Below are positions 1 to 64,000 of a stretch of 64,000 nt of DNA, piece by piece. Every line of letters begins with the position of its first letter. Within the stretch, counting starts at the first letter, position 1. The position numbers and the translations under genes are program-made. Source of the stretch: Promethearchaeota archaeon. Lineage in GTDB: Archaea > Asgardarchaeota > Lokiarchaeia > Sigyniarchaeales > SOKP01. The notes beneath the pieces were generated by a model. The model ran no database searches. It was given only the letters and a program-made list of their open reading frames with translations, and had not been told where the DNA came from. The stretch covers positions 61,498 to 125,497 of the forward strand of contig JAEOTA010000085.1 in assembly GCA_016840085.1 (NCBI GenBank). Reading direction: 5' to 3'.

Positions 1-326
1 TATCAAACACAAATTTAGTAATTTTCTATATTTTTTCATACATTTACTCACTTTTGATTTCTTTAATTTTCGATTATTTTCAAAATGTTTATGATTAAAA
101 AAAAAAAAATCACCTCTAATATTTAACATTTTTCTTAAGAGGGAAAATTAGATGCAGGAAATTAAGAAAATAAGCAAGAAAATGACTAAGATTTTATAAT
201 TTTAAGCTCTTTTAATTTATTGTTTATTGGAAATTTGTCGGGGTCCTGACTATTAATTTTCCGTGCAATTATCAGTGTAGTGAGAAGTCAAAAAGATACA
301 GGGATATACAACGTGGCTTTGGAATT

Positions 327-1232
327 GTGTTAGAGGGTATTGGAGAGAGACATAGTAATTATAACCAAATCTTATATAATGAATTATATTATGGGGATGT
401 GGGGATTTATTTAGATAATTCAAATTATAATACCATTAAATATAATACTTTTTTTAAAAATCGAGTATTTATACAAGAAGAAAATAATTGTATAGGAAAT
501 ATTATTGAAGACAATTATTACGTAAAAAGAGCTTATTTTAATTGGTCTATTATAATTATAGCAGTAATAGTCTTAATAATCATATCTGTGTGTATTTTTT
601 TATATTATAAATTAAAGAAGAAGAAAGCCTCTATGAAATCAGAAACTGAAGATGAAATAGCGGAGTCAGTCACTATCCAAAGTGAAACATTGATTTCTGA
701 AGAAGAGCAGACTCCAAAGATATTTCCACATGAAATTGAACAAAAAGAGTCTCAAACTTCTATGGTTGAATCCATCTCTGTTGAAGATGATGTACCACCC
801 CTTATAGAGCAACTTCCTGAAATCAGTCCTGTAGATAAATTTAACATTTTTTTAAGCTATTCTACTTTAGATTCGCAGTATTTCCAAATAGAAAAGATTG
901 TGGAGCTTCTGGAGCAATATCCCGAAATTGGTAAGATATATTATTGGGAAGCGGACAGTAAAGAAAATATCGTTGAATTTATGAATGAGACCTTAAAAAA
1001 AATTAATGTATTTATTCTCCTCTGCAGTGAGAATTCACTCAAATCTAAAGCTGTGAATGACGAATGGCAAGCAGCGTTTCAGATGCGAAAAGAAGGATTA
1101 TTAAAAATTATCCCTGTATATGAACAACAAGACCATATACCAAATATCTTATGGCATTTACTTAATGTAAAGTATACCAAAGACGACTTTAAAGGCTTTC
1201 TTGAGAACTTGCATCGTGAAATTTTGAGATAA
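327..1232 (+). CDS. Membrane-anchored TIR-domain protein (short parallel beta-helix remnant, TM helix, acidic linker, TIR); 5' end probably truncated or degenerate
   Basis: N-terminal NosD/CASH-like repeats (GIYLDNSNYNTIKYNTF); hydrophobic helix WSIIIIAVIVLIIISVCIFLYY followed by KLKKKK; C-terminal TIR motifs IFLSYS, FILLCSENSLKSKAVNDEW, IIPV. The frame is open upstream to a TAA at 213 with no ATG. Confidence 0.8.
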   Translation: MLEGIGERHSNYNQILYNELYYGDVGIYLDNSNYNTIKYNTFFKNRVFIQEENNCIGNIIEDNYYVKRAYFNWSIIIIAVIVLIIISVCIFLYYKLKKKKASMKSETEDEIAESVTIQSETLISEEEQTPKIFPHEIEQKESQTSMVESISVEDDVPPLIEQLPEISPVDKFNIFLSYSTLDSQYFQIEKIVELLEQYPEIGKIYYWEADSKENIVEFMNETLKKINVFILLCSENSLKSKAVNDEWQAAFQMRKEGLLKIIPVYEQQDHIPNILWHLLNVKYTKDDFKGFLENLHREILR

Positions 1233-1414
1233 TAGAGAGAAATATAAATAACAGATTCAACATACTCTTTCTATTTTTTTTTTAAATATGTACCTATTAC
1301 TTTAGAGTAATAGAAAGAGCAGTAGTGAGAGCGAAGACAAATAGACGAAAATGTGTCTTACCTTATGATATTTGAAATATATGAAAAAAAGAAAATAAAG
1401 ACATAAGAATAATT

Positions 1415-1735
1415 ATGGGAGTAATTGATAATTATCTTAAATCAAAAGAAAAGAAGAAATACTATTGCTTAAGCTGTTTCCTGTATACCAAGAAAAGATA
1501 TGTTCTCCATGTTCTTGAAGATGAGACAGGAAAGGTATATAAATGTCCAAATTGTCCACCATTAGAGCTCGTTAGACTCACAATTCCTCGAAGGGTCTAT
1601 ACTAACACACATTTGGAATATACGGCGGAATCAGTGATTCGCCTATATGAAAAACGGGACACTATTAGAGGGTTAAAAATGGTATATGAGCCCCAATATC
1701 TACGGTTTTTTCAGGCGCGATTTGAAAAATTATAA
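1415..1735 (+). CDS. Chimeric ORF: N-terminal CxxC...CxxC zinc finger joined to the C-terminal ~57 aa of a tryptophanase/tyrosine phenol-lyase
   Basis: CLSC...CPNC, then LELVRLTIPRRVYT...IRGLKMVYEPQYLRFFQARFEKL, the characteristic TnaA/Tpl C-terminus. No PLP-binding core. Confidence 0.65.
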   Translation: MGVIDNYLKSKEKKKYYCLSCFLYTKKRYVLHVLEDETGKVYKCPNCPPLELVRLTIPRRVYTNTHLEYTAESVIRLYEKRDTIRGLKMVYEPQYLRFFQARFEKL

Positions 1736-1904
1736 AAAAGATAATTTTTAGAATAAATATCAGCCAAAAATAAAAAAGTTAGGGAAAGAGAATGGATGTT
1801 CCTGTTTTTTTCTTAGCAATCCATTGCCGCATTTCCTCATAACATTCCACGCAGTACTATGCGCCATCGCGTAGGTTGTACGTCATGTCTTGGTCTGATC
1901 TTGC

Positions 1905-2606
1905 TTATTCTCTAACCTTTTCTATGGATAAAATAACTCTTTTTAATTCCCAATTAGGATCTCTCTTACCAGGAAATTCCAAAATCTCCTTACATTGTAA
2001 ACCCAAATTTTCTAAAAGTCCATTCCATTCTTGTACTGTTAAAACTTTTGAACTTTTTTCACCTTTATATTTCCTTCTGATTATTTTTTGAAAAATAAAT
2101 CCGATAATTTTTCCTATTTTTGTGCGCCATTTATCTGGGGCACATATATCTGCTATTACTAATCTTCCATTATTTTTTATGACTCTTTTAAACTCATTTA
2201 ATGCTTTTTCAACCTTCATATGACGGATAGCAAAAGAGCTTATTATCAAATCAAATGAACTATCACTAAAAGGAATATTTTCTCCATTTCCCTTTTCTGT
2301 AATAATAAAGTTTTCAAAACCTTGCTCTTTTATATTTTTTTTAGCAATCGCAATCATTTCATCCACGGGTTCAAGAGCAATTATCTTAAAGTTATTAGAT
2401 ATCTTTTTTGCAAGAGCTAAAGAAGTGAGTCCTGTTCCTGCTCCTACATCTAATATTCTAATATCGGGTTTTAATTCACATAATTTTATAAAAGATTTCA
2501 TAAAATCTTCATAATTAATACCTGATCTCTCAAACATCCTTAACTTATCATCCTCATAAGAAAGAGCCCATTTTTTATATTGTTCTTCAATTTTTTTTTC
2601 TTTCAT
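1905..2606 (-). CDS. Class I SAM-dependent methyltransferase (UbiE/COQ5-like)
   Basis: ILDVGAGTG motif I; IPFSDSSFDLI; EFKRVIKNNGRLVIAD. Confidence 0.9.
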   Translation of the reverse strand: MKEKKIEEQYKKWALSYEDDKLRMFERSGINYEDFMKSFIKLCELKPDIRILDVGAGTGLTSLALAKKISNNFKIIALEPVDEMIAIAKKNIKEQGFENFIITEKGNGENIPFSDSSFDLIISSFAIRHMKVEKALNEFKRVIKNNGRLVIADICAPDKWRTKIGKIIGFIFQKIIRRKYKGEKSSKVLTVQEWNGLLENLGLQCKEILEFPGKRDPNWELKRVILSIEKVRE

Positions 2607-2616
2607 TTTTTCATCT

Positions 2617-2962
2617 CTAATTTGGTTTTTCTACAATGAAATGTCCAAGCGCGTTTTTATACTTATAATTTAATTTAACAAAACCTGATTTTCTCAACAG
2701 ATTTATACATTTTTTCTTAGATAAAAATTTCCATGATAAGAGAGGGCATGGAATAATCGTTCCAACAGTTCGCAATGGTTCTATTGATAGAAATTTACCT
2801 CTTGGACGAAGCACTCTAAAAACTTCTGACAAGTATTTTTATACCTCCTAACTTTAAGAAAAATAAAATAATTAGTATTCCCAAAATAACATCTATACTA
2901 ATAATAAGATGAAAGTATCCAAATCCATAATATCCATAAAATGGTTTTTCTGATTTATTCAT
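2617..2962 (-). pseudogene. Internally deleted, frameshifted membrane-anchored methyltransferase
   Basis: ATG at 2962 after GAGGT SD gives a 48-aa hydrophobic segment (MNKSEKPFYGYYGFGYFHLII...). Another frame carries only the MTase C-terminal motif SEVFRVLRPRGKFLSIE. The SAM-binding core is missing. Confidence 0.55.
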
Positions 2963-2973
2963 AACCTCATGCC

Positions 2974-3537
2974 TTATAAAAAATCTTCAATGACTTTTCG
3001 ATTTTCCACTTCTTCCTTAAGCTCTTGAAGCCATTTCAATTCTGCTTCCCAATGAGCATAGTGATGTTTAATAATATAAATTGCAAAAAAGGGGATTTTT
3101 CTCTTTAATGTATCTATAAGACCTTTATGTTCCTTATTTTTTTTTTGAATATACTGAATTCGTTTATCAATGGCTTCAATAATTTCACTCTTAGATAAAA
3201 TGGGCATGAATAATAACCCTACATCAAGAGGATATCGTATTGGCTGGATTTCGAAAAAATTTTTTCGAATCATTACAATTAATTCTGTTTTTCCCTTCTC
3301 TGTTATATGATATAATGTTCTTTCTGGACGTTCACTATCTTTTTCCTTTCTACTACTTAATAAACCTTCTTTTTCCATTTTTTCTAAATTGTAGTAGAGA
3401 GATCCATAAGAGATTTCCGTAAATTCGCCAATAGCCCATTGATTTATCACTTTTTTAATCTCATATCCATGAATGGGTTTAGGAAATTCAAATAAAATCC
3501 CTAATAAAATCAATTTTGTAAGATTTTGAATTGCCAT
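2974..3537 (-). CDS. PadR family transcriptional regulator
   Basis: HGYEIKK, SYGSLYYNLEKMEKEGLL, RTLYHITEKG winged-HTH motifs. Confidence 0.92.
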   Translation of the reverse strand: MAIQNLTKLILLGILFEFPKPIHGYEIKKVINQWAIGEFTEISYGSLYYNLEKMEKEGLLSSRKEKDSERPERTLYHITEKGKTELIVMIRKNFFEIQPIRYPLDVGLLFMPILSKSEIIEAIDKRIQYIQKKNKEHKGLIDTLKRKIPFFAIYIIKHHYAHWEAELKWLQELKEEVENRKVIEDFL

Positions 3538-3550
3538 TATTTTATTTTAG

Positions 3551-3564
3551 ATAGAATATTCTAT
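3551..3564. promoter_or_regulatory. Perfect 14-bp palindrome ATAGAATATTCTAT; candidate PadR autoregulatory operator
   Basis: Palindrome 14 nt upstream of the padR start. AT-rich, so chance is possible. Confidence 0.4.
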
Positions 3565-3738
3565 ATAGACTATATCTTTTATTTAATTTAAAAATTTCTT
3601 TAAATTGCTTTTGACCTTTTAATAGAGTTAAATATGAATTCCTCTAAAGAGTTGCAAGATTTGAACCGTTACCATTATGAATTAAAAAAAGTGGATTTCG
3701 ATCTTACTTTTCATACAGGATTATTAAATGATTAAAAG

Positions 3739-4215
3739 TTAAAACCTTTTTTCAAGCACGATAATGATTGGTTGAAATCCTGCTTTAGCAAAAACATCAA
3801 GTAATTTTTTATCTGTTTTATACGCAAGATTTATTCGAAGGGAGTCGCACCCCCATGACTCTAAAATTTGAGTAGCTTTATCCGCTAAGAGTTTTCCCAC
3901 ACCCTTACCAATAAATTCTTTTTTAGTGGCCCAATTATCAAGATATCCGATATATCGCCCAAGAGTATTCTTCACAGCTTCAATCATTCCCATACTTACC
4001 ACTTGACCGGTAGATTTTAATTCTGCGATTAAGGTTATTCTTTTTAAATTGGGTTTAAATTGCCGAAGCCCACTAGACTCTCTCCATTGTTTTTCATCAA
4101 AACCAATATCAAATAATTCATTAAGTTCTTTTAAAATTGCTAAAGTCGCCTGATAATCTGAAGTACGATAATTTCTAATTACAATATCTTCTTGTTTAAT
4201 TTCTTCCTCTAACAT
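3739..4215 (-). CDS. GNAT family N-acetyltransferase
   Basis: IVIRNYR, acetyl-CoA motif FIGKGVGKLL, FAKAGF. Confidence 0.8.
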   Translation of the reverse strand: MLEEEIKQEDIVIRNYRTSDYQATLAILKELNELFDIGFDEKQWRESSGLRQFKPNLKRITLIAELKSTGQVVSMGMIEAVKNTLGRYIGYLDNWATKKEFIGKGVGKLLADKATQILESWGCDSLRINLAYKTDKKLLDVFAKAGFQPIIIVLEKRF

Positions 4216-4228
4216 TTTTATACAACAA

Positions 4229-5287
4229 TTAACTTGTAATTTTTTTTATTAATTTTAAATCAATTCTTTGTGTAAGAATTTTTTCTCTATCTCCCCCATC
4301 ATCTAATTGACGAATAGAGAATAAATATTCGTCAATATGAGGAACAATTGGGGAGATAAATAAAAGTTCCTCGTGGGGAAACCATATATCAACTTGTTGG
4401 GTCATTACTTCTTTCTCAAAAAATTCTTTAACATGAGTAATTGTAATAGAGATATTGTTCAATTCCTCATCTGTATTATTTTGGACAGTTATTTCTATTT
4501 CTTGACTATTTTCAATAAAATAAATATTGTTAATTGATAGTGGAGTCGTGGTAGAAAGATCTACAGCAACCTGTTGTTTAGGATCAAATAAATCTACATT
4601 ATAAAAAGTATTTTCCCCTTTAAGACTACTTAGAGGAGAAAACTCAAATCCTCTTATAGAGAAATAAGAAATAGCTTTTTGTGCTTTAAGAGAAGGAGCG
4701 TCTGATTTTTTTTCTATAACTTTTGAGAAATAATCTTTAATAGTATTATCAATTAATTCTCTCAAAAATAATTTTATTTTATTTCCTTCAGATATTAACT
4801 CTTGTATTTTAGGTGTTTTAATAACATTTTCAGATGCAATTTCACTTACAATAACTTCAGATAATTGATCTTCAAATTTAGCTCGTATATTATTAGTTAG
4901 AATACGTATCAAATCATCCCCAAAAATATCTATCTCAATAGGTAAAGATACTATAAGTACTATAGTTTCAGGAGTTTCTTCTTTAAGTCCTGCTCTCCTC
5001 TTTTTCCTTTCTGATTTTGCTAAGAATTTTTTACCAAAAAAGGTGTAACCCTTATATTCTAAATCAATATGGTCTAAATCATCAGTTTCTAAAAACCACA
5101 CAGGATGATAATGGATCGGACGCATATATTTTTTATTACTTCTGAGTCTATCATCAGGATACATTAACAGTGGAATTTGCCCCTTTTTTTCATCAAAATA
5201 CAACACATATACAACGCATAAATCTTCATTAGGGTTTTTTTCCACTGATGCGTTGTTAAATACGTCTGCCACTTGAAACCATTCCAA
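4229..5287 (-). CDS. Asgard-type longin/uDENN-like protein with C-terminal beta-sandwich-like domain
   Basis: N-terminal VVYVLYFDEKKGQIPLLMYP resembles the longin/uDENN (F-D/H-x-x-x-G) start. The C-terminal ~100 aa resemble the C-termini of 43009..44499 and 49927..51147. Confidence 0.5.
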   Translation of the reverse strand: MEWFQVADVFNNASVEKNPNEDLCVVYVLYFDEKKGQIPLLMYPDDRLRSNKKYMRPIHYHPVWFLETDDLDHIDLEYKGYTFFGKKFLAKSERKKRRAGLKEETPETIVLIVSLPIEIDIFGDDLIRILTNNIRAKFEDQLSEVIVSEIASENVIKTPKIQELISEGNKIKLFLRELIDNTIKDYFSKVIEKKSDAPSLKAQKAISYFSIRGFEFSPLSSLKGENTFYNVDLFDPKQQVAVDLSTTTPLSINNIYFIENSQEIEITVQNNTDEELNNISITITHVKEFFEKEVMTQQVDIWFPHEELLFISPIVPHIDEYLFSIRQLDDGGDREKILTQRIDLKLIKKITS

Positions 5288-5392
5288 GAAGTAATTTTAA
5301 AAATACAAATGATTCTTTTTTCAAAAGAATTAAATAATCCTTATTCTAAAAATTTAACTATAAAAAAATTAAAATAAATAGTAAAATTCTGT

Positions 5393-6490
5393 TTGTTGAT
5401 GTGTAAAATGGAAATTACAGATATTAAAACATATTTATTATCGCTCGATTTTAAATTTCGCATTGGAGCAATGCCTCCCTTAGAAGCTACAGGGTTATAT
5501 ATTAATATCAAAACTGATGAAAATATAGAAGGATGGGGCCTTTCACACTGGAATTTAAGCAATAAGGCACAAAAAGTATTTATTGATGAGGTGTTTAGGC
5601 GGTTATTAGTAAAAAAAGATCCATTTATGGTTGAAGAAATTTATCATACTCTCTATCATTCATCAAATCGAATAATGTTTGGGATACCGCAAGCTACGTC
5701 TGCTGTATTGGTAGCATGTTGGGATATTATTGGAAAAGCTTGTAATCAACCTATCTATAAATTACTTGGAGGAATGAAAAAGAAAATAAGAGTGTACGCA
5801 TCTATGCCAAGAGGATACAAACCCAAAGCTGCGGTTGGTGCTGTACAATCTGCTATAGATCTTGGAGGATATAAAGGTGTTAAGCTAAGAATTGGAGGGC
5901 GGGGTGGGAAACCAGAAGCTATTATAAGAGAAGTAAGAGATGTATTTCCAGATTTAAATATTATGGTTGATGCAAATTCTACATATGAATCTGTCAATGA
6001 AGCTCTAAAGATAGCTAAGTTTTGTGCAAAACATGAACTCACTTGGCTTGAAGAACCTATGCCTTCTGATAACCTAAATGGTTTAGCTAAATTAAAAACT
6101 CTTTCTCCAATTGAAATTGCTGGTGGTGAAAACGATATGGGAATATTTAGATTCGAGGATATTCTTAGTAAAGAATGCTACGACATAATACAACCAGATG
6201 TGAATAGGAGTGGTGGATTTTTACAATTAAAAAAGATTGATGCTATGGCAGAAGTTAAAGGAGTAAAATGCATACCCCATGTTTTTGGCTTAGGACATCA
6301 AGTTGCTGCAAATATGCATTTTGTGATGTCTACTAGATGTGATTGGCTAGAATTTCCTTTTTGGCCGGAACAATATCAAATTTTAGAAGAACCTATTAAA
6401 ATTGAAAAGGGTTTTGTGAAGGCAATAGATAAACCTGGTTTAGGAGTAGAAATTAATAAAGAAATGTTTGAAGAACACATAGTAAAATAA
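5393..6490 (+). CDS. Mandelate racemase/muconate lactonizing (enolase superfamily) enzyme
   Basis: WDIIGK...PIYKLLGG; KxR (VKLR); MVDAN; WLEEP; AGGEN; IIQPD; IPH. Start may be ATG 5399 or 5408. Confidence 0.93.
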   Translation: MLMCKMEITDIKTYLLSLDFKFRIGAMPPLEATGLYINIKTDENIEGWGLSHWNLSNKAQKVFIDEVFRRLLVKKDPFMVEEIYHTLYHSSNRIMFGIPQATSAVLVACWDIIGKACNQPIYKLLGGMKKKIRVYASMPRGYKPKAAVGAVQSAIDLGGYKGVKLRIGGRGGKPEAIIREVRDVFPDLNIMVDANSTYESVNEALKIAKFCAKHELTWLEEPMPSDNLNGLAKLKTLSPIEIAGGENDMGIFRFEDILSKECYDIIQPDVNRSGGFLQLKKIDAMAEVKGVKCIPHVFGLGHQVAANMHFVMSTRCDWLEFPFWPEQYQILEEPIKIEKGFVKAIDKPGLGVEINKEMFEEHIVK

Positions 6491-6494
6491 AAGA

Positions 6495-7859
6495 CTATTC
6501 TTTCCTATCTAATTCTTCTCTTCTTTTTAATAACAAATTTCTACATTGTGCAGATTCTTTTGAATAATAGAAATAAGGTAATAACCAAAAGAAACCTCCA
6601 AATAAGTAAATGATCAGCACTAAAGAAATAGCAAAGGGCAATAAAGATATATTTTTTTCTATCAAAAAAGACAATAATAAATTACCAAAAATCCCTCCAA
6701 TATTTACCATTAAACCATTCATAGCATTAGCAGTACTTCTTGCCTCAGGTGGGCATACATCAGCGTATATCGCGAATTGGTTACCCATTGGGAATGCAGC
6801 AAAAAAGAATCCTAGATACCCCAACATTAAGAAAAAAATCCAAGAAAAGATCACTTCCAAGAGAGTTGCAGCAAAAAAAGGAATTAAATAGAATGCTATC
6901 AACAATAAGACTCCAATAATTAGACCTAAAAATGAGATAATTACTCGTCCATTTATTTTTTCTTTATGTACATAAGAATCTCCTAATTTTCCCCCTATAA
7001 TTGATCCTAAAAGTGCACCACTACCTGATAGGATATAAAGAGTGGTAGCAATTAATTCGGCATCAGTTCCGTTAATTTTTGAACTTAAATAAAAAATAGC
7101 CCAGATTGCAAGTGTAGCATTAGCTATACCCGCAAAAAGTACTGAAATTAAAATACCTAATACTGATTTTGTCTTAAATAATTGTTTAAGGTTATTAAAA
7201 GTTAATTTATAATTATAATTGATTTCTCCTTTAAAATTCTCGAATTCTGGCTCAGTTCGACCTATTTCCGGTTCTATGCCAATATATATATATGATAATA
7301 AGGCTAAAAATCCTAAAACAAATCCTAAACCATAAGAATATCTCCATCCTGATGGTCCTGCGTAATTTCCCAAAATACCTCCAAATATAATTCCCATTCC
7401 AGATCCTAATATCATACCAAACTGCATTCCACCAAATCTTTTACCTCTTTCTTTTGGGGGGTAAAAATCTCCTATCATTGCAAATCCAAGTGGCATAAAT
7501 GCTCCTATACCAATTGCACTCATAGCGATAAAGAGTAAATAATAGGAGAAGTTTAAGGATAATGAGGCTAATCCAAATGAAATAATCCAAACAAGATTAA
7601 TATATGCAAATACTTTTTTTCTCGAAAATTTTTCAGCTATTTTATCACCATAATATCCAAAAATTAATATGCTAAAAATTCCAATAACTAAATAAATTGC
7701 TGTTAATACTCCAATTCCGAATTTTGTGGTGTTAGGAAGATTTAGTAGTAAATTATCTATATTTACAGGTAAAATTCCAGTACAAAAATATATCATAAAA
7801 TAAAGAAGAAATAAGGAAAAGTATGTTTTTTTTCTTTTTATTTGGTATATTTCATCCAT
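6495..7859 (-). CDS. MFS transporter
   Basis: About 12 hydrophobic segments; GYYGDK...SRKK and GGKLGD motifs; DFYPPKERG. Confidence 0.9.
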   Translation of the reverse strand: MDEIYQIKRKKTYFSLFLLYFMIYFCTGILPVNIDNLLLNLPNTTKFGIGVLTAIYLVIGIFSILIFGYYGDKIAEKFSRKKVFAYINLVWIISFGLASLSLNFSYYLLFIAMSAIGIGAFMPLGFAMIGDFYPPKERGKRFGGMQFGMILGSGMGIIFGGILGNYAGPSGWRYSYGLGFVLGFLALLSYIYIGIEPEIGRTEPEFENFKGEINYNYKLTFNNLKQLFKTKSVLGILISVLFAGIANATLAIWAIFYLSSKINGTDAELIATTLYILSGSGALLGSIIGGKLGDSYVHKEKINGRVIISFLGLIIGVLLLIAFYLIPFFAATLLEVIFSWIFFLMLGYLGFFFAAFPMGNQFAIYADVCPPEARSTANAMNGLMVNIGGIFGNLLLSFLIEKNISLLPFAISLVLIIYLFGGFFWLLPYFYYSKESAQCRNLLLKRREELDRKE

Positions 7860-8009
7860 TTTTTGAGTCAGTCTTTTCTACTTATTTTAAGTGATTTGGT
7901 TAGGATCTTTCGAATAATATTATTTGAATTTCATTTTATTTATAATAATGTTTATTTTCATTACAAAAAGATGAGTCTAATATTAGAAAAAGAACGAAAT
8001 TGATATTTA

Positions 8010-8444
8010 TTATAAGTCTATTTTTGTGAACTTTCCTATATCTTTATTAAGTGTTTTCAAAATTTTCTCTTCTAATTCTTCTGGTATATTTCTGAATGAA
8101 AAGTTTTCTAATTCTGGTAAAAGATTTTGAATCGTTAACCTAGTAATATGATCTAAATGATCACATAAGGCAAATAATTGAAAATGAATTGAATTTTCTA
8201 CTAATACAGCACCTCTGCTTACAGTGAAATAGTTTACTTGCTGTTGAAACGTATTTTTCTTGATATTATTCCAAAGATCACGAAATCCTAGTAAATAATG
8301 AGTATCTTTAGCAGTACTTCTCTTTTCATTTTGTAGACATAATTCCCAAGCAGAATCTTGGGTCCCTATGCAGATTGTATAAACAACACTTTTTTTTTTT
8401 AGTTTGGTTTCCTCTGATTTTCTAAATGTTAATCTTTGGAACAT
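8010..8444 (-). CDS. Hypothetical protein (frame open about 35 codons further upstream without ATG)
   Basis: ORF co-oriented with neighbours; no recognisable motif. Confidence 0.55.
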   Translation of the reverse strand: MFQRLTFRKSEETKLKKKSVVYTICIGTQDSAWELCLQNEKRSTAKDTHYLLGFRDLWNNIKKNTFQQQVNYFTVSRGAVLVENSIHFQLFALCDHLDHITRLTIQNLLPELENFSFRNIPEELEEKILKTLNKDIGKFTKIDL

Positions 8445-8554
8445 TCTTCGTAAGATGGCACCAGCAGAGTCATCTATAATGTCGTGTTGAGAAGATGTAA
8501 AGCCAGTAATTAATATTTTAACTTTTTTTTATTTTTGATAAGGGATAATATTTT

Positions 8555-9835
8555 TTAATTAAAAATTGAATCGAAATCTAAGTATAGATTGAATTCCTTC
8601 TTATTAATGTCAAAATCCTGAAAAGAATTTTTTATTATATAATTTATAGAATTATAGTTTAATTCTTTTTTAAATTTTCTATCCCACTTCCACCAATTTG
8701 GTAAACCTATGAAATTTACATTCCATAAAGATTCTTTATCTTTAATAGATCTTTTAGCTATTTCTTTTGAAAGCAAAATCCAGAATATTATAAGGTTATT
8801 TGAGATTTTCTCATCTTCCCTCATAGGTCCTCTATAAAATTTACCTAATGCTAACAACATTAAGATACCCAAACCATACTTTATTTGAATTTTCCACGTA
8901 TTCATTAAATAATTGTTCTTTAAAACATTCCAATCTAAATCCTCTGTCATTCCCTCTATTGGCTCATGTGTACTTTCTATTATTTTTTCGATGAAAAAAT
9001 CCTTAGTTAAATAAAGTTGGGTGTCAATGAATTGAAAAATCCTAAGAGCCCCTGCGATTCTCCATTCTATCCATTCGTGGGAATATTCTATTGCTTTTTT
9101 TAAAATCAAATTCTTATCTGGCCAAAAACCTAAAAGTGACTTTAGTTTATAATTAACCTCATCATAAAATTTTAAATAGTGATCATAAATTACAGCATAG
9201 GAATAACCTAAAATATCAATATATGTAAAAATCTCTAACAAGTCTATGAAAATATTACGAGATTTCTCATTAGAAAGTAATTTGAAAAATTCGTTATCAT
9301 TTATTAAAGAATATATTCCATAAAAAGTAGATTCACCTGTGTAAATAGTAGCAAAAAGTAAATGGTATTGAATAATTTTACTTATAAGGAGTTTATCTAA
9401 ATCTGAAATATCATAAGGTGCAAGTAATTCTCTATCATTAATTAATAAATAACTTTGATAAGGATGATTTTCCTTATCATAAAACCTTCCGATGTCATGA
9501 TACATTAAGATAAGAGGTAAAATCAATTCATTTTCTATAGCTTGATCATTTACTTTTTTACTAATAGTCTGTAGAGAACTCATTGATAATGTATTATGAA
9601 CAAATTTATTATTCTTTAGAAGAAAATAAATTTTAAATGATCTAAATATATGCCTTAAAGTCCTTAAAAACTCAAATTTATCCTCATGCCATCCTTCTTC
9701 AAAAATTTCGTGCAAGTTGGGGAAAAGTAACAGAAGTTCATGATAATACCTGCTATTGGTTATTTCATTTGAATTATCAATCCATTCAAGATCAATTGTA
9801 GAAATAAGATTTTCAAGACATTCAGTTATTTTCAT
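8555..9835 (-). CDS. HD-domain-like protein
   Basis: LMYHDIGR motif, followed by HP and YH residues typical of HD folds. Confidence 0.6.
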   Translation of the reverse strand: MKITECLENLISTIDLEWIDNSNEITNSRYYHELLLLFPNLHEIFEEGWHEDKFEFLRTLRHIFRSFKIYFLLKNNKFVHNTLSMSSLQTISKKVNDQAIENELILPLILMYHDIGRFYDKENHPYQSYLLINDRELLAPYDISDLDKLLISKIIQYHLLFATIYTGESTFYGIYSLINDNEFFKLLSNEKSRNIFIDLLEIFTYIDILGYSYAVIYDHYLKFYDEVNYKLKSLLGFWPDKNLILKKAIEYSHEWIEWRIAGALRIFQFIDTQLYLTKDFFIEKIIESTHEPIEGMTEDLDWNVLKNNYLMNTWKIQIKYGLGILMLLALGKFYRGPMREDEKISNNLIIFWILLSKEIAKRSIKDKESLWNVNFIGLPNWWKWDRKFKKELNYNSINYIIKNSFQDFDINKKEFNLYLDFDSIFN

Positions 9836-11132
9836 TTTTTTTATACCTTACTCCATTTTGAGGTTCAATTGTGCCTTTTAAAAGGGGATCATTAGTTTTC
9901 AACATCCAATTAAGTAATTTTTGCCTTAATTCCAGTACAATCTTTTGATAATTTGAGTTATTAACTAAGTTTTCTTGTTCGTTTGGATCATTTTCAAGAT
10001 CATAGAGTTCTTCTTCACTTCTTGGCTTTTTGATCTTATCTATTAAAAATTTTCCTGAAAGCCCTCTTTGAATATCAAGCGGCATTTGATATAACGTATC
10101 TGAACTTGTAAAATTTCTAATGTACTTATATTTTTCAGTTCTTATACTTCGCATTGGGTCATAAATTTCATGAAAAGTTTTTTCTGTATAAATTTCTTTT
10201 CTGAAATTTCCAAATTTATTTTCTAGTACTGGTAAAAAAGAAATCCCCTCAATATTTCTCGGTTTTTTAGCTCCAACAAGATCCAATAATGTTGGTAAGA
10301 GATCAATATTACTTATCATATAATCAATTGATTTTCCCCCACTAACAAAATCTAACTCTGGACAATTCATAATGAGAGCAATTTTAATTCCTGGATCATA
10401 TAATGTGCATTTAGCTTTTGGAAATGGGCTCCCATGATCGGTCGTATATATAAATAAAGTATTTTTTCGCAACCCTACTTTTTGTAAGCAATTAATTATA
10501 GTCCCAATTGCTAAATCAACATTATTGATAACTCCATAAAAAAGTCCAATATCTTCTCTCACCATTTCATCGTCAGGTAAAAATTGCGGAACACTAACAA
10601 ATTTTGGATCAACAGGATCACTCCATATGACAAATGGACGGTGATTTTCAATTGTCCCTATATTTACAAAAAAAGGGTTATCTTCATTTTCTCGTTCTTC
10701 GAAGAATTTAAGATATTCATCTTCCATTCTTTTGGTAGAATACTTATAATCCTTAACTCTTTTACTAACATAATCATACCCCAATGTTGAAGCATCTTTA
10801 CTCTCATGTTGTAATCCAAGAAGATACGTATTATAACCATTTTCTCGTAAATACATTGGCAATGTTTTATTGTTTTCAGGTAAAGTCCATCCGAGATTGA
10901 CAAGTCCCATTAAACCATTTTGATGGGGATATAAGGATGTCATTAAGCTTCCTCTGCTTGGACTACATTGAGGAGCAGTACAAAAATAATTTGTAAACCG
11001 TACTCCATTTTCAGCAAGTCTGTCTATATTGGGAGTATAAAGTGATTTTGTGGTCTGAGGAGTCTCATAACATCCTAAAAATTGGCCTTGATCATGTGTT
11101 ATGAATAAAATTATGTTTGGTTTTTCTTTCAA
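9822..11132 (-). CDS. Sulfatase (formylglycine-dependent; N-sulfoglucosamine sulfohydrolase-like)
   Basis: KPNIILFITHDQ; CSPSRGSLMT signature; TTDHG; ELYDLENDPNEQENL. Confidence 0.95.
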   Translation of the reverse strand: MKEKPNIILFITHDQGQFLGCYETPQTTKSLYTPNIDRLAENGVRFTNYFCTAPQCSPSRGSLMTSLYPHQNGLMGLVNLGWTLPENNKTLPMYLRENGYNTYLLGLQHESKDASTLGYDYVSKRVKDYKYSTKRMEDEYLKFFEERENEDNPFFVNIGTIENHRPFVIWSDPVDPKFVSVPQFLPDDEMVREDIGLFYGVINNVDLAIGTIINCLQKVGLRKNTLFIYTTDHGSPFPKAKCTLYDPGIKIALIMNCPELDFVSGGKSIDYMISNIDLLPTLLDLVGAKKPRNIEGISFLPVLENKFGNFRKEIYTEKTFHEIYDPMRSIRTEKYKYIRNFTSSDTLYQMPLDIQRGLSGKFLIDKIKKPRSEEELYDLENDPNEQENLVNNSNYQKIVLELRQKLLNWMLKTNDPLLKGTIEPQNGVRYKKNENN

Positions 11133-11166
11133 GATATTTCAAATAATAAAAAATTGTTTAAAAATT

Positions 11167-12144
11167 CTATTTTAATTCAATCAGAATCTTGATAAAATCT
11201 CTTTCACCAGGCTTTAAAAATGATTCAAAAGTTTCTTGAACATCCTTTAAAGGTATAACTTTGGAGATAAATTTTGCTGCATCAATTTTGTTTTGACCAA
11301 ATAGTTCAATTGTAGAAAGGATGTCATTACGATCATGTCCTAGGCACCCTTTTAAGCAAATTTCTTTATTAATGATTTGAAATGTAGGAATAGACATACC
11401 TTTTTGAATTCCTTCCAATAATAATGTTCCACCTCTTTGAATTAAATCAATTGCCATCCTTAAAGTGTCTTCACTTCCTACACAATCAAAAACAATAGAA
11501 GGTTGCCCATGTGTCTTTACAAATTTCTTTATTTTAGCTTTACTTGGGGGAAAAGCATCAATCGCACCAAATTCCTTTGCTTTTTTCCTTAAAAATTCAT
11601 GAGGTTCTATCACAATTACATATTCAGGACTTTTTTCACTTAACAAAGTGACTAGAAAAGCTAATCCAATATTTCCTCCTCCAATGACCATGATCCTCTG
11701 GTTATTTTCTATCTTTGACATTCTTATAGCTCTTATTATATTAGCAAATGATTCAATCATAACAGCTTCTTTTATAGAAATCGATTTGGGGGGATAAAAT
11801 ATATTACTCCTTCGCACTTTCACATACTCTGCAAATCCACCATTTTCAAATATTCCTAATCCTTTTAATTCTCCCATAACATATTGCGAAACATTCATAG
11901 CAATTACTTTATCACCAACATTAACATCTTTAATATTCTCACCTATTTCTACTATCTCTCCAGAAATCTCATGCCCCATTACTAAGGGAACTTGATACAT
12001 CTTATATTTAAAATTGGTAACATCGCTTCCACATATTCCACAGAAATGTACTCTAACCAGAACATCGTCCGGACCAGGAACTGGTTTAGGATAATCTTCC
12101 TTATACACTATTTTTTGAATATCTTCAAAAACCGCTGCTTTCAC
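11167..12144 (-). CDS. Zinc-dependent alcohol dehydrogenase (MDR family)
   Basis: CGICGSD, GHEISG, GGGNIG; lacks the four-Cys structural-zinc loop. Confidence 0.92.
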   Translation of the reverse strand: MKAAVFEDIQKIVYKEDYPKPVPGPDDVLVRVHFCGICGSDVTNFKYKMYQVPLVMGHEISGEIVEIGENIKDVNVGDKVIAMNVSQYVMGELKGLGIFENGGFAEYVKVRRSNIFYPPKSISIKEAVMIESFANIIRAIRMSKIENNQRIMVIGGGNIGLAFLVTLLSEKSPEYVIVIEPHEFLRKKAKEFGAIDAFPPSKAKIKKFVKTHGQPSIVFDCVGSEDTLRMAIDLIQRGGTLLLEGIQKGMSIPTFQIINKEICLKGCLGHDRNDILSTIELFGQNKIDAAKFISKVIPLKDVQETFESFLKPGERDFIKILIELK

Positions 12145-12294
12145 AATATTTTGAACTTTTAAATTTGATTTCTATTAAACCAAAAAAATCAATTAATAAT
12201 TTCTCATAAAAATATATAATACTTATTTTATAGTGATTTATATAAAATTAGATTTATGATGAATATTAGAAAAAGAAAATTTATTTAGAGCATT

Positions 12295-12537
12295 ATGAAG
12301 CCTCCTATATATTGCATATGTGATGAAAAATTAAAAGATATGAATGACGGTGGTTTGATAGATTTTAAGAAACGGCTTTCTGATATTGAATGGGAAAAAC
12401 ATATGGAAAAAATTAAAGGTGTTGGACATCCTCCATATGCGGAATGGTTCTGTAAAAAACATTATGATAAAGCAAGTGAATTAAAACACTTACCTATTGA
12501 CAAAGCTTTAAAAATTTTAATGTCTGAAGGAACTTAA
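12295..12537 (+). CDS. Small Cys/His-rich hypothetical protein
   Basis: CICD...GHPP...WFCKKH; possible zinc binding. Confidence 0.65.
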   Translation: MKPPIYCICDEKLKDMNDGGLIDFKKRLSDIEWEKHMEKIKGVGHPPYAEWFCKKHYDKASELKHLPIDKALKILMSEGT

Positions 12538-12612
12538 TTCTTTAATTTGGTTAGTAAACTCTGTAATTATCTCAGCAAATCTCTTCCCTTCAGATCCGCT
12601 AATTCATTCTAA
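12518..12612 (-). repeat. Degenerate 95-bp direct copy of the 3' end of mvhD (13531..13625)
   Basis: Ungapped alignment at offset 1013, about 12 mismatches by manual count. Translates [30 protein letters not shown]. Confidence 0.85.
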
Positions 12613-12665
12613 TTATATTTACTTAATTAATATAAATTTAGTAATATCCAGTATCTCCATCACTA

Positions 12666-13199
12666 TTATAATTTTAAATCCTTAGCTTTTTCCAATAAAA
12701 TGGTATAGTACTTTTTTTCCATCCATAAACCCATCTCAATCATTTTATCAAGTAATTCATGGAATTCTTTATAATTTTTCAAGATTCTTTTTTCAAGAGC
12801 TTCTAAGAGAATTTCAGTGCTCCATTTCGTATTGATACTTTTTGATTCAGCAATTAACCTGGCTCTCTTATCGTTTACAAGTAATAAGTCAGCATTTAGC
12901 TCTAAACATAGAGCTATGGCATATGCCTCTCCGCGCCCTAATTATTTTGTAAGATTTAAAGCAATTTCATGAGATTTATCTGATTCCGGGTCTTTAACGA
13001 TAAGCCATCCTTCTTCTTTAGCATTTAATTCATATTTTATATCTTGTGGGATTTCCTCATCTAGTTTAGAAAATGGATGTATTAATTCTTCCCAAACAGC
13101 ATTATGAATGAATACTGTCGAATATAATTCTTTTAATAGAAATAATTTCTCAATTTTAGCAAAAAATATTAAAGGAGAGGTATCAGAAATAACTATCAT
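12666..13199 (-). pseudogene. PIN-domain (DUF3368-like) toxin interrupted by one in-frame TAA at 12942-12944
   Basis: VISDTSPLI start. After the TAA the frame continues LGRGEAYAIALCLELNADLLLVNDKRAR... to a TAA at 12666-12668 (177 codons). Confidence 0.85.
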
Positions 13200-13210
13200 A
13201 TAAATCAGTT

Positions 13211-13447
13211 TTATATATGAACAGGTATTCTGGCTTTTGTACGAATCAATTCTAACTCTCGATATGAAATTCGTGCTATTTCAGAAGCTTTACCAAATGA
13301 TATATCTCCTCGCATATATAATTCTAAAGCATCTTGAATAGCCTCTGGAAGTGATCTTATATATTCCCAATCTATAGGTTTAATTAAATCCTTTTGATTG
13401 AACCAATATTGACTTAAATCACTGTTCTGTACCATATTATATCTCAT
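13211..13447 (-). CDS. UPF0175-family antitoxin-like protein
   Basis: ALELYMRGDISFGKASEIARIS motif; directly upstream of the PIN gene. Confidence 0.8.
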   Translation of the reverse strand: MRYNMVQNSDLSQYWFNQKDLIKPIDWEYIRSLPEAIQDALELYMRGDISFGKASEIARISYRELELIRTKARIPVHI

Positions 13448-13505
13448 TGATTCTTATTCAATAATTTAAAGGAAATATTCATATAAAATTTTATTGGCTT
13501 AAATA

Positions 13506-13976
13506 TTAACTGTTATCTTCTATACTCTTATAATGTCTGAAGGGACCTAATTCTTTAATTTGGTTAGTAAATTCTGTGATTACTTCAGCAAATCTCTTTC
13601 CTTCAGATGCACTGACCCATTCTAAACGCACCCTTTTTGGATCTACTCCTAATTGTTTAATCAGAATATTATGTAATCTCTCGAATCGTTCCTGTGTATA
13701 TTCATTTCCAGTAATATAATGACAATCTCCAATATGACATCCACTTACTAGAACTCCATCAGCGCCATTTTTTAAAGCTTTTAGGACAAATGATGGATCT
13801 ACTCTTCCAGAGCACATTACCCTAATGATTCGAATATTCGGAGGGTATTGAAACCGTGAGACTCCTGCTAAATCTGCTCCTGCATAACTGCACCAGTTAC
13901 AACAAAAAACTAAAATATGAGGTTCGAATTCTTCTTTTTTTACTTTTTTTCTTGATCGTGACATTTTCTTATTCAC
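13506..13976 (-). CDS. mvhD: Hydrogenase iron-sulfur subunit MvhD/VhuD, Cys form
   Basis: [41 protein letters not shown]. Confidence 0.95.
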
Positions 13977-16900
13977 CTTTAGAATTAATAGTTGCTTTTT
14001 CTAATAAATAGGAATCTATCATTGTATTGATCTGGTCAAAATCATAATGTTTTACTATTATTGCACCTACAGGGCAAGTTGCAGCACAAGTTCCACAACC
14101 TTTGCACACAGCTGCATTTATATTTGATTTCTTCACTATGATGCTTAGATCTTCAAATTCTTTAGTTATTTCCGTAAGCTGTATTGCTTTATAAGGACAA
14201 ACCTCCTCACATTTACCACATCCTATACATTTTTCTTCTAAAACCTCAGCTACCAATCCAGATGTGGTAATTTTATCAGCACTTAAAAATCTACTTGCTC
14301 TGCCCGCTGCACCGTTAGCTTGTGAAATTGAATCTTGAATATTTTTCGGCCACTGAGCACAACCACATAAGAAAATCCCATCTGTAGCAAAATCTAAGGG
14401 TCTTAATTTAACATGAGCTTCTAAGAAGAAACCGTTTTTATCCAATGGAACTTTCAGCATCATTGCTAATTCTTTAAGATTGTCAGCTGGAATCATGGGT
14501 GTTGAAAGTATTACCAAATCTGTTTCAAATTCAATATTATCTTTCAAATTAGTATCAAATACTTTTATTTCAAACTTTTCTGAGCTTCTTTTTTTCTTTT
14601 TTACTACTGGCAGATTATCTAGGTCATATCTTAGAAAAATTGCATCTTGTCTACGTTCACGATAAAATTCCTCAAAATATTTCTTAGCCATTTGCAAATC
14701 CCTATAAATCACAACTATTTCTAACTCAGGCTTCTTTTCTTTTAAGATTCTAATGTTTTTAATTGAATTCGCGCAACATATATTAGAACAGTAAGTAATT
14801 CCTTCGTTTTGTCTAGCATTTACGCATAAAATCATTGTTATTCGATTTATATTTTCTAACCATGATTTATCCTTGCTTTTTAATTTCTGTTCTAACTCCA
14901 ATTGGGTTATTACATTATTATTTTTATCGTTATAGCCAAAAAGACCATTAGGTTTATACTCTTGACCACCAGTAGCAACTATGATAGTTCCAATTTTTAA
15001 CTCATGGATTTCGTTATTTGAATCATTTAATATCACGTCATAATTTCCAACATACCCTTTAATACTCTTAATTTCAGCATTAAAGAAGGTTTGGATGTTA
15101 TTGTTTTTTTCTATCTTTTCTTTTGTTTCATTTAATAAATCTAACGCATTTTTATGAACTGGATACAATACATTTAAAAATCTTAGGTTTCCCCCTAATT
15201 CACTTTCTTTTTCAACAATAATAGTTTTAAATCCTTGATTAGCAGTATTTAATGCAGCAGTCATTCCCGAAATACCTCCACCAATAATTAATGCTGTGTG
15301 TGTAATATCTATTTTATCTTCCTTTTGTGGTTTTAATAATCTTGATTTAGCAACATGCATTCGAATTAAATCCATGGCTTTTTCTGTAGCTGCTTCTTTT
15401 TCTTTCATATGAACCCATGAACATTGATCTCGAATATTTACAAGTTCAAAGAGATATTTGTTTAAACCCGCTTCCTGACATGTTTCTTGAAATAAGGATT
15501 CATGGGTTCTAGGAGTACAAGACGCAACAATAAACCTATTTAAATCATATTCATCAATTAATTCTTTAATCCTTATTTGGGAATCAGGTGAACAAGAGTA
15601 TAGATTATCTTCACACAACACTACATTTGGGAGGGTTTTTACGTATTCTACAACTTTAGGGACATCTACATAATTTCCTATATTAATTCCACAATGACAA
15701 ACCATTACACCTATTCTTGGTTCATCTGTAATTTTAACCTCTTTTTCTGGTATATCAAATATTTTCTCTTGTATTTTTGTGAATTTAACAGCATTTAGTA
15801 ACTCGGCAATTTGCGCAGCCACCCCGCTGGCATCTGCAACTGTCTCAGGGATGTCCATTGGGCCTTGGCAGAATCCACATAAGTAAATTCCTTCTCTTGT
15901 TGACTTTAATTTATTAAAATATGATTTTTCTTGGAAGAAATTGTATTTATCCAATTCAATACCTAACACTTCTCCTAACTCATTAACTCCTTTTGACGGA
16001 ACTAGAGGTGAAGCTAAAACTACTAAATTTGCACGGAAATCCTTAAATTCACCTGTCTTTAAATCTTCATAATGTATGAGTAAATCATTTGTTGCAGGAT
16101 TTTCTTCGATGGTACTGATCTTAGATTGGAAATATTGTACTCCATATTCTTCTTGTGCTCTTTGTGTGAATTCGTAAAAATTTTTACCATATGCGCGAAT
16201 ATCATGTCGAAATATATAACATTTAGAATTTTCAGAATGCTCTTGAGTAATAATTGCTTGTTTTGCAGTGTATGTGCAACAAACACTAGAACAATAAGGT
16301 ACATTTTCATGAAGATCTCTAGAACCCGCACATTGAACGAAAGCGATTACCTCAGGTTCTTCTTCATCGCTTAACCGCATAACATGCCCGCTAAATGGTC
16401 CAGATGCGCATAATATTCTTTCATATTCAAGAGCACTTACTACATTTTCGTATCGATAACCCCATCTTGAAGATAATTTTTCAGCAGGCATCTGAAAACC
16501 TGTAGCAACTACCACAGCTCCAACTTTAATCTCAAATTCTTGTGACTTCTGCTCAAAATCTATTGCATCAGCAGAGCAAGCTTTTTTACATACTTGACAT
16601 ACGCCCTTCGTTAAATATAAACACATTTCTGGATCAATTAAATAAATAGGGGGTACTGCTTGAGGAAAAGGAATATATATGGATTTTCTTGTACCAATAT
16701 TCATTTCAAAAGGATTTGGAGCCATTATTTTTGGGCACTTGTTTGAACATTCTCCACATCCCTTACACTTTGTTTCATCAACATATCGAGGTTTCTTTAG
16801 AATTTTGGCAGTAAAATTACCAGGTTCTCCATCAATTTTAAGAACTTCATGATATGTCATTAATTCAATATTAGGATTACGAAAGACTTCAACCATTTTA

Positions 16901-17079
16901 GGGGCGAGGATGCATAATGAACAATCTAATGTTGGAAAAGTTTTATCCAATTGAGCCATTCTTCCCCCAATTGAAGGTGACTTTTCTACTAAATAAACTT
17001 TAAATCCTAATTCCGTTAGATCAAGTGAAATTTGAATTCCAGCTATACCTCCTCCAATTACTAAAACTGAACCTTCCAT
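13969..17079 (-). CDS. hdrA: Long (two FAD-module) heterodisulfide reductase subunit A-like flavoprotein
   Basis: GGGIAG and GGGISG; [16 protein letters not shown]; internal IGVMVCHCG and ASCTPRTH; YCSxxCC twice; C-terminal 2x[4Fe-4S]. Confidence 0.95.
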
Positions 17080-18377
17080 TATTTTACCTCCTCCACTTTT
17101 TCACTTGATTCCACAATATTAATCAAATCCACTAAAAATTCAGAAAAATCTACTATTTCAATTGAAGAGATATCTTCATAATCTTCTTGTAAACATGATA
17201 AGTGCATTTTACACTTTGGACATGAGGTCACCATTATTTCTCCAGCTTCTTTTGCTTCCAATAGTTTCTTGTAGCGTAACGCTTTTGAGCGATCATTACA
17301 ATTCATCCAAGAACTCACACCACAGCATAAAGAATCTGTTTTATTATGTACCATTTCTTTAAATTCATAACCCAATTCTTTTAAATAAGAGAAAATTTCA
17401 CGTACATTTTCTATAATATCACTTTCTTTTGGTAAAAATCTGCTTAGACGACAAGGATCATGATAAGTGAATTGAATAGATTCCTTTTTATCACTTGGAT
17501 TTTTAAATTCTATCTTATTTGCTTTCCAATTTTCGTAAATATATTCTATTAAATGTTTAACTTCAAATTTTTTGTTAAAATCTTCAAATAGCTTTTGATA
17601 CTCCACTTTAAATGTTCGATAGCATTCAGCACATGCAGTTATTATCGTTGAAATCCCTGCTTTTTCAAACTTATCCAAATTCTTTTTTGCTAAATTGATG
17701 AAAGCATTAAGCTTCCCTTGACCCCAATAGAGATCATGACCACAGCAAATTTCGTCTTTAAGGACTACAATTGGTTCTTTTTCTATCTGGCAAATGATTT
17801 TTAAGGTGCTTTCTGCTATCGAATCTGAATTTTTAAATTCAAAATTAAAAAAGGGTAAACATCCAACATAATACATAATAGTTCCGTGTTCTGAAATCTT
17901 ACATCCTTTGGGTACCCAATCAAGAGATCTATTTGGCTCTATATCGGATTCACTCATTATTTCTGAAACTATAGTATATATACCTTTATGAGCAACATAT
18001 TCATCCGGATTTTGATTATAAGATGTCCGCATTTTATATTTTGCCATTCTTACAATATCTGCGAAATTTATTCCCTCAGGACAATTTTGAAGACAGGTAT
18101 TACAAGTTAAACAATCCCATAAAACACCACTCTTGATTATTTTGTCTTCAAAACCTTCTAATATCATTTGAATAATTCTACTAGGTTCAAAAGTTTGAAC
18201 CTTACTGAGTTGACATACCCCACTACAGCGAACACATTGATAACATCGATATAATAATTTTCTTATATCTGGTTCATAAATTTTTTCAAGATAAGAATTA
18301 ATATCATCGCTGAGTTCTTCTGAATCATCCGCTTTTTTAGTCTCAGTAATAATCTTCACTTTTTTTTGGTAATTCAA
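17079..18377 (-). CDS. HdrD-like (HdrC-HdrB-type) Fe-S oxidoreductase with CCG domains
   Basis: CYQCVRCSGVC, CLTCNTCLQNCP, EICCGH, YHDPC, LCCG, SCPKC. Confidence 0.9.
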   Translation of the reverse strand: MNYQKKVKIITETKKADDSEELSDDINSYLEKIYEPDIRKLLYRCYQCVRCSGVCQLSKVQTFEPSRIIQMILEGFEDKIIKSGVLWDCLTCNTCLQNCPEGINFADIVRMAKYKMRTSYNQNPDEYVAHKGIYTIVSEIMSESDIEPNRSLDWVPKGCKISEHGTIMYYVGCLPFFNFEFKNSDSIAESTLKIICQIEKEPIVVLKDEICCGHDLYWGQGKLNAFINLAKKNLDKFEKAGISTIITACAECYRTFKVEYQKLFEDFNKKFEVKHLIEYIYENWKANKIEFKNPSDKKESIQFTYHDPCRLSRFLPKESDIIENVREIFSYLKELGYEFKEMVHNKTDSLCCGVSSWMNCNDRSKALRYKKLLEAKEAGEIMVTSCPKCKMHLSCLQEDYEDISSIEIVDFSEFLVDLINIVESSEKVEEVK

Positions 18378-18510
18378 ATTTTAATAATTTGAACCAATGA
18401 TGATAAGAAAAAAAAAGGAAATAATTTATTTTTTCTGATTAGATTTCATAACTCTATTATCAAATGAGAAAATATAGATATGATAAAGTTATATTCTATT
18501 AAGTTTCAGG

Positions 18511-21500
18511 TTACATTGCTAATGTCCTAATCATAGCATTGATTTGTTCAAAATCGTAATGTTTAATAGAAATTGCCCCAACTGGACAATTCACTGCACA
18601 AGTTCCACATCCTTTGCATAAACCTGAATTTACAGAAATTTTTTTTATTGGTAGACTTACCTCTTCAAATTCTTTTAGGACGTTTGTAATTTCTATTGCG
18701 TTATAGGAACATGCTTCCTCGCATGTTCCACATCCGATACACACATCTGGATCTACTTCCGCTATTAATCCAGATGTAGTAATTTCCTCTGCGATTAAAA
18801 ACCTACATGCTCTTCCTGCTGCACCATTTGCTTGTGATATTGAACCTTGTATATTTTTTGGCCAATGAGCACATCCACACAAGAAGATACCATCAGTAGC
18901 AAAATCTAATGGTCTTAATTTAACGTGAGCCTCGAGAAAAAAACCATTTTTGTCTAGAGGAACCTTGAGCATCTTTGCTAGCTCATCTGAATTGTCAGCT
19001 GGAATCATAGGTGTCGATAATACTATTAAATCTGTTTCAAATTTGATATTATCTTGTAGATTGGTATCAAAAACTTTAATTTCGAACTTACTTGTTCCAC
19101 TATTGCTCTCTTTAATTGTAGGGGGAGCATCTAAATCATACCTCAAAAAAATAGCATCTTTTCTTCGTTCACGATAATAACTTTCGAATTCTTTCTTTGC
19201 CATCTGAAGATCTCTATAGAGAACTATTAATTTGAGGTCGTGCTTTAATTCTTTTAGGATGTTAATATTCTTTATAGCACTTTCACAACATATATTTGAA
19301 CAATATGTTATCCCTTTCTTTTGTCTAGCGTTCACACATAATAGGGTAGTAATATGATTAAGTTTATCTAACCATGATTTATCTTCATCCTTTAATTTCT
19401 GTTCTAGTTGTAATTGTGTAATTACGTTGTGGTTCGTATATCTATATTCAAAAAATTCATTAGGTTTTAATTCTTGTCCTCCAGTGGCAACAATAATAGT
19501 ACCAATTTTTAACTCATGAATCTTATTATCTGAATCAATAAGTGAAACATTATAATTACCAAGATATCCATTAATATCGTTTAAATTAGAGTTTAAAAAG
19601 AGTTGAATGTTCTTATTTTGTTCAACCTTTACTCTGGTTTCGTTTAATAAGACTGAAGCATCCTCTTGAGTAGGATATAGCATATTTAAGAATCTTAAAT
19701 TTCCACCTAAATATTTCTCTTTTTCTATAAGATAAACAATAAATCCTTGATTAGCGATATTTAATGCAGCAGTCATTCCGGATATTCCTCCACCAATCAC
19801 CAATGCAGTTTGAGTAATTTTTAATTTCTTTTCTTCTTGTGATTTTAATAATCTAGATTTAGCAACTCCCATTCTTATTAAATCAATTGCTTTTTCCGTA
19901 GCTAGCTCCTTTTCTTTCATATGTACCCATGAACATTGATCACGGATATTCACCATTTCAAACAAGTATTTATTTAATCCCGCTTCTTGACATGTCTCTT
20001 GGAATAGAGATTCGTGTGTTCTTGGCGTACAAGAAGCTACAATAAATCTATTTAAATTATATTCACCTATTACTTCTTTAATTCGTTCTTGAGAATCTGA
20101 ACTACAAGAATATAAGTTATCTTCACAAAAAACTACATTAGGCAACTTTTTTATGTGTTCTATAACTTGAGGAATATCAATATATTTTCCAATATTAATA
20201 CCGCAATGACAGATAAGGACCCCAATTCTTGGTATATCCGTTTCTTTAACTAATTTTTCTGGTATCTTAATAATTTTTTCTTTTGTTTCAGTAAATTTAA
20301 AGGAATTAAGTAAAGTTGCCACTTGTGAAGCTACCCCACTAGCATCAGCCACTGTTTCTGGTATATCCATTGGACCTTGACAAAAACCAGCTAAAAAAAT
20401 ACCTTCTTTAGAGGATAAAGATTTAGTAAAATATGATTTCTCTTTAAAGAAATTATAATCATCCAATTCGATATCTAAAACTTTAGCTAATTCTTTAGTT
20501 CCAGCTGAAGGGACTAGAGGTGTAGCTAATACCACTAGATTTGTGTTAAAGTCCTTAAATTCACCAGTTTTTAAATCTTCATAATGAATTACTAAATCAT
20601 TCGTTTCTGGATCTTCTATTATTCTACTAATTTTAGTCTGGAAATATTTTACTCCATATTCTTCTTGAGCTCTTTGGGTAAACTCATAAAAATTTTTGCC
20701 ATAAGCTCTAACATCATGCCTAAATACAAAACACTTTGAGTTTTCAGAATGTTCTTTCGTAATGATGGCTTCTTTGGCAGTATACATGCAACACACACTA
20801 GAACAATAGGGAATTCCCTCGCGTAAATCCCTTGAGCCCGCACATTGAATAAATGCAATTGTTTCCGGCTCATTCTCATCGCTAGGACGTAAAATATGTC
20901 CCCCAAAGGGACCAGAAGCCGATAACATTCGTTCATATTCTAAAGCACTTACCACATTTTTATAATTATAACCCCATCTTGAGGTTAACTCTTCTCCTAA
21001 CACATCATATCCAGTTGCAACAACGATAGCACCAACGTTTAATTTGATTTCTTGAGGTTTTTGTTCATAATCTATTGCTTCTGCCTTACATTCTTTCTCA
21101 CAAACCCCACATACTCCTTTAGTGAGTTTTAAGCACAATTCAGGGTCAATTAAATATACAGGAGGAACTGCTTGAGGAAAAGGAATGTAAACAGACTTTC
21201 TTTTACCTAAATTCATATCAAAGATGTTAGGAGATTCAATCTTAGGACATATAACAGCACAGTCACCACATCCTTTACATTTAGTCTCATCAATATAACG
21301 AGGTTTCTTTAGGACTGAAACTACAAAATTTCCTGGCTTTCCTGAAACTTTTTGGACTTTATGATAAGTCATTAATTCAATATTAGGATTTCTAAATACT
21401 TCCACCATTTTAGGGGCAAGAATACATAAACTACAATCGTTTGTAGGAAAGGTTTTATCAAGTTGAGCCATTCTTCCTCCAATTGAAGGTGTTTTTTCTA

Positions 21501-21591
21501 CTAAATAAACTTTAAAGCCTAATTCAGTTAAATCTAAAGAACTTTGTATCCCTGCTATTCCACCACCAATAACTAACACTGATCCCTCCAT
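18511..21591 (-). CDS. hdrA: Long HdrA-like flavoprotein; close paralog of 13969..17079
   Basis: Same motif order; long near-identical stretches with 13969..17079. Confidence 0.95.
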   Translation of the reverse strand: MEGSVLVIGGGIAGIQSSLDLTELGFKVYLVEKTPSIGGRMAQLDKTFPTNDCSLCILAPKMVEVFRNPNIELMTYHKVQKVSGKPGNFVVSVLKKPRYIDETKCKGCGDCAVICPKIESPNIFDMNLGKRKSVYIPFPQAVPPVYLIDPELCLKLTKGVCGVCEKECKAEAIDYEQKPQEIKLNVGAIVVATGYDVLGEELTSRWGYNYKNVVSALEYERMLSASGPFGGHILRPSDENEPETIAFIQCAGSRDLREGIPYCSSVCCMYTAKEAIITKEHSENSKCFVFRHDVRAYGKNFYEFTQRAQEEYGVKYFQTKISRIIEDPETNDLVIHYEDLKTGEFKDFNTNLVVLATPLVPSAGTKELAKVLDIELDDYNFFKEKSYFTKSLSSKEGIFLAGFCQGPMDIPETVADASGVASQVATLLNSFKFTETKEKIIKIPEKLVKETDIPRIGVLICHCGINIGKYIDIPQVIEHIKKLPNVVFCEDNLYSCSSDSQERIKEVIGEYNLNRFIVASCTPRTHESLFQETCQEAGLNKYLFEMVNIRDQCSWVHMKEKELATEKAIDLIRMGVAKSRLLKSQEEKKLKITQTALVIGGGISGMTAALNIANQGFIVYLIEKEKYLGGNLRFLNMLYPTQEDASVLLNETRVKVEQNKNIQLFLNSNLNDINGYLGNYNVSLIDSDNKIHELKIGTIIVATGGQELKPNEFFEYRYTNHNVITQLQLEQKLKDEDKSWLDKLNHITTLLCVNARQKKGITYCSNICCESAIKNINILKELKHDLKLIVLYRDLQMAKKEFESYYRERRKDAIFLRYDLDAPPTIKESNSGTSKFEIKVFDTNLQDNIKFETDLIVLSTPMIPADNSDELAKMLKVPLDKNGFFLEAHVKLRPLDFATDGIFLCGCAHWPKNIQGSISQANGAAGRACRFLIAEEITTSGLIAEVDPDVCIGCGTCEEACSYNAIEITNVLKEFEEVSLPIKKISVNSGLCKGCGTCAVNCPVGAISIKHYDFEQINAMIRTLAM

Positions 21592-22157
21592 TATTTAACA
21601 CTTCTTAATTTTTTTGATAAAAATTTGTATTCGCATCTTTTTTTCCGTTGAATAAATAATAAAGAAATGTAATTATATAAATATTTTTATGAGATATGAT
21701 CGAGATCCAACATGTTTCACTTTGTGCATGATCAGTGCCAAACATCTATCACCTTTATTTTTTCCTAATCAGTCATAATTTCCATCTTTCCTTAGTCTTT
21801 CTGAATATTTTGTTCGTTTTTGTTAGAAGATTATGGAGATGAGATCCAGATTGAAAACTTTTTCTGTAAGAATGATGGATTTGAGTAGAACTACTTTTAT
21901 TAATTGTCCATTATCTACATTATGTTAATTGATGATAATAATAAATGGTATAATGATCCATTTCTAGCATATTTCTCGTTAGAATTAGCAAGATCGATCA
22001 AGAATCATTAATATAATGCAAAAAATGGAAAAAGTATTGATATTTCAGAGGATAATTTGAATTTATAATTTTAATAAATCTTTAGAAAAATAATAAAAAG
22101 TGAATAAATTTTCTAATAAAATCTAAAGTTATTGTTTTATTCTATAAAAAGCAGTTT

Positions 22158-22589
22158 TTAAATTGGTCTCAAGGGACCAAGTTCTTTAATTTGGTTTGTA
22201 AATTCTGTTATAACTTCAGCAAATCTCTTCCCTTCAGAGGCACTTACCCATTCAAGTCTAAACCTTTTTTCAAGATTGAATATTCTTAGAATTTCTCGAA
22301 AATTTACAAATCTATCTCTTGCAAACTCATTTCCTTTCAAGTAATGACAGTCACCAATATGACATCCAGTTACAATGACTCCATCAATGCCATCTTTAAA
22401 TGCCTCTAAAATAAAAGCTGGGTCTACTCTACCAGAACACATTACACGTACTATTCTAATAGTGGAGGGATATTGAAATCGTGAAACTCCAGCTAAATCT
22501 GCTCCGGCATAACTACACCAGTTACAACAGAAACACAAAATATTTGGATGAAATTCCTTATTTTTTACTTTCTTTTCTTTACTTATCAA
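22158..22589 (-). CDS. mvhD: MvhD/VhuD, Cys form
   Basis: [41 protein letters not shown]. Confidence 0.95.
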   Translation of the reverse strand: MISKEKKVKNKEFHPNILCFCCNWCSYAGADLAGVSRFQYPSTIRIVRVMCSGRVDPAFILEAFKDGIDGVIVTGCHIGDCHYLKGNEFARDRFVNFREILRIFNLEKRFRLEWVSASEGKRFAEVITEFTNQIKELGPLRPI

Positions 22590-22617
22590 TGATAATCATT
22601 TTTTTTTTAATTATATT

Positions 22618-25600
22618 TTAACCTTGAATTAAAAGTGCAGAAATCATAGCGTTGATTTGCTCAAAACCAAAATGCTTAATTAAAATTGTTGAATTAGGGC
22701 ATTGTGCACTGCATGTGCCACAACCTTTACAAAGCGCAGGATTTACATGAGATTTTTTAATAGTAAATGTGATATCTTCAAACACTCGTTCTTCCTCTAT
22801 TAATTCGATAGCATTAAATTGGCAGACTTCCATACAGCTTCCACAGCCAATGCAATTTTCTTCTATTACAACAGCCACAAGCCCAGATGTTACAAGTTTT
22901 TCTGTGCTTAAAATTTTAACTGCTTGAGCAGCAGCTCCATTGGATTGTGCAATTGATTCTCGAAGATCTTTTGGTGAATGTGCACACCCACATAAATATA
23001 TACCATCTGTAGCAAAATCAATTGGTCTCAACTTAACATGAGCTTCCAAAAAGAATTTATCCTCATTAAGTGGAACTTTTAACATTTTTGCTAACTCTTC
23101 ATTTTCTTTTATGGGTGCCACAAGCCCCGTACTTAGCACAAGTAAATCAGGATTTATTTCAAGGTCACCTAAATCTGGATTGTTTACTGTAATTGTTAAC
23201 TTTTTATTTTTAATATTTAATTCTGGAGGCTTAGATTCATCGAATCTAAGAAATATAACTTTATTATCTCGTGCTAAGTTATAGTATTTTTCTTTAAAAC
23301 CATATGTTCGAATATCACGATATAAAATTACTATTTCTATATTAGGGTTGATTTCTTTTGCTTTTAACGCATTTTTAATAGCTTCTGAACAACAGATTCT
23401 GCTACAATAAGGGTGATCTTCATTTCTAGATCCAACGCATTGAATCATTACTATTGAATTCAATCCCTTTATTTTATCCGTAGTAAAAAGATCTTTTTCA
23501 AATTCAGTTTGGGATATAATTCTTTGATCTTGCCCGAAATTATATTCTTTTGGTTGATATTCTTTTGCACCAGTGGCTACAATGATTATCCCATGTTCCA
23601 GATCAACACTTTTGCTATTATTTCCGTAACTTACATTTGTGGAAAAATTCCCTATATATCCTGATATTGTATTGATTTGAGCATTTTTAAATATGTGGAT
23701 TAGTTGATTATCTTTAACTTTTTTAATTAAGTTTTCAATATATTCCTGAATATCATCATTTTCGAGGGTTCGATAAATATTTTTAGCAAGCCCTCCTAGA
23801 GAACCTTCCTTTTCAATTAAGAAAACTTCATAACCTTGAGAAGCTAGATTTAATGCTGCTGACATTCCAGATACACCCCCACCTATAATTAGACCTTTAT
23901 TTATTACGGTGATTTCTTGTTCTTGTAACGGGATTAATTGGCTAGCCTTCGCTACTGACATCCTCAATAAGTCTTTTGATTTTGCTGTTGCTTTTTCAGG
24001 TTCATGCATATGAACCCATGAACATTGATCGCGGATATTCACCATTTCAAAAAGATATTTATTCAAACCGGCCTCTCTTATTGTCGCTTGAAATAAGGAT
24101 TCATGGGTTCTTGGAGTACATGAGGCAACTATAACTCTATTAAGTTGGTTTTCTTCGATTTTTTCTTTAATATTAGTCTGAGTATCTGCTGAACAAGTAT
24201 ATAAATTATGCTCTGCATAGACTACATCAGGTAAAGTTTTAACATATTCAACTACATTAGGAACATCAACAACCCCACCAATATTTATCCCGCAATGACA
24301 AATAAATATTCCAATTCGCGGCGGTTGATCGCTTACATCCAATTCTTCGGGAAGTTCTTTCTTAGAGACTAATTTATTTCTTGCTTCTGATAGAAGAACA
24401 TTTACATATCCAGCAGCAGCACTAGCTTCTATAACTGTTTCTGGAATATCTTTAGGTGTTGCGAAAGCCCCACAAACATAAATCCCAGGTCTTGAAGTTT
24501 CTACTGGGTTAAAAGTTCCAGTTTTACAAAACCCATATTCATTTAACTGGATATTTAATTTCTGTGCTAATTCTTTTGCTTATTGATTAGGTTGCATTCC
24601 TACATAAAGGACGACTAGATTAAAAATTTCTACAATAATTTTTCCATTTCCCGTTTCATAATAAACCTTTAAATCTTTAGAGTCCGGAATTTCTTTAATA
24701 GAAGATATTCTACGTCTGATATATCTTACTCCATACTCATCCTTCGCTCGTTCAATATATTTATCAAAATCTTTACCATATGCCCTGATATCCATTGTAA
24801 AAATAGTTGGTTCTATAATATTCATATGCTCTTTTGCTATTACAGCTTCCTTTGTAGTATACATACAACACACAGAAGAGCAGTAATCAATTCTATGCTT
24901 TCTATCCCTTGAACCTATACAATGTAAAAAGGCTATTTTTTTAGGGATAATTCCATCAGAAGGGCGAATTATTAAACCTGAGTGTGGTCCACTAGCACTG
25001 AGTATACGTTCAAATTCAATACTAGTAATTACATTTAAATGCTTTCCGTAACCAAATTCCGTTAAAGGAGTAGGATCATATTCATCAAATCCAATTGCTA
25101 ATACTACAGCTCCTACATCTAGACTAATTAATTTATCTTGAAGTTCATAATCGATAGCTTTTGCTTTACATATCCCTTTACAAATACCACAACCTATACA
25201 TTTTTCTTTATTAATTGAGAACACTAATGGAACGGCCTGAGGAAATTTTACAGAAATTGCTGCATTGATAGAAAGTCTTTCATTAAAGAAATCTATAGCC
25301 TCTATAGGACATTGTTGAGCACATAAACCGCACCCTGTACATTTAATCTGATCCAAACGAAGTGTTCTTTGAGTTAAATCAACTTTAAAATTACCTGGAA
25401 CACCTTCGATTTTTTCTATTGATGAATTAATTAAAATATCGATATTTTCATGTCGACCAGTTTGTACCAATTTCGGGGCAAGAATACATATTGCACAGTC
25501 ATTAGTTGGAAATGTCTTATCTAATTGAGACATAACGCCTCCAATACTGGTTGTAGATTCTGCAAGATATACTTTATAGCCTGAATCTGCTAAATCTATA

Positions 25601-25659
25601 GAAGTTTGAATACCTGCAATTCCGCCACCAATAACTAAGACAGCTCCGACTTTCTCCAT
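22618..25659 (-). pseudogene. hdrA: Long HdrA-like gene (1013 codons) split by one in-frame TAA at 24580-24582
   Basis: ORFs 24580..25659 and 22618..24342 are in the same frame. The gap translates AKELAQKLNIQLNEYGFCKTGTFNPVETSRPGIYVCGAFATPKDIPETV..., homologous to the paralogs. Confidence 0.85.
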
Positions 25660-26936
25660 TACTTCTCCTCAACAGTTTGATTAGGTTCTATTATATTTAT
25701 AAAATCCACTAAAAACTCTGAAAAATCTAAAATTTCAATAGAAGAAAAATCATCATAGTCTTTTTTTAGACAATTTAAATGCATTCGGCATTTTGGACAT
25801 GATGTAATCATTTTTGTTCCAACAGCTTTAGCTTCTAAAAGACGTTTATATCGCAAAGCTTTAGAACGTTCATTACAATTCATCCAAGAATTTACTCCAC
25901 AACAATAAGAATTTTCTTTATTATGTTCCATTTCTTTAAAATTATAACCAATAGTTTTCAAATGCTTGAAGATTTCTCGGACTTCCTCAATTATCTTATT
26001 ATCCTTTGGTAAAAACCTACTCAACCTGCAAGGGTCATGGTAAGTAAAAGGAATAACCTCATTCGAATTGTTAGGATTTTTAAATTGAACTTTTCCCTGC
26101 TTCCATTTATCAAAAATATATTCAATTATATGTTTAACTTCAAATTTTTTATTAAAATCTTCAAACAATTTTAGATAATCAATTTTAAAGGTTCTATAAC
26201 ACTCAGCACATGCAGTAACAATTGTTGTAGCTCCTGTTTCTTCAAACATTTTTACATTTTTTTTTGCTAATTCAATAAAGCTTTCGAATTTTGCTTGGCC
26301 CCAATATAAATCGTGTCCACAACATATCTCATTTTTTAGAACAACTACCGGATCTTTTTCTAAGTGACAAATAATCTCAAGTGTGCTTTCTGCTATAGAT
26401 AGTGAGTCTTCAAATTCATAATTAAAAAAAGGTAAACATCCCACATAATATAAAATATTTCCCTTATCTGATGTTTTACAACCTTTTGGAATCCAATCTA
26501 AAGGTCTCTCAATTTCCATATTATCTTGACTCATCATTTCTGACATCAAAGGATAAATACCTTTATGAGCAATAGAACGATCAGGATTTTGAATATCTTT
26601 CATACGCATTTTATATCTAGCAATTCTGACAATATCGGCAAAGTTAATATCTTTAGGGCAATGTTGTAGACAACTATTACACATTAAACAATCCCATAAT
26701 ACCTGGCTATTAATAATCTCATCTTCAAAGCCTTCTAATATCATTTGAATAATTCTACTAGGCGTAAATTTTTGTACTTTACTGATTTGGCACACGCCTG
26801 AGCAACGGGCACATTGATAACATTTTTTTAATAAGTTAATTAAATCTGGTTCATATATTTTTTCTATATATAAATTAGATTCATTCTTTTCTTGTTTTAT
26901 CTTTTTAAGTTTTTCTGTCTCAGTTATAGGATTCAC
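25659..26936 (-). CDS. HdrD-like Fe-S oxidoreductase with CCG domains; paralog of 17079..18377
   Basis: CYQCARCSGVC, CLMCNSCLQHCP, EICCGH, YHDPC, YCCG. Confidence 0.9.
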   Translation of the reverse strand: MNPITETEKLKKIKQEKNESNLYIEKIYEPDLINLLKKCYQCARCSGVCQISKVQKFTPSRIIQMILEGFEDEIINSQVLWDCLMCNSCLQHCPKDINFADIVRIARYKMRMKDIQNPDRSIAHKGIYPLMSEMMSQDNMEIERPLDWIPKGCKTSDKGNILYYVGCLPFFNYEFEDSLSIAESTLEIICHLEKDPVVVLKNEICCGHDLYWGQAKFESFIELAKKNVKMFEETGATTIVTACAECYRTFKIDYLKLFEDFNKKFEVKHIIEYIFDKWKQGKVQFKNPNNSNEVIPFTYHDPCRLSRFLPKDNKIIEEVREIFKHLKTIGYNFKEMEHNKENSYCCGVNSWMNCNERSKALRYKRLLEAKAVGTKMITSCPKCRMHLNCLKKDYDDFSSIEILDFSEFLVDFINIIEPNQTVEEK

Positions 26937-26943
26937 TTCCTTA

Positions 26944-28053
26944 TTACAAGTTTTTCATGAATTCATTTCTTCGCTCTATTTTAGCTTCAGAAAATTTGGC
27001 TATTAAGCTTTTCATCTCTTTTTTTGTATTTTCATCAAGTTCTAAACTTTTAATAATATTTTTGTCTAATGCCTTTTGGAGTAACTGCACACCTTTTTCA
27101 GTTCGGGGTAATACAGTAGTATATTTATCTCGGGATCCAAGCCCACCAAACGAAATATCTGAATATATATTGGTAAAATCTATACAAGAATGGCAAGCTG
27201 GGCGTATATAATTAACCAATTTAGTAAAAGGAATATGGATTATCTTTTCTTTTGAGTCATTATCTTCTAGCTTTAGAATTAAATCCTCCTTAATGTTAAT
27301 TTTTACTATATCTTCGAATTTTAACTTAAAATCCTTTTCAAATTTCGCGATTTGAGATTTTTCAAATAGAAAATTGTGATAACAAAATAAGCCTAGAGTA
27401 ATCTCAACATGTTCTGAAGGGGTAACACCTAAATCTTGCATACATTTAATCGTATAAATTTGACAGGGTGTTCCCACAATTGCTAACTTTTTGAATTTAT
27501 AATGACTCAATTGAGGAATTGAGCGTGTGTAGGTGTTAAACTTTTGTATTTCATCTACTTGTGGAGATATATTCAAAATTGTACCAGATGCTTTGATTAG
27601 GTCGTCTTTAGTTTCTGCAAACATTGATTCTCTGGAAAATGGACCTTCAACTTTAGAGACTATTGCCCCATCAATAACTTTAGTTTCTAATAAGAAGTTT
27701 AAAAGTGTATTTACCACACCTCCATCTGTCCCATGTTTTAGAAATTCTTCGTCTGTAGTTTGACAAGAATAGATATCTTCAGCAAATCCATAAGGCATTG
27801 AAGTAAAATCAGTGAATTGGTAAGTCTTATTAAGGTCATCATCTAATACATGTGTTTGAGGACACAGGAAATAACATATACCGCACTCGAGGCATGCATC
27901 CTTATTTATATATTCAGGAGGGGAGTTAGGCTCTTTAAAGCCGATTACATTCTCGAATGCTGCCGAACAGAAAGAAGTACATCCTCCACATTCTTGGCAG
28001 ATCCCCTTTTCATGAACTTCCTTAATTAAATCTTGAAAGGTTTTTATACTCAT
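26944..28053 (-). CDS. Coenzyme F420 hydrogenase/dehydrogenase beta-subunit (FrhB/FdhB) family protein
   Basis: 2x[4Fe-4S] N-terminus; DGGVV; VGTPCQ; GLFC; CHSCIDF...DISFG. Start taken as ATG 28053 (MSIKTF) to avoid overlap with the upstream gene. Confidence 0.88.
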   Translation of the reverse strand: MSIKTFQDLIKEVHEKGICQECGGCTSFCSAAFENVIGFKEPNSPPEYINKDACLECGICYFLCPQTHVLDDDLNKTYQFTDFTSMPYGFAEDIYSCQTTDEEFLKHGTDGGVVNTLLNFLLETKVIDGAIVSKVEGPFSRESMFAETKDDLIKASGTILNISPQVDEIQKFNTYTRSIPQLSHYKFKKLAIVGTPCQIYTIKCMQDLGVTPSEHVEITLGLFCYHNFLFEKSQIAKFEKDFKLKFEDIVKINIKEDLILKLEDNDSKEKIIHIPFTKLVNYIRPACHSCIDFTNIYSDISFGGLGSRDKYTTVLPRTEKGVQLLQKALDKNIIKSLELDENTKKEMKSLIAKFSEAKIERRNEFMKNL

Positions 28054-28069
28054 AATAATACTTTTTACA

Positions 28070-29566
28070 TTATTCCTTTTCCAATTTGATTGGTTTACAA
28101 TTTTTTCTTTTAATACCAGCAATCCTTTCTAATAAGGGTTGCCCAGGTTTAACCGCCTTTAAGCTTTTGGATTCTATAAATCCTGTTTTAATAGCTCCTT
28201 TAAAAATTTCTTCCCCTTTCTTATTTCGAGTGATAACAGAAGACCATCCACTCCCAGAACCAATTGAACCAATTGAGATGTCAGCATAATCTGCTGTTAA
28301 ATCTTCACAATAATGGCAGTTATTGCGAGCATAAGATTTAACATCTTTAAGCGGAACTTTTAAATCTTCTCCGGTATCCAAATATATGATAAATTCACCA
28401 CCACTAATGTCCATCTTTGTTACTTTATTAAAATCTTGGTTAAATTGCTCTTTAATTAATCCAAGGACTCCTTCATAAGGAAAAGATTCCATGCAAAAAA
28501 GTCCTATTTTATATTTTATATTCTTGAAAAAAGGTACTCCACTTGGAAAAAGATTACCCTTTTCAATAGCATTCATCATACATGGAGTACCTACAACAGC
28601 TATATTGTCATATTTCTTGGCTTTATCGATAATAGCTAAAGTAGATGCGTTTGCATATTTAGTTCCCCCCGTCTTATATAGATCTTTCAAATTATCCACG
28701 ATGACGGGTTCAGGCTTCCATTTCTCTTCTGAGTGCTGTACTGCTACAATCGCATCGACTAATTTATTCTTAAGTAAGTATTCAAGTAAAGAAGTAACAA
28801 TCCCCCCATCTTGTCGTACTTTTTTAATATCATCCTTAGTGGTGCTGGCAGAATAGGTATTGATATAACCATTAATTTTTTCTGAAAATTTTAAAGAATT
28901 ATCTCGCTTATTTATACTCTTACCCGCTTGTTCAATTGAAAATGATCTCGGGCAAACAGAATAACATAAACCGCATTTCATACAAGTTTCATCATCGATC
29001 TCTAAAGTATCTGCTGTTACTGTAAGAGCATTTACTGGGCAAATTGATGAGCACCAACCACATTGACAGCATACTTCAGAATCAAACACGATTGAAACAG
29101 GTTCAAAAAAATGTTCAATAAAATCATCAGGTATATCTTTAACTTGATATCTATAGAAAAATTCTTTTTCCTCAATTTCTTTTTCTTCTCCTTTTACTTT
29201 CTTAATAACCTTTTTAATTTTAATCTCTATTTCTTCTTCAATATAACCTTGTTCTTTTAGATAAATTATATCTCGTATTACATTTTCTGGTGGAAAATTG
29301 TCTATAATTTTCACAATTTCTTCCAGAAATAATAGTTCTTTACCTTTTAGTTCTTCTAATACTAACTTGCGTTCTGTTTCGGCATCAACCATAGCATCTA
29401 AAATCTGATAAAATTCTTCCTCTGAATATTTTCCTGCTCCTAAGATTTCTTCTTTTGCTTCAAAAAAAGCACGAACCTGAAAATTTTCTGCCGCTTTATG
29501 TGTTGCTTCCATTAATAATTTAGGGGATATCCCATTAAAGGTTATATCTTTTTCTATTTGAACCAT
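28070..29566 (-). CDS. FrhB/FdhB family protein with ~155-aa N-terminal extension
   Basis: CCQCGWCSSICP, CMKCGLCYSVCP, QDGGIVT, GTKY, VGTPC, GLFCME, CHYCEDLT.DYADISIG. Confidence 0.9.
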   Translation of the reverse strand: MVQIEKDITFNGISPKLLMEATHKAAENFQVRAFFEAKEEILGAGKYSEEEFYQILDAMVDAETERKLVLEELKGKELLFLEEIVKIIDNFPPENVIRDIIYLKEQGYIEEEIEIKIKKVIKKVKGEEKEIEEKEFFYRYQVKDIPDDFIEHFFEPVSIVFDSEVCCQCGWCSSICPVNALTVTADTLEIDDETCMKCGLCYSVCPRSFSIEQAGKSINKRDNSLKFSEKINGYINTYSASTTKDDIKKVRQDGGIVTSLLEYLLKNKLVDAIVAVQHSEEKWKPEPVIVDNLKDLYKTGGTKYANASTLAIIDKAKKYDNIAVVGTPCMMNAIEKGNLFPSGVPFFKNIKYKIGLFCMESFPYEGVLGLIKEQFNQDFNKVTKMDISGGEFIIYLDTGEDLKVPLKDVKSYARNNCHYCEDLTADYADISIGSIGSGSGWSSVITRNKKGEEIFKGAIKTGFIESKSLKAVKPGQPLLERIAGIKRKNCKPIKLEKE

Positions 29567-29618
29567 AATTCTTATTTAATTTATTTTTTATTCAAAAAAA
29601 TTAATTTAATATTTTAAA

Positions 29619-29686
29619 ACCCCTTCCCTTGCGAGGAGAATCTTCTTATAACTAATATTTTTTTATAAGAATCATTCCAAAGGGGT
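29619..29686 (-). promoter_or_regulatory. Eukaryote-like SECIS element (cis-acting RNA hairpin)
   Basis: Minus strand: ACCCCUU-U-GGA-AUGA-UUCUUAUAA-[AAAAAUAUUAG]-UUAUAAGAA-GA-UUCUCCUCGCAAGGG-AAGGGGU. AUGA/GA core, perfect 9-bp upper stem (29671-29663 with 29651-29643), A-run at the 5' side of the loop, 7-bp lower helix (29686-29680 with 29625-29619). Lies immediately after two TGA-containing genes. Confidence 0.85.
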
Positions 29687-30133
29687 AGTTAAGAGTTCCT
29701 TCATTTCAACTTCTGCTTCTTCTTCACCGATGTTAAGAGGACTTGGCCCTATTCTGCGAATTTTTTCAAAGGAATCTTCAACGCTTTTTACTAATTTTTC
29801 TGATTCTGCACTTGAGCACCAGTACATATTAATCCGCTCACTTCCAAATCCTCGTCTATCAAGAATTCTTTTAGCAAAGTCTATGTGTTTTGAGGCTGTA
29901 AAATTACCTTCTTTAAATTGACATTCATTTTCACGTCATCCAACAACCATGACGCCGTCAGCTCCGCTTTTTATAGCATATAATATATGCTTTACGTCAA
30001 CTCGTCCTGTACACCTTACTTTAATGATCTTTACTGAGGGTGTATATTTTAAACGGGAAACTCCAGCTAAATCCGCTGCTCCATAGCCTCATTTTAAACA
30101 AGCAAACATTATTATCTTATAACTATTTTCCAC
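29672..30133 (-). CDS. mvhD: Selenocysteine-containing MvhD/VhuD (153 aa; U15, U66)
   Basis: GTG start after [34 protein letters not shown]...VRCTGRVD...VMVVG-U-RENECQF. TGA at 30091-30089 and 29938-29936 align with Cys of CNWC and GCHIGDC in the paralogs. Missed by the ORF track. Confidence 0.93.
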
Positions 30134-30155
30134 CTTTTTTCAACCTCCTCTAAGT

Positions 30156-32102
30156 TTAAGTCTCTAATAATGCAGAGATCTCCGAATATAGTTGATCATC
30201 TCGGAAATATTTAATATCTATAGCTTCTGTAGGACAACAACTAGCACATATACCACAGCCATCGCAGTTTAGATCATCAACAATAGCACTTTCTGCCTCC
30301 TCATCAATAATAATCGCGTTCTTTGGACATTCCTTTTCACATCTTCTGCAGGATATACAAAAATCCTTGTTGACTTCTGCAATTATAAGTTCAAGATCAA
30401 TCTCTCCAGCAGATGTTAATTCAGCTACTTTACTGGCAGCTGCTCTGGCTTGTGAAACAGAATATGCTATATTTTTTGGACCTTGAGCAAATCCAGCAAT
30501 AAAAATACCTCTGGTCTTAGTTTCTTGGGGCATCAATCCAAAATGAGATTCTGTAAGAAAGCCATTTCGATCTATGTCCAAATTCAAAATTTTCGCAATT
30601 TGTTGTGTTCCTTCTGAGGGTAAAGCAGCACTTGATAAAACAACTAAATCAGCATCAATTATTACAATCTTATCTGTTAATGTTGAATAAACCCGAACTT
30701 TCGCTTTTTTGGTCTCAGGATCTTCAGTGATCTCGCCAACTTTTCCTCGAATCATTCTAATCCCCGCATCTTTCGCCTTCTCATAATACTCTTCGAAACC
30801 TTTTTCGTTTGTTCTGATATCTATATAACAAATTGTGATACTTGCATCAGGAAATTCTTCTAAAAGTAATTGTCCATTCTTAAGAGCTAACATGCAACAA
30901 ACACCGCTACAATATGGTCTGTCAGTTTCTCTAGATCCGACGCACTGAATAAACACAATTTCTTTTGGTTTTTTATCATCCGAAATTCGATGTACATGTC
31001 CTTCTAATGGTCCATTAGGAGCTAAAATTCTCTCAAGTTGAGCTTGAGTAATTACATTTTCAAATTCACCATAACCATATTCCCCAAAAGGTTCATAGAT
31101 ATCCCATCCAGTGGCGATAATTATTGTACCGACATCAAAATTAACTTCTTTTGGAACTTGGCTAAAGTCTATGGCATCTAATTCACATGCATCAACACAA
31201 GAAAAACATTCAACACACACATCTCTATTGATATCATAAATAAAGGGTACTGCTTGTCCAAATGCTATATCAATCGCTTTTCGAGCACCCAAATATGCAT
31301 CAAAATAGTTGGTTATATAAGTTGGACAGACTTCTGTACAAGCTCCACAACCATTACATAATTTAGGATCAACGAATCGCGGTTTCATCTCAACAGTAAC
31401 ATTATACTTTCCTACATTTCCTGTAATTTCCTTTACTTCAGTATAACTTAAAATCTCAATATTTTCATTCCGATTAACCTCCAACATCTTTGGACCACAA
31501 ATTCATATAGCACAATCATTTGTAGGGAATGTTCTATCTAGTTGAGCCATTCTCCCTCCTATAGTAGTATTTTTTTCTACTAAATATACTTTAATTCCTT
31601 GATTGGCGAGATCGAGAGCAGCATTCATACCTGCAATTCCACCTCCTACTACTAATGTAGCTTTTGTAACTGGTACTGTTTTTATAGGTATAACTTCTAA
31701 TCGCTTTGCCCTCTCAATACCAGCTTTCACTAAAATTTTCGCCTTTTCTAGAGCCTCTTCTTTACTTTCAGTACACCAACTACAATGTTCCCTCACATTT
31801 ACCATTTGAAAATAGTAAGGGCTTAAACCTGCTTTTGCTAGTGAATCTCGATAAATTGGTTCGTGAGTTCTTGGAGTTCAAGCACTTGCAACAATTCGAT
31901 TTAAATTCTTTTCTTTAATATCTTCTATTATTTCATTCTGTGCGGCATCAGTACATAGAAAAGCATTTTTCTTTGAAATTATTATACTTTCGTCAAGATC
32001 TTTTACATACTCTACTAATTTATTGCAATCGACTTTGCTATTAATATTTATGCCTCAGTGACATGCATAGAATCCAATCCTATGATTTTGGTTATTATTC
32101 AT
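30156..32102 (-). CDS. hdrA: Selenocysteine-containing heterodisulfide reductase subunit A (648 aa; U16, U75, U200)
   Basis: ATG 32102; RIGFYACH-U-GINI (TGA 32057-32055); RIVASA-U-TPRTHE (TGA 31880-31878); TFPTNDCAI-U-ICGPKM (TGA 31505-31503). One frame through to TAA 30158-30156, joining ORFs 31503..31805 and 30156..31487. Confidence 0.95.
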
Positions 32103-32127
32103 GTATTTTTACACATCCACCTCTTTT

Positions 32128-32145
32128 TTATACAAGATTGTATAA
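32128..32145. promoter_or_regulatory. Inverted repeat TTATACAA-GA-TTGTATAA upstream of the selenoprotein operon
   Basis: Perfect 8-bp arms just upstream of the GAGGTG SD-like site of the Sec-hdrA. Confidence 0.45.
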
Positions 32146-32742
32146 TTTTTAACAATTTTCTGAATTTAATAATTCCTTTTTTAGATTCTATTCTTTTTTA
32201 ACATTTTTAATTCTTTCTATTTATCAATGTAATCGATTTTTAGGATAGTGATAGTGGGGATATATCATTTTTGCTCTAATTAGGGTTTTTGGAGGGTTAT
32301 ATGATGGAGAATGAAAGTATTATTTAGGTGGATGATCAATTTCCTACATTTTTATTTTAAATATTAACGTTAGTTTTTACAAATATGGAAGATATCTACA
32401 AAATAATCTTCGCAAAATGGAGTAGCAAAATGTAGGGTTTAATCTATTAATTATTTTATAAGTTTAGGAGAAGAAATTTTTGATAAATCAATAATATGGC
32501 CTCATTTTTGAAGAATTCATGGTATTAAGATATCCTCTATAGTAGTCCGATTTATTAAGGAGATATTTCCGAAGGATTGGTCTGAACATCATTATAAAGA
32601 GACGTGAAACGGCTACTTTTTTTCTAACTTTACTAAAATAGTCATCAAGTGTGTGAAATAAAGAATCTGCTTGTTTTTATTCAATCTCATCAAAAGAATT
32701 AAAAATAAAAAAAAATTGAAAATTTATTGTTTTTTGCTGGAA

Positions 32743-33075
32743 TTAACTTTCAGGAAGTTCCATACCTAACGCTTCAAATGCTTCTTGATAAGTTCCCCAA
32801 ACTTCAACAGATGTTTCAAAACCCTCGATTTCTGAGAAATAAACCATTTCTTTATTAACCATCTTCAGTGCTTCCTCAAGTTTTCCTTCTTTTACACGTG
32901 TAACACTTAAAGCTCTTAAACCATCTTCAGTAGATTTCCAAGCTGATAGTACAAGAGTTTCTTGTATAGATTCATCATCAGGAAACAAATTTTTTTGCAC
33001 AGATTCAAGAGCTTTTTGTACAACTTCCCTTACAATGTGAGTGGGGTATTTCATAAACATGACTATATGTGGCAT
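32743..33075 (-). CDS. Hypothetical protein
   Basis: Clean 110-aa ORF with normal composition. Confidence 0.7.
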   Translation of the reverse strand: MPHIVMFMKYPTHIVREVVQKALESVQKNLFPDDESIQETLVLSAWKSTEDGLRALSVTRVKEGKLEEALKMVNKEMVYFSEIEGFETSVEVWGTYQEAFEALGMELPES

Positions 33076-33462
33076 AATTTTACCCTCTTATATATATAAA
33101 ATTTTATCCAATCAAATTGGATTCTATTGTGCATTATTTCTAATCTTTAAAAATTTTTACATTTTTATCAAAGTAACTAGAGACGAGAAGGAGTATGTTC
33201 ATGAGCAGATCTTGTACAAAATATCAAGAAAATAAAAAAAATATGTTAGTTAAGATTTCGATACTTTTTTCTGATTAATAAAATCGATGCTAATCCAATA
33301 CCGCTGAATAAAAAGTACATTTGATACCATGAATCACAGATGAAGATAAGTTAAAAAGAAATAATAGAACATGCCCTAAATGCGGCTCGTCAATAATTTT
33401 AGCTAATAATTATTATAGATGGACATGTGTAAAATGTGGTTTAAATATCTTTAAAAGAAATT

Positions 33463-34470
33463 TTAATTTTTAATCTTAGATTCAGGATGATGGCTATTTA
33501 GATATTCTTTGTAATAATGAGATTTATTTAGTAAGTATTTCCGAGCTATTGGCCTAAACATCATTGTAAAGAAGCGTGAAATAGCTACTTTTTTCCTGAC
33601 GTCATTAAAATAATCATTAAGAGTATATCTTTGATAATTCAGAAGGAATTGACTTTTATATGTTGTCATAAACCCACAATGAAATCCCTTTTTACTAAAT
33701 GCTTCTTTAGGTAAAACCTCAGTACCAATACCAAAAATATCCATCATTTCATTAAGATATTCCCGATAAGAAATTCGACATCGTTCTCCACCCGCAATAT
33801 GTAAGATTTCTCCCCATATTTCATTCGTTTCCACTGCGTTAGCTAATGCATACCCCACATCTTTAGTATCACAAATTTCAATACACGTATCTAAGGGCAT
33901 TTCAAACATAAGTGGATCCATTTGAAGCTTATTAATAGATACAATATACGTTAAACGGAAAATAGCCCACTTTAATCCTGAATTTCTAATAATTTCTTCA
34001 CACTTTACTTTTTGTTTCGCATACTCATCATCTGGATTTGGGTTAGGAAGATCTGTGGGGCTTATTAAAGGGTTTTCTAACCTATCTCCATATATTGCTA
34101 CTGAAGAGGTAAAGATGATTTTTGGTTTTTGCGGTTGATTCTGCATTGCTTCAATAATATTTGAGGTTCCTCCAACATTAATTGATTCAGCAAATTTTGG
34201 CTTCTTATCAGCAAGTGGAGGTATAATTGCTGCTGTATGGATAATTACATCTCGCCCTGATACTGCTTTTTCTACTTCCTTATAATTCCGTATATCTCCC
34301 CAGCATAATTCTACTTGATCTTTATACTTATTAGCAATTCTACGGTTTTTTTTAGTTTTTATATCTAAAACTTTGATATCATGATTTCTTTTAAGTAATT
34401 CTTGTAATGTACTCAACCCAACATTTCCAAATGGACCTGTTAATAATACTTTCACCATATTTAACCTCAA
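33463..34470 (-). CDS. NAD-dependent epimerase/dehydratase (extended SDR)
   Basis: LLTGPFGNVG, IIHTAA, FTSSVAIYG, YAKQK (YxxxK). Likely start MVKVLL at 34458. Confidence 0.92.
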   Translation of the reverse strand: MRLNMVKVLLTGPFGNVGLSTLQELLKRNHDIKVLDIKTKKNRRIANKYKDQVELCWGDIRNYKEVEKAVSGRDVIIHTAAIIPPLADKKPKFAESINVGGTSNIIEAMQNQPQKPKIIFTSSVAIYGDRLENPLISPTDLPNPNPDDEYAKQKVKCEEIIRNSGLKWAIFRLTYIVSINKLQMDPLMFEMPLDTCIEICDTKDVGYALANAVETNEIWGEILHIAGGERCRISYREYLNEMMDIFGIGTEVLPKEAFSKKGFHCGFMTTYKSQFLLNYQRYTLNDYFNDVRKKVAISRFFTMMFRPIARKYLLNKSHYYKEYLNSHHPESKIKN

Positions 34471-34515
34471 AACTTAAATAATTTGATTTTTTGTGTGACT
34501 GAAATCTTTGTATTG

Positions 34516-34561
34516 TATAAGATTCAGATATATCTAATTATTATATAAGACTCAGATATAT
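34516..34561. repeat. 18-bp direct repeat TATAAGA(T/C)TCAGATATAT x2 in the SDR promoter region
   Basis: Copies at 34516-34533 and 34544-34561, one mismatch. Confidence 0.55.
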
Positions 34562-34814
34562 TTAAGTTATCGCATTATTATAGATTTATATAGGTTAAGG
34601 GAGGAGTATCTGATGAGAAAGTTATTTATATAACTAAATCACAAACGCATTTTACTACTAATGAAATCGAAGTGTAAGTATGGAAAATTGAACCTGTTAT
34701 GGGAATAAACCATATGTGTATAAAGGTTATATGTTATTAGAAATTAATGCTTTAAATATAAAGAAAGAGAATTAATAATTATAGAAAATTTACACTCAAA
34801 ATCTTAATAAAATA

Positions 34815-35261
34815 GTGTTGATAAAAATGAAAATTCAAAAAGAGCAAATAAAAGTGTACTGCATCATTACTTTGGGAATGAATATTGCATCAATTGTTCT
34901 AGGGCTTCTACATTACATAATTGGATTGAACATTGTTTTTGGAATTATGTTTAGTGTTATTTTAGGTATAGTTTGGGTCTTAAATATTGGTTTACTTATC
35001 TTAAATGATTTTAAGATTGTAAAAAGCAACCCTATAGGCAAAAAGCTCAATCTTTTAGGTTATGGTTTTATTGGATTTCAGATAATCGCGATTTTTACCT
35101 TAGCAGGAGGTATATTTCTCTTAAATGCTGATTGGACCACTCCATTAGTTCAATATTTGTTAATAGGTATTGGATTTTTTGGCTATTTCATCTATGGAAG
35201 CATTTTCTCTTATATAAATATTAAAAAAGTAGAAATTCGAGAGGTGTGGAAGTTTGAATAA
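34815..35261 (+). CDS. Four-TM membrane protein
   Basis: Four hydrophobic segments; overlaps the start of the downstream hydrolase. Confidence 0.75.
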   Translation: MLIKMKIQKEQIKVYCIITLGMNIASIVLGLLHYIIGLNIVFGIMFSVILGIVWVLNIGLLILNDFKIVKSNPIGKKLNLLGYGFIGFQIIAIFTLAGGIFLLNADWTTPLVQYLLIGIGFFGYFIYGSIFSYINIKKVEIREVWKFE

Positions 35262-36534
35262 ATTCAAGATCATTAAGTTCATATTGGGATTTCTTTGCAT
35301 TTTGGTTTTAGTTTCGGGTATATTTTGGATTTATATGTTGTTTTATGGAGGAAGACCCCTACGCGGGATAACGATAATTATCGAAGAATTTGTTGCTCAG
35401 AGTTCAGTTTTAATGGTTGGATTATGTGTTTCCGCTACACTCTTACTGATGAAGTTATTAGCATCGAGAAGAAGCACACATCCTAAACAGTATTATGCTA
35501 TTATAATTATAGGATTAACTATCGCGGGCTTAAATTCAGTATCCTTATTCTCTACTCCTTATACCATAGTAAATGCAAATGCCGAATTTGAAGAAGATTT
35601 TGGTCCTAATTGGGAGAATAGCATACCTGAAAGTATTAAAAGCCAATTCCTTCAAACGCCTTATGTCTTCTCATCTCATTTTCTATCAATACCACAAAAG
35701 ACAGTTATTGTGGAGAAAGATGTTTTATTTTATGAGGGGGAAAATATTACGTTATATTTCGATGTATATATGCCAAGTCAACCAGCTTCCCAATTACCAG
35801 GCAATGGAAGCATTATCATCAATTTACACCCTGGAGCTTGGATGTCAGGCGGAAAGGGAACATGGAATATGATAGCAACTAGTAAATATTTAGCAAGTCA
35901 AGGATATATTGTGTTTGATATTGAATATGGATTGATTAATTGGCTTTACTATGGTGCTCCTGCTTTTGATACCCCTGAGCATGTAATGGGTAATTTCACA
36001 ATAGAGGATCAAATTCGACATATAGCTAATTTTACTTACAGACTTGAGACCGAATTTGCGGCCGCATATGGAGCAAATTTAAAATCCGTCTACTTTATGG
36101 GTAGATCCGCGGGTGCTCATTTAGCAGGAGTAGCAGGATTGGGATATAATTATTATTATCACAACACCACTTTTAGCTCTAACATAGTAGTAAAAGGTGT
36201 TATCCCGCTCTACCCCCCTTCAGCAGCACCAGGATTACTCTTAAAAGAAAATCAAAGTACTAATCCGAGCCTATATAATGCTTATGATCTTATTCAAATT
36301 GCAGACTCAAGTGATCCACCAGTACTTATTTTTCAAGGAACTAGTGATGGTCAAGTTTGGATTGAAAGAGTAGAAGAATTGGAATTAGAGTTAGAATCAA
36401 AGGGGGTCCAATGTTCTCTTCTTATATTCCCATTTGCAGGTCATGCCAATGATTTTGTTCTAAATTCAAATATAGGTCAAGTTTGGGCATATTACCTTGA
36501 ACGTTTTCTTTATTTAACTCAAAATATGCCTTAA
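35254..36534 (+). CDS. Membrane-anchored alpha/beta hydrolase (HSL-like esterase/lipase)
   Basis: N-terminal TM helices; HPGAW oxyanion loop; GRSAG nucleophile; QGTSD and GH catalytic residues. Confidence 0.88.
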   Translation: MNKFKIIKFILGFLCILVLVSGIFWIYMLFYGGRPLRGITIIIEEFVAQSSVLMVGLCVSATLLLMKLLASRRSTHPKQYYAIIIIGLTIAGLNSVSLFSTPYTIVNANAEFEEDFGPNWENSIPESIKSQFLQTPYVFSSHFLSIPQKTVIVEKDVLFYEGENITLYFDVYMPSQPASQLPGNGSIIINLHPGAWMSGGKGTWNMIATSKYLASQGYIVFDIEYGLINWLYYGAPAFDTPEHVMGNFTIEDQIRHIANFTYRLETEFAAAYGANLKSVYFMGRSAGAHLAGVAGLGYNYYYHNTTFSSNIVVKGVIPLYPPSAAPGLLLKENQSTNPSLYNAYDLIQIADSSDPPVLIFQGTSDGQVWIERVEELELELESKGVQCSLLIFPFAGHANDFVLNSNIGQVWAYYLERFLYLTQNMP

Positions 36535-36651
36535 ACATATTTTTTTTATGAATCTTTTTACGTATCAATTTTGTTATATATCTATATAACTTATATATTA
36601 ATGTGAAATTAACTACTCAAAAGTAAAAAGAGTATTGATAAGTGAAAGATA

Positions 36652-37401
36652 TTGATGAGTTTGAGTTTTGAAGATCTGAGAACTATTATAAGTTCTGGAA
36701 AAGAGAAAAAATTTGCAAAAGCGTTGACTGAAGTATTAACTGAAAAACAGAATAATCTTCCAGATTTTTACGATTTCTATGGGAAATTGATCAAAGAAGA
36801 TATTATTTTTACAATAAGCAAATGCTACTTTCTTTTTAGGATATATGCAGAAAAAATACTTTCACTTAATAGATTATGGGAAATGGATAAGATCCTAATG
36901 GAAAATTATGCATTAAATAAGCATGAACCTATAGAATATTGTTTTTCAGGACAAATTACTAGAACTGGTGCTACGTGGGGTAGTTTGCTTACAGGTGTTA
37001 TCTATATCACTAAATTAAGAGTAATAGGATTAGGAATATATTCACAATCTTCTGGAGTAAGAGGTATTGCAAAAGTTATATCCAGTTCGATCTCTGACAC
37101 ATCACATAAAGCATTCAGATATACGATGCAAAAAATCATGGGTGATGATTTTTCTGAAGCCGAATTAACTAAATTCGAACACTTCTATCCCATTATTAAT
37201 CCGTATAATATTGAAAAAAAGAAAAATTTGCTAAAGTATAAAACTGACCTTGAATATGAAAAAGAGGGGAAGACAAATACAAAAAAATTAACTATTAAAT
37301 TAATACCTAAAAAAGAGAAAAACGAAGATAAAATAGCTTTTGCTACAAAAAAAGAAGAACTTCTGAAGAAAATTGAATCTTTCCTATTATCATATCAGTA
37401 A
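36652..37401 (+). CDS. Hypothetical protein (possible PH/GRAM-like segment)
   Basis: GVIYITKLRVI resembles the G-x-x-Y-x-T-x-x-R-x-x PH-like strand. Confidence 0.65.
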   Translation: MMSLSFEDLRTIISSGKEKKFAKALTEVLTEKQNNLPDFYDFYGKLIKEDIIFTISKCYFLFRIYAEKILSLNRLWEMDKILMENYALNKHEPIEYCFSGQITRTGATWGSLLTGVIYITKLRVIGLGIYSQSSGVRGIAKVISSSISDTSHKAFRYTMQKIMGDDFSEAELTKFEHFYPIINPYNIEKKKNLLKYKTDLEYEKEGKTNTKKLTIKLIPKKEKNEDKIAFATKKEELLKKIESFLLSYQ

Positions 37402-37569
37402 GATCTTCTAAGTTTCGCAAGACGAAATATTAATCTTAAAGTTTTAATGAATATTTTTGGATTTAGTTTTGCATTGATAGTATTTTTTCAAACAGGGTTT
37501 TTTGGTGAAATCATGTTATATAAAATATTTTTTAGAATACTTAATCTCTTAAAGCTATTCTATATTGAA

Positions 37570-38169
37570 TTAACTTTTACTGATTTTTAAGGTATCAATT
37601 CGCTGGTTAATTTCATTGACAACATTTTGTAATTTTTCGATTATTTTTGATAATACTCCCTTTCTTTTTGAAAGGATTTTAAGTTTTTCATCATCAGTTT
37701 TTCCAATTAAACTTGTATCTTCAATTAATTCAGGTCCAAATAAACTTTCAAAATCATTTGGGATATTCGTATCAGTTATTCCTATAGTTGACATTATCAT
37801 AGAAAGAAGTGATTTACGCATGTTTTGTTGCCTTTCGATCAGCATTTTCAAAGTCTCTCTACCTTTATTTGTAATCTCATACACTTTTCGTTCTCTTTTT
37901 CCGTCCATCTCAGCATTAAATTCAATTAAACCCTTATCTGTTAATGATGATAGATGCGGATATAATGAAGAAGCGGTTGGATTCCACACACCATATGTAT
38001 CTTCTTTAATTGTTTGCATTAAACTATAACCATGAGAAGGTCCTTTTTCTAATGCTAATAGCATCAAAGTACTAATATGCCCTTTTTTCATGGATTGTTC
38101 AATAGCATCAGCAATCACATCAATTTCTAAGGAATTTTTTGAAGTTTCTTCGTTATTTGTTGGACTCAT
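37570..38169 (-). CDS. PadR family transcriptional regulator
   Basis: HGYSLMQ, SSLYPHLSSLTDKGLI, RKVYEITNKG. Start set to ATG 38169. Confidence 0.92.
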   Translation of the reverse strand: MSPTNNEETSKNSLEIDVIADAIEQSMKKGHISTLMLLALEKGPSHGYSLMQTIKEDTYGVWNPTASSLYPHLSSLTDKGLIEFNAEMDGKRERKVYEITNKGRETLKMLIERQQNMRKSLLSMIMSTIGITDTNIPNDFESLFGPELIEDTSLIGKTDDEKLKILSKRKGVLSKIIEKLQNVVNEINQRIDTLKISKS

Positions 38170-38315
38170 ATGAAAGACTCCAAAAAAAAATAAAATAATC
38201 AAATATCAATTATAGATATATCAAATTACGTAATAAATATTAATTTTTAGAGTTTCTCTTACAATCCAGTTTAAATAAAGATAAAAGGTCTAAGAATTTA
38301 TTTATCTCGTTTTCT

Positions 38316-39230
38316 TTATCTAGAACCTCCTCTCCGTGTATGATCAGGTCCTCCAAAAATAAAGATCGATGTTAAATCAATGTCAGAATCCTCTAGTAGA
38401 ATAGCAATAATAATGATGAGCACTACAACAGCAATAACTATAGCTTTATTTAATGATAATAACAAAATGACTTCTAATTTAACAAAAGTAAACATCCATG
38501 GTTCTTTTTCATTTTTTTGTACAGCTTTAGATCCATAAAACATGGTTGTAAGTGTTACGGTTAATATATACGCTAAAGAAACTGGAATTGTTAATAAAAA
38601 ATTATGTATCTTAACTATAATAACATATATAATTTCCAAGATTGCGGTTCCTATTAAAAAGAGAAATATATGAGCCCATAAATATCCTTTAGCAAAATAA
38701 TTTTCCTTTAAAATTGCTCCTATAAAACATACTATTAAAATGGCTCCTAGCTATAAAAAAACAAACATATGAACTTGAGGTAAAAAAATAGTTATCATTA
38801 TTATCGGAAGACTAAGAATTCCTGCTATGAAAGAAAATGAAAAGAAAATCAATAAACCTAAAAAAACATTATCTGTACGAGATATAAAAAATAGAAGTAT
38901 AATTAAAATAAATTCAATAACCACCATAGAAGTATAAAAAGTAATAAATTAACCTTCAAATTCAATTTCAATAAAAATCATACTAAAAATTATTTCACTA
39001 ATTAACTAAATTATTGACCCTGTTAGTATAGTAGGCAAGATCTTCTGTAAAAAAATGCTTCTTTGTGAAGAAGTGAGAAGATACTTTGTTTCTTTTTTAA
39101 ATTTTACAAGTTTTTCCTTTTTTGAATCTAATTTTTGAGATAAATCTCCTATTATAGATTGGCCACAATTAATACAATACTTAGTATCTTTTGCTAAAGG
39201 TTTTCCACAATTAACGCAGAATTTAGACAT
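38316..39230 (-). pseudogene. Zinc-ribbon + multi-TM membrane protein gene with three in-frame nonsense codons
   Basis: CVNCG...CINCG ribbon. Same frame to 38316 with TAG 39008-39006, TAA 38951-38949 and TAG 38753-38751. The intervening translation is hydrophobic. Confidence 0.75.
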
Positions 39231-39289
39231 CTTGGATTTATTAAAAAAAAAATAATAGATAATATTGAATAATTCAACTGGCTTGATAT

Positions 39290-40042
39290 TTAATTATTTG
39301 CTGGCTCTTTCAGGATCAATTCTGGTTTTTGTAATACTATTAAAAAAAGTGGTATTATCCATATGAGTATTGAGAAGAGTAATAACCATTCCAATAATGG
39401 AGTGCTATCTAGTAGATTCACAATACACACAATTAAAGGCCCAAATATTCCATAGATTCCCAGAATTTTTGGAATTTTAGTATCATATAATACTATCAAC
39501 CAGCCCATAAAGAAAGCACCCAAAGTGAATCCCCCAAAAGCTAGATATGACATAAGGCCATGTAGTCCTTGCCCCATAATCGATAAGAATTCAAAATCAC
39601 GATCTGCACTGAAGATCCCTACACCAATATAGCCAAAATTTCCAATAAGGCTAAATAAAAATGCAGAACTACTTAATCGAAAACGTAATCGAGAGTAATG
39701 TTGCTTATTTAATATGTTCCTCTTCGGTATGGGAGCAAGTAGGTTTTCCATGTAAAATGTAAAGGGAAAAGTCATGGAACCAGCAACTATACATGCAATA
39801 TCATATAAAAATGGAGCTGGTGTGTGATTACTTCCACCTAGATCCGAAATCCAGTTGTCCCATATAGTATACCCGTCTGGATCAAGTAGTACCGCTATAA
39901 TAACTCCGATTATAAGCAATGATATATACCCAATTATAACAACTAGACCACAATATTTCACAAAAGTATGTTTAGTCACTATACTGTAAAACTTTGCTCG
40001 AGCATTATTTATTGATTGGCGAATTGACATAATGAATTTCAT
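39290..40042 (-). CDS. DUF998-like multi-pass membrane protein
   Basis: GYTIWDNWISDLG; GVGIFS; H in a TM helix; LEW. Confidence 0.75.
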   Translation of the reverse strand: MKFIMSIRQSINNARAKFYSIVTKHTFVKYCGLVVIIGYISLLIIGVIIAVLLDPDGYTIWDNWISDLGGSNHTPAPFLYDIACIVAGSMTFPFTFYMENLLAPIPKRNILNKQHYSRLRFRLSSSAFLFSLIGNFGYIGVGIFSADRDFEFLSIMGQGLHGLMSYLAFGGFTLGAFFMGWLIVLYDTKIPKILGIYGIFGPLIVCIVNLLDSTPLLEWLLLFSILIWIIPLFLIVLQKPELILKEPANN

Positions 40043-40334
40043 AATTCATTTATTTTAAATATATCAGTAAAATCCACTTCTGAAATTTTTTAAAATAGAT
40101 AACCATACAGGAATTTAACATCAAGAATATTAGTTTTAATTAAAACTAGAGAATTTAATATAAGATTTCTGATCATTTTTATTTTTTTATTGTGAGAATC
40201 ACTAATTTTCACCAGGTTTGGTAGTTCAAAACGATGGTTATGTTGGGTTTGGAAAGTTTTTTATAGCTAAGTGATCTATTTTGTTAATAATTAATCGAAG
40301 AAAATAATAGATTGAAAAAAAATAAGAAATCTTA

Positions 40335-41930
40335 ATGTTAAAAACAAAAATACATCCTCGAGAAATTTATCAGAGATGTGAAGAGTTTGGATTCAAGAAT
40401 TCAATGCAAATGTTAACAGAGATCATAGAAGCAGAGAAAGATAAGAGTAAACGGAAAGAAGCAATTAAATACTTATCCTTAGTTAGCAATAATTCAACAT
40501 CGTTAAAAGATGACTGCTTTAAGACTCTTGAGACTCTATTGGTCACGGAAGATAGTATTGAAATTAAATGTGAAGCAGCAAAAGCTCTAGGTAGATTAGA
40601 ATATGAAAAAGGATTAAAACCCTTGAAATGGATATTGAAACAAAAACCAGTCAATAGTCAAATCAAGCTATCTGTTTTAAAAGCTATTCAGAAGATTAAG
40701 TTTGATGAGCCAGAAATTAAACTTTTTATTAATGAATTAGATTGCGAATTTAACTCGATTAAAGATTTTGTCACTATACAACTTTTAAGTCTAAATCCAG
40801 AAGAACTAATAAATGTATTATTAAACGCATTAAAAAGTAAAAAAATTTCAAATGATCATAAAATTGAACTAATTAAATTAATTGGATATGAACTATCAAG
40901 TATTAATGTTTCTTTTGAAGAAGTTAGCTATTTAAAAATAAAATATCCCGAAATTTTGAACAATTTAGTTCAATATAAAAGCATATTATTAGAAGTAATC
41001 ACCCAAATTTTGAAAGAAGAAGATTCCGATTTAATGGATTCCGCTATAATAATTTTAAAAATTTTAGGAAAAGAAATCGAGAAAGACATAACTAAATTAT
41101 TACTATTTGATGATTTCATTGTAAAGAAAAATGCTGTTATATTATGTGGAAAGTTAAAGTATGAAACTGCTGTTGACTTGTTAATCACTAATTTGGATAA
41201 TATATATAATGAAGTAAGTATAGCAGCTATTGAAGCTCTGGGAGAGATTGGAGATTTAACAGCAGTTCCAGAGCTTTTAGATGTTTTAGATATTGAAGAT
41301 ATCAGTTTCGAATATACTGATTTAGATATGAAGCTCTATATATTAGATGCGATAAAAAAGATTTATCTTAACAATACAGATTCGTCATATGATCAGTTAT
41401 ATTCACATTTAACAAGAGATAACAATACAATAAGAGAAAGTGTTGCTTTTATTTTAGGTGAAATCGGAAATGAAGAATTTGTTAAACCGTTAGTTGATTT
41501 ACTACAAATACGGAATCTAGATGTAAAAAAGAATTCAATAATTGCTTTAGGTAAAATTGGAACTTTGGAACCTTTAAACCATTTGCTTAAAATATTGGAC
41601 GATGAAGAAACTTACTGGCTTATAAAAAAAGTAGTCGTAGACGCAATATATAATATATTTCAAAACAATTGGTATAGGGTAAAAGAAGATCATGGTAAAA
41701 CAAAAAGATTGATCAATAAAAACATGGCGATTTTAAATGATCATTTAGGATCCAAAGAGGAAGAACACTTTAAAGTAAAATTAAGCCTGATTAAACTATT
41801 AGAAACTTACGGTGAGAAGCCATCTTTAAATGTATTAATGAAAAGGGTAAATGATTTCCACAGAACAGTAAGAATACATGCCTCTAATGCAATTAAAAAA
41901 ATCGAAGAAAGACTTGAATTAGAAAATTAA
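40335..41930 (+). CDS. HEAT-repeat (PBS-lyase-like) protein
   Basis: Repeats such as AAKALGRL, AAIEALGEIGD, VAFILGEIGN, SIIALGKIG. Confidence 0.88.
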   Translation: MLKTKIHPREIYQRCEEFGFKNSMQMLTEIIEAEKDKSKRKEAIKYLSLVSNNSTSLKDDCFKTLETLLVTEDSIEIKCEAAKALGRLEYEKGLKPLKWILKQKPVNSQIKLSVLKAIQKIKFDEPEIKLFINELDCEFNSIKDFVTIQLLSLNPEELINVLLNALKSKKISNDHKIELIKLIGYELSSINVSFEEVSYLKIKYPEILNNLVQYKSILLEVITQILKEEDSDLMDSAIIILKILGKEIEKDITKLLLFDDFIVKKNAVILCGKLKYETAVDLLITNLDNIYNEVSIAAIEALGEIGDLTAVPELLDVLDIEDISFEYTDLDMKLYILDAIKKIYLNNTDSSYDQLYSHLTRDNNTIRESVAFILGEIGNEEFVKPLVDLLQIRNLDVKKNSIIALGKIGTLEPLNHLLKILDDEETYWLIKKVVVDAIYNIFQNNWYRVKEDHGKTKRLINKNMAILNDHLGSKEEEHFKVKLSLIKLLETYGEKPSLNVLMKRVNDFHRTVRIHASNAIKKIEERLELEN

Positions 41931-42140
41931 TACTATTTTTACTGGCTTTTATAATTATTTCTATACTTACTTATCCATAAGTGTCTAATTTTAAACTTTA
42001 TTAATCCTAAAAGTAAATACAGAACTTCAATACTTCGAAAAGATATAATATTTAAATAAGATTATTAATACTTTCACTTAACTTCTCAGAGAAGTTTACA
42101 GGAAATTCAGATATCAAAAAAAATTTAAAGGTGATTTTAT

Positions 42141-42776
42141 ATAAAAAGATTTTATAAAAAAATATCGATTTTTTCAATAATTTTACTTGGGGTAGTCATA
42201 ATTGTTTCCAGTTTTCCATTAAATGCGAGAGGTGATTATTTAGTGAATGTTGGTGACGAATGGACGTACGGAGAGACTTTTAATGGTAGTTATAGGGGCT
42301 CCAATGGGGTAAAAATAACTTCCGTGCCCGCTCCTCCGGATTACCCCCTTGGAACCATATATGAAAATGGTACAGCAACAGAATTCAATCAAATGATAGA
42401 TGAAAAATATTTATTTAATGAGACTATGATAACCGAGTTGGAAGCAAATTACACTACAAAAACTAGAACTTATGCTGGCGTATCTTGTGAATGTGTTTAT
42501 TTAACAGATCCTAATGGCTATGCGTATATTGATACTGCAACAGGAATTTTAGTAGAAACTTATTTTTCTGGTGAAAACTTTCTAATGGGTCATATTACAG
42601 TTCATAAATGGATTATCTCGTGGTCAGTTACAGACATTCCAAAAAATCCAGAAGAACCCTCTACTGGTGGTGGTGATGATAAAATTCCAGGATATGATAT
42701 TTTATTCATTATCGGATTAATAGCTATTATTTCAACTGTATTAACAATAGGATTTAAAAAAAAGTTTAAGACTTAA
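42141..42776 (+). CDS. Secreted protein with Loki-CTERM-type (IPGY-TM-basic) sorting signal; signal peptide starts at an ATA codon
   Basis: C-terminus KIPGYDILFIIGLIAIISTVLTIGFKKKFKT. The frame extends upstream of GTG 42243 to ATA 42141 (IKRFYKKISIFSIILLGVVIIVSSFPLNARG), which is preceded by AAGGTGA. Confidence 0.7.
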   Translation: MKRFYKKISIFSIILLGVVIIVSSFPLNARGDYLVNVGDEWTYGETFNGSYRGSNGVKITSVPAPPDYPLGTIYENGTATEFNQMIDEKYLFNETMITELEANYTTKTRTYAGVSCECVYLTDPNGYAYIDTATGILVETYFSGENFLMGHITVHKWIISWSVTDIPKNPEEPSTGGGDDKIPGYDILFIIGLIAIISTVLTIGFKKKFKT

Positions 42777-43008
42777 AAATTAAATGAGGAATATACTGAT
42801 CAAAATAATGTAATTTGTTAAATCTAGGTATAATTAGGTTTTATGGGAGATTTTTAATTCTTTTCTCTCTTTTTTTTTACTAAAATTTCAAAAAACAATC
42901 TTCGTTATCCTTTAATTAATAATCTTTTTTTAAAAAAATCCATTCTATTCCATAGCTTATTATCAATAAATTAATTTAAATAAAATATCGAGATTACTGG
43001 AAAATAAA

Positions 43009-44499
43009 ATGACAGAAAATAATACAGACCAAACTGAAACTCCATATGAGTATTCGTTTGAATATATTCAAAAGAAACTTGAAGGAAAGAAAGATTCTTT
43101 TGGTATGTTGATGAAAGAAATCGTTCGTACTGGAATCTGCACTGAATGTGGTACATGCGCCGCGGTATGCCCCGTGTTAGAATGGGATGATCTAACAGCA
43201 CAGCCAAAATTAATAGGAAAATGCACAGGTTGTGGTATCTGTTATAATCAATGTCCTCGCACTATAACAGATCCTTATATGTTAATGGGAGATTTTAAAA
43301 CTGGTTATGTCGCTAATACAAATATTCCAGAAGTAATTGGTGGTCAAGATGGGGGAACAGTGACAAGTCTTCTTTGTTATCTATTTAATGAGCATTTGAT
43401 CGATGCAGCCGTTGTAACGATGAAAGATCCTAATAAACCATGGCATCCTATTGCTCAAATCATTACAAGTAAGGATGATGCTATTAAATCTTCTGGTTCT
43501 ATTTATAGCCATTCACAAACAGTTGAGGCTCTAATGGATGCTGTACGCCAAGATTTTAGATCAATCGCATTTGTTGGAACACCATGTAATATAGATGCTG
43601 TATCAAAAATGTTTGACAGTCCAACTGGTATGTTGAAATATTTTATGAGATGCCATGTTTTAAAGATTGGGCTATTTTGTATGGATAGTTTTGCTCCAGA
43701 AGCGCTTTATCCATTTTTTGAAAAGGGTGGTATAGATTTATTAAAAGTGCAGAAAATGAACATTAATAAGGGTAAGTTCCACTTATATTATGATCCGCAA
43801 GGAGAACCCGTAAAATCATATACAATTAGACAATTAGATAAGTTTAAATCTTCAAGTTGTAATTTTTGCACCGACTTGACTGCAGAAAATGCAGATATTT
43901 CTGTTGGTTCAGTTGGTAGCGGAGCAAATAAGAATACTGTGTTTGCTAGAACCGGTATTGGTACTGAAATTATGGAAGATGCTGCTGAGAAGGGCTATAT
44001 TAAAATAGAACCCTTTAATGCTATTAATCTAAACGCTGTGTTATTTTTAGCAAAACTTAAGAAAGTCTCACAGTATACTATTCAGAAGCGTAAAGTATTT
44101 ATCGTTAGAGATACTGATGAGAGGGAAGAGCCAAGAATAGAAACTAAACCAGAGGTAGAACAAGTTGCTGTTAAACCAGCACTTGGTGCTAGAAAATTTA
44201 TCAGCGCCAAAAAGGATTTGATTGAAGAAGACAAGCTTTTAAACTTGTCTTTAACGAATACAATTGGATATGTCTTAGAAGGCATGAAAATAAGAGTTGT
44301 TACAATAGAAGAACTTTTCGAGAAAAGACCATGGATTACTACAATTAAGGAACTTTTTCCATTTGAGACTATTGAAATAGGGTATCCTTTAGACATTGGA
44401 GAAGGAGAACCTATTAAAGCCAATATATTAGTTGAAGCATCCACAGAAGCATTTGGTAAGATATTTTCTAGAACTTTTAAATTAGCACCAAAAGAATGA
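43009..44499 (+). CDS. FrhB/FdhB family protein with extra C-terminal beta-sandwich-like domain
   Basis: CTECGTCAAVCP, CTGCGICYNQCP, QDGGTVT, VGTPC, GLFCM, CNFCTDLTAENADISVG; ~130-aa tail. Confidence 0.9.
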   Translation: MTENNTDQTETPYEYSFEYIQKKLEGKKDSFGMLMKEIVRTGICTECGTCAAVCPVLEWDDLTAQPKLIGKCTGCGICYNQCPRTITDPYMLMGDFKTGYVANTNIPEVIGGQDGGTVTSLLCYLFNEHLIDAAVVTMKDPNKPWHPIAQIITSKDDAIKSSGSIYSHSQTVEALMDAVRQDFRSIAFVGTPCNIDAVSKMFDSPTGMLKYFMRCHVLKIGLFCMDSFAPEALYPFFEKGGIDLLKVQKMNINKGKFHLYYDPQGEPVKSYTIRQLDKFKSSSCNFCTDLTAENADISVGSVGSGANKNTVFARTGIGTEIMEDAAEKGYIKIEPFNAINLNAVLFLAKLKKVSQYTIQKRKVFIVRDTDEREEPRIETKPEVEQVAVKPALGARKFISAKKDLIEEDKLLNLSLTNTIGYVLEGMKIRVVTIEELFEKRPWITTIKELFPFETIEIGYPLDIGEGEPIKANILVEASTEAFGKIFSRTFKLAPKE

Positions 44500-44576
44500 A
44501 AAATTAAATAAAATTTTATTAAAAAAGCTTAATGAAAATAATTATAATAAAAACTTAAATAAAAGGAAAATCAAAA

Positions 44577-45485
44577 ATGAAAATTAGTTTAGTTGGACTA
44601 AGTGGATGTGGTAAGACAAGCGTTTATTCAGTTGCTTTTGCCGCAAAGTCTCCAGAAGACACTAAAGGATTAGCACCAACAATTCTTTATGAAACAAGAA
44701 GACATCCATTCTTAGGATTACAAGTTGGGATTTTTGATTTTGGGGGTCAAGAGCAATTTAGAAAAGAATATATGGAAAAACCAGAAATTTTCAGAGGCAC
44801 TGATATTCTTATTCCTCTCGTGGATTTACATGATCCCGCCAATTTTGATCAGGCGAAAGATTATTTTATAGATTTATTAGATTTATACCGAAAGAATAAT
44901 GAAAAACCTAAGATTTTCTTATTCTTACATAAGTATGACGTTGAGTCTTATCAAAAGGAATTATTAGACACCAATGTTAAAAACGCGAAAGAGATCTTCT
45001 TAGATCTCTTTAATGATTATGATTTTGACTTCATGCTTACGAGTATTTATGAACAGGATAAATTAGCCAAAGTGTTCAGGGATATTCTAATATCCTCCTA
45101 TGCTGATTTAAAGGCTCATGTTGAAAAAGCAGAGAAACAACTTGATGAAATCAAGGCAAAAGTCATAATTGCTGATATTTCTGGTAATGTAATCGTTCAT
45201 AATGTTCAAGGAGTGAGTAGCGGTTTAACCTTACGAGGGGATTTAAGAGATTTCATTAATGCGTGTAATACAGTTCGAGAAAACATTTTTATGGCTGATT
45301 CTGCTCAGTTTGGAGGACGCAACGGAGATGGTAAAGAAATTGAGCTCCATATTTTCAAATATATTATATCTGTGCTTGTAATGAAATCCGGAGAGTTGGA
45401 CAGAGAGTCTCAAGACAAGCTAAATATGTTATTAAATGACATGCAACTTTTTGCTGATTTAATAATATCAGCTCATACTGAATAG
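44577..45485 (+). CDS. Rag/Gtr-like small GTPase with C-terminal roadblock/longin-like domain
   Basis: G1 GLSGCGKTS, G2 APT, G3 DFGGQ, G4 HKYD, G5 TSIY (HKxD and TSIY/W are Rag-type); ~120-aa C-terminal domain. Confidence 0.8.
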   Translation: MKISLVGLSGCGKTSVYSVAFAAKSPEDTKGLAPTILYETRRHPFLGLQVGIFDFGGQEQFRKEYMEKPEIFRGTDILIPLVDLHDPANFDQAKDYFIDLLDLYRKNNEKPKIFLFLHKYDVESYQKELLDTNVKNAKEIFLDLFNDYDFDFMLTSIYEQDKLAKVFRDILISSYADLKAHVEKAEKQLDEIKAKVIIADISGNVIVHNVQGVSSGLTLRGDLRDFINACNTVRENIFMADSAQFGGRNGDGKEIELHIFKYIISVLVMKSGELDRESQDKLNMLLNDMQLFADLIISAHTE

Positions 45486-45665
45486 GATTAAAGATTAAAA
45501 CACACTATTTTTTACTATTTCTCTATTTTTTCGGTTGTAATCTTAGTTTATTTTTCAGTTGACAATTATTTTTATAAAAAAAGGACATTTGCTTCTATGT
45601 AATTTAAATCTATGATAAATTTAGCTTGTATTTATTATTATAAATATAAAAAGGTGAAATTCTAA

Positions 45666-46043
45666 ATGTTTAAAGATATGAGTAGAGCTGCCCTATCTGT
45701 GTTTATCTTCGCCATATACCTAATATTTTTAGGGATAACATTTTTGTTTTTTCCTGAACTCATGTTTAGTATATTAGCTGAACAGAATCCCCCTGACGTA
45801 GTTTCACGTGTTCTAGGAATGATATTTTTATTTTTAGCTTATTACTTTATTCGAGCATCCTTAGAGGAAGAGGGAATGAAAAAATTTTTTATGTGGACAG
45901 CACAAACAAGAGCTACGGTTATAATTTTCTTAATAGTATATGTCATATTAGAGTTAGTAAGTCCTCTTATTATTTTATTTGGTGTTATTGATTTTGCTTT
46001 CGCAGCTTGGACATTCTGGGAGCTACGTAAGGAAAAAGGTTGA
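45666..46043 (+). CDS. Four-TM membrane protein
   Basis: Hydrophobic helices; AAGGTG SD. Confidence 0.75.
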   Translation: MFKDMSRAALSVFIFAIYLIFLGITFLFFPELMFSILAEQNPPDVVSRVLGMIFLFLAYYFIRASLEEEGMKKFFMWTAQTRATVIIFLIVYVILELVSPLIILFGVIDFAFAAWTFWELRKEKG

Positions 46044-46263
46044 TTCTAAAACGAGGTAATTATAGAGAATTTAATATCATTAACTTCTTTTTTTTCAACA
46101 AATATACTTTTTCAGCATATTCCGTAATTTTATTTTTATGACTAGCATAAAGCAAAATAATTGAATTTTTGAAATTGATATAATTTTAAATTAATGAAAA
46201 TTAATACTAATTCAATAAAACTCAAATAATAATAAATTAAGATTGTATTAAGAGGAAAAAACA

Positions 46264-47151
46264 ATGTTAAAGGCAAAAGTTAATAATATTGAAATAGAAT
46301 ACGATACATTCGGGGATCCTTCATCAAAGCCTTTATTATTAATTATGGGACTTGGTGCCCAGATGATCAATTGGGATGAAGAATTTTGCAAAAAACTTGT
46401 AGAACGTGGCTTTTTTGTGATTCGATTTGATAATCGTGACGTTGGATTATCTACCAAATTCGAAGAAGCAGGTGAACCAGATTTGATGAAATTATTCATG
46501 GCTGCACAAAAAGGAGAAAAAATTGAGGCAGCATATACATTAGAAGATATGGCTGATGATGCTGTTGGGCTTTTGGATGCTCTTAATATTGATAGAGCTC
46601 ATATTTGTGGTGCTTCAATGGGAGGGATGATCGCTCAGCTTATTGCTTACAGACACCCTTCTCGTGTTTTATCTCTTATTTCTATCATGAGTAGTACAGG
46701 TAATCCCGATTTACCCCGCCCAGAACCAGAGGCAATGCAAATATTAATTAAACCGTTACCCACTGGACGTGAAGCAATTATTGAGGATGGTGTGAATCGT
46801 ATGCGAATTGTTCATGGTACTGGTATTCCTTTTGACGAAAGAAGGGCGCGTAAGTTAGTTAGCGCTTCATATGATCGTTCAAATTATCGACCTGGTTATG
46901 CACGTCAAATGGCAGCAATTATGGCTACTGGTAATCGCAAGCCAGCTTTAGGTTCAATAACTGTTCCTACAATTGTAATTCACGGAGGAGATGATCCTCT
47001 TGTTCCACTTGAAGGAGGTAAAGATACAGCGGAGGTAATACCTGGAGCAGAATTACTCATTATTAAAGGAATGGGCCATAGTTTACCACCAGAAGTTTGG
47101 TCACAAGTAATGGATGCAATTACAAAAAATGCATCTAAGGCTAATCATTAA
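46264..47151 (+). CDS. Alpha/beta hydrolase
   Basis: LLIMGLG, FDNRDVG, GASMGG, HGGDD, GMGH. Confidence 0.93.
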   Translation: MLKAKVNNIEIEYDTFGDPSSKPLLLIMGLGAQMINWDEEFCKKLVERGFFVIRFDNRDVGLSTKFEEAGEPDLMKLFMAAQKGEKIEAAYTLEDMADDAVGLLDALNIDRAHICGASMGGMIAQLIAYRHPSRVLSLISIMSSTGNPDLPRPEPEAMQILIKPLPTGREAIIEDGVNRMRIVHGTGIPFDERRARKLVSASYDRSNYRPGYARQMAAIMATGNRKPALGSITVPTIVIHGGDDPLVPLEGGKDTAEVIPGAELLIIKGMGHSLPPEVWSQVMDAITKNASKANH

Positions 47152-47248
47152 AAATGAAGTTTTTCTAATAGAATATATTTATTTATTCTAACGAAATTAT
47201 TCAATTCTTATAATTAAAAAAGGATATTAATAAAAAGATTTGTTAAGA

Positions 47249-47836
47249 ATGGTAAATCGGTGTATGTGGGCAGGACAAGATTCTGAGATGATAAATTATC
47301 ATGATAAGGAATGGGGAACACCCGTTCACGATGATCGTCTCCTTTTTGAATTTTTAATATTGGAAGGTGCTCAAGCAGGTTTAAGTTGGAGTACAATTTT
47401 GCGGAAACGTGAGAATTACAGAAAAGCATTTAATAATTTTGATACTAAGAAAATTGCACAATATGATGAGAAAATGATAGAAGAACTACTAAATAATGAA
47501 GGGATAATTCGGAATAGACTTAAAATTAATGCTGTGATTTCAAATGCGAAAGCATTCTTAACAGTTCAAGAAGAGTTTGGTTCTTTTAATAAATATATAT
47601 GGAAATTTGTAAACCATAGGCCAATTATAAATAAATTTAAAGATCTCTCAGAATTACCTTCTAAAACAGAAATATCTGAGCAAATGAGCAAAGATTTAAA
47701 GAAAAGAGGATTTAAATTTGTTGGACCGACAATTTGTTATGCCTTTATGCAAGCTGTTGGAATGGTGAATGATCACGTAATGGATTGTTTTAGATATGAT
47801 GCGATAAATCATATTGTAAACAATTTTAAAAGTTAA
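47249..47836 (+). CDS. tag: DNA-3-methyladenine glycosylase I
   Basis: RCMW, YHDKEWG, LEGAQAGLSW, IIRNRLKI, GFKFVGPT, NDHVMDC. Confidence 0.95.
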   Translation: MVNRCMWAGQDSEMINYHDKEWGTPVHDDRLLFEFLILEGAQAGLSWSTILRKRENYRKAFNNFDTKKIAQYDEKMIEELLNNEGIIRNRLKINAVISNAKAFLTVQEEFGSFNKYIWKFVNHRPIINKFKDLSELPSKTEISEQMSKDLKKRGFKFVGPTICYAFMQAVGMVNDHVMDCFRYDAINHIVNNFKS

Positions 47837-47857
47837 ATATGTATAAGTTTATAAATA

Positions 47858-48124
47858 ATGGGTAATTGTATGGGTGATCATATGGGAAAGATTGAAATAG
47901 ACGAGAGAGGTCGTTTAACATTGCCCTCTAAAATAAGGGAAAAATTATTAATTCGGGCTGGTGATACATTGACTGTTAAGGTTAACTCTGACAATTCAAT
48001 TGTCATTAAAAAAAGTCCAACAAAAGAGCAGATATTTGATAGGCTTGTTGGATGTATTAAAATTCCATCAGAAGAGAAACCAACACCAGAGTTGATTAAA
48101 GGTATATGGAAACAAAACCAATAG
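47858..48124 (+). CDS. AbrB/MazE/SpoVT-family antitoxin
   Basis: IDERGRLTLPSKIREKL. Confidence 0.88.
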   Translation: MGNCMGDHMGKIEIDERGRLTLPSKIREKLLIRAGDTLTVKVNSDNSIVIKKSPTKEQIFDRLVGCIKIPSEEKPTPELIKGIWKQNQ

Positions 48125-48537
48125 TATTTATTGATTCAAATTATTGGATATATCTTTTTGATCAAACAACAATAGAGCATCGGTATGTAAGAGATCATTT
48201 TGATAAACTCTATGATAATTCATTATTAGCGATCAATACTGTAGTTATGTTTGAGGTAATGCATTATTTAGTAAAAAGATTAGGACCTACGATTGCTAAG
48301 GAAAAGTGGGAAATTTTTTCTTCAATGGATTTTATTATGGGGAATTTAGAGTTTGATGATTTAGATTTGATTTTTTCAGTCTTATGTAAGTATTCACATA
48401 CAGGGATTGAAGGACGAGATGCAACAATATTAAGTTTTATTGAGAAAAATCAGATTAAGAAACTCTGTACTCACGATATTAGTTTTAAAAGAATTCCGAA
48501 TATAGAAATTTTAGATCCCATCCCTGATGATCTATAA
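48106..48537 (+). CDS. vapC: VapC-type PIN-domain toxin
   Basis: VFIDSN, E, RDATI, THD acidic tetrad; overlaps the antitoxin gene. Confidence 0.88.
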   Translation: METKPIVFIDSNYWIYLFDQTTIEHRYVRDHFDKLYDNSLLAINTVVMFEVMHYLVKRLGPTIAKEKWEIFSSMDFIMGNLEFDDLDLIFSVLCKYSHTGIEGRDATILSFIEKNQIKKLCTHDISFKRIPNIEILDPIPDDL

Positions 48538-48947
48538 ATTAATCATATGCTTTTTCTCTATTTTAATAACCTTATTTTTTTAAAGATATATAACACACCT
48601 GATTTTCCTCTCTTCAAAAATATATAAACATTAATCGCGATAAGAACCCCAATAACAGGTAGTGTGACTAAAACGATAGTAAGTTCCAAATTTAGAAAGA
48701 AAGATTTAAACAGAGGATTATTGAGAGTTTAATAAAGAAATATTTATTCTTTTGTAAAAGATTATAAGATGAATAATGAGATGTGAGGGGTGTCTAAAGA
48801 AAGAAAATTTATTTATGTGTTTTTTTAGTGATAAGACTAAGGAAGTCTATTTTTGTTCTAAATGTTTAGCTAAATTATTGTTGGAAGATCCTACTCAAAT
48901 TTATAGTGTAACCAAAATTGGCTATACATGGACATAAAACATAGATT

Positions 48948-49664
48948 TTAAAGTAAAGATTTTAAGTCTTCCAAGGATCCTCTATATGTCGGTTCTGGGA
49001 CACTATTATCCCATTTCTTGCTATTACCTTCAATTAAAAAAGTGTGACACCCCAATCTAGCAGCTATCATATCTCTTTCTTCGTCACCAACCATCAAACA
49101 ATTCTCAGCACTAAAACCTATTCTATCTAAAATCTGTTCATAGTATATTAAATGTGTCAAAGATTTAGAAGCACAACTATTTTCGATGGTAGTCACTAAA
49201 CGGTAAGGGAAATCAGCTACATCGGCCCATTCAAGACGCTGTTCAATAGCGGTTGCGGGGAGTATTGGCATAGTTGCGATTACCATATCATATCCTTTAT
49301 CAAAAGCAGTTTGAACTACTTCTCTTGCCTCAGGTTTTTTTTGAGCGTATTGTTTTAATTTATAAAAACCATTTTTATAGAAGTCGTCGAAGAAGGGTTC
49401 AACTTCCTCACGAGAATGCCCCTCTAATGGAAAGAAGGCTTTTGCATATACTTCTTCATTTGTAATATGACCATTATTTCTTTCAACAGCTCTGGAGGCT
49501 TTCAATATCCTTGGGATAAACTTTTTTGCGGGGACGATGTGTTCAACACTCTGAGCTAAAAGTCTTAAGTATTGAGAGACAAACGTATCCAAATCGATAT
49601 CAAGAAGTGTTTTATCTAGATCAAAGAGAATTGCTTTAATATTATTGTCTAATCTTTTTGTCAT
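48948..49664 (-). CDS. HAD-superfamily hydrolase
   Basis: ILFDLDKTLL; MVGDEERDMIA. Confidence 0.9.
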   Translation of the reverse strand: MTKRLDNNIKAILFDLDKTLLDIDLDTFVSQYLRLLAQSVEHIVPAKKFIPRILKASRAVERNNGHITNEEVYAKAFFPLEGHSREEVEPFFDDFYKNGFYKLKQYAQKKPEAREVVQTAFDKGYDMVIATMPILPATAIEQRLEWADVADFPYRLVTTIENSCASKSLTHLIYYEQILDRIGFSAENCLMVGDEERDMIAARLGCHTFLIEGNSKKWDNSVPEPTYRGSLEDLKSLL

Positions 49665-49926
49665 TTTCTTACTATTATTGCTGCTTTTTGTATAGTAATT
49701 ATAATATTAATTTAAGTTCTTTACTTTTTGACAAATTAATAATTTTGACTCATACGTACGAAAAATTATTACAAATTCTCTAAAACTTTAGCAGTATTGA
49801 GAAAAATCTTAATTTTATAGCTAAAATACTTAAATCCATAAGTCTTAACAAATAATAATAAAAAATTTTTATAAAAGTCTATCTTTTAATTAATAAAATT
49901 AAGATAATAATTAACAATAAATCTGT

Positions 49927-51147
49927 TTGGAATTGGTAATACTAGAATTAAGTGACTTAAGTGCAGGCTCTATATTCATTGGAGATAAGCTTACTATTAG
50001 AACTAAATTTAATTTTGAAGAAGACACTGATATTTTATGGAGTGGTATTAGATTAATTACAAATCCTCCATGTTCAAGAGAACTTCAAGTTGCAAAAGAG
50101 GAAATATTTAATAAAGGATATTTTGAAGCAGGAGAATATATACGAGAAAAATCTCTATTAATAAAAACTAATGTAGTGCCTACCATCAAGAATAGAAATT
50201 TGAATTATGTCTTAAAATTAATATTAAGACAACCAAATCCAATCAACCCTGAAGATGACTTAGTCATTAATAAAACTCAAGATATAGAGATAAAAGCAAA
50301 AGATTCTGGTCTTCAAACAAAAGCGCCAAATCCTATTTCATTTTCAATCTCAGGATTAAATGTTTTACTTACTAAAGATATTTATAAACCTGGTGAAACA
50401 ATCAAGATAAGTTTTACATCAGACGTATTAAGAGAGATTGAAGTGAGACTTTTGCAAAACGCAAATATTGTGTGCTACTGTGAAGCATATGGACAAAATT
50501 GCAGTAAAGTTGAAGAACTCCCTCCAGCAATAGCAGGAGATAGTAAAACACCCAATATCGACAAAGGATTTTTGCTTTTAAAAGTCCCTGAAATCGCAGA
50601 ACCAAGTCATAATTATCTTTGGTCACCCTCTGAAAAGGAAATGTTTGGTTTTCGCTATGGTGCTTATACTAAATGGTCTCTGTTAATAATAGGAAAAAAG
50701 AAACCTGAATTTGGGCAAGAACCTATCAAATTAGAAGTGCCTATTACTATTACAAAGGGTTCGATTTCTGAAGAAAAAGCAGAATTTGATTTATTTGCAC
50801 GAGAAGCTGCTGAAGCTTCCTCTGTATTTGATGGAATTTCTTCTAAGTTTCAAAAAGTGTATAAGGTTCTTTCTATTGATTCTGACATCGATAAATATAA
50901 AATTGCGATAAAAAACGTTTCAAAGAAAGATCTTCAAGGTGTAACTGTCAGAGTATTAGGACTACAAGAAGGATTATTTGAAACTGCTCCAAGTTTAACT
51001 GGATTTAATATTTGGAAAAAGAATGAAGAAAAAGAGATTGTCTATGAAATTAAACAGGACATTTCAGCCCTTATTACCATTTTAGAAGATAATAGTCAAC
51101 AAAGTATTAGGATACAAACGCCTGTAGCAGAAGCAAGTTTTTTTTAG
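49927..51147 (+). CDS. Beta-rich protein, arrestin/Vps26-like fold suspected, with shared C-terminal domain
   Basis: Arrestin-like features (GEY...VVPT...NYVLK; KDIYKPGETIKI; LEVPITI); C-terminal QEGLFE domain. Confidence 0.5.
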   Translation: MELVILELSDLSAGSIFIGDKLTIRTKFNFEEDTDILWSGIRLITNPPCSRELQVAKEEIFNKGYFEAGEYIREKSLLIKTNVVPTIKNRNLNYVLKLILRQPNPINPEDDLVINKTQDIEIKAKDSGLQTKAPNPISFSISGLNVLLTKDIYKPGETIKISFTSDVLREIEVRLLQNANIVCYCEAYGQNCSKVEELPPAIAGDSKTPNIDKGFLLLKVPEIAEPSHNYLWSPSEKEMFGFRYGAYTKWSLLIIGKKKPEFGQEPIKLEVPITITKGSISEEKAEFDLFAREAAEASSVFDGISSKFQKVYKVLSIDSDIDKYKIAIKNVSKKDLQGVTVRVLGLQEGLFETAPSLTGFNIWKKNEEKEIVYEIKQDISALITILEDNSQQSIRIQTPVAEASFF

Positions 51148-51167
51148 ATAAGATTAAAGTATAATTT

Positions 51168-51761
51168 CTAATTTACAGCTGAAATTACTTTATAATCAAA
51201 ATATTTTTTCAATACTAATCTTAAGATTTCTTCAAAACAATCTAAAATACCCTCTCCGTTTATTGCTATAGTATATCGTGAATCTATTCTTTTAAATTTT
51301 TGAAAGTCAATTTTTTTTAGGAATTCTATAGAATTGAATTTATCTGGTAAATCTTGTTTATTAAAGGCTATTATAATTGGAATATTATTGAGTGTATCTT
51401 GAAAATATGAAATTAATTCATTCCAAGAAATTAAATTGCGTTCATAGACTTCTTTTTGGGAATCAATGACAAATATTATCCCATCAACTGCTCGTAAAGT
51501 AATTGGTCTCGTCACAATGTAAAAATCTTGGCCAGTTGTGGTATAAATGTTAACTTTTAAAAACCATTCCTCATTCTGGAATGTCACCACGCCATAATCA
51601 AAAAATAATGTCCTTTTTACAGTGCTTTCAATTGAGCTTAAATCTTCTTTTTTACCAAAATGAGAAAATAGAGATTTTATTGAAGTCGTCTTACCTGATA
51701 AGGCTGGACCAAAATATACTATTTTTATCGAAATAGTCTTATCCATATAATCTACTATCAT
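51168..51761 (-). CDS. MglA-like small GTPase
   Basis: KIVYFGPALSGKTT, RTLFFD, TTTGQ, NKQD. Confidence 0.85.
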   Translation of the reverse strand: MIVDYMDKTISIKIVYFGPALSGKTTSIKSLFSHFGKKEDLSSIESTVKRTLFFDYGVVTFQNEEWFLKVNIYTTTGQDFYIVTRPITLRAVDGIIFVIDSQKEVYERNLISWNELISYFQDTLNNIPIIIAFNKQDLPDKFNSIEFLKKIDFQKFKRIDSRYTIAINGEGILDCFEEILRLVLKKYFDYKVISAVN

Positions 51762-51856
51762 GTTTTAACTTAAGAGTGTTTTAATAGTGAATTGAAAAAT
51801 AGATTTAAAAAAGGCAAGAAAATTTGTGTTGAATATTACTAGAAGATAAAGTTATT

Positions 51857-52861
51857 TTATGGCTCAGGAATAAGTAAAATAAAATTACTACCTTTGGTAT
51901 GATCCCCCTTTATTCTATCTTCTACCCAGATTTTTCCATTATAATACTCAACAATTTTCTTGATAAAAGATAAACCCAAACCAGTTTTAAATTTACTCTC
52001 CTCTTCTTCACGGGTAATAAAAATTTCCTTTTTTCGGTCATCTGGAATTCCAATTCCATTATCTATTAGTTCAGTTTTTATATAAGAGGTGTGTTCGCCT
52101 TTATATTTTGATATTCTTATTACAATTTCAATAGTATCATTTTTATTATGCATTATCGTGTTTAACAGAATATTTTCAAATATATTTCCGAGCAAATCGT
52201 TAGCTTTCACCACAAATTTATGATCTGTTTTGTTAATTTGAACATTTAATTTTCTATGGTCATAAGATTTCTTTATAATTTTAATTGTACTTTCAAGAAC
52301 AATATCAAGATCAACAGGTTCTATTGGTAAATCTAAATTTCTTATTTTAGAGAGATTAGTTACATTTGAGATTAAATTTTCTCCCCGTAATATTTGTTCT
52401 CTAATTAATCTAAAGATTTCAGTTATTGTATCCATTTTTTTTTCATCGTTCTTAGATTGCGCAATGAGGTCATTCGCTAACTGGATATTTTGAAGTATGT
52501 TTCTAATATCATGAGTAAATAAATCTTTATAAAATTCTGTGTACCTGTAAGCTTCTTCTATATTCTTTTGGTTTTCCAGTATGCTTATCTCATTCTCTTT
52601 TTGTAAATATGTATAAACAAAGAAAAACCAAGTTAATGGGGCTAAAATCGCTACATAATCTTCTATGCTTACAAAAATTTCACTAATTCCAGACCATTCT
52701 AAGAAATTGCTCAAATAATAGAATGATATAATACATAAGAATGCTAAAAGGGATAATCTAGTGACGATTGAAAATCGGTATTTCCATCCAATTACGGTAA
52801 TAAAAAGAGAAATAAGCGTTATTAGAAGGATAAACAAATCAAGTATCGCTATTAAGCTCAT
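51857..52861 (-). CDS. Membrane sensor histidine kinase
   Basis: 3 TM helices; THDIRN H-box; ENILLN N-box; DNGIGI; GLGL; GSNF. Confidence 0.92.
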   Translation of the reverse strand: MSLIAILDLFILLITLISLFITVIGWKYRFSIVTRLSLLAFLCIISFYYLSNFLEWSGISEIFVSIEDYVAILAPLTWFFFVYTYLQKENEISILENQKNIEEAYRYTEFYKDLFTHDIRNILQNIQLANDLIAQSKNDEKKMDTITEIFRLIREQILRGENLISNVTNLSKIRNLDLPIEPVDLDIVLESTIKIIKKSYDHRKLNVQINKTDHKFVVKANDLLGNIFENILLNTIMHNKNDTIEIVIRISKYKGEHTSYIKTELIDNGIGIPDDRKKEIFITREEEESKFKTGLGLSFIKKIVEYYNGKIWVEDRIKGDHTKGSNFILLIPEP

Positions 52862-53129
52862 TTCTACTCCTCCTTTTATAATATATTATAGTCCAGATAA
52901 CCAACATAAGTGAACTACAAATATAACATAGATGCTCCAAAAGGTTAAAAAGTACTTCAAAAAAGATCCCCTCAATTACTGTGAAAAACCACCCAAAGGT
53001 AAATAGGATAAAAGAGACTATAAAGATCTTTGATCCTGGTAAATTTTTCCACCTGCCATAATTAAGAACAATAAAGGTAAGTGGTGCAAAGCACAATAAA
53101 AATGTAATTAATTCATTTTCTTGAATCAT
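52839..53129 (-). CDS. Small 3-TM membrane protein coupled to the kinase
   Basis: Hydrophobic; overlaps the kinase start. Confidence 0.7.
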   Translation of the reverse strand: MIQENELITFLLCFAPLTFIVLNYGRWKNLPGSKIFIVSFILFTFGWFFTVIEGIFFEVLFNLLEHLCYICSSLMLVIWTIIYYKRRSRNELNSDT

Positions 53130-53267
53130 ATTAAAATTATTGATGAATAGATAAATATTTCTAAAATTCTAAGATATTATATAAAATATAAAAAAAATTT
53201 TAATAATTTATATCTTTACAATATTTTACTAAAAAGAGAGAATTTATTTACTATAGAAATAGTCCAA

Positions 53268-53669
53268 TTAACTGGATTTTAAAATAATTGAATCATTTTT
53301 TATGAAACCAGATAAAAGATTTCTCAGTATTAGTAATTCAACTTCTCTTCTTAAAATATCCTCACCAAGATCTAACTCTTCGTTTTCTTTTATAATTTGA
53401 TTTAATTCTTGAAAAGAAATTGATTTTTGTTCATGTGAAATCTTTTTAATATGAGTTAAGATTATTTCTTGATTATAACTTGACCGACAATTAGAATCTA
53501 ATTGATATAAGGTATGAATTAACCCGTAATTAAAATTATAATCACTTGTTTTTTCAAATTCTTTTAATTTGTCAAGGATTATCATTGCTTCTTTGTATTT
53601 TTCTAAATCCATTAAATTTTGAGCTTCATTCAATTGGTTCATAAATTCTTTAGTGTTCATAATAATCAT
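53268..53669 (-). CDS. Hypothetical protein
   Basis: Clean ORF, helical composition. Confidence 0.7.
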   Translation of the reverse strand: MIIMNTKEFMNQLNEAQNLMDLEKYKEAMIILDKLKEFEKTSDYNFNYGLIHTLYQLDSNCRSSYNQEIILTHIKKISHEQKSISFQELNQIIKENEELDLGEDILRREVELLILRNLLSGFIKNDSIILKSS

Positions 53670-53673
53670 ACAA

Positions 53674-54099
53674 TCAACTAATAATTGAGGGTATCAAACC
53701 TTTAAAGTGTTTGTCAAAGGTAGCTAAAAAATTGCATTTTAAACGTTTGCAATGAATTAAAATAGAACTATCAGTAAAAGATAATCTTTTTTCTTTATAT
53801 TTTTGAAAGGTCTGCCAAGAATTCTTAAAATCTTCATCTGTAAAACTAATAATCTTTATCTTCCTACTATTTAAAAGGTAATTTCCCAGATTTATAGCAA
53901 AATCAGGACGTTTAATTCTTACTAATGCTAAGGTCGCCAATTCATTAAACACTAATGTAGATGTGTATATCTCCCCGAATTCGTTTTTTAGAAATCTTCT
54001 CATCCAAGATTGAGCAATTTGGAAATTTTTATCATCCTTATTCTTGACTGCTAAAAAAAATCCTGTATCTAAAAAAACAGCCATTTTATTCTTCCCCAT
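53674..54099 (-). CDS. vapC: VapC-type PIN-domain toxin
   Basis: VFLDTG, NE, SFTDS, TFDKHF. Confidence 0.9.
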   Translation of the reverse strand: MGKNKMAVFLDTGFFLAVKNKDDKNFQIAQSWMRRFLKNEFGEIYTSTLVFNELATLALVRIKRPDFAINLGNYLLNSRKIKIISFTDEDFKNSWQTFQKYKEKRLSFTDSSILIHCKRLKCNFLATFDKHFKGLIPSIIS

Positions 54100-54361
54100 T
54101 TAAATGATATAAAAGCTCATCAACTCTTTCTGATAAATCTTCAATACCTAACTCAAAAACATCGTCTAATCCTTTCCATGCATCATCATCAGTTATTGAA
54201 TACGATATTTCCTTTTCTTCAAGACCTTCAGCTGTCATTGCATCCTCAATCAATTTCGCTATAAGATCTTTCTTGCTAATTTTATTTCCTCGTAAAGTCA
54301 AATGAGAAATTAATTTATCCAATAATTTTAAATGTTTTTTATCAATCCTAATTGTACTCAT
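54086..54361 (-). CDS. Putative antitoxin (RHH-like)
   Basis: MSTIRID N-terminus; DLSERVDELLY tail; overlaps vapC. Confidence 0.75.
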   Translation of the reverse strand: MSTIRIDKKHLKLLDKLISHLTLRGNKISKKDLIAKLIEDAMTAEGLEEKEISYSITDDDAWKGLDDVFELGIEDLSERVDELLYHLNGEE

Positions 54362-54383
54362 ATTATCACATATGTTGTATCTT

Positions 54384-54399
54384 TGTATACTAGTATACA
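54384..54399. promoter_or_regulatory. Perfect 16-bp palindrome TGTATACTAGTATACA; candidate TA operator
   Basis: 23 nt upstream of the antitoxin start. Confidence 0.55.
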
Positions 54400-54501
54400 G
54401 AATTTTAAAATATATTAATTTTTTGATTTATCATCATAAAATAAGAAGGGAAAAGAGTTAACAAATAACACTGTAAGAGTTCTATGGATTCATATTACTT
54501 C

Positions 54502-55044
54502 TTACAAAGATTTAAATTTAAAATATAGTTGCTCTATAATCACGTTAAATGCATCAACAACTCCTTCCCCTGTTTTTGCGGATGTGAAGAAAAATTTTAA
54601 AAAATTAAGATTTTCAACAAGTTTTTGGATATTTGTGGTATTTATTGTATTTTCGTTCACTAAATCAACTTTATTAGCGAACAAAACCACTGGAATATTT
54701 CCACAGTTTTTTTCTACTACTTCATGCCAATTCCTTATATGTGTAAAGCTATTTCGACCAAGCTCATTTTCTTCAAGGCTATATACGATAATTGCTGCTT
54801 TACTCTCTTTGTAAAATAGATGTGTTAAAAAATTGAAATCATCTTGTCCTGCTATGTCCCAAAATATTAATCTAATGATATCTCCATTGATTTCTCTATT
54901 ATATTTAGAAAATTGAGCACCAATTGTTTTAACATAATCCTTTTCAAATGTTCCTTTCGTGAATTTTTTAATTAAGGATGTCTTACCAACGGCTCCATCT
55001 CCAATAACTACTATCTTAAATCGAAATTCCTCAGAAATCTTCAT
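54502..55044 (-). CDS. Rab-like small GTPase
   Basis: GDGAVGKTS, KTIG, WDIAGQ, NKVD, TSAKTG; no C-terminal prenylation Cys. Confidence 0.92.
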   Translation of the reverse strand: MKISEEFRFKIVVIGDGAVGKTSLIKKFTKGTFEKDYVKTIGAQFSKYNREINGDIIRLIFWDIAGQDDFNFLTHLFYKESKAAIIVYSLEENELGRNSFTHIRNWHEVVEKNCGNIPVVLFANKVDLVNENTINTTNIQKLVENLNFLKFFFTSAKTGEGVVDAFNVIIEQLYFKFKSL

Positions 55045-55149
55045 TAGATTTCCATGTCTTAATCAAATAATATTTTTTTTTCATGTAAGAATAGATTTAA
55101 GTTAATATAAAATTTTGGTAAGCTGAAGTGATTGAATAATACAATTCTA

Positions 55150-57099
55150 CTAATTTTTTTTCTCAACAAAGATCTCTATTATCAACGATTCAAGCGATGG
55201 AATACTGTGTGCTTGAACTGATTTACTCTTTTGGAAAAAATTCTGTAAAGATTGCCAAATAAGATTATCATTCTGTATGGAATCAAGAAAGTTTTTAATC
55301 TTATGGTGAGCAAAATATGACGCCCCCTTAAAGATATAGCATGTTAAAAATGGTTGAGCGGGCATCATAAGAAGCGTGTACTCACCAAAGACTGCCCTAT
55401 CAAGGCCTTCCGAAAATACCTCACTAATAAAATAATTTATGGTGGTTAGGAAACCCCCTAATATATCATCTTCAAAAGAAAAATCCTCCATAAATTTTTT
55501 AGAGAATAAAAGATTACCACCCTCCGTTAGTATTAATAGCATAACAGGGACTTCTTTTGATATTTCTGGAACTTCAATCATTCGTCTCTTTACCATATCT
55601 TCCATTTGCTCGTTCAAACCAGTAAACTCCAAACGTTCAGATAGAGATACTTCTGAAGTTTTTAAATTCTCCCACATTTTGGTTTTTCTGAGTAATTCAT
55701 CATGTTCATATGAAATTTTCATTGCTAAGCGTTTCATACTATAGGATTCTGCTATTTTTTGTGCTCGGGTCAAAAACAGTCGGGCTGATTTTACATCAAA
55801 ATTTAGTAAAGCTATTTTAGCTTGAAGTATGAACGTCTCACAAAAAACTAGATATGAATGTTGCTTTTCAGCAATATCCAATAGCCTGGAAATATAATAA
55901 TTAAGTTCATTAAGTACCTCAATATTATTCTCTATACGATATTCCGTGAGAAGTATGTCACAAAGATGGATATGAGCTTTAATAATAAGATCAAAAAATA
56001 TAGTATCAGTTTCTATAAGTTCTTTGAATAATTCTTCTGCTTTTGCTTTATCTCGGATTCGAGAACTTGTTTTTAAAATTAGGGCTTTATCAAATTTGTA
56101 AAGAATTTCAATTCTATCATTTCTTTTTTGGTTATAAATTTTTTCCAAACGATGAAAATATTTTTGAGCACGTTCGTTATCTCCATGTTCAAATGCTAAG
56201 CTTATTAAATTTTCAATAGGGGTTTCTATATCAAACAAACTATGAGGATTCTGCTCGTAAAGATTTATACTCTCCTCTAAATGTTCCACAGCAAGTTCAT
56301 ATTCACCCATTTCACTATACAAAATCCCCATATTACTTAATAGAAATGCAATATAAGCATTATTCTTCATCTTTTTAAATAATTTTAAACCCTTTATGTA
56401 ATATTTCAAGCTTTTATCCATTTCGCCAATAGATTCATAATATCCTCCAAAATAGATTTGACACAGAGCAATCCAGAAGTGATTAAATTTAATTTCCTTT
56501 GCAAGAGATAATGCTTTTTTAAAGTGCTCCCTAGAAAGATCAAAATTGCTTTTTACTCGCACTAAATAACTCCCCATTATAAGATTAGCCCAGACGATTT
56601 CGAATGATTTATCGAATTTTTCTTGTGAATCTAAGATCCACTCTAAAGATTTCTCAACCAAATCTACTTTACCACCATGCAATCCAACAAAGGCTTTTGT
56701 TACACTTAGACGAACTTTTCTTTGACTTATAATTTCTTTAGACACATTTGAAATAGACTTTATTACTGATTCAATTTCTTTAAAAAAATTGAACGCTTCC
56801 TCAAATTTACCAGCTATTGCTAATCCAGTGATAATAAACCACAACCCATCAAAAGATTGGAGATTATCATTACGGTCTTGACCTTCTTTATATATTTTCT
56901 CACCTAAATTAATGAGATCTTCCCCTTTATTAAGATAAAAGAGAATTAATCCCTTAAGAAACTGAAAGTAACTTTTTTGCTGAAGACTAAGCCCCTCAAA
57001 ATGGCTCTCATCATTTAATACTTCAAGAGCCTCATCCAGCTTACCAGTATCAAAAAGCTTTTCCACTCTCATTAATTGCTTTAACTCTGGGTGAGACAT
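55150..57099 (-). CDS. TPR-repeat protein with C-terminal longin-like domain
   Basis: TPRs (SNMGILYSEMGEYELAVEHLEESI); tail PVMLLILTEGGNLLFSKKF...ILGGFLTTINYFISEVF. Confidence 0.8.
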   Translation of the reverse strand: MSHPELKQLMRVEKLFDTGKLDEALEVLNDESHFEGLSLQQKSYFQFLKGLILFYLNKGEDLINLGEKIYKEGQDRNDNLQSFDGLWFIITGLAIAGKFEEAFNFFKEIESVIKSISNVSKEIISQRKVRLSVTKAFVGLHGGKVDLVEKSLEWILDSQEKFDKSFEIVWANLIMGSYLVRVKSNFDLSREHFKKALSLAKEIKFNHFWIALCQIYFGGYYESIGEMDKSLKYYIKGLKLFKKMKNNAYIAFLLSNMGILYSEMGEYELAVEHLEESINLYEQNPHSLFDIETPIENLISLAFEHGDNERAQKYFHRLEKIYNQKRNDRIEILYKFDKALILKTSSRIRDKAKAEELFKELIETDTIFFDLIIKAHIHLCDILLTEYRIENNIEVLNELNYYISRLLDIAEKQHSYLVFCETFILQAKIALLNFDVKSARLFLTRAQKIAESYSMKRLAMKISYEHDELLRKTKMWENLKTSEVSLSERLEFTGLNEQMEDMVKRRMIEVPEISKEVPVMLLILTEGGNLLFSKKFMEDFSFEDDILGGFLTTINYFISEVFSEGLDRAVFGEYTLLMMPAQPFLTCYIFKGASYFAHHKIKNFLDSIQNDNLIWQSLQNFFQKSKSVQAHSIPSLESLIIEIFVEKKN

Positions 57100-57369
57100 T
57101 TATTTATTTGATTTGGATTATAACGTTATGAATATACTAAGCTAATAATGATTTTAAACCTAATGTTTAATGAATTGCACTCTTAGTAAAAGTCTGAATT
57201 TTTTAAAAAATTGTTGTAAGTGTGCTTATCACCCATATCTAATGAAAAAAGCACTACGATCAAATATAGGGTTAAAAATCTCACACATATCAGGAGTGAA
57301 GTGAACTTTCTTAGTAATATAGTAAATTAAAACATCGAGAAAAAAAAAATTAAATAGAATACTAGTCAG

Positions 57370-57950
57370 CTATTTCAAGAGGCTAACAAACTTATCTATG
57401 AATGCTGAGATATTATCCCAATCGCGAAAATCATTGCACCCTTTGTAATCTAGTTCTATCCCCCTTTTTTTCGCGAGCAATCTATAAAACGACTTTGAAA
57501 TTACTCTATCATCGCGCTCTAAAGGAGAAAAAGGACTAAAATCCAACACTGGTTTAAAACTCTCGACTAGATCGGGAGTGAATCCCATTTCTTTTCTCAG
57601 GTGCTTCATAAATTTTTCTTTATTATTATTCTTTCTAAGCAACAAGGCAGGATTGAGGGCGTCGTTTTCAAACAAAACAACTGGATATTGATGTAGTTTG
57701 TAATAGGCAAGATCTCTTTTTAAGAAAGATTTCTTTAATTTTTTCAGTCTCCACACCCCTTGATCGATGCCGAGAATAATACCACTGTACTGTTCAAGGG
57801 GGGATAGACCTCTGTGTTTTGATTACGAATTACATCAACAGTTATTACTTCCAACCCCTTTTTTTGCGGTCGATCCTTAATGAAATTGGCTATTTGTTTC
57901 ACGTAGCCGTACTCTGAATGATAGATAATTAATACTTTTTTCTCCATCAT
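57370..57950 (-). pseudogene. Frameshifted flavodoxin-like (HemG/Flavodoxin_5-like) gene
   Basis: N-terminal KVLIIYHSEYGYVKQIA and C-terminal DFRDWDNI lie in different overlapping frames. Confidence 0.65.
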
Positions 57951-57971
57951 ATTTCACCTTCTGCTTTACAT

Positions 57972-58514
57972 CTATCTCTTTTTGAAAATATAAGTTTTGC
58001 CGTGTGCTTGGCAAAATTGTTCTAGAGCGGCTCTAATTTTCTTCAATCCTTTTCTGGAATAATCTTTTTGGCTTTGTACTATGAAAGATTTCGCAGCTTC
58101 CAAGAAGTGAAACTTGTAATAACTCGTATATGTAGATGAAAAAAAATCCAGGAAATCTTCTTTGGATAATCTTGATACTTCTAAAGTGTCGAAAGATTTG
58201 TTTTTAACGGTAAAAATCGGCTTTTTGGGAACTTTAAAAGTAATCGTATTTTGATCTATTAAAAAGCTTCTTACTTGACGCCCACCTCTCATCTTAAAGC
58301 CTATATATATGAGAAGCACGATCACGATAAATCCTAACACCAACAAAATAATGGTTCCAATTGCGCTTTAAAAATTGGTTTCTGGAGTTTCCGCTATATT
58401 GGTGATGACAACAGCGATTATTATTAAAAGAGAAATCCCGAAAATAATGCAGCAAACACTAGAGTAATACGATTTTCTAAGGGTTTCTTTTATTTCAATT
58501 ACATTTTCGCTCAT
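57972..58514 (-). pseudogene. Two-TM membrane protein gene with in-frame TAA at 58368-58370
   Basis: ATG 58514 (MSENVIEIKE...) is in frame with ORF 57972..58346; a single stop lies between the two TM helices. Confidence 0.65.
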
Positions 58515-58567
58515 AATTTTTCACTTTTTTTAGAATTTATATATATAATAAATTAGTTGGAATTAGC

Positions 58568-58595
58568 TATTTAAAACCACGAGGTAGGATTTTTT
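58568..58595. repeat. 28-bp intergenic motif, copy 1
   Basis: TATTTAAAACCACGAGGTAGGATTTTTT. Confidence 0.8.
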
Positions 58596-58659
58596 AAAGA
58601 AATTAAAAAAATATCAATTTAATTTCTTTACATTTTAATAATCCCCGATAACCTTACTT

Positions 58660-58884
58660 CTAGCAATACTCTATTACATAATAACAAAAAAAGAGTATTA
58701 ATATCCCTACAAAAACTATAGTAAATAAGTTGAGAAAGTTAAGTTCTGGAAAGTAGTTAGTAATAGCAAATGTAGTTATTAAAGCCAATAAAAAAATTCC
58801 AATTAAACCTAGAATTATTGAATATAATATTTTTGAAGCCAACCTTTTCGATTTTGGTTTTTCTTCTTCAGACATATAATTCAT
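58660..58884 (-). CDS. Small two-TM membrane protein
   Basis: Two hydrophobic helices. Confidence 0.65.
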   Translation of the reverse strand: MNYMSEEEKPKSKRLASKILYSIILGLIGIFLLALITTFAITNYFPELNFLNLFTIVFVGILILFFCYYVIEYC

Positions 58885-58900
58885 CCTAGATTTAGTTTGA

Positions 58901-58928
58901 TATTTAAAACCACAAGGAAGGATTTTTT
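58901..58928. repeat. 28-bp intergenic motif, copy 2
   Basis: TATTTAAAACCACAAGGAAGGATTTTTT. Confidence 0.8.
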
Positions 58929-58991
58929 ACAAAAAACGCAATAATTCCTATCCAATATGAGTTATTAAAAAAAATAAGATTTAGAAGTAAA

Positions 58992-59429
58992 TTATTGAAA
59001 TAATTTCTTTATTTTTTCTTTTTGAATAAGTGTTAATGATATTATACTTATTATTAAAAAAACTAAATAGTATTGCCCGAAAGGAATTTCACCACCACCA
59101 TTAGAGACTGCTTGAGTAGGGCTATATTTTATAATAAAAAGATTATAACTCGTCAATCCAAAACTATTGGTTCTCCCTGTGTTGAATATATTATCTGAAG
59201 AATCTATTTCAATAGAGGAACTATATTCGTTTCCAGTTCCCCCCCAAGTGCGATTCCACAATTGCTCTCCCACACTATTATAACACGCTATGGCTGTATC
59301 ACGCTGACCTAAACCAAAAGAATGCGTTGTTCCCCCAATAATTACATTATCCGAAGAATCAATCCCAATAGAAAAACCATAATCCTGTTCAGTTCCTCCC
59401 CAAGAAAGATTCCATAATTGTTGACCCAA
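58992..59429 (-). pseudogene. N-terminally truncated SBBP/beta-propeller surface protein with C-terminal sorting signal
   Basis: WNxTWGGT...IDSSDN repeats; IPFG-TM-basic tail; no signal peptide; begins mid-repeat right after the upstream gene. Confidence 0.6.
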
Positions 59430-59465
59430 ACTATTAAATTTAAATAAATAAGATTATGAAGAAAA

Positions 59466-61892
59466 TTACTGAAATATTTTCTTTATTTTTCGTTTTTGAA
59501 CAATTATCAGTGATACTACGCCGATTATTAGAAATATCGAATAGTAGTATCCAAAAGCAATCGCTTGAGTTCCTCTATCAGATTCAACTGTCACTTCAAT
59601 AATATCACTATTAAAATTTCCTGCTTTATCATAAACGGTACAATTGAAGATATAGCTCCCTACCGATAAACCATCTACGTTAATATTGATTGGATTTCCG
59701 TCCCAAACATCATCTTGAACTTTTACACCATCTCTAGTTATGATGTAGAAATCAGGATTGATATCAAATCCATCCCATGTTATATTATTTCCGATAGAAT
59801 TCTCTTTATATACAATATCATCTGGGCTATTTATTAAGGGAATAGTTGTATCAATGGTTAATAAAAAGGGAATTGAATAATTTCCTTGATTTCCAGTAGT
59901 ATCAAAAGCACAGACTCGCCAATACCATTCCCCATCAGTTAAGTCAGAAGTTATTTGATAGTTTGTAGCGTCAATTCCCGTAAAACTAACAAGATCAACT
60001 GAGGAGAATAATGAAGATCTATCTAGTTGTAATGTGTAATTTATAGCCTGAGGAACACTACTCCAAGAAAATATAGGTCTATGGATATTCTCATAATTAC
60101 CATCATTAGGATTGGTCAATACGGGAGTACCTGGAGGAATATCTACATCTAAAGTCCGAAAATTTGAAAATATTCCTAAATCTCCTTCAGAATCAATTCC
60201 CGCTACCCTCCAATACCATATATCATCGCTTAAAGGTGTTATCGGAGTATAATGTGTATTGCTCGTAGTAATATTTATAAAATCAAGTGAATCAAAGCTT
60301 ATGGATGTATCTAATTGGAAATTATATTCGAAAGCTCCTGATAATGGAAACCATTCGAAATATGGATAAGAAACATTCACATGGGCATTATCACTTGGAA
60401 TATTTAAACTGGGAGCAACCAAAACAGTGTTGTAGGAAATAATTAATGTATGTATCAAAGGTGTTTTATGAGGATCAGATGTCGATAACATTACTTTCCA
60501 TTTCAAAATATTTCCCAGATTAACAAACCAATGAACCTCGCCTGGCGTTACTTGTTCCCAATGAGTTCCGTTATCTGGGGTAAGATAATATGTTAAACTA
60601 GTACCTATCGGAGTGCTTCCAGAAACTGTTAAGATAACACTGGAAAGTAAAAATGTGCTAGAACCCACAAACAATTCTAAAGACAATGCAACCGCATTTG
60701 ATTCGAACTCATTAATTTTGTTAAAATCAACTGTTATATACATATGAACGGTCAAAATGATGGCAATACCGTTTTTTACATCTAAAGATCTTGGTCCTTC
60801 ATTGGAAGGTAAATCATAGATAAATTCTAAATTGGGATTTAAGAGATCGGTTATATTGTAAACTAAAACATTCCAATTTGATGCTATAATCCCATAAATA
60901 CCTAAGTAAAGATAGTTCCCTTCAACAAAAACGCAATTTACAACATAATCATCAAATTCGATATAACTAATCTGAGTCGTATTTTCAGGATTGGTGATAT
61001 TTACTATTTCTAATCCTAATATTCCTCCTACAAATAGTTCATTTCCTGAGATATATCCTGTAATAGAATCGGGCATTGCTAAAGAATAAACATTTTCTAA
61101 ATAATTTATAATAGGATTAGAAGGATCACTTACATCAACAGTTATCACAGTATCCATATGAGTTATGATGTAAATATAATCCCCTTTTATTAGCATATCA
61201 TCTATATATCCTAAATCGTAGGGAGCCGAAGTGTAAGAATATCTCACTGGATTAGTTGGATCACTAACGTCAAAAACAACGAATTGAACTTGGCGATCTA
61301 TTATGTAAGCATAATCACCAGAAACGACTATAAATCTGGCATCAACATCATCATATGGATAAATAGGTCTATAATTGTTATTAGATCCAACTAAAGTAGG
61401 GTTAGAGGGATCAGTGATATTAAATATTAATAATCCAAGATCACCTGATGCCAGGTACATATAATTCCCAGATACTATGAAATCAGCACACCATTGTCCT
61501 GTTGATCCGAGTAATATAGGAGATGAACGATTTGAGATATCATAAATCTCTATATCATCTGTAACATCTATATAGGCAATATCTCCCACTGTAATAATTT
61601 TCAAACCACTAATTGATTGATTGGAAAGAGTCATCTCTACGTTGGGTAAATATAAAGTTCCATCTCCCCAACCTGAAGCATTTGTATTTTGATCCATGTA
61701 ATTCGTATCTGTGAAATTTTCATGATAAGCTCCTGAACTAGTCATTCGAGGGGGTGTGTTTCTTTGATCTAATAAATGAAAAATATTTAGATGTAATGAA
61801 GATATGCTTAATGGTACGATTGGGATAAATAGAATTATTAGAATTACTAATAGGAGATTAATTCTGTTTATTTTTTTTCTCATATTATTCAC
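59466..61892 (-). CDS. Cell-surface protein: signal peptide, LVIVD repeats, Ig/FN3-like domains, C-terminal sorting signal
   Basis: GLLIFNITDPSNP and VFDVSDPTNP repeats; WYWRV domains; AIAFG-TM-basic tail. Confidence 0.88.
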   Translation of the reverse strand: MNNMRKKINRINLLLVILIILFIPIVPLSISSLHLNIFHLLDQRNTPPRMTSSGAYHENFTDTNYMDQNTNASGWGDGTLYLPNVEMTLSNQSISGLKIITVGDIAYIDVTDDIEIYDISNRSSPILLGSTGQWCADFIVSGNYMYLASGDLGLLIFNITDPSNPTLVGSNNNYRPIYPYDDVDARFIVVSGDYAYIIDRQVQFVVFDVSDPTNPVRYSYTSAPYDLGYIDDMLIKGDYIYIITHMDTVITVDVSDPSNPIINYLENVYSLAMPDSITGYISGNELFVGGILGLEIVNITNPENTTQISYIEFDDYVVNCVFVEGNYLYLGIYGIIASNWNVLVYNITDLLNPNLEFIYDLPSNEGPRSLDVKNGIAIILTVHMYITVDFNKINEFESNAVALSLELFVGSSTFLLSSVILTVSGSTPIGTSLTYYLTPDNGTHWEQVTPGEVHWFVNLGNILKWKVMLSTSDPHKTPLIHTLIISYNTVLVAPSLNIPSDNAHVNVSYPYFEWFPLSGAFEYNFQLDTSISFDSLDFINITTSNTHYTPITPLSDDIWYWRVAGIDSEGDLGIFSNFRTLDVDIPPGTPVLTNPNDGNYENIHRPIFSWSSVPQAINYTLQLDRSSLFSSVDLVSFTGIDATNYQITSDLTDGEWYWRVCAFDTTGNQGNYSIPFLLTIDTTIPLINSPDDIVYKENSIGNNITWDGFDINPDFYIITRDGVKVQDDVWDGNPININVDGLSVGSYIFNCTVYDKAGNFNSDIIEVTVESDRGTQAIAFGYYYSIFLIIGVVSLIIVQKRKIKKIFQ

Positions 61893-61937
61893 ATTTTTTA
61901 TTAAAATTTACAGTTATGAAAAGATTTTTGAGTTACC

Positions 61938-61965
61938 TATTTAAAACCATAAGGAAGGATTTTTT
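61938..61965. repeat. 28-bp intergenic motif, copy 3
   Basis: TATTTAAAACCATAAGGAAGGATTTTTT. Confidence 0.8.
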
Positions 61966-62017
61966 ACAATAAAAAAATTAAAGAAAAAAAAGGAATTACC
62001 TTAATTTTGATTTATAA

Positions 62018-63874
62018 TTAAGACATTTTTCTAATCCGGTTTTTTTGGATAATTAATAAGGATATAACACTAAGAATAGTAATCAAGAGGTAATGGATTC
62101 CAAACGGAATGATTTCAACATCATCTCCACCGTTTCCATCTCCATTCATGGGAGGTTCCTCTACTTTAACGATAACCGTGTCAGAAATCCCGAACTGATT
62201 CTCACTATCGAAATATTCGATTGTATAATTGTAAAATCCTGATATAGTTCTATTAATAGGTACGTTAAGGGGGGTATTATTCGTCCAAGAGGTCCAACCT
62301 ATCCATTCATAAAAAACTCCATATGTATTATTGGCAAGTACATGATATTCCTCTCCGCTAACATCATCATATAATATCCAATTAATTGTTTCAGAACCAT
62401 TTGTAAGCGTTGTTATTATTCCAGGATGATTGGAAGTTGGGATATTGTCTATGAGATACCATTGCACCTCTCCAATGGAATTCAATTTCTGTGCGTAAAT
62501 ATCATAATTATTATTGCTTCTAAAATCGTCCCATGTTATGATAGCACCACCAAATCCATCGCTACATATGACAGAAAAACTTTGATCATTATTAGCTTTA
62601 GAAATAGAAACTCCATTAGGCGTCCATTGGGGATTCCCATTAGGTCCAACTCGCTGAGCATAGATATCATAATGAGTTCCATTTCTATAGTCCATCCAGC
62701 TTATAATCACACCACCAGCTCCATCACTAATAATATTGGATGCATATTGACTATTATTAGCAGCACAAACAATCTCACCATTAATAGTCCATTGTCTAGC
62801 TCCGGTTGAATTAACACATTGGACATAAATATCTATATCTCCATTTCGATCATCACCCCACACAAAAAAAGCATTACCCATATTATCACCATATAGACTA
62901 TAACCACCCATTTGACTACTTGTAGTATGAATAGGCACACCATTAGTAGTCCATTGTGTAGTTCCTACAGAATTAACCCGTTGAGCATAAAGATAATCAG
63001 GCGTTCCACCTCTATTATCCCACCAACTTATTATGGCGCCCCCTGATCCATCAGGACAAAGATCAGGGACACCTTGCCATCCGCCCAGAACACAAATGGG
63101 AGTGCCATTACCAGTCCATTGCGTAACTCCATTGTGATTTACCATTTGAGCATAAATATCATCTTCTCCACTTCGTTCGTCTGTCCATGCAATAATTGCT
63201 CCTCCTGATCCATCGCTACAAATATCAGAAGATCGCTGTATCCCATTTGCAGTGCAAATTTCAACTCCATTCGGACCCCATTGCTTAATTCCATTAAAAT
63301 TAATTCGTTGAGCATGAACATCATGCCAATCTGGTGTCCATGCAATAATTGCTCCCCCTGATCCATCACTACAAATATTCTCCAATTCTTCATCTCTATA
63401 TATTGAAATCACAACAGTACCATTAGGTATCCATTGAATATTTCCACTACTATCAATCCTCTGAGCATAAATGTCTCCCATTGTGTCATATCCGCCTCGA
63501 TAATCTTCCCAAGCAATTATAATTCCTCCAGAACCATCACTAATAATTCTTGGGGATCCTTGAATTTTAATTTCGGTACATATTGGTATCCCATTAGGAG
63601 ACCACAGAGCCTTTCCTGAAGAATCTATACGTTGTACATAAATATCATCACCAGTTGAGCCTCTATTATCTTCCCAGACGATAAAAGCTCCTCCTGAACC
63701 ATCACTAAGGATTTCTGGTTGGCGTTGATCTTCAATGGCAGTACATATTTTTATGCCATCACTGGATATTAAAGAATTTTTTAATTCAATACTGACTTCA
63801 CTCCCAATATTTAAATTTTGGAGTTGGTTATTCATAGCAGCGAATGTAAAACATAATCCAAAAATTATTAACAT
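62018..63874 (-). CDS. Cell-surface repeat (beta-propeller-like) protein with C-terminal sorting signal
   Basis: About 8 repeats of SDGxGGAIIxWxDxR...DIYAQRxxxxGxxxW; IIPFG-TM-basic tail. Confidence 0.88.
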   Translation of the reverse strand: MLIIFGLCFTFAAMNNQLQNLNIGSEVSIELKNSLISSDGIKICTAIEDQRQPEILSDGSGGAFIVWEDNRGSTGDDIYVQRIDSSGKALWSPNGIPICTEIKIQGSPRIISDGSGGIIIAWEDYRGGYDTMGDIYAQRIDSSGNIQWIPNGTVVISIYRDEELENICSDGSGGAIIAWTPDWHDVHAQRINFNGIKQWGPNGVEICTANGIQRSSDICSDGSGGAIIAWTDERSGEDDIYAQMVNHNGVTQWTGNGTPICVLGGWQGVPDLCPDGSGGAIISWWDNRGGTPDYLYAQRVNSVGTTQWTTNGVPIHTTSSQMGGYSLYGDNMGNAFFVWGDDRNGDIDIYVQCVNSTGARQWTINGEIVCAANNSQYASNIISDGAGGVIISWMDYRNGTHYDIYAQRVGPNGNPQWTPNGVSISKANNDQSFSVICSDGFGGAIITWDDFRSNNNYDIYAQKLNSIGEVQWYLIDNIPTSNHPGIITTLTNGSETINWILYDDVSGEEYHVLANNTYGVFYEWIGWTSWTNNTPLNVPINRTISGFYNYTIEYFDSENQFGISDTVIVKVEEPPMNGDGNGGDDVEIIPFGIHYLLITILSVISLLIIQKNRIRKMS

Positions 63875-64000
63875 TAAATTGAGTAAATTTTAACTTTAAA
63901 TCTTTTTATTTTTTTCTATTTATTTACTTGATTTTTCGAGCTAGAATAATAATCCATAACGATTTTTAATTCGTCGGCGTAATACTTCCTCTGAATTGAA

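Follow-up and report, generated by a model that had tools for sequence, protein, structure and literature searches.

An hdrA-vhuD selenoprotein gene pair with a single eukaryote-like SECIS: a typical example of a published Lokiarchaeial arrangement

Introduction

Can a Sec signal of the eukaryotic type act on a prokaryote-type message carrying two genes? The question is raised by a locus in the 64 kb stretch of Promethearchaeota DNA analyzed here (hereafter, the window), where hdrA and vhuD both contain in-frame UGA codons and a single eukaryote-like SECIS lies at the end of the second gene. Such an arrangement is remarkable, as the signal would seemingly reach UGAs up to 2.4 kb away and past a stop codon, and it stands at the center of the case for an Asgard archaeal origin of the eukaryotic SECIS. 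A previous sequence-only reading of this DNA had proposed that one SECIS serves both cistrons across a genuine TAA boundary, leaving open whether the arrangement had already been described. It has: in Lokiarchaeota, HdrA-VhuD pairs possess one lokiSECIS 3' of VhuD, with up to six UGAs distributed over ~2 kb of a presumed polycistronic mRNA (Mariotti et al., 2016, Mol Biol Evol 33:2441, PMC4989117), and the same arrangement recurs across Asgard genomes, examined by the hundreds in 2024, according to a more recent survey (Huang, Xiao and Zhang, 2024, ISME J 18:wrae111, PMC11227280). The window therefore provides one more typical example of an arrangement in print since 2016 and extended in 2024, and not a discovery. 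From its sequence, the locus is probably an ordinary member of the published hdrA-vhuD pairs, with one SECIS for both genes (probability about 0.85).

Two reading frames with five in-frame TGA codons

The gene pair comprises the following features:

30156..32102, minus strand: hdrA, encoding a heterodisulfide-reductase subunit A type flavo-iron-sulfur protein of 648 aa; stop codon TAA at 30158..30156
32057..32055, minus strand: hdrA Sec codon U16, in-frame TGA
31880..31878, minus strand: hdrA Sec codon U75, in-frame TGA
31505..31503, minus strand: hdrA Sec codon U200, in-frame TGA, context NDCAIUICG
30134..30155, minus strand: hdrA-vhuD spacer, 22 nt, with Shine-Dalgarno-like GAGGAGG at 30150..30144, 10 nt ahead of the vhuD GTG
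29672..30133, minus strand: vhuD/mvhD (FlpD family), 153 aa; GTG start at 30133, UGA stop at 29674..29672
30091..30089, minus strand: vhuD Sec codon U15, in-frame TGA
29938..29936, minus strand: vhuD Sec codon U66, in-frame TGA

Translation with TGA read as Sec leaves hdrA open over 648 codons, and the three TGAs of hdrA (codons 16, 75 and 200) and two of vhuD (codons 15 and 66) reported by the sequence-only reading are all present. Pfam searches assign an FAD/NAD-binding domain and four 4Fe-4S motifs to HdrA. Among NCBIfam models, HdrA2 (NF040770) fits it best, with 769 bits across profile positions 1-642; the score falls below the cut-off of 1100 because the profile also spans a fused MvhD part. 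In addition to this domain architecture, the protein has Sec at the canonical site around residue 200 (DCxIU/C motif), as in known HdrA selenoproteins. VhuD matches both PF02662 (149.3 bits; cut-off 22.3) and the VhuD model NF045873 (162 bits), and its FlpD domain bears two Sec residues ~50 positions apart on conserved Cys, as in the VhuD/MvhD selenoproteins.

The same reading had placed every TGA on a Cys position of paralogs in the window. Alignment bears this out for four of the five: HdrA U16 and U75 stand opposite invariant Cys in three in-window HdrA paralogs, and VhuD U15 and U66 on invariant Cys of two Cys-type MvhD paralogs (22158..22589 and 13506..13976). U200 has no Cys opposite in those three HdrA paralogs; its only Cys match is in a short HdrA-like ORF (24580..25659, motif NDCAICI), so the claim holds for this position only if that ORF is counted. 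Two further ORFs considered as hdrA/mvhD paralogs, 55150..57099 and 54502..55044, were rejected, the first encoding a TPR protein and the second a GTPase of the Ras family.

No in-frame TGA occurs in the other long ORFs of the window, which reach 1036 aa; TGA is therefore not a general sense codon here. Single TGAs in two other ORFs were dismissed as Sec codons, one (codon 4 of 25659..26966) reflecting an over-extended start and the other (codon 497 of 43009..44511) being the true stop.

The 22-nt gap between the two genes is as previously stated, and given this spacing there is no room for a separate vhuD promoter. Across orthologs, hdrA-vhuD spacing ranges from -58 to +22 nt.

A lokiSECIS at the end of vhuD

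The element belongs to the Asgard type I eukaryote-like SECISs (lokiSECIS) and is organized as follows:

29609..29697, minus strand: lokiSECIS, 89 nt, defined by sequence, fold, covariation and covariance model
29686..29679 / 29626..29619, minus strand: closing helix, GC-rich
29675..29672, minus strand: core AUGA, immediately 5' of the main stem and including the vhuD UGA stop
29671..29663 / 29651..29643, minus strand: main stem, UUCUUAUAA / UUAUAAGAA, 9/9 Watson-Crick pairs
29662..29652, minus strand: apical loop, 11 nt, A-rich, AAAAAUAUUAG
29642..29641, minus strand: GA, immediately 3' of the main stem
29636..29627, minus strand: conserved 3' mini-hairpin (third arm)
29619..29616, minus strand: U4 run
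29600..29594, minus strand: second U run
28070..29566, minus strand: frhB-like gene of the F420-hydrogenase/dehydrogenase beta-subunit family with 2x[4Fe-4S] (PF04432/PF04422; NF006807, 272 bits)

As in published lokiSECISs, AUGA and GA flank a 9-bp stem capped by an 11-nt loop that begins with A, and the element lies at the end of a UGA-containing gene in a genome where it accompanies several selenoprotein families. The sequence-only reading had found no other hairpin of this kind; the hairpin proved to be real, with all nine pairs formed, and to be the sole significant site in the 64 kb window for covariance model R1. With filters off, the model scored 92.2 bits here (its alignment included the window's own lokiSECIS) and 16.6 bits at the next best site. 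A sequence-only pattern, ATGA-N9-AAA-N17-GA, was abandoned in favor of pairing-aware scans and the covariance model, being unspecific in AT-rich DNA: at 29.5% GC it matched three times in the window (3.2 expected), with a paired stem only at the lokiSECIS, and 116 times genome-wide (66 in the reversed control). Applied to the window, a lenient K-turn descriptor matched no other site over 3 kb upstream, and the lokiSECIS alone was common to 68/68 loci.

Conservation was assessed in 80 related Promethearchaeota loci, 75 of which carry the SECIS at the end of vhuD; the other five contigs stop short of the site. An alignment of 74 sequences (73 distinct elements from related loci plus the window's own) revealed an invariant UGA, preceded by A in 73/74, and a 3' dinucleotide of GA or AA. 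Compensatory changes occur at all nine pairs of the main stem, whose cells are paired in 85.7% of cases (37-56% when partners are slid), and the covariation score was reached by 0/500 shuffles. The AUGA core overlaps the vhuD UGA stop in 51/74 vhuD loci. Rfam SECIS models, including RF00031, gave no match at E<=10 in 28500..33000 on either strand (cmscan, permissive filters), only chance snoRNA/sRNA matches being returned; the designation "eukaryote-like" thus rests on shared motifs and not on a match to a eukaryotic model.

The frhB-like gene starts 75 nt past the SECIS GA on the same strand, with no obvious Shine-Dalgarno sequence at its start. A tentative possibility is that the lokiSECIS is a three-way junction, composed of the closing helix, a kink-turn arm and the 3' mini-hairpin (CCUYGCRAGG-like) and followed by a U run, which would be common to different selenoprotein families in the genome and, in the hdrA-vhuD cluster, always lie between vhuD and a co-directional frhB-like gene. 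The third arm might then dock an Asgard SECIS-binding factor, or couple Sec decoding to termination or processing within a longer operon.

Sec residues in orthologs and the Sec machinery of the genome

Orthologs with residues other than Cys at these positions would have spoken against recoding. Among 79 ortholog ORFs, U or C occupies the Sec columns in ~95% of cases, the one to three exceptions per column looking like mis-called or misaligned ORFs. In HdrA, U was found in 75 (position 16), 76 (position 75) and 76 (position 200) of these ORFs; position 50, a Cys in this window, is Sec in most orthologs (U 53 / C 23). The vhuD orthologs have TGA at both Sec positions.

The genome, a metagenome-assembled draft, also encodes the machinery expected for Sec. 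SepSecS (PF05889, 390.7 bits) and two SelD genes (190 and 164 bits, with one in-frame TGA each) score above their cut-offs. PSTK and EFSec are represented by candidates below the curated NCBIfam cut-offs (TIGR03574, 138.6 bits against 290.5; TIGR00475, 235.7 bits against 242.25), each model being by far the best family for its protein. A tRNA-Sec was located by a permissive scan near EFSec, its 5' acceptor strand then being found by hand:

G000:C32:24374-24527: tRNA-Sec, UCA anticodon, 9/4 cloverleaf once introns are removed

Unspliced, it scores 25.9 bits with RF01852 (Rfam cut-off 47) and contains a 31-nt insertion in the T-loop. Removal in silico of two putative introns yields a 90-nt RNA whose unconstrained fold is a 9/4 cloverleaf (-46.6 kcal/mol) with the UCA anticodon, 9/4 acceptor/T fold and long variable arm of a tRNA-Sec; the gene thus appears to harbor introns in both the T-loop and the D-arm. 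ARAGORN reported no tRNA-Sec and few tRNAs overall, the Rfam tRNA-Sec search of the whole genome returned ordinary tRNAs only, and a tRNA-Ser(GGA) near SepSecS was rejected as a candidate, being a true tRNA-Ser.

A proposed shared SECIS for two genes, and the alternatives

In the proposed mechanism, hdrA and vhuD would be transcribed as one mRNA, and the SECIS, directly or via a binding protein, would recruit EFSec-GTP-Sec-tRNA(Sec), from which Sec would be passed to ribosomes pausing at any UGA sufficiently far upstream. The upstream distances to be bridged would be 263 and 416 nt for the UGAs of vhuD and 1.83, 2.21 and 2.38 kb for those of hdrA, the latter over the TAA stop and re-initiation boundary. 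Under this scheme, hdrA would need a UAA or UAG stop to terminate at all. The UGA stop of vhuD lies within the SECIS core, and a ribosome arriving there would already have unfolded the element; termination would therefore prevail. All the computational tests suggested with the earlier proposal of one SECIS for both cistrons favored it; co-transcription and shared use of the element are what we infer from them, as the literature does for its own cases.

An arrangement in which hdrA is decoded through a recoding signal of its own, of a different and undescribed shape and situated in the coding region or the 640-nt upstream spacer, would confine the element after vhuD to vhuD. This is unlikely, although a distance of 1.8-2.4 kb and an intervening stop/re-initiation boundary are unusual for a SECIS, and Methanococcales hdrA genes are equipped with an archaeal-type SECIS of their own (PMC11227280). 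The model- and descriptor-based searches (R1 with filters off, the lenient descriptor and Rfam) detected no second SECIS within or upstream of hdrA in 29700-32800, and the published RNAz screen of these gene families found only the element downstream of VhuD (PMC4989117). A weak descriptor match ~1080 nt upstream of the SECIS recurs in 23/68 orthologs, but it corresponds to the conserved coding sequence for IRMIRGKVGEI, lacks a convincing stem and does not come up as a match in this window. Moreover, the 79 hdrA ortholog ORFs end in TAA (65) or TAG (14) and never in TGA, which is what a Sec signal able to act on UGAs in hdrA would predict.

That the element is mainly a terminator or transcript-end structure, or a promoter-proximal element of the frhB-like gene, with only a secondary resemblance to a SECIS, is a quite improbable reading. 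It draws on a run of at least four Ts within 70 nt past the hairpin in 63/74 loci (directly behind the closing helix in ~40) and on the nearly fixed distance to the frhB-like gene, a ~500-aa version of which follows roughly 50-90 nt behind the hairpin in 72/74 aligned loci, the window included. Genome-wide, however, six of the seven R1 matches of at least 40 bits follow genes with an in-frame UGA, five of them belonging to known selenoprotein families (three hdrA-vhuD pairs, PrxL and VhuU); apart from the window's own, the hdrA(Sec)-vhuD(Sec) pairs are on contigs C44 and C9, with one SECIS behind each vhuD. Covariation in the stem goes together with invariance of the AUGA, of the As in the loop and of the A in the closing GA/AA. 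This pattern is typical of an RNA motif specifically recognized by a protein and not of a generic terminator; the two roles could coexist. Scarcely credible is the notion that translation really ends at the TGAs, the genes being pseudogenes or products of misassembly, or that UGA has been generally reassigned to Trp, Gly or Cys. Both genes are broken under Table 11, and the draft assembly consists of 89 contigs with 7.6% estimated contamination; yet all five TGAs fall on Cys columns and are retained as TGA in ~75/79 loci from independent assemblies, other long ORFs in the window are free of in-frame TGA, and a Sec pathway (PSTK and EFSec as candidates) is present together with a covarying SECIS. 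Conservation effectively refutes this notion. The shared lokiSECIS remains the preferred reading.

Comparison with known systems

The locus is a typical case of the arrangement published in 2016 for Lokiarchaeota, with no essential difference from it and no claim to novelty. Both have hdrA followed in the same orientation by vhuD after a very short spacer, a multi-Sec HdrA that includes the canonical position near 200, a VhuD with two Sec, an hdrA stop of UAA/UAG and a vhuD stop that may be UGA (PMC4989117). Both also have just one element, placed behind vhuD and built from AUGA, a 9-bp stem, an 11-nt loop with AAAAA at its start, and GA; in both, the tRNA-Sec gene has a T-loop intron of ~31 nt and lies a few kb away from EFSec, on the other strand (PMC4989117). 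The points of difference are minor: HdrA here has three Sec (16, 75, 200) and Cys at position 50, the overlap of AUGA and stop occurs at vhuD where PMC4989117 noted it for VhuU.1, and the tRNA-Sec has an apparent second intron in the D-arm. The Asgard type I eSECIS-like model comprises only core, upper stem and loop, the 3' mini-hairpin and closing helix observed here being absent from its main-text description (PMC11227280). What the window adds is small, namely a third arm, a stop codon within the core, a tRNA-Sec with two apparent introns and a conserved downstream frhB-like gene.

The eukaryotic SECIS (RF00031, SECIS_1), a kink-turn element of the 3' UTR with kilobase reach, shares the AUGA...GA quartet, the unpaired apical-loop As ~9 bp above the core and the location behind the coding region. 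In the proposed mechanism, the two would also have in common that they act from a distance and spare a UGA stop lying too close to them. The lokiSECIS is much shorter, immediately adjoins or overlaps the coding region and would be part of a polycistronic message of prokaryotic style. To our knowledge, no SBP2 has been described in Asgard archaea.

The vhuD and hdrA genes of Methanococcales and Methanopyrus represent the same selenoprotein families in the same hdrA-vhuD synteny. In their VhuD, two UGAs separated by 50 codons depend on one SECIS, and their elements likewise contain an AUGA_GA motif (PMC4989117; PMC11227280). Their hdrA differs in encoding only one Sec and in possessing a separate SECIS, and their elements are GC-rich, two-stem archaeal SECISs with a GAA_A bulge.

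Selenocysteine Codons in the hdrA-vhuD Pair

Inspection of the sequence alone had placed three in-frame TGAs in hdrA and two in vhuD (also called mvhD), with a 22-nt gap between the genes, and translation confirmed this organization:

32102..30156 (-): hdrA, 648 codons with TGA read as Sec; TGA at codons 16, 75, and 200; TAA stop
30133 (GTG start) to 29674..29672 (UGA stop) (-): vhuD/mvhD; TGA at codons 15 and 66

The gap holds a GAGGAGG motif located 10 nt 5' of the vhuD GTG. In Pfam and NCBIfam searches, the hdrA product was identified as HdrA-type, with an FAD/NAD-binding domain and 4Fe-4S clusters (top model HdrA2, 769 bits), and the vhuD product as VhuD/FlpD (PF02662, 149 bits). Jointly, they cover the fused HdrA2 profile of 777 positions, HdrA accounting for 1-642 and VhuD for 647-774.

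The TGAs had also been proposed to fall on Cys positions of paralogs within the window. This holds for both vhuD codons, which lie on invariant Cys residues of the MvhD paralogs at 22158..22589 and 13506..13976, and for U16 and U75 of HdrA (Sec at codons 16 and 75), which lie on invariant Cys residues of the paralogs at 22618..24342, 13969..17079, and 18511..21591. It does not hold for U200 in these three HdrA paralogs, which carry no Cys counterpart and lack both the U200 motif and the inserted ferredoxin domain; U200 aligns with a Cys of a short HdrA-like ORF at 24580..25659 (PTNDCAICI). The other long ORFs of the window contain no in-frame TGA, which means that this codon is not generally read as sense in the organism.

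Relatives were scanned with each species represented by one genome; the resulting 80 loci encode HdrA orthologs of 75-82% identity and are labeled mostly as Promethearchaeota (the current name of the Lokiarchaeota lineage) and in a few cases as other Asgard phyla or "uncultured archaeon". The orthologous hdrA genes contain 2-5 in-frame TGAs, and vhuD, with two TGAs, comes next at a spacing of -58 to +22 nt. Among 79 aligned HdrA ORFs, U or C accounts for about 95% of the rows in the Sec columns, with U in 75, 76, and 76 ORFs at positions 16, 75, and 200, respectively; the few other residues are probably due to mis-called or misaligned ORFs. Position 50 is U in 53 ORFs; C takes its place in 23, among them the HdrA of this window. 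The same ORFs stop at TAA (65) or TAG (14) and never at TGA. According to Mariotti et al. (2016; PMC4989117), HdrA carries multiple Sec residues, always including a canonical position near 200, and always stops at UAA or UAG, and VhuD may stop at UGA. Elsewhere in the window, a Ras-family small GTPase (PF00071, 144 bits; 54502..55044, -) adjoins a TPR protein; as an Asgard signature gene, it supports the taxonomic placement.

A Single Covarying Element at the End of vhuD

The vhuD stop codon is the UGA within the AUGA core of a SECIS-like RNA element, which comprises the following parts:

29675..29672 (-): AUGA core, directly at the vhuD stop
29671..29663 with 29651..29643 (-): 9-bp stem, perfect pairing
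29642..29641 (-): GA closing the core
29686..29679 with 29626..29619 (-): closing helix
29636..29627 (-): 3' mini-hairpin, CCUCGCAAGG

The apical loop is 11 nt long (AAAAAUAUUAG). At 29.5% GC, this genome yields a pairing-blind sequence pattern of the element no less often than expected by chance; thus, comparative evidence was used instead. In an alignment of 74 elements, all nine stem pairs show compensatory changes, 85.7% of cells are paired in the specified structure vs 37-56% with the partners slid, and the observed covariation was reached by none of 500 shuffles. The core UGA serves as the in-frame vhuD stop in 51 of the 74 loci, and such a double use of AUGA has been noted for VhuU.1 (Mariotti et al., 2016; PMC4989117).

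As modeled, the element is a three-way junction of closing helix, kink-turn arm, and 3' mini-hairpin. In the same alignment, five of the six pairs of the closing helix and two of the four in the mini-hairpin show compensatory changes, and unconstrained folding yielded this architecture in six of the seven elements of the organism's own draft genome, across gene families:

29619..29697 (-), window
C44:46837-46924
C9:52050-52139
C4:77273-77360
C41:14033-14121
C82:24435-24524

A separate SECIS inside or upstream of hdrA would be the alternative to one shared element, which the sequence-only reading had located at the vhuD end; no such second element was found. A covariance model built from the alignment, run with filters off over the whole 64 kb, gave 92.2 bits at 29609..29697, a score that is high partly by construction, since the window's own sequence is in the alignment. 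The absence of other matches is not so affected, and the second-best match (16.6 bits) lies neither in nor upstream of hdrA. A lenient kink-turn descriptor gave no further site in the 3 kb upstream of the element, which is the sole descriptor site common to all 68 orthologous loci with enough flank, and an Rfam search gave no SECIS match. A weaker descriptor recurrence in 23 loci was rejected as a second SECIS and represents conserved coding sequence. Of the 80 loci, 75 have the element where vhuD ends, and the contigs of the remaining five stop short of that point.

Selenoproteome and Sec Machinery

In the draft genome (4.68 Mb), the covariance model gave seven matches of at least 40 bits; an eighth, at 25.8 bits, is weak. 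Three hdrA(Sec)-vhuD(Sec) pairs are present (window, C44, and C9), each with one element after vhuD, and further matches follow a PrxL-type gene (WUSHC motif) and a VhuU-type gene (FDCULSCAAH motif). Two matches lie near small ORFs that match no checked family. The ORF at C82:24200-24524 (+; 69.6 bits) encodes 78 aa with an in-frame TGA (U47), ends at the element, and is possibly an additional small selenoprotein; the frame at C85:105436-105774 (+; 40.6 bits; U54) continues through the element and is doubtful.

A genome-wide search for the Sec machinery, which had been suggested as a check, recovered SepSecS (390 bits), two tandem selD (selenophosphate synthetase) genes with one in-frame TGA each (C78:5990-8158, +), and PSTK-like (138.6 bits) and EFSec-like (235.7 bits) proteins, whose top families are PSTK and EFSec at scores below the NCBIfam curated cut-offs. 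The hdrA-vhuD-based model gave no match at either selD gene, which fits the report of a distinct type II SECIS in Loki SPS.

Neither ARAGORN nor a whole-genome Rfam search picked up tRNA-Sec. It emerged in a permissive scan near EFSec as a UCA anticodon arm with a 31-nt insertion in the T-loop; the 5' acceptor strand is 34 nt further upstream than expected (C32:24374-24527, +, within locus L019). Excising a 34-nt D-arm segment and a 30-nt T-loop segment leaves a 90-nt RNA whose unconstrained MFE fold is a textbook archaeal 9/4 tRNA-Sec; only with both removed does it fold as 9/4 with a UCA anticodon. The gene thus seems to be interrupted by two introns, one of 34 nt in the D-arm and one of 30-31 nt in the T-loop. 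Both the T-loop insertion, the only intron given for the Lokiarchaeum tRNA-Sec, and the location of the gene on the strand opposite to EFSec, at a distance of a few kb, agree with the published description of Lokiarchaeum (Mariotti et al., 2016; PMC4989117). ARAGORN found only 7-13 tRNA genes, most with introns, in this assembly rated 98.8% complete; either the bin lacks many tRNA genes, or the finder cannot cope with so many introns.

Gene Neighborhood

Downstream of the Sec pair lies a dense array of Hdr-like genes:

28070..29566 (-): frhB-like gene; N-terminus MVQI..GISPK.LMEATYKA; also at loci L021-L100; no Shine-Dalgarno in the window copy
13506..29566 (-): whole array, with two frhB-like genes, an hdrBC-like fusion (CCG domains), a short hdrA-like gene, a Cys-type hdrA-mvhD pair, two ~1030-aa HdrA-like proteins with a second hdrBC-like gene between them, and a third mvhD

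Such an array points to several paralogous electron-bifurcating complexes encoded next to one another. An frhB-like gene of ~500 aa follows on the same strand at a nearly constant ~50-90 nt past the hairpin in 72 of the 74 aligned loci, including the window. The element may thus lie between cistrons of a longer cluster (hdrA, vhuD, SECIS, two frhB-like, hdrBC-like, short hdrA-like); the U runs between it and the frhB-like gene (U4, 29619..29616; U7, 29600..29594) could equally mark the transcript end.

Proposed Mechanism and Comparison with Known Systems

With the gene structure, Cys/Sec conservation, a single covarying kink-turn-type element, and a Sec pathway all observed, recoding can be envisaged as follows. 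hdrA and vhuD would be co-transcribed, since the 22 nt between them include a ribosome-binding site but are too few to accommodate a promoter. The element would recruit EFSec with Sec-tRNA(Sec), supplying ribosomes in both cistrons with Sec at UGAs 263-2382 nt upstream. A ribosome that reaches the vhuD UGA would already have melted the element and would therefore terminate.

An hdrA-vhuD pair with one shared SECIS is an already known arrangement. Mariotti et al. described it point by point (2016; PMC4989117), shared elements for hdrA-frhD were confirmed across Asgard genomes (Huang et al., 2024; PMC11227280), and a 2026 review repeats this; no experiment testing the shared-SECIS model came up in our literature search. 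The earlier proposal that one downstream eukaryote-like SECIS recodes five UGAs in two cistrons was sound as an observation, supported as an interpretation, and already in print. The main texts of both papers make no mention of a three-way junction or third arm. Every lokiSECIS in the 2016 study has a 9-bp stem, an 11-nt apical loop with an A-rich start, and AUGA in front; this published kink-turn hairpin is bordered here by a predicted closing helix and a small 3' hairpin.

Follow-up and report, generated by a model that had tools for sequence, protein, structure and literature searches.

Can a UGA end a protein when it forms part of the very element by which other UGAs are read as Sec, and is such an overlap a device or a by-product? 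The question is raised by the mvhD gene of a Promethearchaeota archaeon, whose last codon lies in the core of a SECIS element. On the minus strand of the window (the whole 64,000-nucleotide stretch of DNA analysed here) the 3' end of mvhD reads ACT ACC CCT TTG GAA TGA TTC TTA TAA. As an earlier sequence-only reading had pointed out, and as the sequence and its translation bear out, the terminal UGA (29674-29672) is also the UGA of the AUGA core, a TAA follows in frame (29665-29663, positions 7-9 of the upper stem), and readthrough would add U-F-L.

mvhD, or vhuD (29672-30133, minus strand), encodes 153 aa from a GTG start and matches the Pfam FlpD model in a profile search (E 6e-44). Translation with TGA as U gives it two Sec codons, U15 (30091-30089) and U66 (29938-29936), both of which align to Cys of a paralogue at 22158-22589; the alignment of the two proteins ends near residue 130, some 20 codons short of the terminal UGA. 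hdrA (30156-32102, minus strand; 648 aa) has three in-frame UGAs by the same translation (U16 at 32057, U75 at 31880, U200 at 31505), ends on TAA, carries no SECIS of its own, and matches the HdrA2 model with an E value of 3e-231, under the model's curated cut-off. Downstream of the SECIS, ORF and profile searches place an frhB-like gene (28070-29566, minus strand) with no in-frame UGA and a TAA stop. Sec-type and Cys-type hdrA/mvhD paralogues lie together in one cluster of the window (22158-32102, minus strand), and all seven genes checked there besides Sec mvhD end on TAA. The nearest mvhD orthologues come from genomes mostly labelled Promethearchaeota.

Profile searches of the host genome recovered SecS and two SelD above cut-off, both SelD containing UGA, and an EFSec candidate just below it (235.6 bits against 242.25). 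No tRNA-Sec turned up in the host assembly with ARAGORN, with the Rfam tRNA-Sec model, or in two ad hoc scans; the published Loki tRNA-Sec contains an intron, so this failed search is not evidence of absence.

The SECIS spans 29686-29619 on the minus strand (68 nt) and combines AUGA, a 9-bp stem, an 11-nt loop, and GA. The 5' arm of its lower helix, ACCCCUU (29680-29686), lies inside the coding sequence, where it encodes T-P-L, and pairs with the 3' arm AAGGGGU (29619-29625). The 5' side of the core, AUGA (29672-29675), is followed by the upper stem and loop (29643-29671), whose arms UUCUUAUAA (29671-29663) and UUAUAAGAA (29651-29643) enclose the loop AAAAAUAUUAG. The 3' side of the core is GA (29641-29642), where tandem G.A pairs are expected, and a side hairpin, CCU-CGCAA-GGG (29626-29636), lies between the GA and the lower helix. 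The 68 nt fold at -19.6 kcal/mol (z -2.69), and none of 200 shuffles did as well; with flanks included, z is just -0.95 and -1.28. A loose SECIS pattern matches twice in the window against 0.51 expected, which is not significant alone. The strict 9-bp/11-nt pattern matches nine times in the 4.7-Mb genome, seven times after an ORF with an in-frame UGA, and its one match in the window is the mvhD element. No Rfam family matched within the window, and a scan for bacterial-type promoters and terminators found nothing; only 17 of 92 orthologues have a stretch of at least six T after the element, and a terminator downstream of it is not claimed.

Whether the hairpin is real was judged from mvhD loci of at least 60% identity, which number 96, 92 of them with a scoreable element. 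In an unfitted alignment of 69 orthologues, 88.8% of cells are paired and two-sided changes occur at 15 of 18 pairs (8 of 9 in the upper helix, 5 of 6 in the lower helix), while registers slid along the same alignment give 44-57% pairing. None of 500 shuffles matched these values; the orthologues are kin, so that the counts are not independent and the shuffle count is not a probability. The AUGA is invariant in all 69. On the tree several stem pairs change repeatedly with pairing kept, up to 12 times at position 6. The loop is 11 nt long in 87 of the 92 orthologues, and in all 87 its positions 3-5 (AAA) and 11 (G) are invariant. RNAalifold, run on the unfitted alignment, recovers only the upper stem, since the register of the lower part is not constant; support for the lower helix and for the side hairpin comes from the pairing and covariation counts together with constrained folding. 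Covariation of both helices, which the sequence-only reading had proposed as its check, is thus found, and a chance hairpin is rejected, as covariation exceeds both shuffles and slid registers. Omitted from the counts are four basal loci, L104-L107 (genomes G044, G027, G033, and G007), whose divergent element is not scored by the strict pattern; these genes have a TGA stop directly before ATGA and a longer element that does not fit the 9-bp/11-nt form.

The text of Mariotti et al. (2016, PMC4989117) defines the lokiSECIS by AUGA, a 9-bp stem, an 11-nt loop with adenines first and (A)G last, and GA or AA. The mvhD element has AUGA, the 9-bp stem and 11-nt loop, an A-rich loop start with a final G, and GA; it is also a single element at the 3' end of hdrA-mvhD, with the UGAs at conserved Cys positions. 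Comparative sequence analysis confirms the hairpin as a genuine and typical lokiSECIS of type I. Its roles in directing Sec insertion and, through a kink-turn-like core, in binding a protein are putative.

The position of the stop relative to this RNA is far less constant. Of the 92 orthologues, 66 (72%) end mvhD on the core UGA, and the other 26 on a stop 4-19 nt upstream. The sequence-only reading had looked for conservation of the overlap and had counted orthologues that stop elsewhere as evidence against itself; the first holds for the 66 and the second for the 26. With the RNA fixed, stops occur 0, 4, 5, 7, or 16-19 nt before the core (within 7 nt in 81 of 92), and these offsets changed at least 14 times on the tree. 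Switches between core and upstream stops number at least nine on a tree built without the mvhD tail and without the element, and one upstream-stop gene is nested in a well-supported clade of core-stop genes. Six further orthologues end on a UGA other than that of the core. Outside the orthologues, the core supplies the stop in 5 of 40 paralogous Sec-mvhD genes against 7 of 7 vhuU-like genes (peptides of about 50 aa with the motif CYDCULSC, identified by eye and not by profile); in the host genome it does so for just one of seven elements. Three lokiSECIS-bearing mvhD paralogues (L181, L207, and L210) have one in-frame UGA only. The overlap is therefore common but optional, and is the majority state in one clade of mvhD orthologues. 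Some selection for it may have acted, as 72% of orthologues together with 7 of 7 vhuU-like genes is above what pure drift might give.

If the overlap had been selected to discriminate stop from Sec, the core UGA would guarantee termination and the TAA would serve as a fail-safe, as the sequence-only reading had suggested in calling the TAA a backup. The frequency of the overlap in the orthologues and vhuU-like genes agrees with this idea, as does a next TAA or TAG within three codons in 60 of the 66 core-stop orthologues. The stem TAA, however, is as common where it is out of frame: it occurs in 54 of 66 core-stop orthologues, where it is in frame, and in 24 of 26 upstream-stop orthologues (Fisher p=0.33). 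Independent pairs on the tree gave no association between TAA and core stop, the pairs being too few to decide. Stem position 8 is A-U in 91 of 92 orthologues whatever the frame. The TAA is absent from 12 core-stop genes of other lineages (seven vhuU-like and five paralogous mvhD), in which the next TAA or TAG lies 13-80 codons on, and five orthologues have extensions of 21-32 codons. Genes with an upstream TAA or TAG stop need no such device, yet they arise repeatedly, and the six orthologues that end on a non-core UGA also speak against it. A discrimination device is accordingly improbable, and a selected backup stop is rejected, TAA frequency being independent of frame; judged from these alignments, the TAA is stem consensus that is in frame by happenstance.

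The core UGA could instead be a third Sec codon of mvhD, the protein then ending in U-F-L as do eukaryotic selenoproteins with a C-terminal Sec. Most core-stop orthologues do have a short tail after the UGA (FL, IL, or VL), but the residues of this tail are set by the stem sequence, and a SECIS cannot stay folded during decoding of its own core. As the paralogue has no Cys counterpart and the tree shows several losses of the codon at the least, C-terminal Sec in MvhD is rejected as extremely improbable. That the core UGA is a genuine stop is almost certain, in agreement with the sequence-only reading, which held that it cannot be recoded by its own hairpin; this reasoning already stands in the text of PMC4989117.

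That reading went further, to the idea that terminating ribosomes melt the SECIS and so exert negative feedback on Sec insertion in hdrA-mvhD. The geometry is in its favour: with the core UGA in the A site of the ribosome, part of the upper stem must be single-stranded, and a stop within 7 nt of the core in 81 of 92 orthologues would make such transient melting a frequent event. The core would, however, be melted just as well by stops 4-7 nt upstream, and the overlap was gained or lost at least nine times. The same element occurs with the stop 16-19 nt upstream in 11 orthologues, or 16-25 nt upstream if many paralogues are counted. Local hairpins refold fast relative to the interval between ribosomes, and no sequence feature points to regulation. 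Feedback regulation finds no support here and is very doubtful, more so than a discrimination device.

The account that probably holds is a simpler one, in which a type I lokiSECIS of the ordinary kind acts for all five Sec codons of hdrA and mvhD, two cistrons that would be co-transcribed. The element would recruit the Sec machinery for upstream UGAs, which lie 264 to about 2380 nt before the core. The nearest Sec codon stands 264 nt from the core at this locus; orthologues have it at 236-284 nt and vhuU-like genes at 84 nt. A UGA within the SECIS or adjacent to it would not be recoded, as placing it in the A site unwinds the hairpin, and the core UGA would terminate because the ribosome arriving there has unwound that hairpin. 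The core UGA, fixed by the RNA, would then be a free stop. The loosely constrained tail of mvhD may lengthen or shift frame by drift, ending on an upstream stop or, once earlier stops are lost, no further on than the core UGA. The overlap would thus reflect compaction of the genome within limits set by the RNA, and would not be a control device.

Stop usage in the two genes is in keeping with this account. Across 93 loci hdrA ends on TAA (77) or TAG (16) and never on TGA, with 13 changes between TAA and TAG, whereas TGA closes 72 of 96 mvhD genes and 13.5% of long ORFs in the host genome; the pattern fits a SECIS that would recode UGAs far away but not those close by. In the 92 orthologues and in 49 other elements no frame extends beyond the core, while 37% of frameshifts simulated in the last 20 codons would pass it. 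For 9-13 independent events the chance of finding no frame past the core is roughly P 0.016-0.003. This is modest evidence that the AUGA core may be a 3' limit for translation; longer tails might also be unfavourable to the protein itself.

The side hairpin, which the sequence-only reading had overlooked, adds a structural feature to the element. In the alignment of 69 orthologues 93% of its cells are paired, with 16 two-sided changes at one of its pairs. Of 136 distinct elements, drawn from several gene families, 123 adopt a three-way junction under constrained folding; the proportion is 20% when the 3' part is shuffled and 64% under a stricter control. In the present copy the extended lower helix is preferred over the side hairpin. 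The hairpin is present in mvhD and vhuU-like elements and, by eye, after both selD genes. The lokiSECIS probably forms a three-way junction by means of the side hairpin. The two statements taken alone, that the Lokiarchaeial SECIS is a three-way junction and that translation has a hard 3' boundary at AUGA, are jointly somewhat favoured. It is unlikely, by comparison, that a junction of lower helix, kink-turn-like core with upper stem, and side hairpin is combined with a selected AUGA boundary such that termination and folding are coupled, which could tune Sec over two cistrons.

Other candidate selenoprotein genes were seen outside the window. An ORF at G000:C19:107100-107660 (plus strand) has two adjacent UGAs (...DSGC-U-U-EKVR...) and a lokiSECIS 11 nt after its TAA, and falls outside the seven Asgard selenoprotein families given in the text of PMC11227280; locus L239 has a similar tandem-UGA gene (HAD-U-U-ADV). 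At G000:C82:24190-24500 (plus strand) a lokiSECIS follows a small ORF whose product, with a hydrophobic segment and the sequence DTQ-U-PSAC, is a candidate small membrane selenoprotein. L175/L176 (G000:C78:5990-8158) form a tandem pair of Sec-containing selD genes, each followed by its own type II-like element; in both, a core-like (A)TGA stands after a GATG lower arm.

Much of this arrangement is known. The text of PMC4989117 describes one lokiSECIS after VhuD, common to the HdrA-VhuD tandem of Lokiarchaeota, in which HdrA always ends on UAA or UAG; the present locus shares the motif, the single element after vhuD, a multi-Sec HdrA with such a stop, and the overlap with coding sequence. The same text states that many lokiSECIS genes end on UGA and that a nearby SECIS cannot act on those stops. 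Its Discussion reports that the AUGA motif of VhuU.1 doubles as a stop codon, repeated in the Methods of PMC11227280, and Huang et al. (2024, PMC11227280) write that the AUGA motif frequently overlaps with UGA stops. The overlap, for VhuU.1, and the argument against recoding were thus already in print in 2016; overlap and reasoning are identical here, and the mvhD case is a clean new example in another gene family, the text of PMC4989117 naming an AUGA stop for VhuU.1 only. The vhuU-like genes found here differ in having no in-frame TAA in the stem. Two things are added to the published picture: the probable three-way junction, and a census of stop positions that would strengthen the rule by which an Asgard SECIS recodes UGAs at a distance but leaves close ones alone. 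The main texts of PMC4989117 and PMC11227280 contain no description of the side hairpin, and a literature search for a SECIS three-way junction or minimal spacing returned nothing relevant.

The type I eSECIS-like model, the main form for hdrA and frhD in the text of PMC11227280, shares with the mvhD element a GA/[G/A]A core, an upper stem of 7-15 bp, and a loop of 8-20 nt. It differs in having an internal loop and lower stem for which that text reports no conserved nucleotides, where the present element has a covarying hairpin on its 3' side. If this hairpin is real, it belongs in SECIS search models and in any search for the Asgard SECIS-binding protein; SBP2 is absent from Asgard archaea according to the text of PMC11227280. 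In gene calling and selenoprotein prediction the core UGA should count as a stop, and natural variants with the stop 0, 5, or 17 nt before the core are a ready series for gauging the distance rule. The methanococcal SECIS, with a GAA/A bulge, then two to three G-C pairs and a loop of 4-8 nt (PMC9622424), is unlike the AU-rich 9-bp stem and 11-nt loop found here. Eukaryotic type I SECIS share with the mvhD element the AUGA/GA core, apical adenines, downstream position, and minimal-distance behaviour, whereas the mvhD element has a shorter stem, overlaps coding sequence, and serves two cistrons; the Asgard SECIS is the closest prokaryotic relative of the eukaryotic one.

Follow-up and report, generated by a model that had tools for sequence, protein, structure and literature searches.

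An hdrA homolog with three in-frame TGA codons in a genome of the Promethearchaeota raises two questions: whether it is an intact selenoprotein gene or a series of fragments produced by decay or sequencing error, and what selenocysteine (Sec) might do at these positions of a bifurcating enzyme.

The hdrA-vhuD locus and its SECIS element

Within the window (the whole 64,000-nucleotide stretch of DNA that was analyzed), translation of the hdrA interval with TGA read as Sec (U) yielded one uninterrupted frame, in which the only internal stops were the TGAs at codons 16, 75, and 200 and which ended at a TAA codon (Table 1). Each of the three TGAs aligns to a Cys of solved methanogen HdrA chains, and the chain from M. 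maripaludis (9sfi_A) has X, i.e., Sec, at the column of codon 200. The original prediction of a three-Sec HdrA (U16, U75, and U200) is borne out by this single intact frame. Its statement that methanococcal HdrA has Sec at DCxxU likewise holds, this residue being Sec197 in PMC13518236.

The protein matched 9sfi_A (E 1.2e-196, residues 7-646) and 5odc_A (E 8.7e-190). Pfam recognized a FAD/Rossmann module (NAD_binding_8, Pyr_redox_2, and FAD_oxidored at 149-199) and two ferredoxin modules, and a GxGxxG motif (VVGGGIAG) is present in the FAD-binding thioredoxin-reductase-like domain. The ferredoxin Cys (249/252/255/259, 296/299/302/306, 582/585/588/592, and 613/616/619/623) and the flavin domain's own cluster motif, C..C...CC (Cys 387/398/402/403), are conserved in orthologs, with all of these columns being Cys except for five sporadic Sec (columns 299, 302, and 616). 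The N-terminal cluster domain and the DCxxC pair are likewise complete (C14, U16, C50, U75, C197, and U200). Collectively, these sequence comparisons strongly support the identification of the protein as an HdrA of the methanogen type, with four domains and with the motifs for FAD and Fe-S clusters.

Table 1. Coordinates of the features discussed in the text, counted from the first letter of the window unless a contig is named.
Feature	Coordinates	Strand	Remarks
hdrA, four-domain methanogen-type HdrA	30156..32102	-	648 codons + TAA; from translation, structure-chain match, and Pfam
UGA codon 16 (CHUG)	32055..32057	-	N-terminal domain; Sec in 77/77 orthologs
Codon 50, TGT (Cys) here	31953..31955	-	Sec (TGA) in 56/78 orthologs
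UGA codon 75 (SAUTPR)	31878..31880	-	N-terminal domain; Sec in 78/78 orthologs
Cys110 (HCSWC), TGT	31773..31775	-	Clade-specific; Cys in 74/80 orthologs, Val in paralogs
UGA codon 200 (DCAIU)	31503..31505	-	Canonical HdrA Sec site by FAD-domain Cys197; Sec in 80/80 orthologs
Cys202 (U-I-C-GPK), TGT	31497..31499	-	Clade-specific; Cys in 80/80 orthologs
vhuD/mvhD (FlpD family)	29672..30133	-	22 nt after hdrA; GTG start at 30133
vhuD Sec15	30091-30089	-	In-frame TGA
vhuD Sec66	29938-29936	-	In-frame TGA
lokiSECIS, single	29619..29686	-	AUGA at 29675-29672; after vhuD
FrhB/FdhB-family gene	28070..29566	-	Two [4Fe-4S] motifs (Pfam); next gene of the operon as judged by synteny
tRNA-Sec, intron-split	G000:C32:24374-24530 (= L133:1451-1607)	+	34-nt D-stem intron and 30-nt T-loop intron

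A standard listing of open reading frames splits hdrA into pieces of 100 and 443 amino acids, and exactly these two pieces have been deposited as separate proteins in a public collection; the forecast that automatic pipelines would call this gene as fragments was therefore correct. It is a reminder that multi-Sec hdrA genes of this type sit as fragments in public protein sets.

The two in-frame TGAs of the adjacent vhuD gene occupy the same two Sec positions as those of M. maripaludis VhuD (9sfi_K). A SECIS element was found only after vhuD and none was found after hdrA. The element comprises a perfect 9-bp stem, an 11-nt loop that starts with AAAAA, a GA, and a lower helix (ACCCCU/AGGGGU), and the UGA stop codon of vhuD lies within its AUGA core. 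This matches the lokiSECIS geometry published in PMC4989117. A scan of the window against Rfam at gathering thresholds matched no family, such that the lokiSECIS has no matching curated model there. In congeners the SECIS is found at the equivalent place and is conserved with some compensatory changes: pairing is kept in 93.7% of cells, and both partners have changed in four pairs.

The gene that follows vhuD belongs to the FrhB/FdhB family, and a gene of this family is also next in every orthologous locus whose flank is complete (60/60). Past this gene lie another frhB-like gene, an HdrD-like gene with CCG and ferredoxin domains by Pfam (positions 25659-26936, three genes downstream), and more HdrA/FlpD genes. 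Methanogen-type HdrA reduces a heterodisulfide together with CCG-domain partners (HdrB/HdrC). Judged by synteny, the frhB-like genes are putative members of the hdrA-vhuD operon.

Conservation and decoding of the UGA codons

A scan for orthologs in one genome per species recovered 80 loci, with 75-82% identity, from MAGs of the Promethearchaeota (Loki). Columns 16, 75, and 200 were Sec in every ortholog scored (Table 1), and column 50, which is Cys in the present gene, was Cys in the 22 orthologs that did not have Sec there. Sec was also present at column 299 in one ortholog, at column 302 in three, and at column 616 in one, and no TGA fell on a non-Cys column among the 80 orthologs. This placement of TGAs on Cys columns is far beyond chance. 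The three TGAs named in the original prediction are accordingly retained across relatives, which show no random stops. A FastTree phylogeny of 79 sequences required at least eight Sec/Cys switches at column 50 and none at columns 16, 75, and 200.

Four Sec were present in 51 orthologs, three in 21, and five in five; by number of Sec, the present hdrA, with three, thus ranks low within its clade. The closest orthologs in 40 related genomes (79-83% identity) mostly have four TGAs, and the stop codon of hdrA was TAA or TAG in 17/17 congeners checked. The fifth Sec of the five-Sec orthologs is at codon 302 in L064, L088, and L121, at codon 299 in L123, and at codon 616 in L073. In all five it falls on a ligand position of a classical CxxCxxCxxxC ferredoxin motif, and therefore Sec-ligated clusters are tolerated in this clade. 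Together with vhuD, these orthologs have seven UGAs per gene pair, which is one above the published maximum.

The original prediction also pointed to positions that are Cys in this protein and not in its paralogs. At columns 110 and 202 this proved real: the paralogs of the same genome have Val at column 110 and Leu or Ile at column 202, loci of the paralog group in related genomes have Val at column 110 and Leu or Val at column 202, and Cys110 and Cys202 are a conserved signature of the clade (Table 1). Other Cys of this signature were found in 76/77 (Cys26) and 78/80 (Cys622) orthologs. The motifs that had been quoted for the paralogs (CHCG, ASCTPR, DCSLC/DCAIC, QCSWV, and C-I-L-APK) all occur in long HdrA genes of the window.

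Two orthologous loci (L052 and L076) have no full uninterrupted frame, and one of them has a TAA inside the match (G019); these breaks are possibly local assembly errors or truly broken copies. Several orthologs with ~80% identity (L050, L053, L057, L069, and others) are in MAG records titled Hermodarchaeota, Hodarchaeota, Odinarchaeota, or Thorarchaeota. The records so titled belong to the DZ/H/QM isolate series, and their phylum labels look unreliable because the orthologs that they contain sit among Promethearchaeota records.

The genome (4.68 Mb, 29.5% G+C, 98.8% complete) is a MAG with an estimated contamination of 7.6%. A global reassignment of TGA was rejected because TGA is the ordinary stop of 250 of its 1866 long open reading frames. 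Genome searches identified SepSecS (390.7 bits), a protein of the KTI12/PSTK family (113 bits), and an EFSec-like GTPase whose score (235.6 bits) is below the cut-off of the bacterial selB model (242.25 bits). Two adjacent selD genes of the Sec type (G000:C78:5990-6754 and 7319-8158; L014 and L015) each have one in-frame TGA themselves.

ARAGORN and the Rfam tRNA-Sec model, when applied to the genome, missed the tRNA-Sec gene in its unspliced form (Rfam score of 25.9 bits) because two introns split it. A search with the tRNA-Sec of a congener as the query gave a 98% match at G000:C32:24424-24482, and once the two-intron gene had been revealed in this way, an assembly gap was rejected as the explanation for the apparent absence of tRNA-Sec. 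The spliced gene is recognized by ARAGORN as tRNA-SeC(tca), with a 9-bp acceptor stem, a 4-bp T stem, and a 7-bp D stem. It precedes SepSecS by ~520 nt, and the EFSec-like gene is ~5 kb away on the other strand, an arrangement already described for Loki. The tRNA-Sec of three congeners is an uninterrupted 89-nt gene, and the 2016 Loki paper (PMC4989117) describes a tRNA-Sec with a T-loop intron only. ARAGORN detected only 8-13 tRNA genes in the 4.7-Mb genome, most of them with introns, and non-canonical introns probably conceal many tRNA genes in this lineage, as they do tRNA-Sec.

Collectively, these observations indicate that the locus is an intact and functional pair of selenoprotein genes, hdrA and vhuD, in a Lokiarchaeon (Promethearchaeota), an interpretation to which we assign a probability of about 0.92 on the evidence of sequence. 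Decoding as Sec is strongly supported for the three UGAs of hdrA and the two of vhuD, as is the direction of this decoding by one eukaryote-like SECIS after vhuD, at a distance of ~2.4 kb from the first UGA.

It is possible, although we would not expect it, that decoding is conditional, with the UGAs terminating translation at low selenium and Cys-type HdrA paralogs then taking over in a selenium-dependent isoenzyme switch. Such a switch is compatible with the selenoprotein interpretation and not opposed to it. The genome codes for two full-length Cys-type HdrA beside four full-length Sec-type paralogs (with 3, 2, 3, and 2 TGAs, and with Sec positions in common), and Methanococcus has Sec/Cys isoenzyme pairs with this use (PMC13518236). 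However, the Cys-type paralogs are 40-41% identical to the present HdrA and have other gene contexts, and therefore they are not simple back-ups.

Decay and sequencing error, by which the TGAs would be real stops or mistakes and only fragments would be made, are excluded and carry a vanishingly small probability: gene callers do deposit the two fragments and the assembly is a MAG with some estimated contamination, but all three TGAs recur in 77-80 independent assemblies from other species, conservation is 75-82% on either side of the TGAs with no random stops, the SECIS and Sec machinery are present, and an ortholog divergence of 18-25% rules out copies of one contaminant.

Possible roles of the Sec and Cys residues

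Alignment to 5odc_A equates residues 14, 16, 50, 75, 107, 197, and 200 of the present protein with residues 11, 13, 46, 71, 103, 194, and 197 of that chain. Sec200 is at the canonical DCxxC/U site beside the bifurcating FAD, whereas Sec16 and Sec75 are at two of the four conserved Cys positions (14, 16, 50, and 75) of the mobile N-terminal domain, which bears the 'shuttle' [4Fe-4S] cluster HA3. According to PMC9012536, the N-terminal [4Fe-4S] cluster in the crystal structure is bound by Cys of the N-terminal domain and, in trans, by Cys197 of the partner protomer. In contrast, PMC13580544 and PMC13518236 treat the DCxxC/U pair as additional, non-cluster Cys that hold an unknown ligand or act as a selenylsulfide relay from FAD to the clusters. 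In PMC13518236, density is reported that would correspond to a Cys-Sec197 bridge linking cluster A3 with FAD, and PMC13580544 names HdrA Cys202/Cys205 and MvhD Cys16 as extra conserved cysteines on the electron path. At the level of residues, Cys197 is the only HA3 ligand named in the available text of these papers, which disagree on it.

Comparison with VhuD provides an indirect view of the N-terminal positions. MvhD Cys16 aligns with VhuD Sec15 of the present locus and MvhD Cys67 with VhuD Sec66, and by elimination among the five conserved Cys, MvhD Cys67 should be a ligand of the [2Fe-2S] cluster. When the HdrA N-terminal domain and VhuD are aligned as profiles, the match is weak (P 0.003, probability under 10%) but collinear, and it pairs C14/U16/C50/U75 with C12/U15/C41/U66. 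This homology mapping suggests that Sec75 may be a ligand of HA3 and that Sec16 may not be.

The predicted structure of the N-terminal domain (pLDDT 92.7) superposes on solved HdrA N-terminal domains (5odc/8rvu) with a TM score of 0.9 and an rmsd of ~1 Å. In a Foldseek search with this model, MvhD chains were among the first non-HdrA matches (TM ~0.5), as one of many flavodoxin-like folds. A wide VIA-align search returned generic flavodoxin-like folds only and is therefore silent on the MvhD relationship. In the model, residues 14-16, 50, 75, and 107-110 are at the C-terminal ends of four parallel strands, and Cys110 is probably near the cluster because residues 107-110 are on the same face of the domain as 14-16, 50, and 75.

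On this basis, we propose that Sec75, together with Sec50 in most orthologs, would ligate HA3 with Cys14 and, in trans, Sec200, such that Sec75 and Sec200 of the partner protomer could help to hold or exchange the cluster. Sec16 would be a non-ligand, 'spare' relay residue and the counterpart of MvhD Cys16. Selenium may speed thiol/selenol or ligand exchange during the arm movements that pass electrons among VhuD, FAD, and HA3. The conserved FrhB-like neighbors, in turn, could point to a donor module of the deazaflavin type, or a related one, in place of a hydrogenase.

The original prediction had described these residues as Fe-S ligands. As a statement about all of them this is not supported, with the literature being split on codon 200 and codon 16 mapping to the non-ligand MvhD Cys16, but it may apply to Sec75, which maps to the probable ligand Cys67. 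The retuning of electron bifurcation that the original prediction ascribed to the two further Sec would be a putative effect. It is unlikely that Sec16, Sec75, and Sec200 each ligate the N-terminal [4Fe-4S] cluster directly and that they shift its potential. The binding of this cluster by N-terminal-domain Cys and the partner Cys197 (PMC9012536) would fit such an arrangement, as would the number of Sec-capable positions (16, 50, 75, and 200), which equals the number of ligands of one cluster, and the tolerance of Sec at true ferredoxin ligand positions in five orthologs. However, the N-terminal domain has four conserved Cys, of which the cited description can accommodate no more than three beside the trans Cys. 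Codon 16 aligns to a Cys that PMC13580544 considers additional and non-cluster, and for two cryo-EM papers the DCxxC/U pair is the site of a relay or of an unknown ligand and does not ligate a cluster.

We consider it just as improbable that no Sec ligates a cluster and that all are selenols in a selenylsulfide/diselenide exchange chain from VhuD to FAD and HA3. The density for the Cys-Sec197 bridge (PMC13518236) and the extra path cysteines named in PMC13580544 are in keeping with a chain of this kind, and the clade has added Cys110 and Cys202 by existing Cys/Sec, which creates two strings, one (C-x-x-C) on the N-terminal domain's cluster face and the other (C-x-x-U-x-C) beside FAD. Against this, MvhD Cys67, which corresponds to VhuD Sec66 and through it to HdrA Sec75, should by elimination ligate the [2Fe-2S] cluster, and HA3 requires ligands from the N-terminal domain, where only four conserved Cys are available.

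Positions 16, 50, 75, and 200 and the added Cys110 and Cys202 may mark the residues at which electrons are handed over among the VhuD [2Fe-2S] cluster, FAD, and HA3. We suggest, as a speculation of fairly low probability, that they could form a selenium-rich site at which ligands are exchanged or an additional metal site, which may be that of the 'unknown ligand' seen on the Cys pair of the methanogen enzyme by cryo-EM. If true, such a site would be a mechanistic variant not yet described.

Comparison with known systems

The multi-Sec HdrA is of a kind already known because Mariotti et al. (2016; PMC4989117) published HdrA/VhuD with a shared SECIS. They described Loki HdrA in which five positions can hold Sec, with a maximum of four Sec per protein, a HdrA-VhuD tandem in which a single lokiSECIS after VhuD serves up to six UGAs over ~2 kb, and HdrA stop codons that are TAA/TAG only, and Huang et al. 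(2024; PMC11227280) carried this further in a survey of hundreds of Asgard MAGs. The novelty that the original prediction implied for multi-Sec HdrA is therefore lost. The Loki hdrA/vhuD pairs of PMC4989117 and the present one have the same gene order, strand, and 22-nt spacing, Sec on Cys columns that include the ~200 site, and the same SECIS after vhuD only, with its AUGA...GA core, 9-bp stem, and 11-nt A-rich loop. They also have in common a ~31-nt T-loop intron in tRNA-Sec and an EFSec gene ~5-6 kb away on the other strand. There is no difference in kind: the present gene has three Sec, whereas four is the usual number among its orthologs and five is reached in five of them, compared to the 2016 maximum of four.

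Four points were not found in the available text of the 2016 and 2024 papers or of related papers: the invariance of columns 16, 75, and 200 versus the switching of column 50, the five-Sec HdrA orthologs, the clade-specific Cys110 and Cys202, and the parallel between the Sec positions of the HdrA N-terminal domain and VhuD. These are increments and not a new kind.

HdrA of Methanococcales and Methanopyrus (M. maripaludis 9sfi; PMC13518236) is ~50% identical to the present protein over the full length, with the same order of domains and the same Cys motifs. The DCxxU Sec is common to both, and VhuD has two Sec at identical positions. In contrast, the methanogen HdrA has a single Sec (Sec197) and its own archaeal-type SECIS, whereas the present HdrA has two more Sec in the N-terminal domain, Cys110 and Cys202, and a eukaryote-like SECIS in common with vhuD. 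The genes next door are vhuGAU in those methanogens and FrhB-like genes in the present, non-methanogen host. The MvhAGD-HdrABC complexes of M. thermolithotrophicus and M. marburgensis (5ODC; 9SW2-6), on whose HdrA the N-terminal-domain model superposes as described above, are all-Cys at the Sec positions and have Val and Leu at columns 110 and 202, where the present protein has Cys.

As a discovery, the locus adds little: an HdrA with several Sec and a eukaryote-like SECIS that is shared is the textbook case of the Lokiarchaeota. Its value is in comparative data on the Cys/Sec pair by the bifurcating flavin and on the electron route to the shuttle cluster, which are the subject of two 2026 cryo-EM papers. 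The three positions that are always Sec in ~80 species, the one that has flipped at least eight times, and the two added Cys provide a list of residues for mutation or structural inspection.

Elsewhere in the window, positions 22618-25659 of the minus strand comprise an open reading frame for a 359-residue flavin-domain HdrA and another of 574 residues with an N-terminal domain and a C-terminal part. In the genome search this pair behaves as one long HdrA with a single TAA, and it represents either a pair of split genes or a copy, now broken, of the long fused HdrA encoded at 13969-17079 and 18511-21591.
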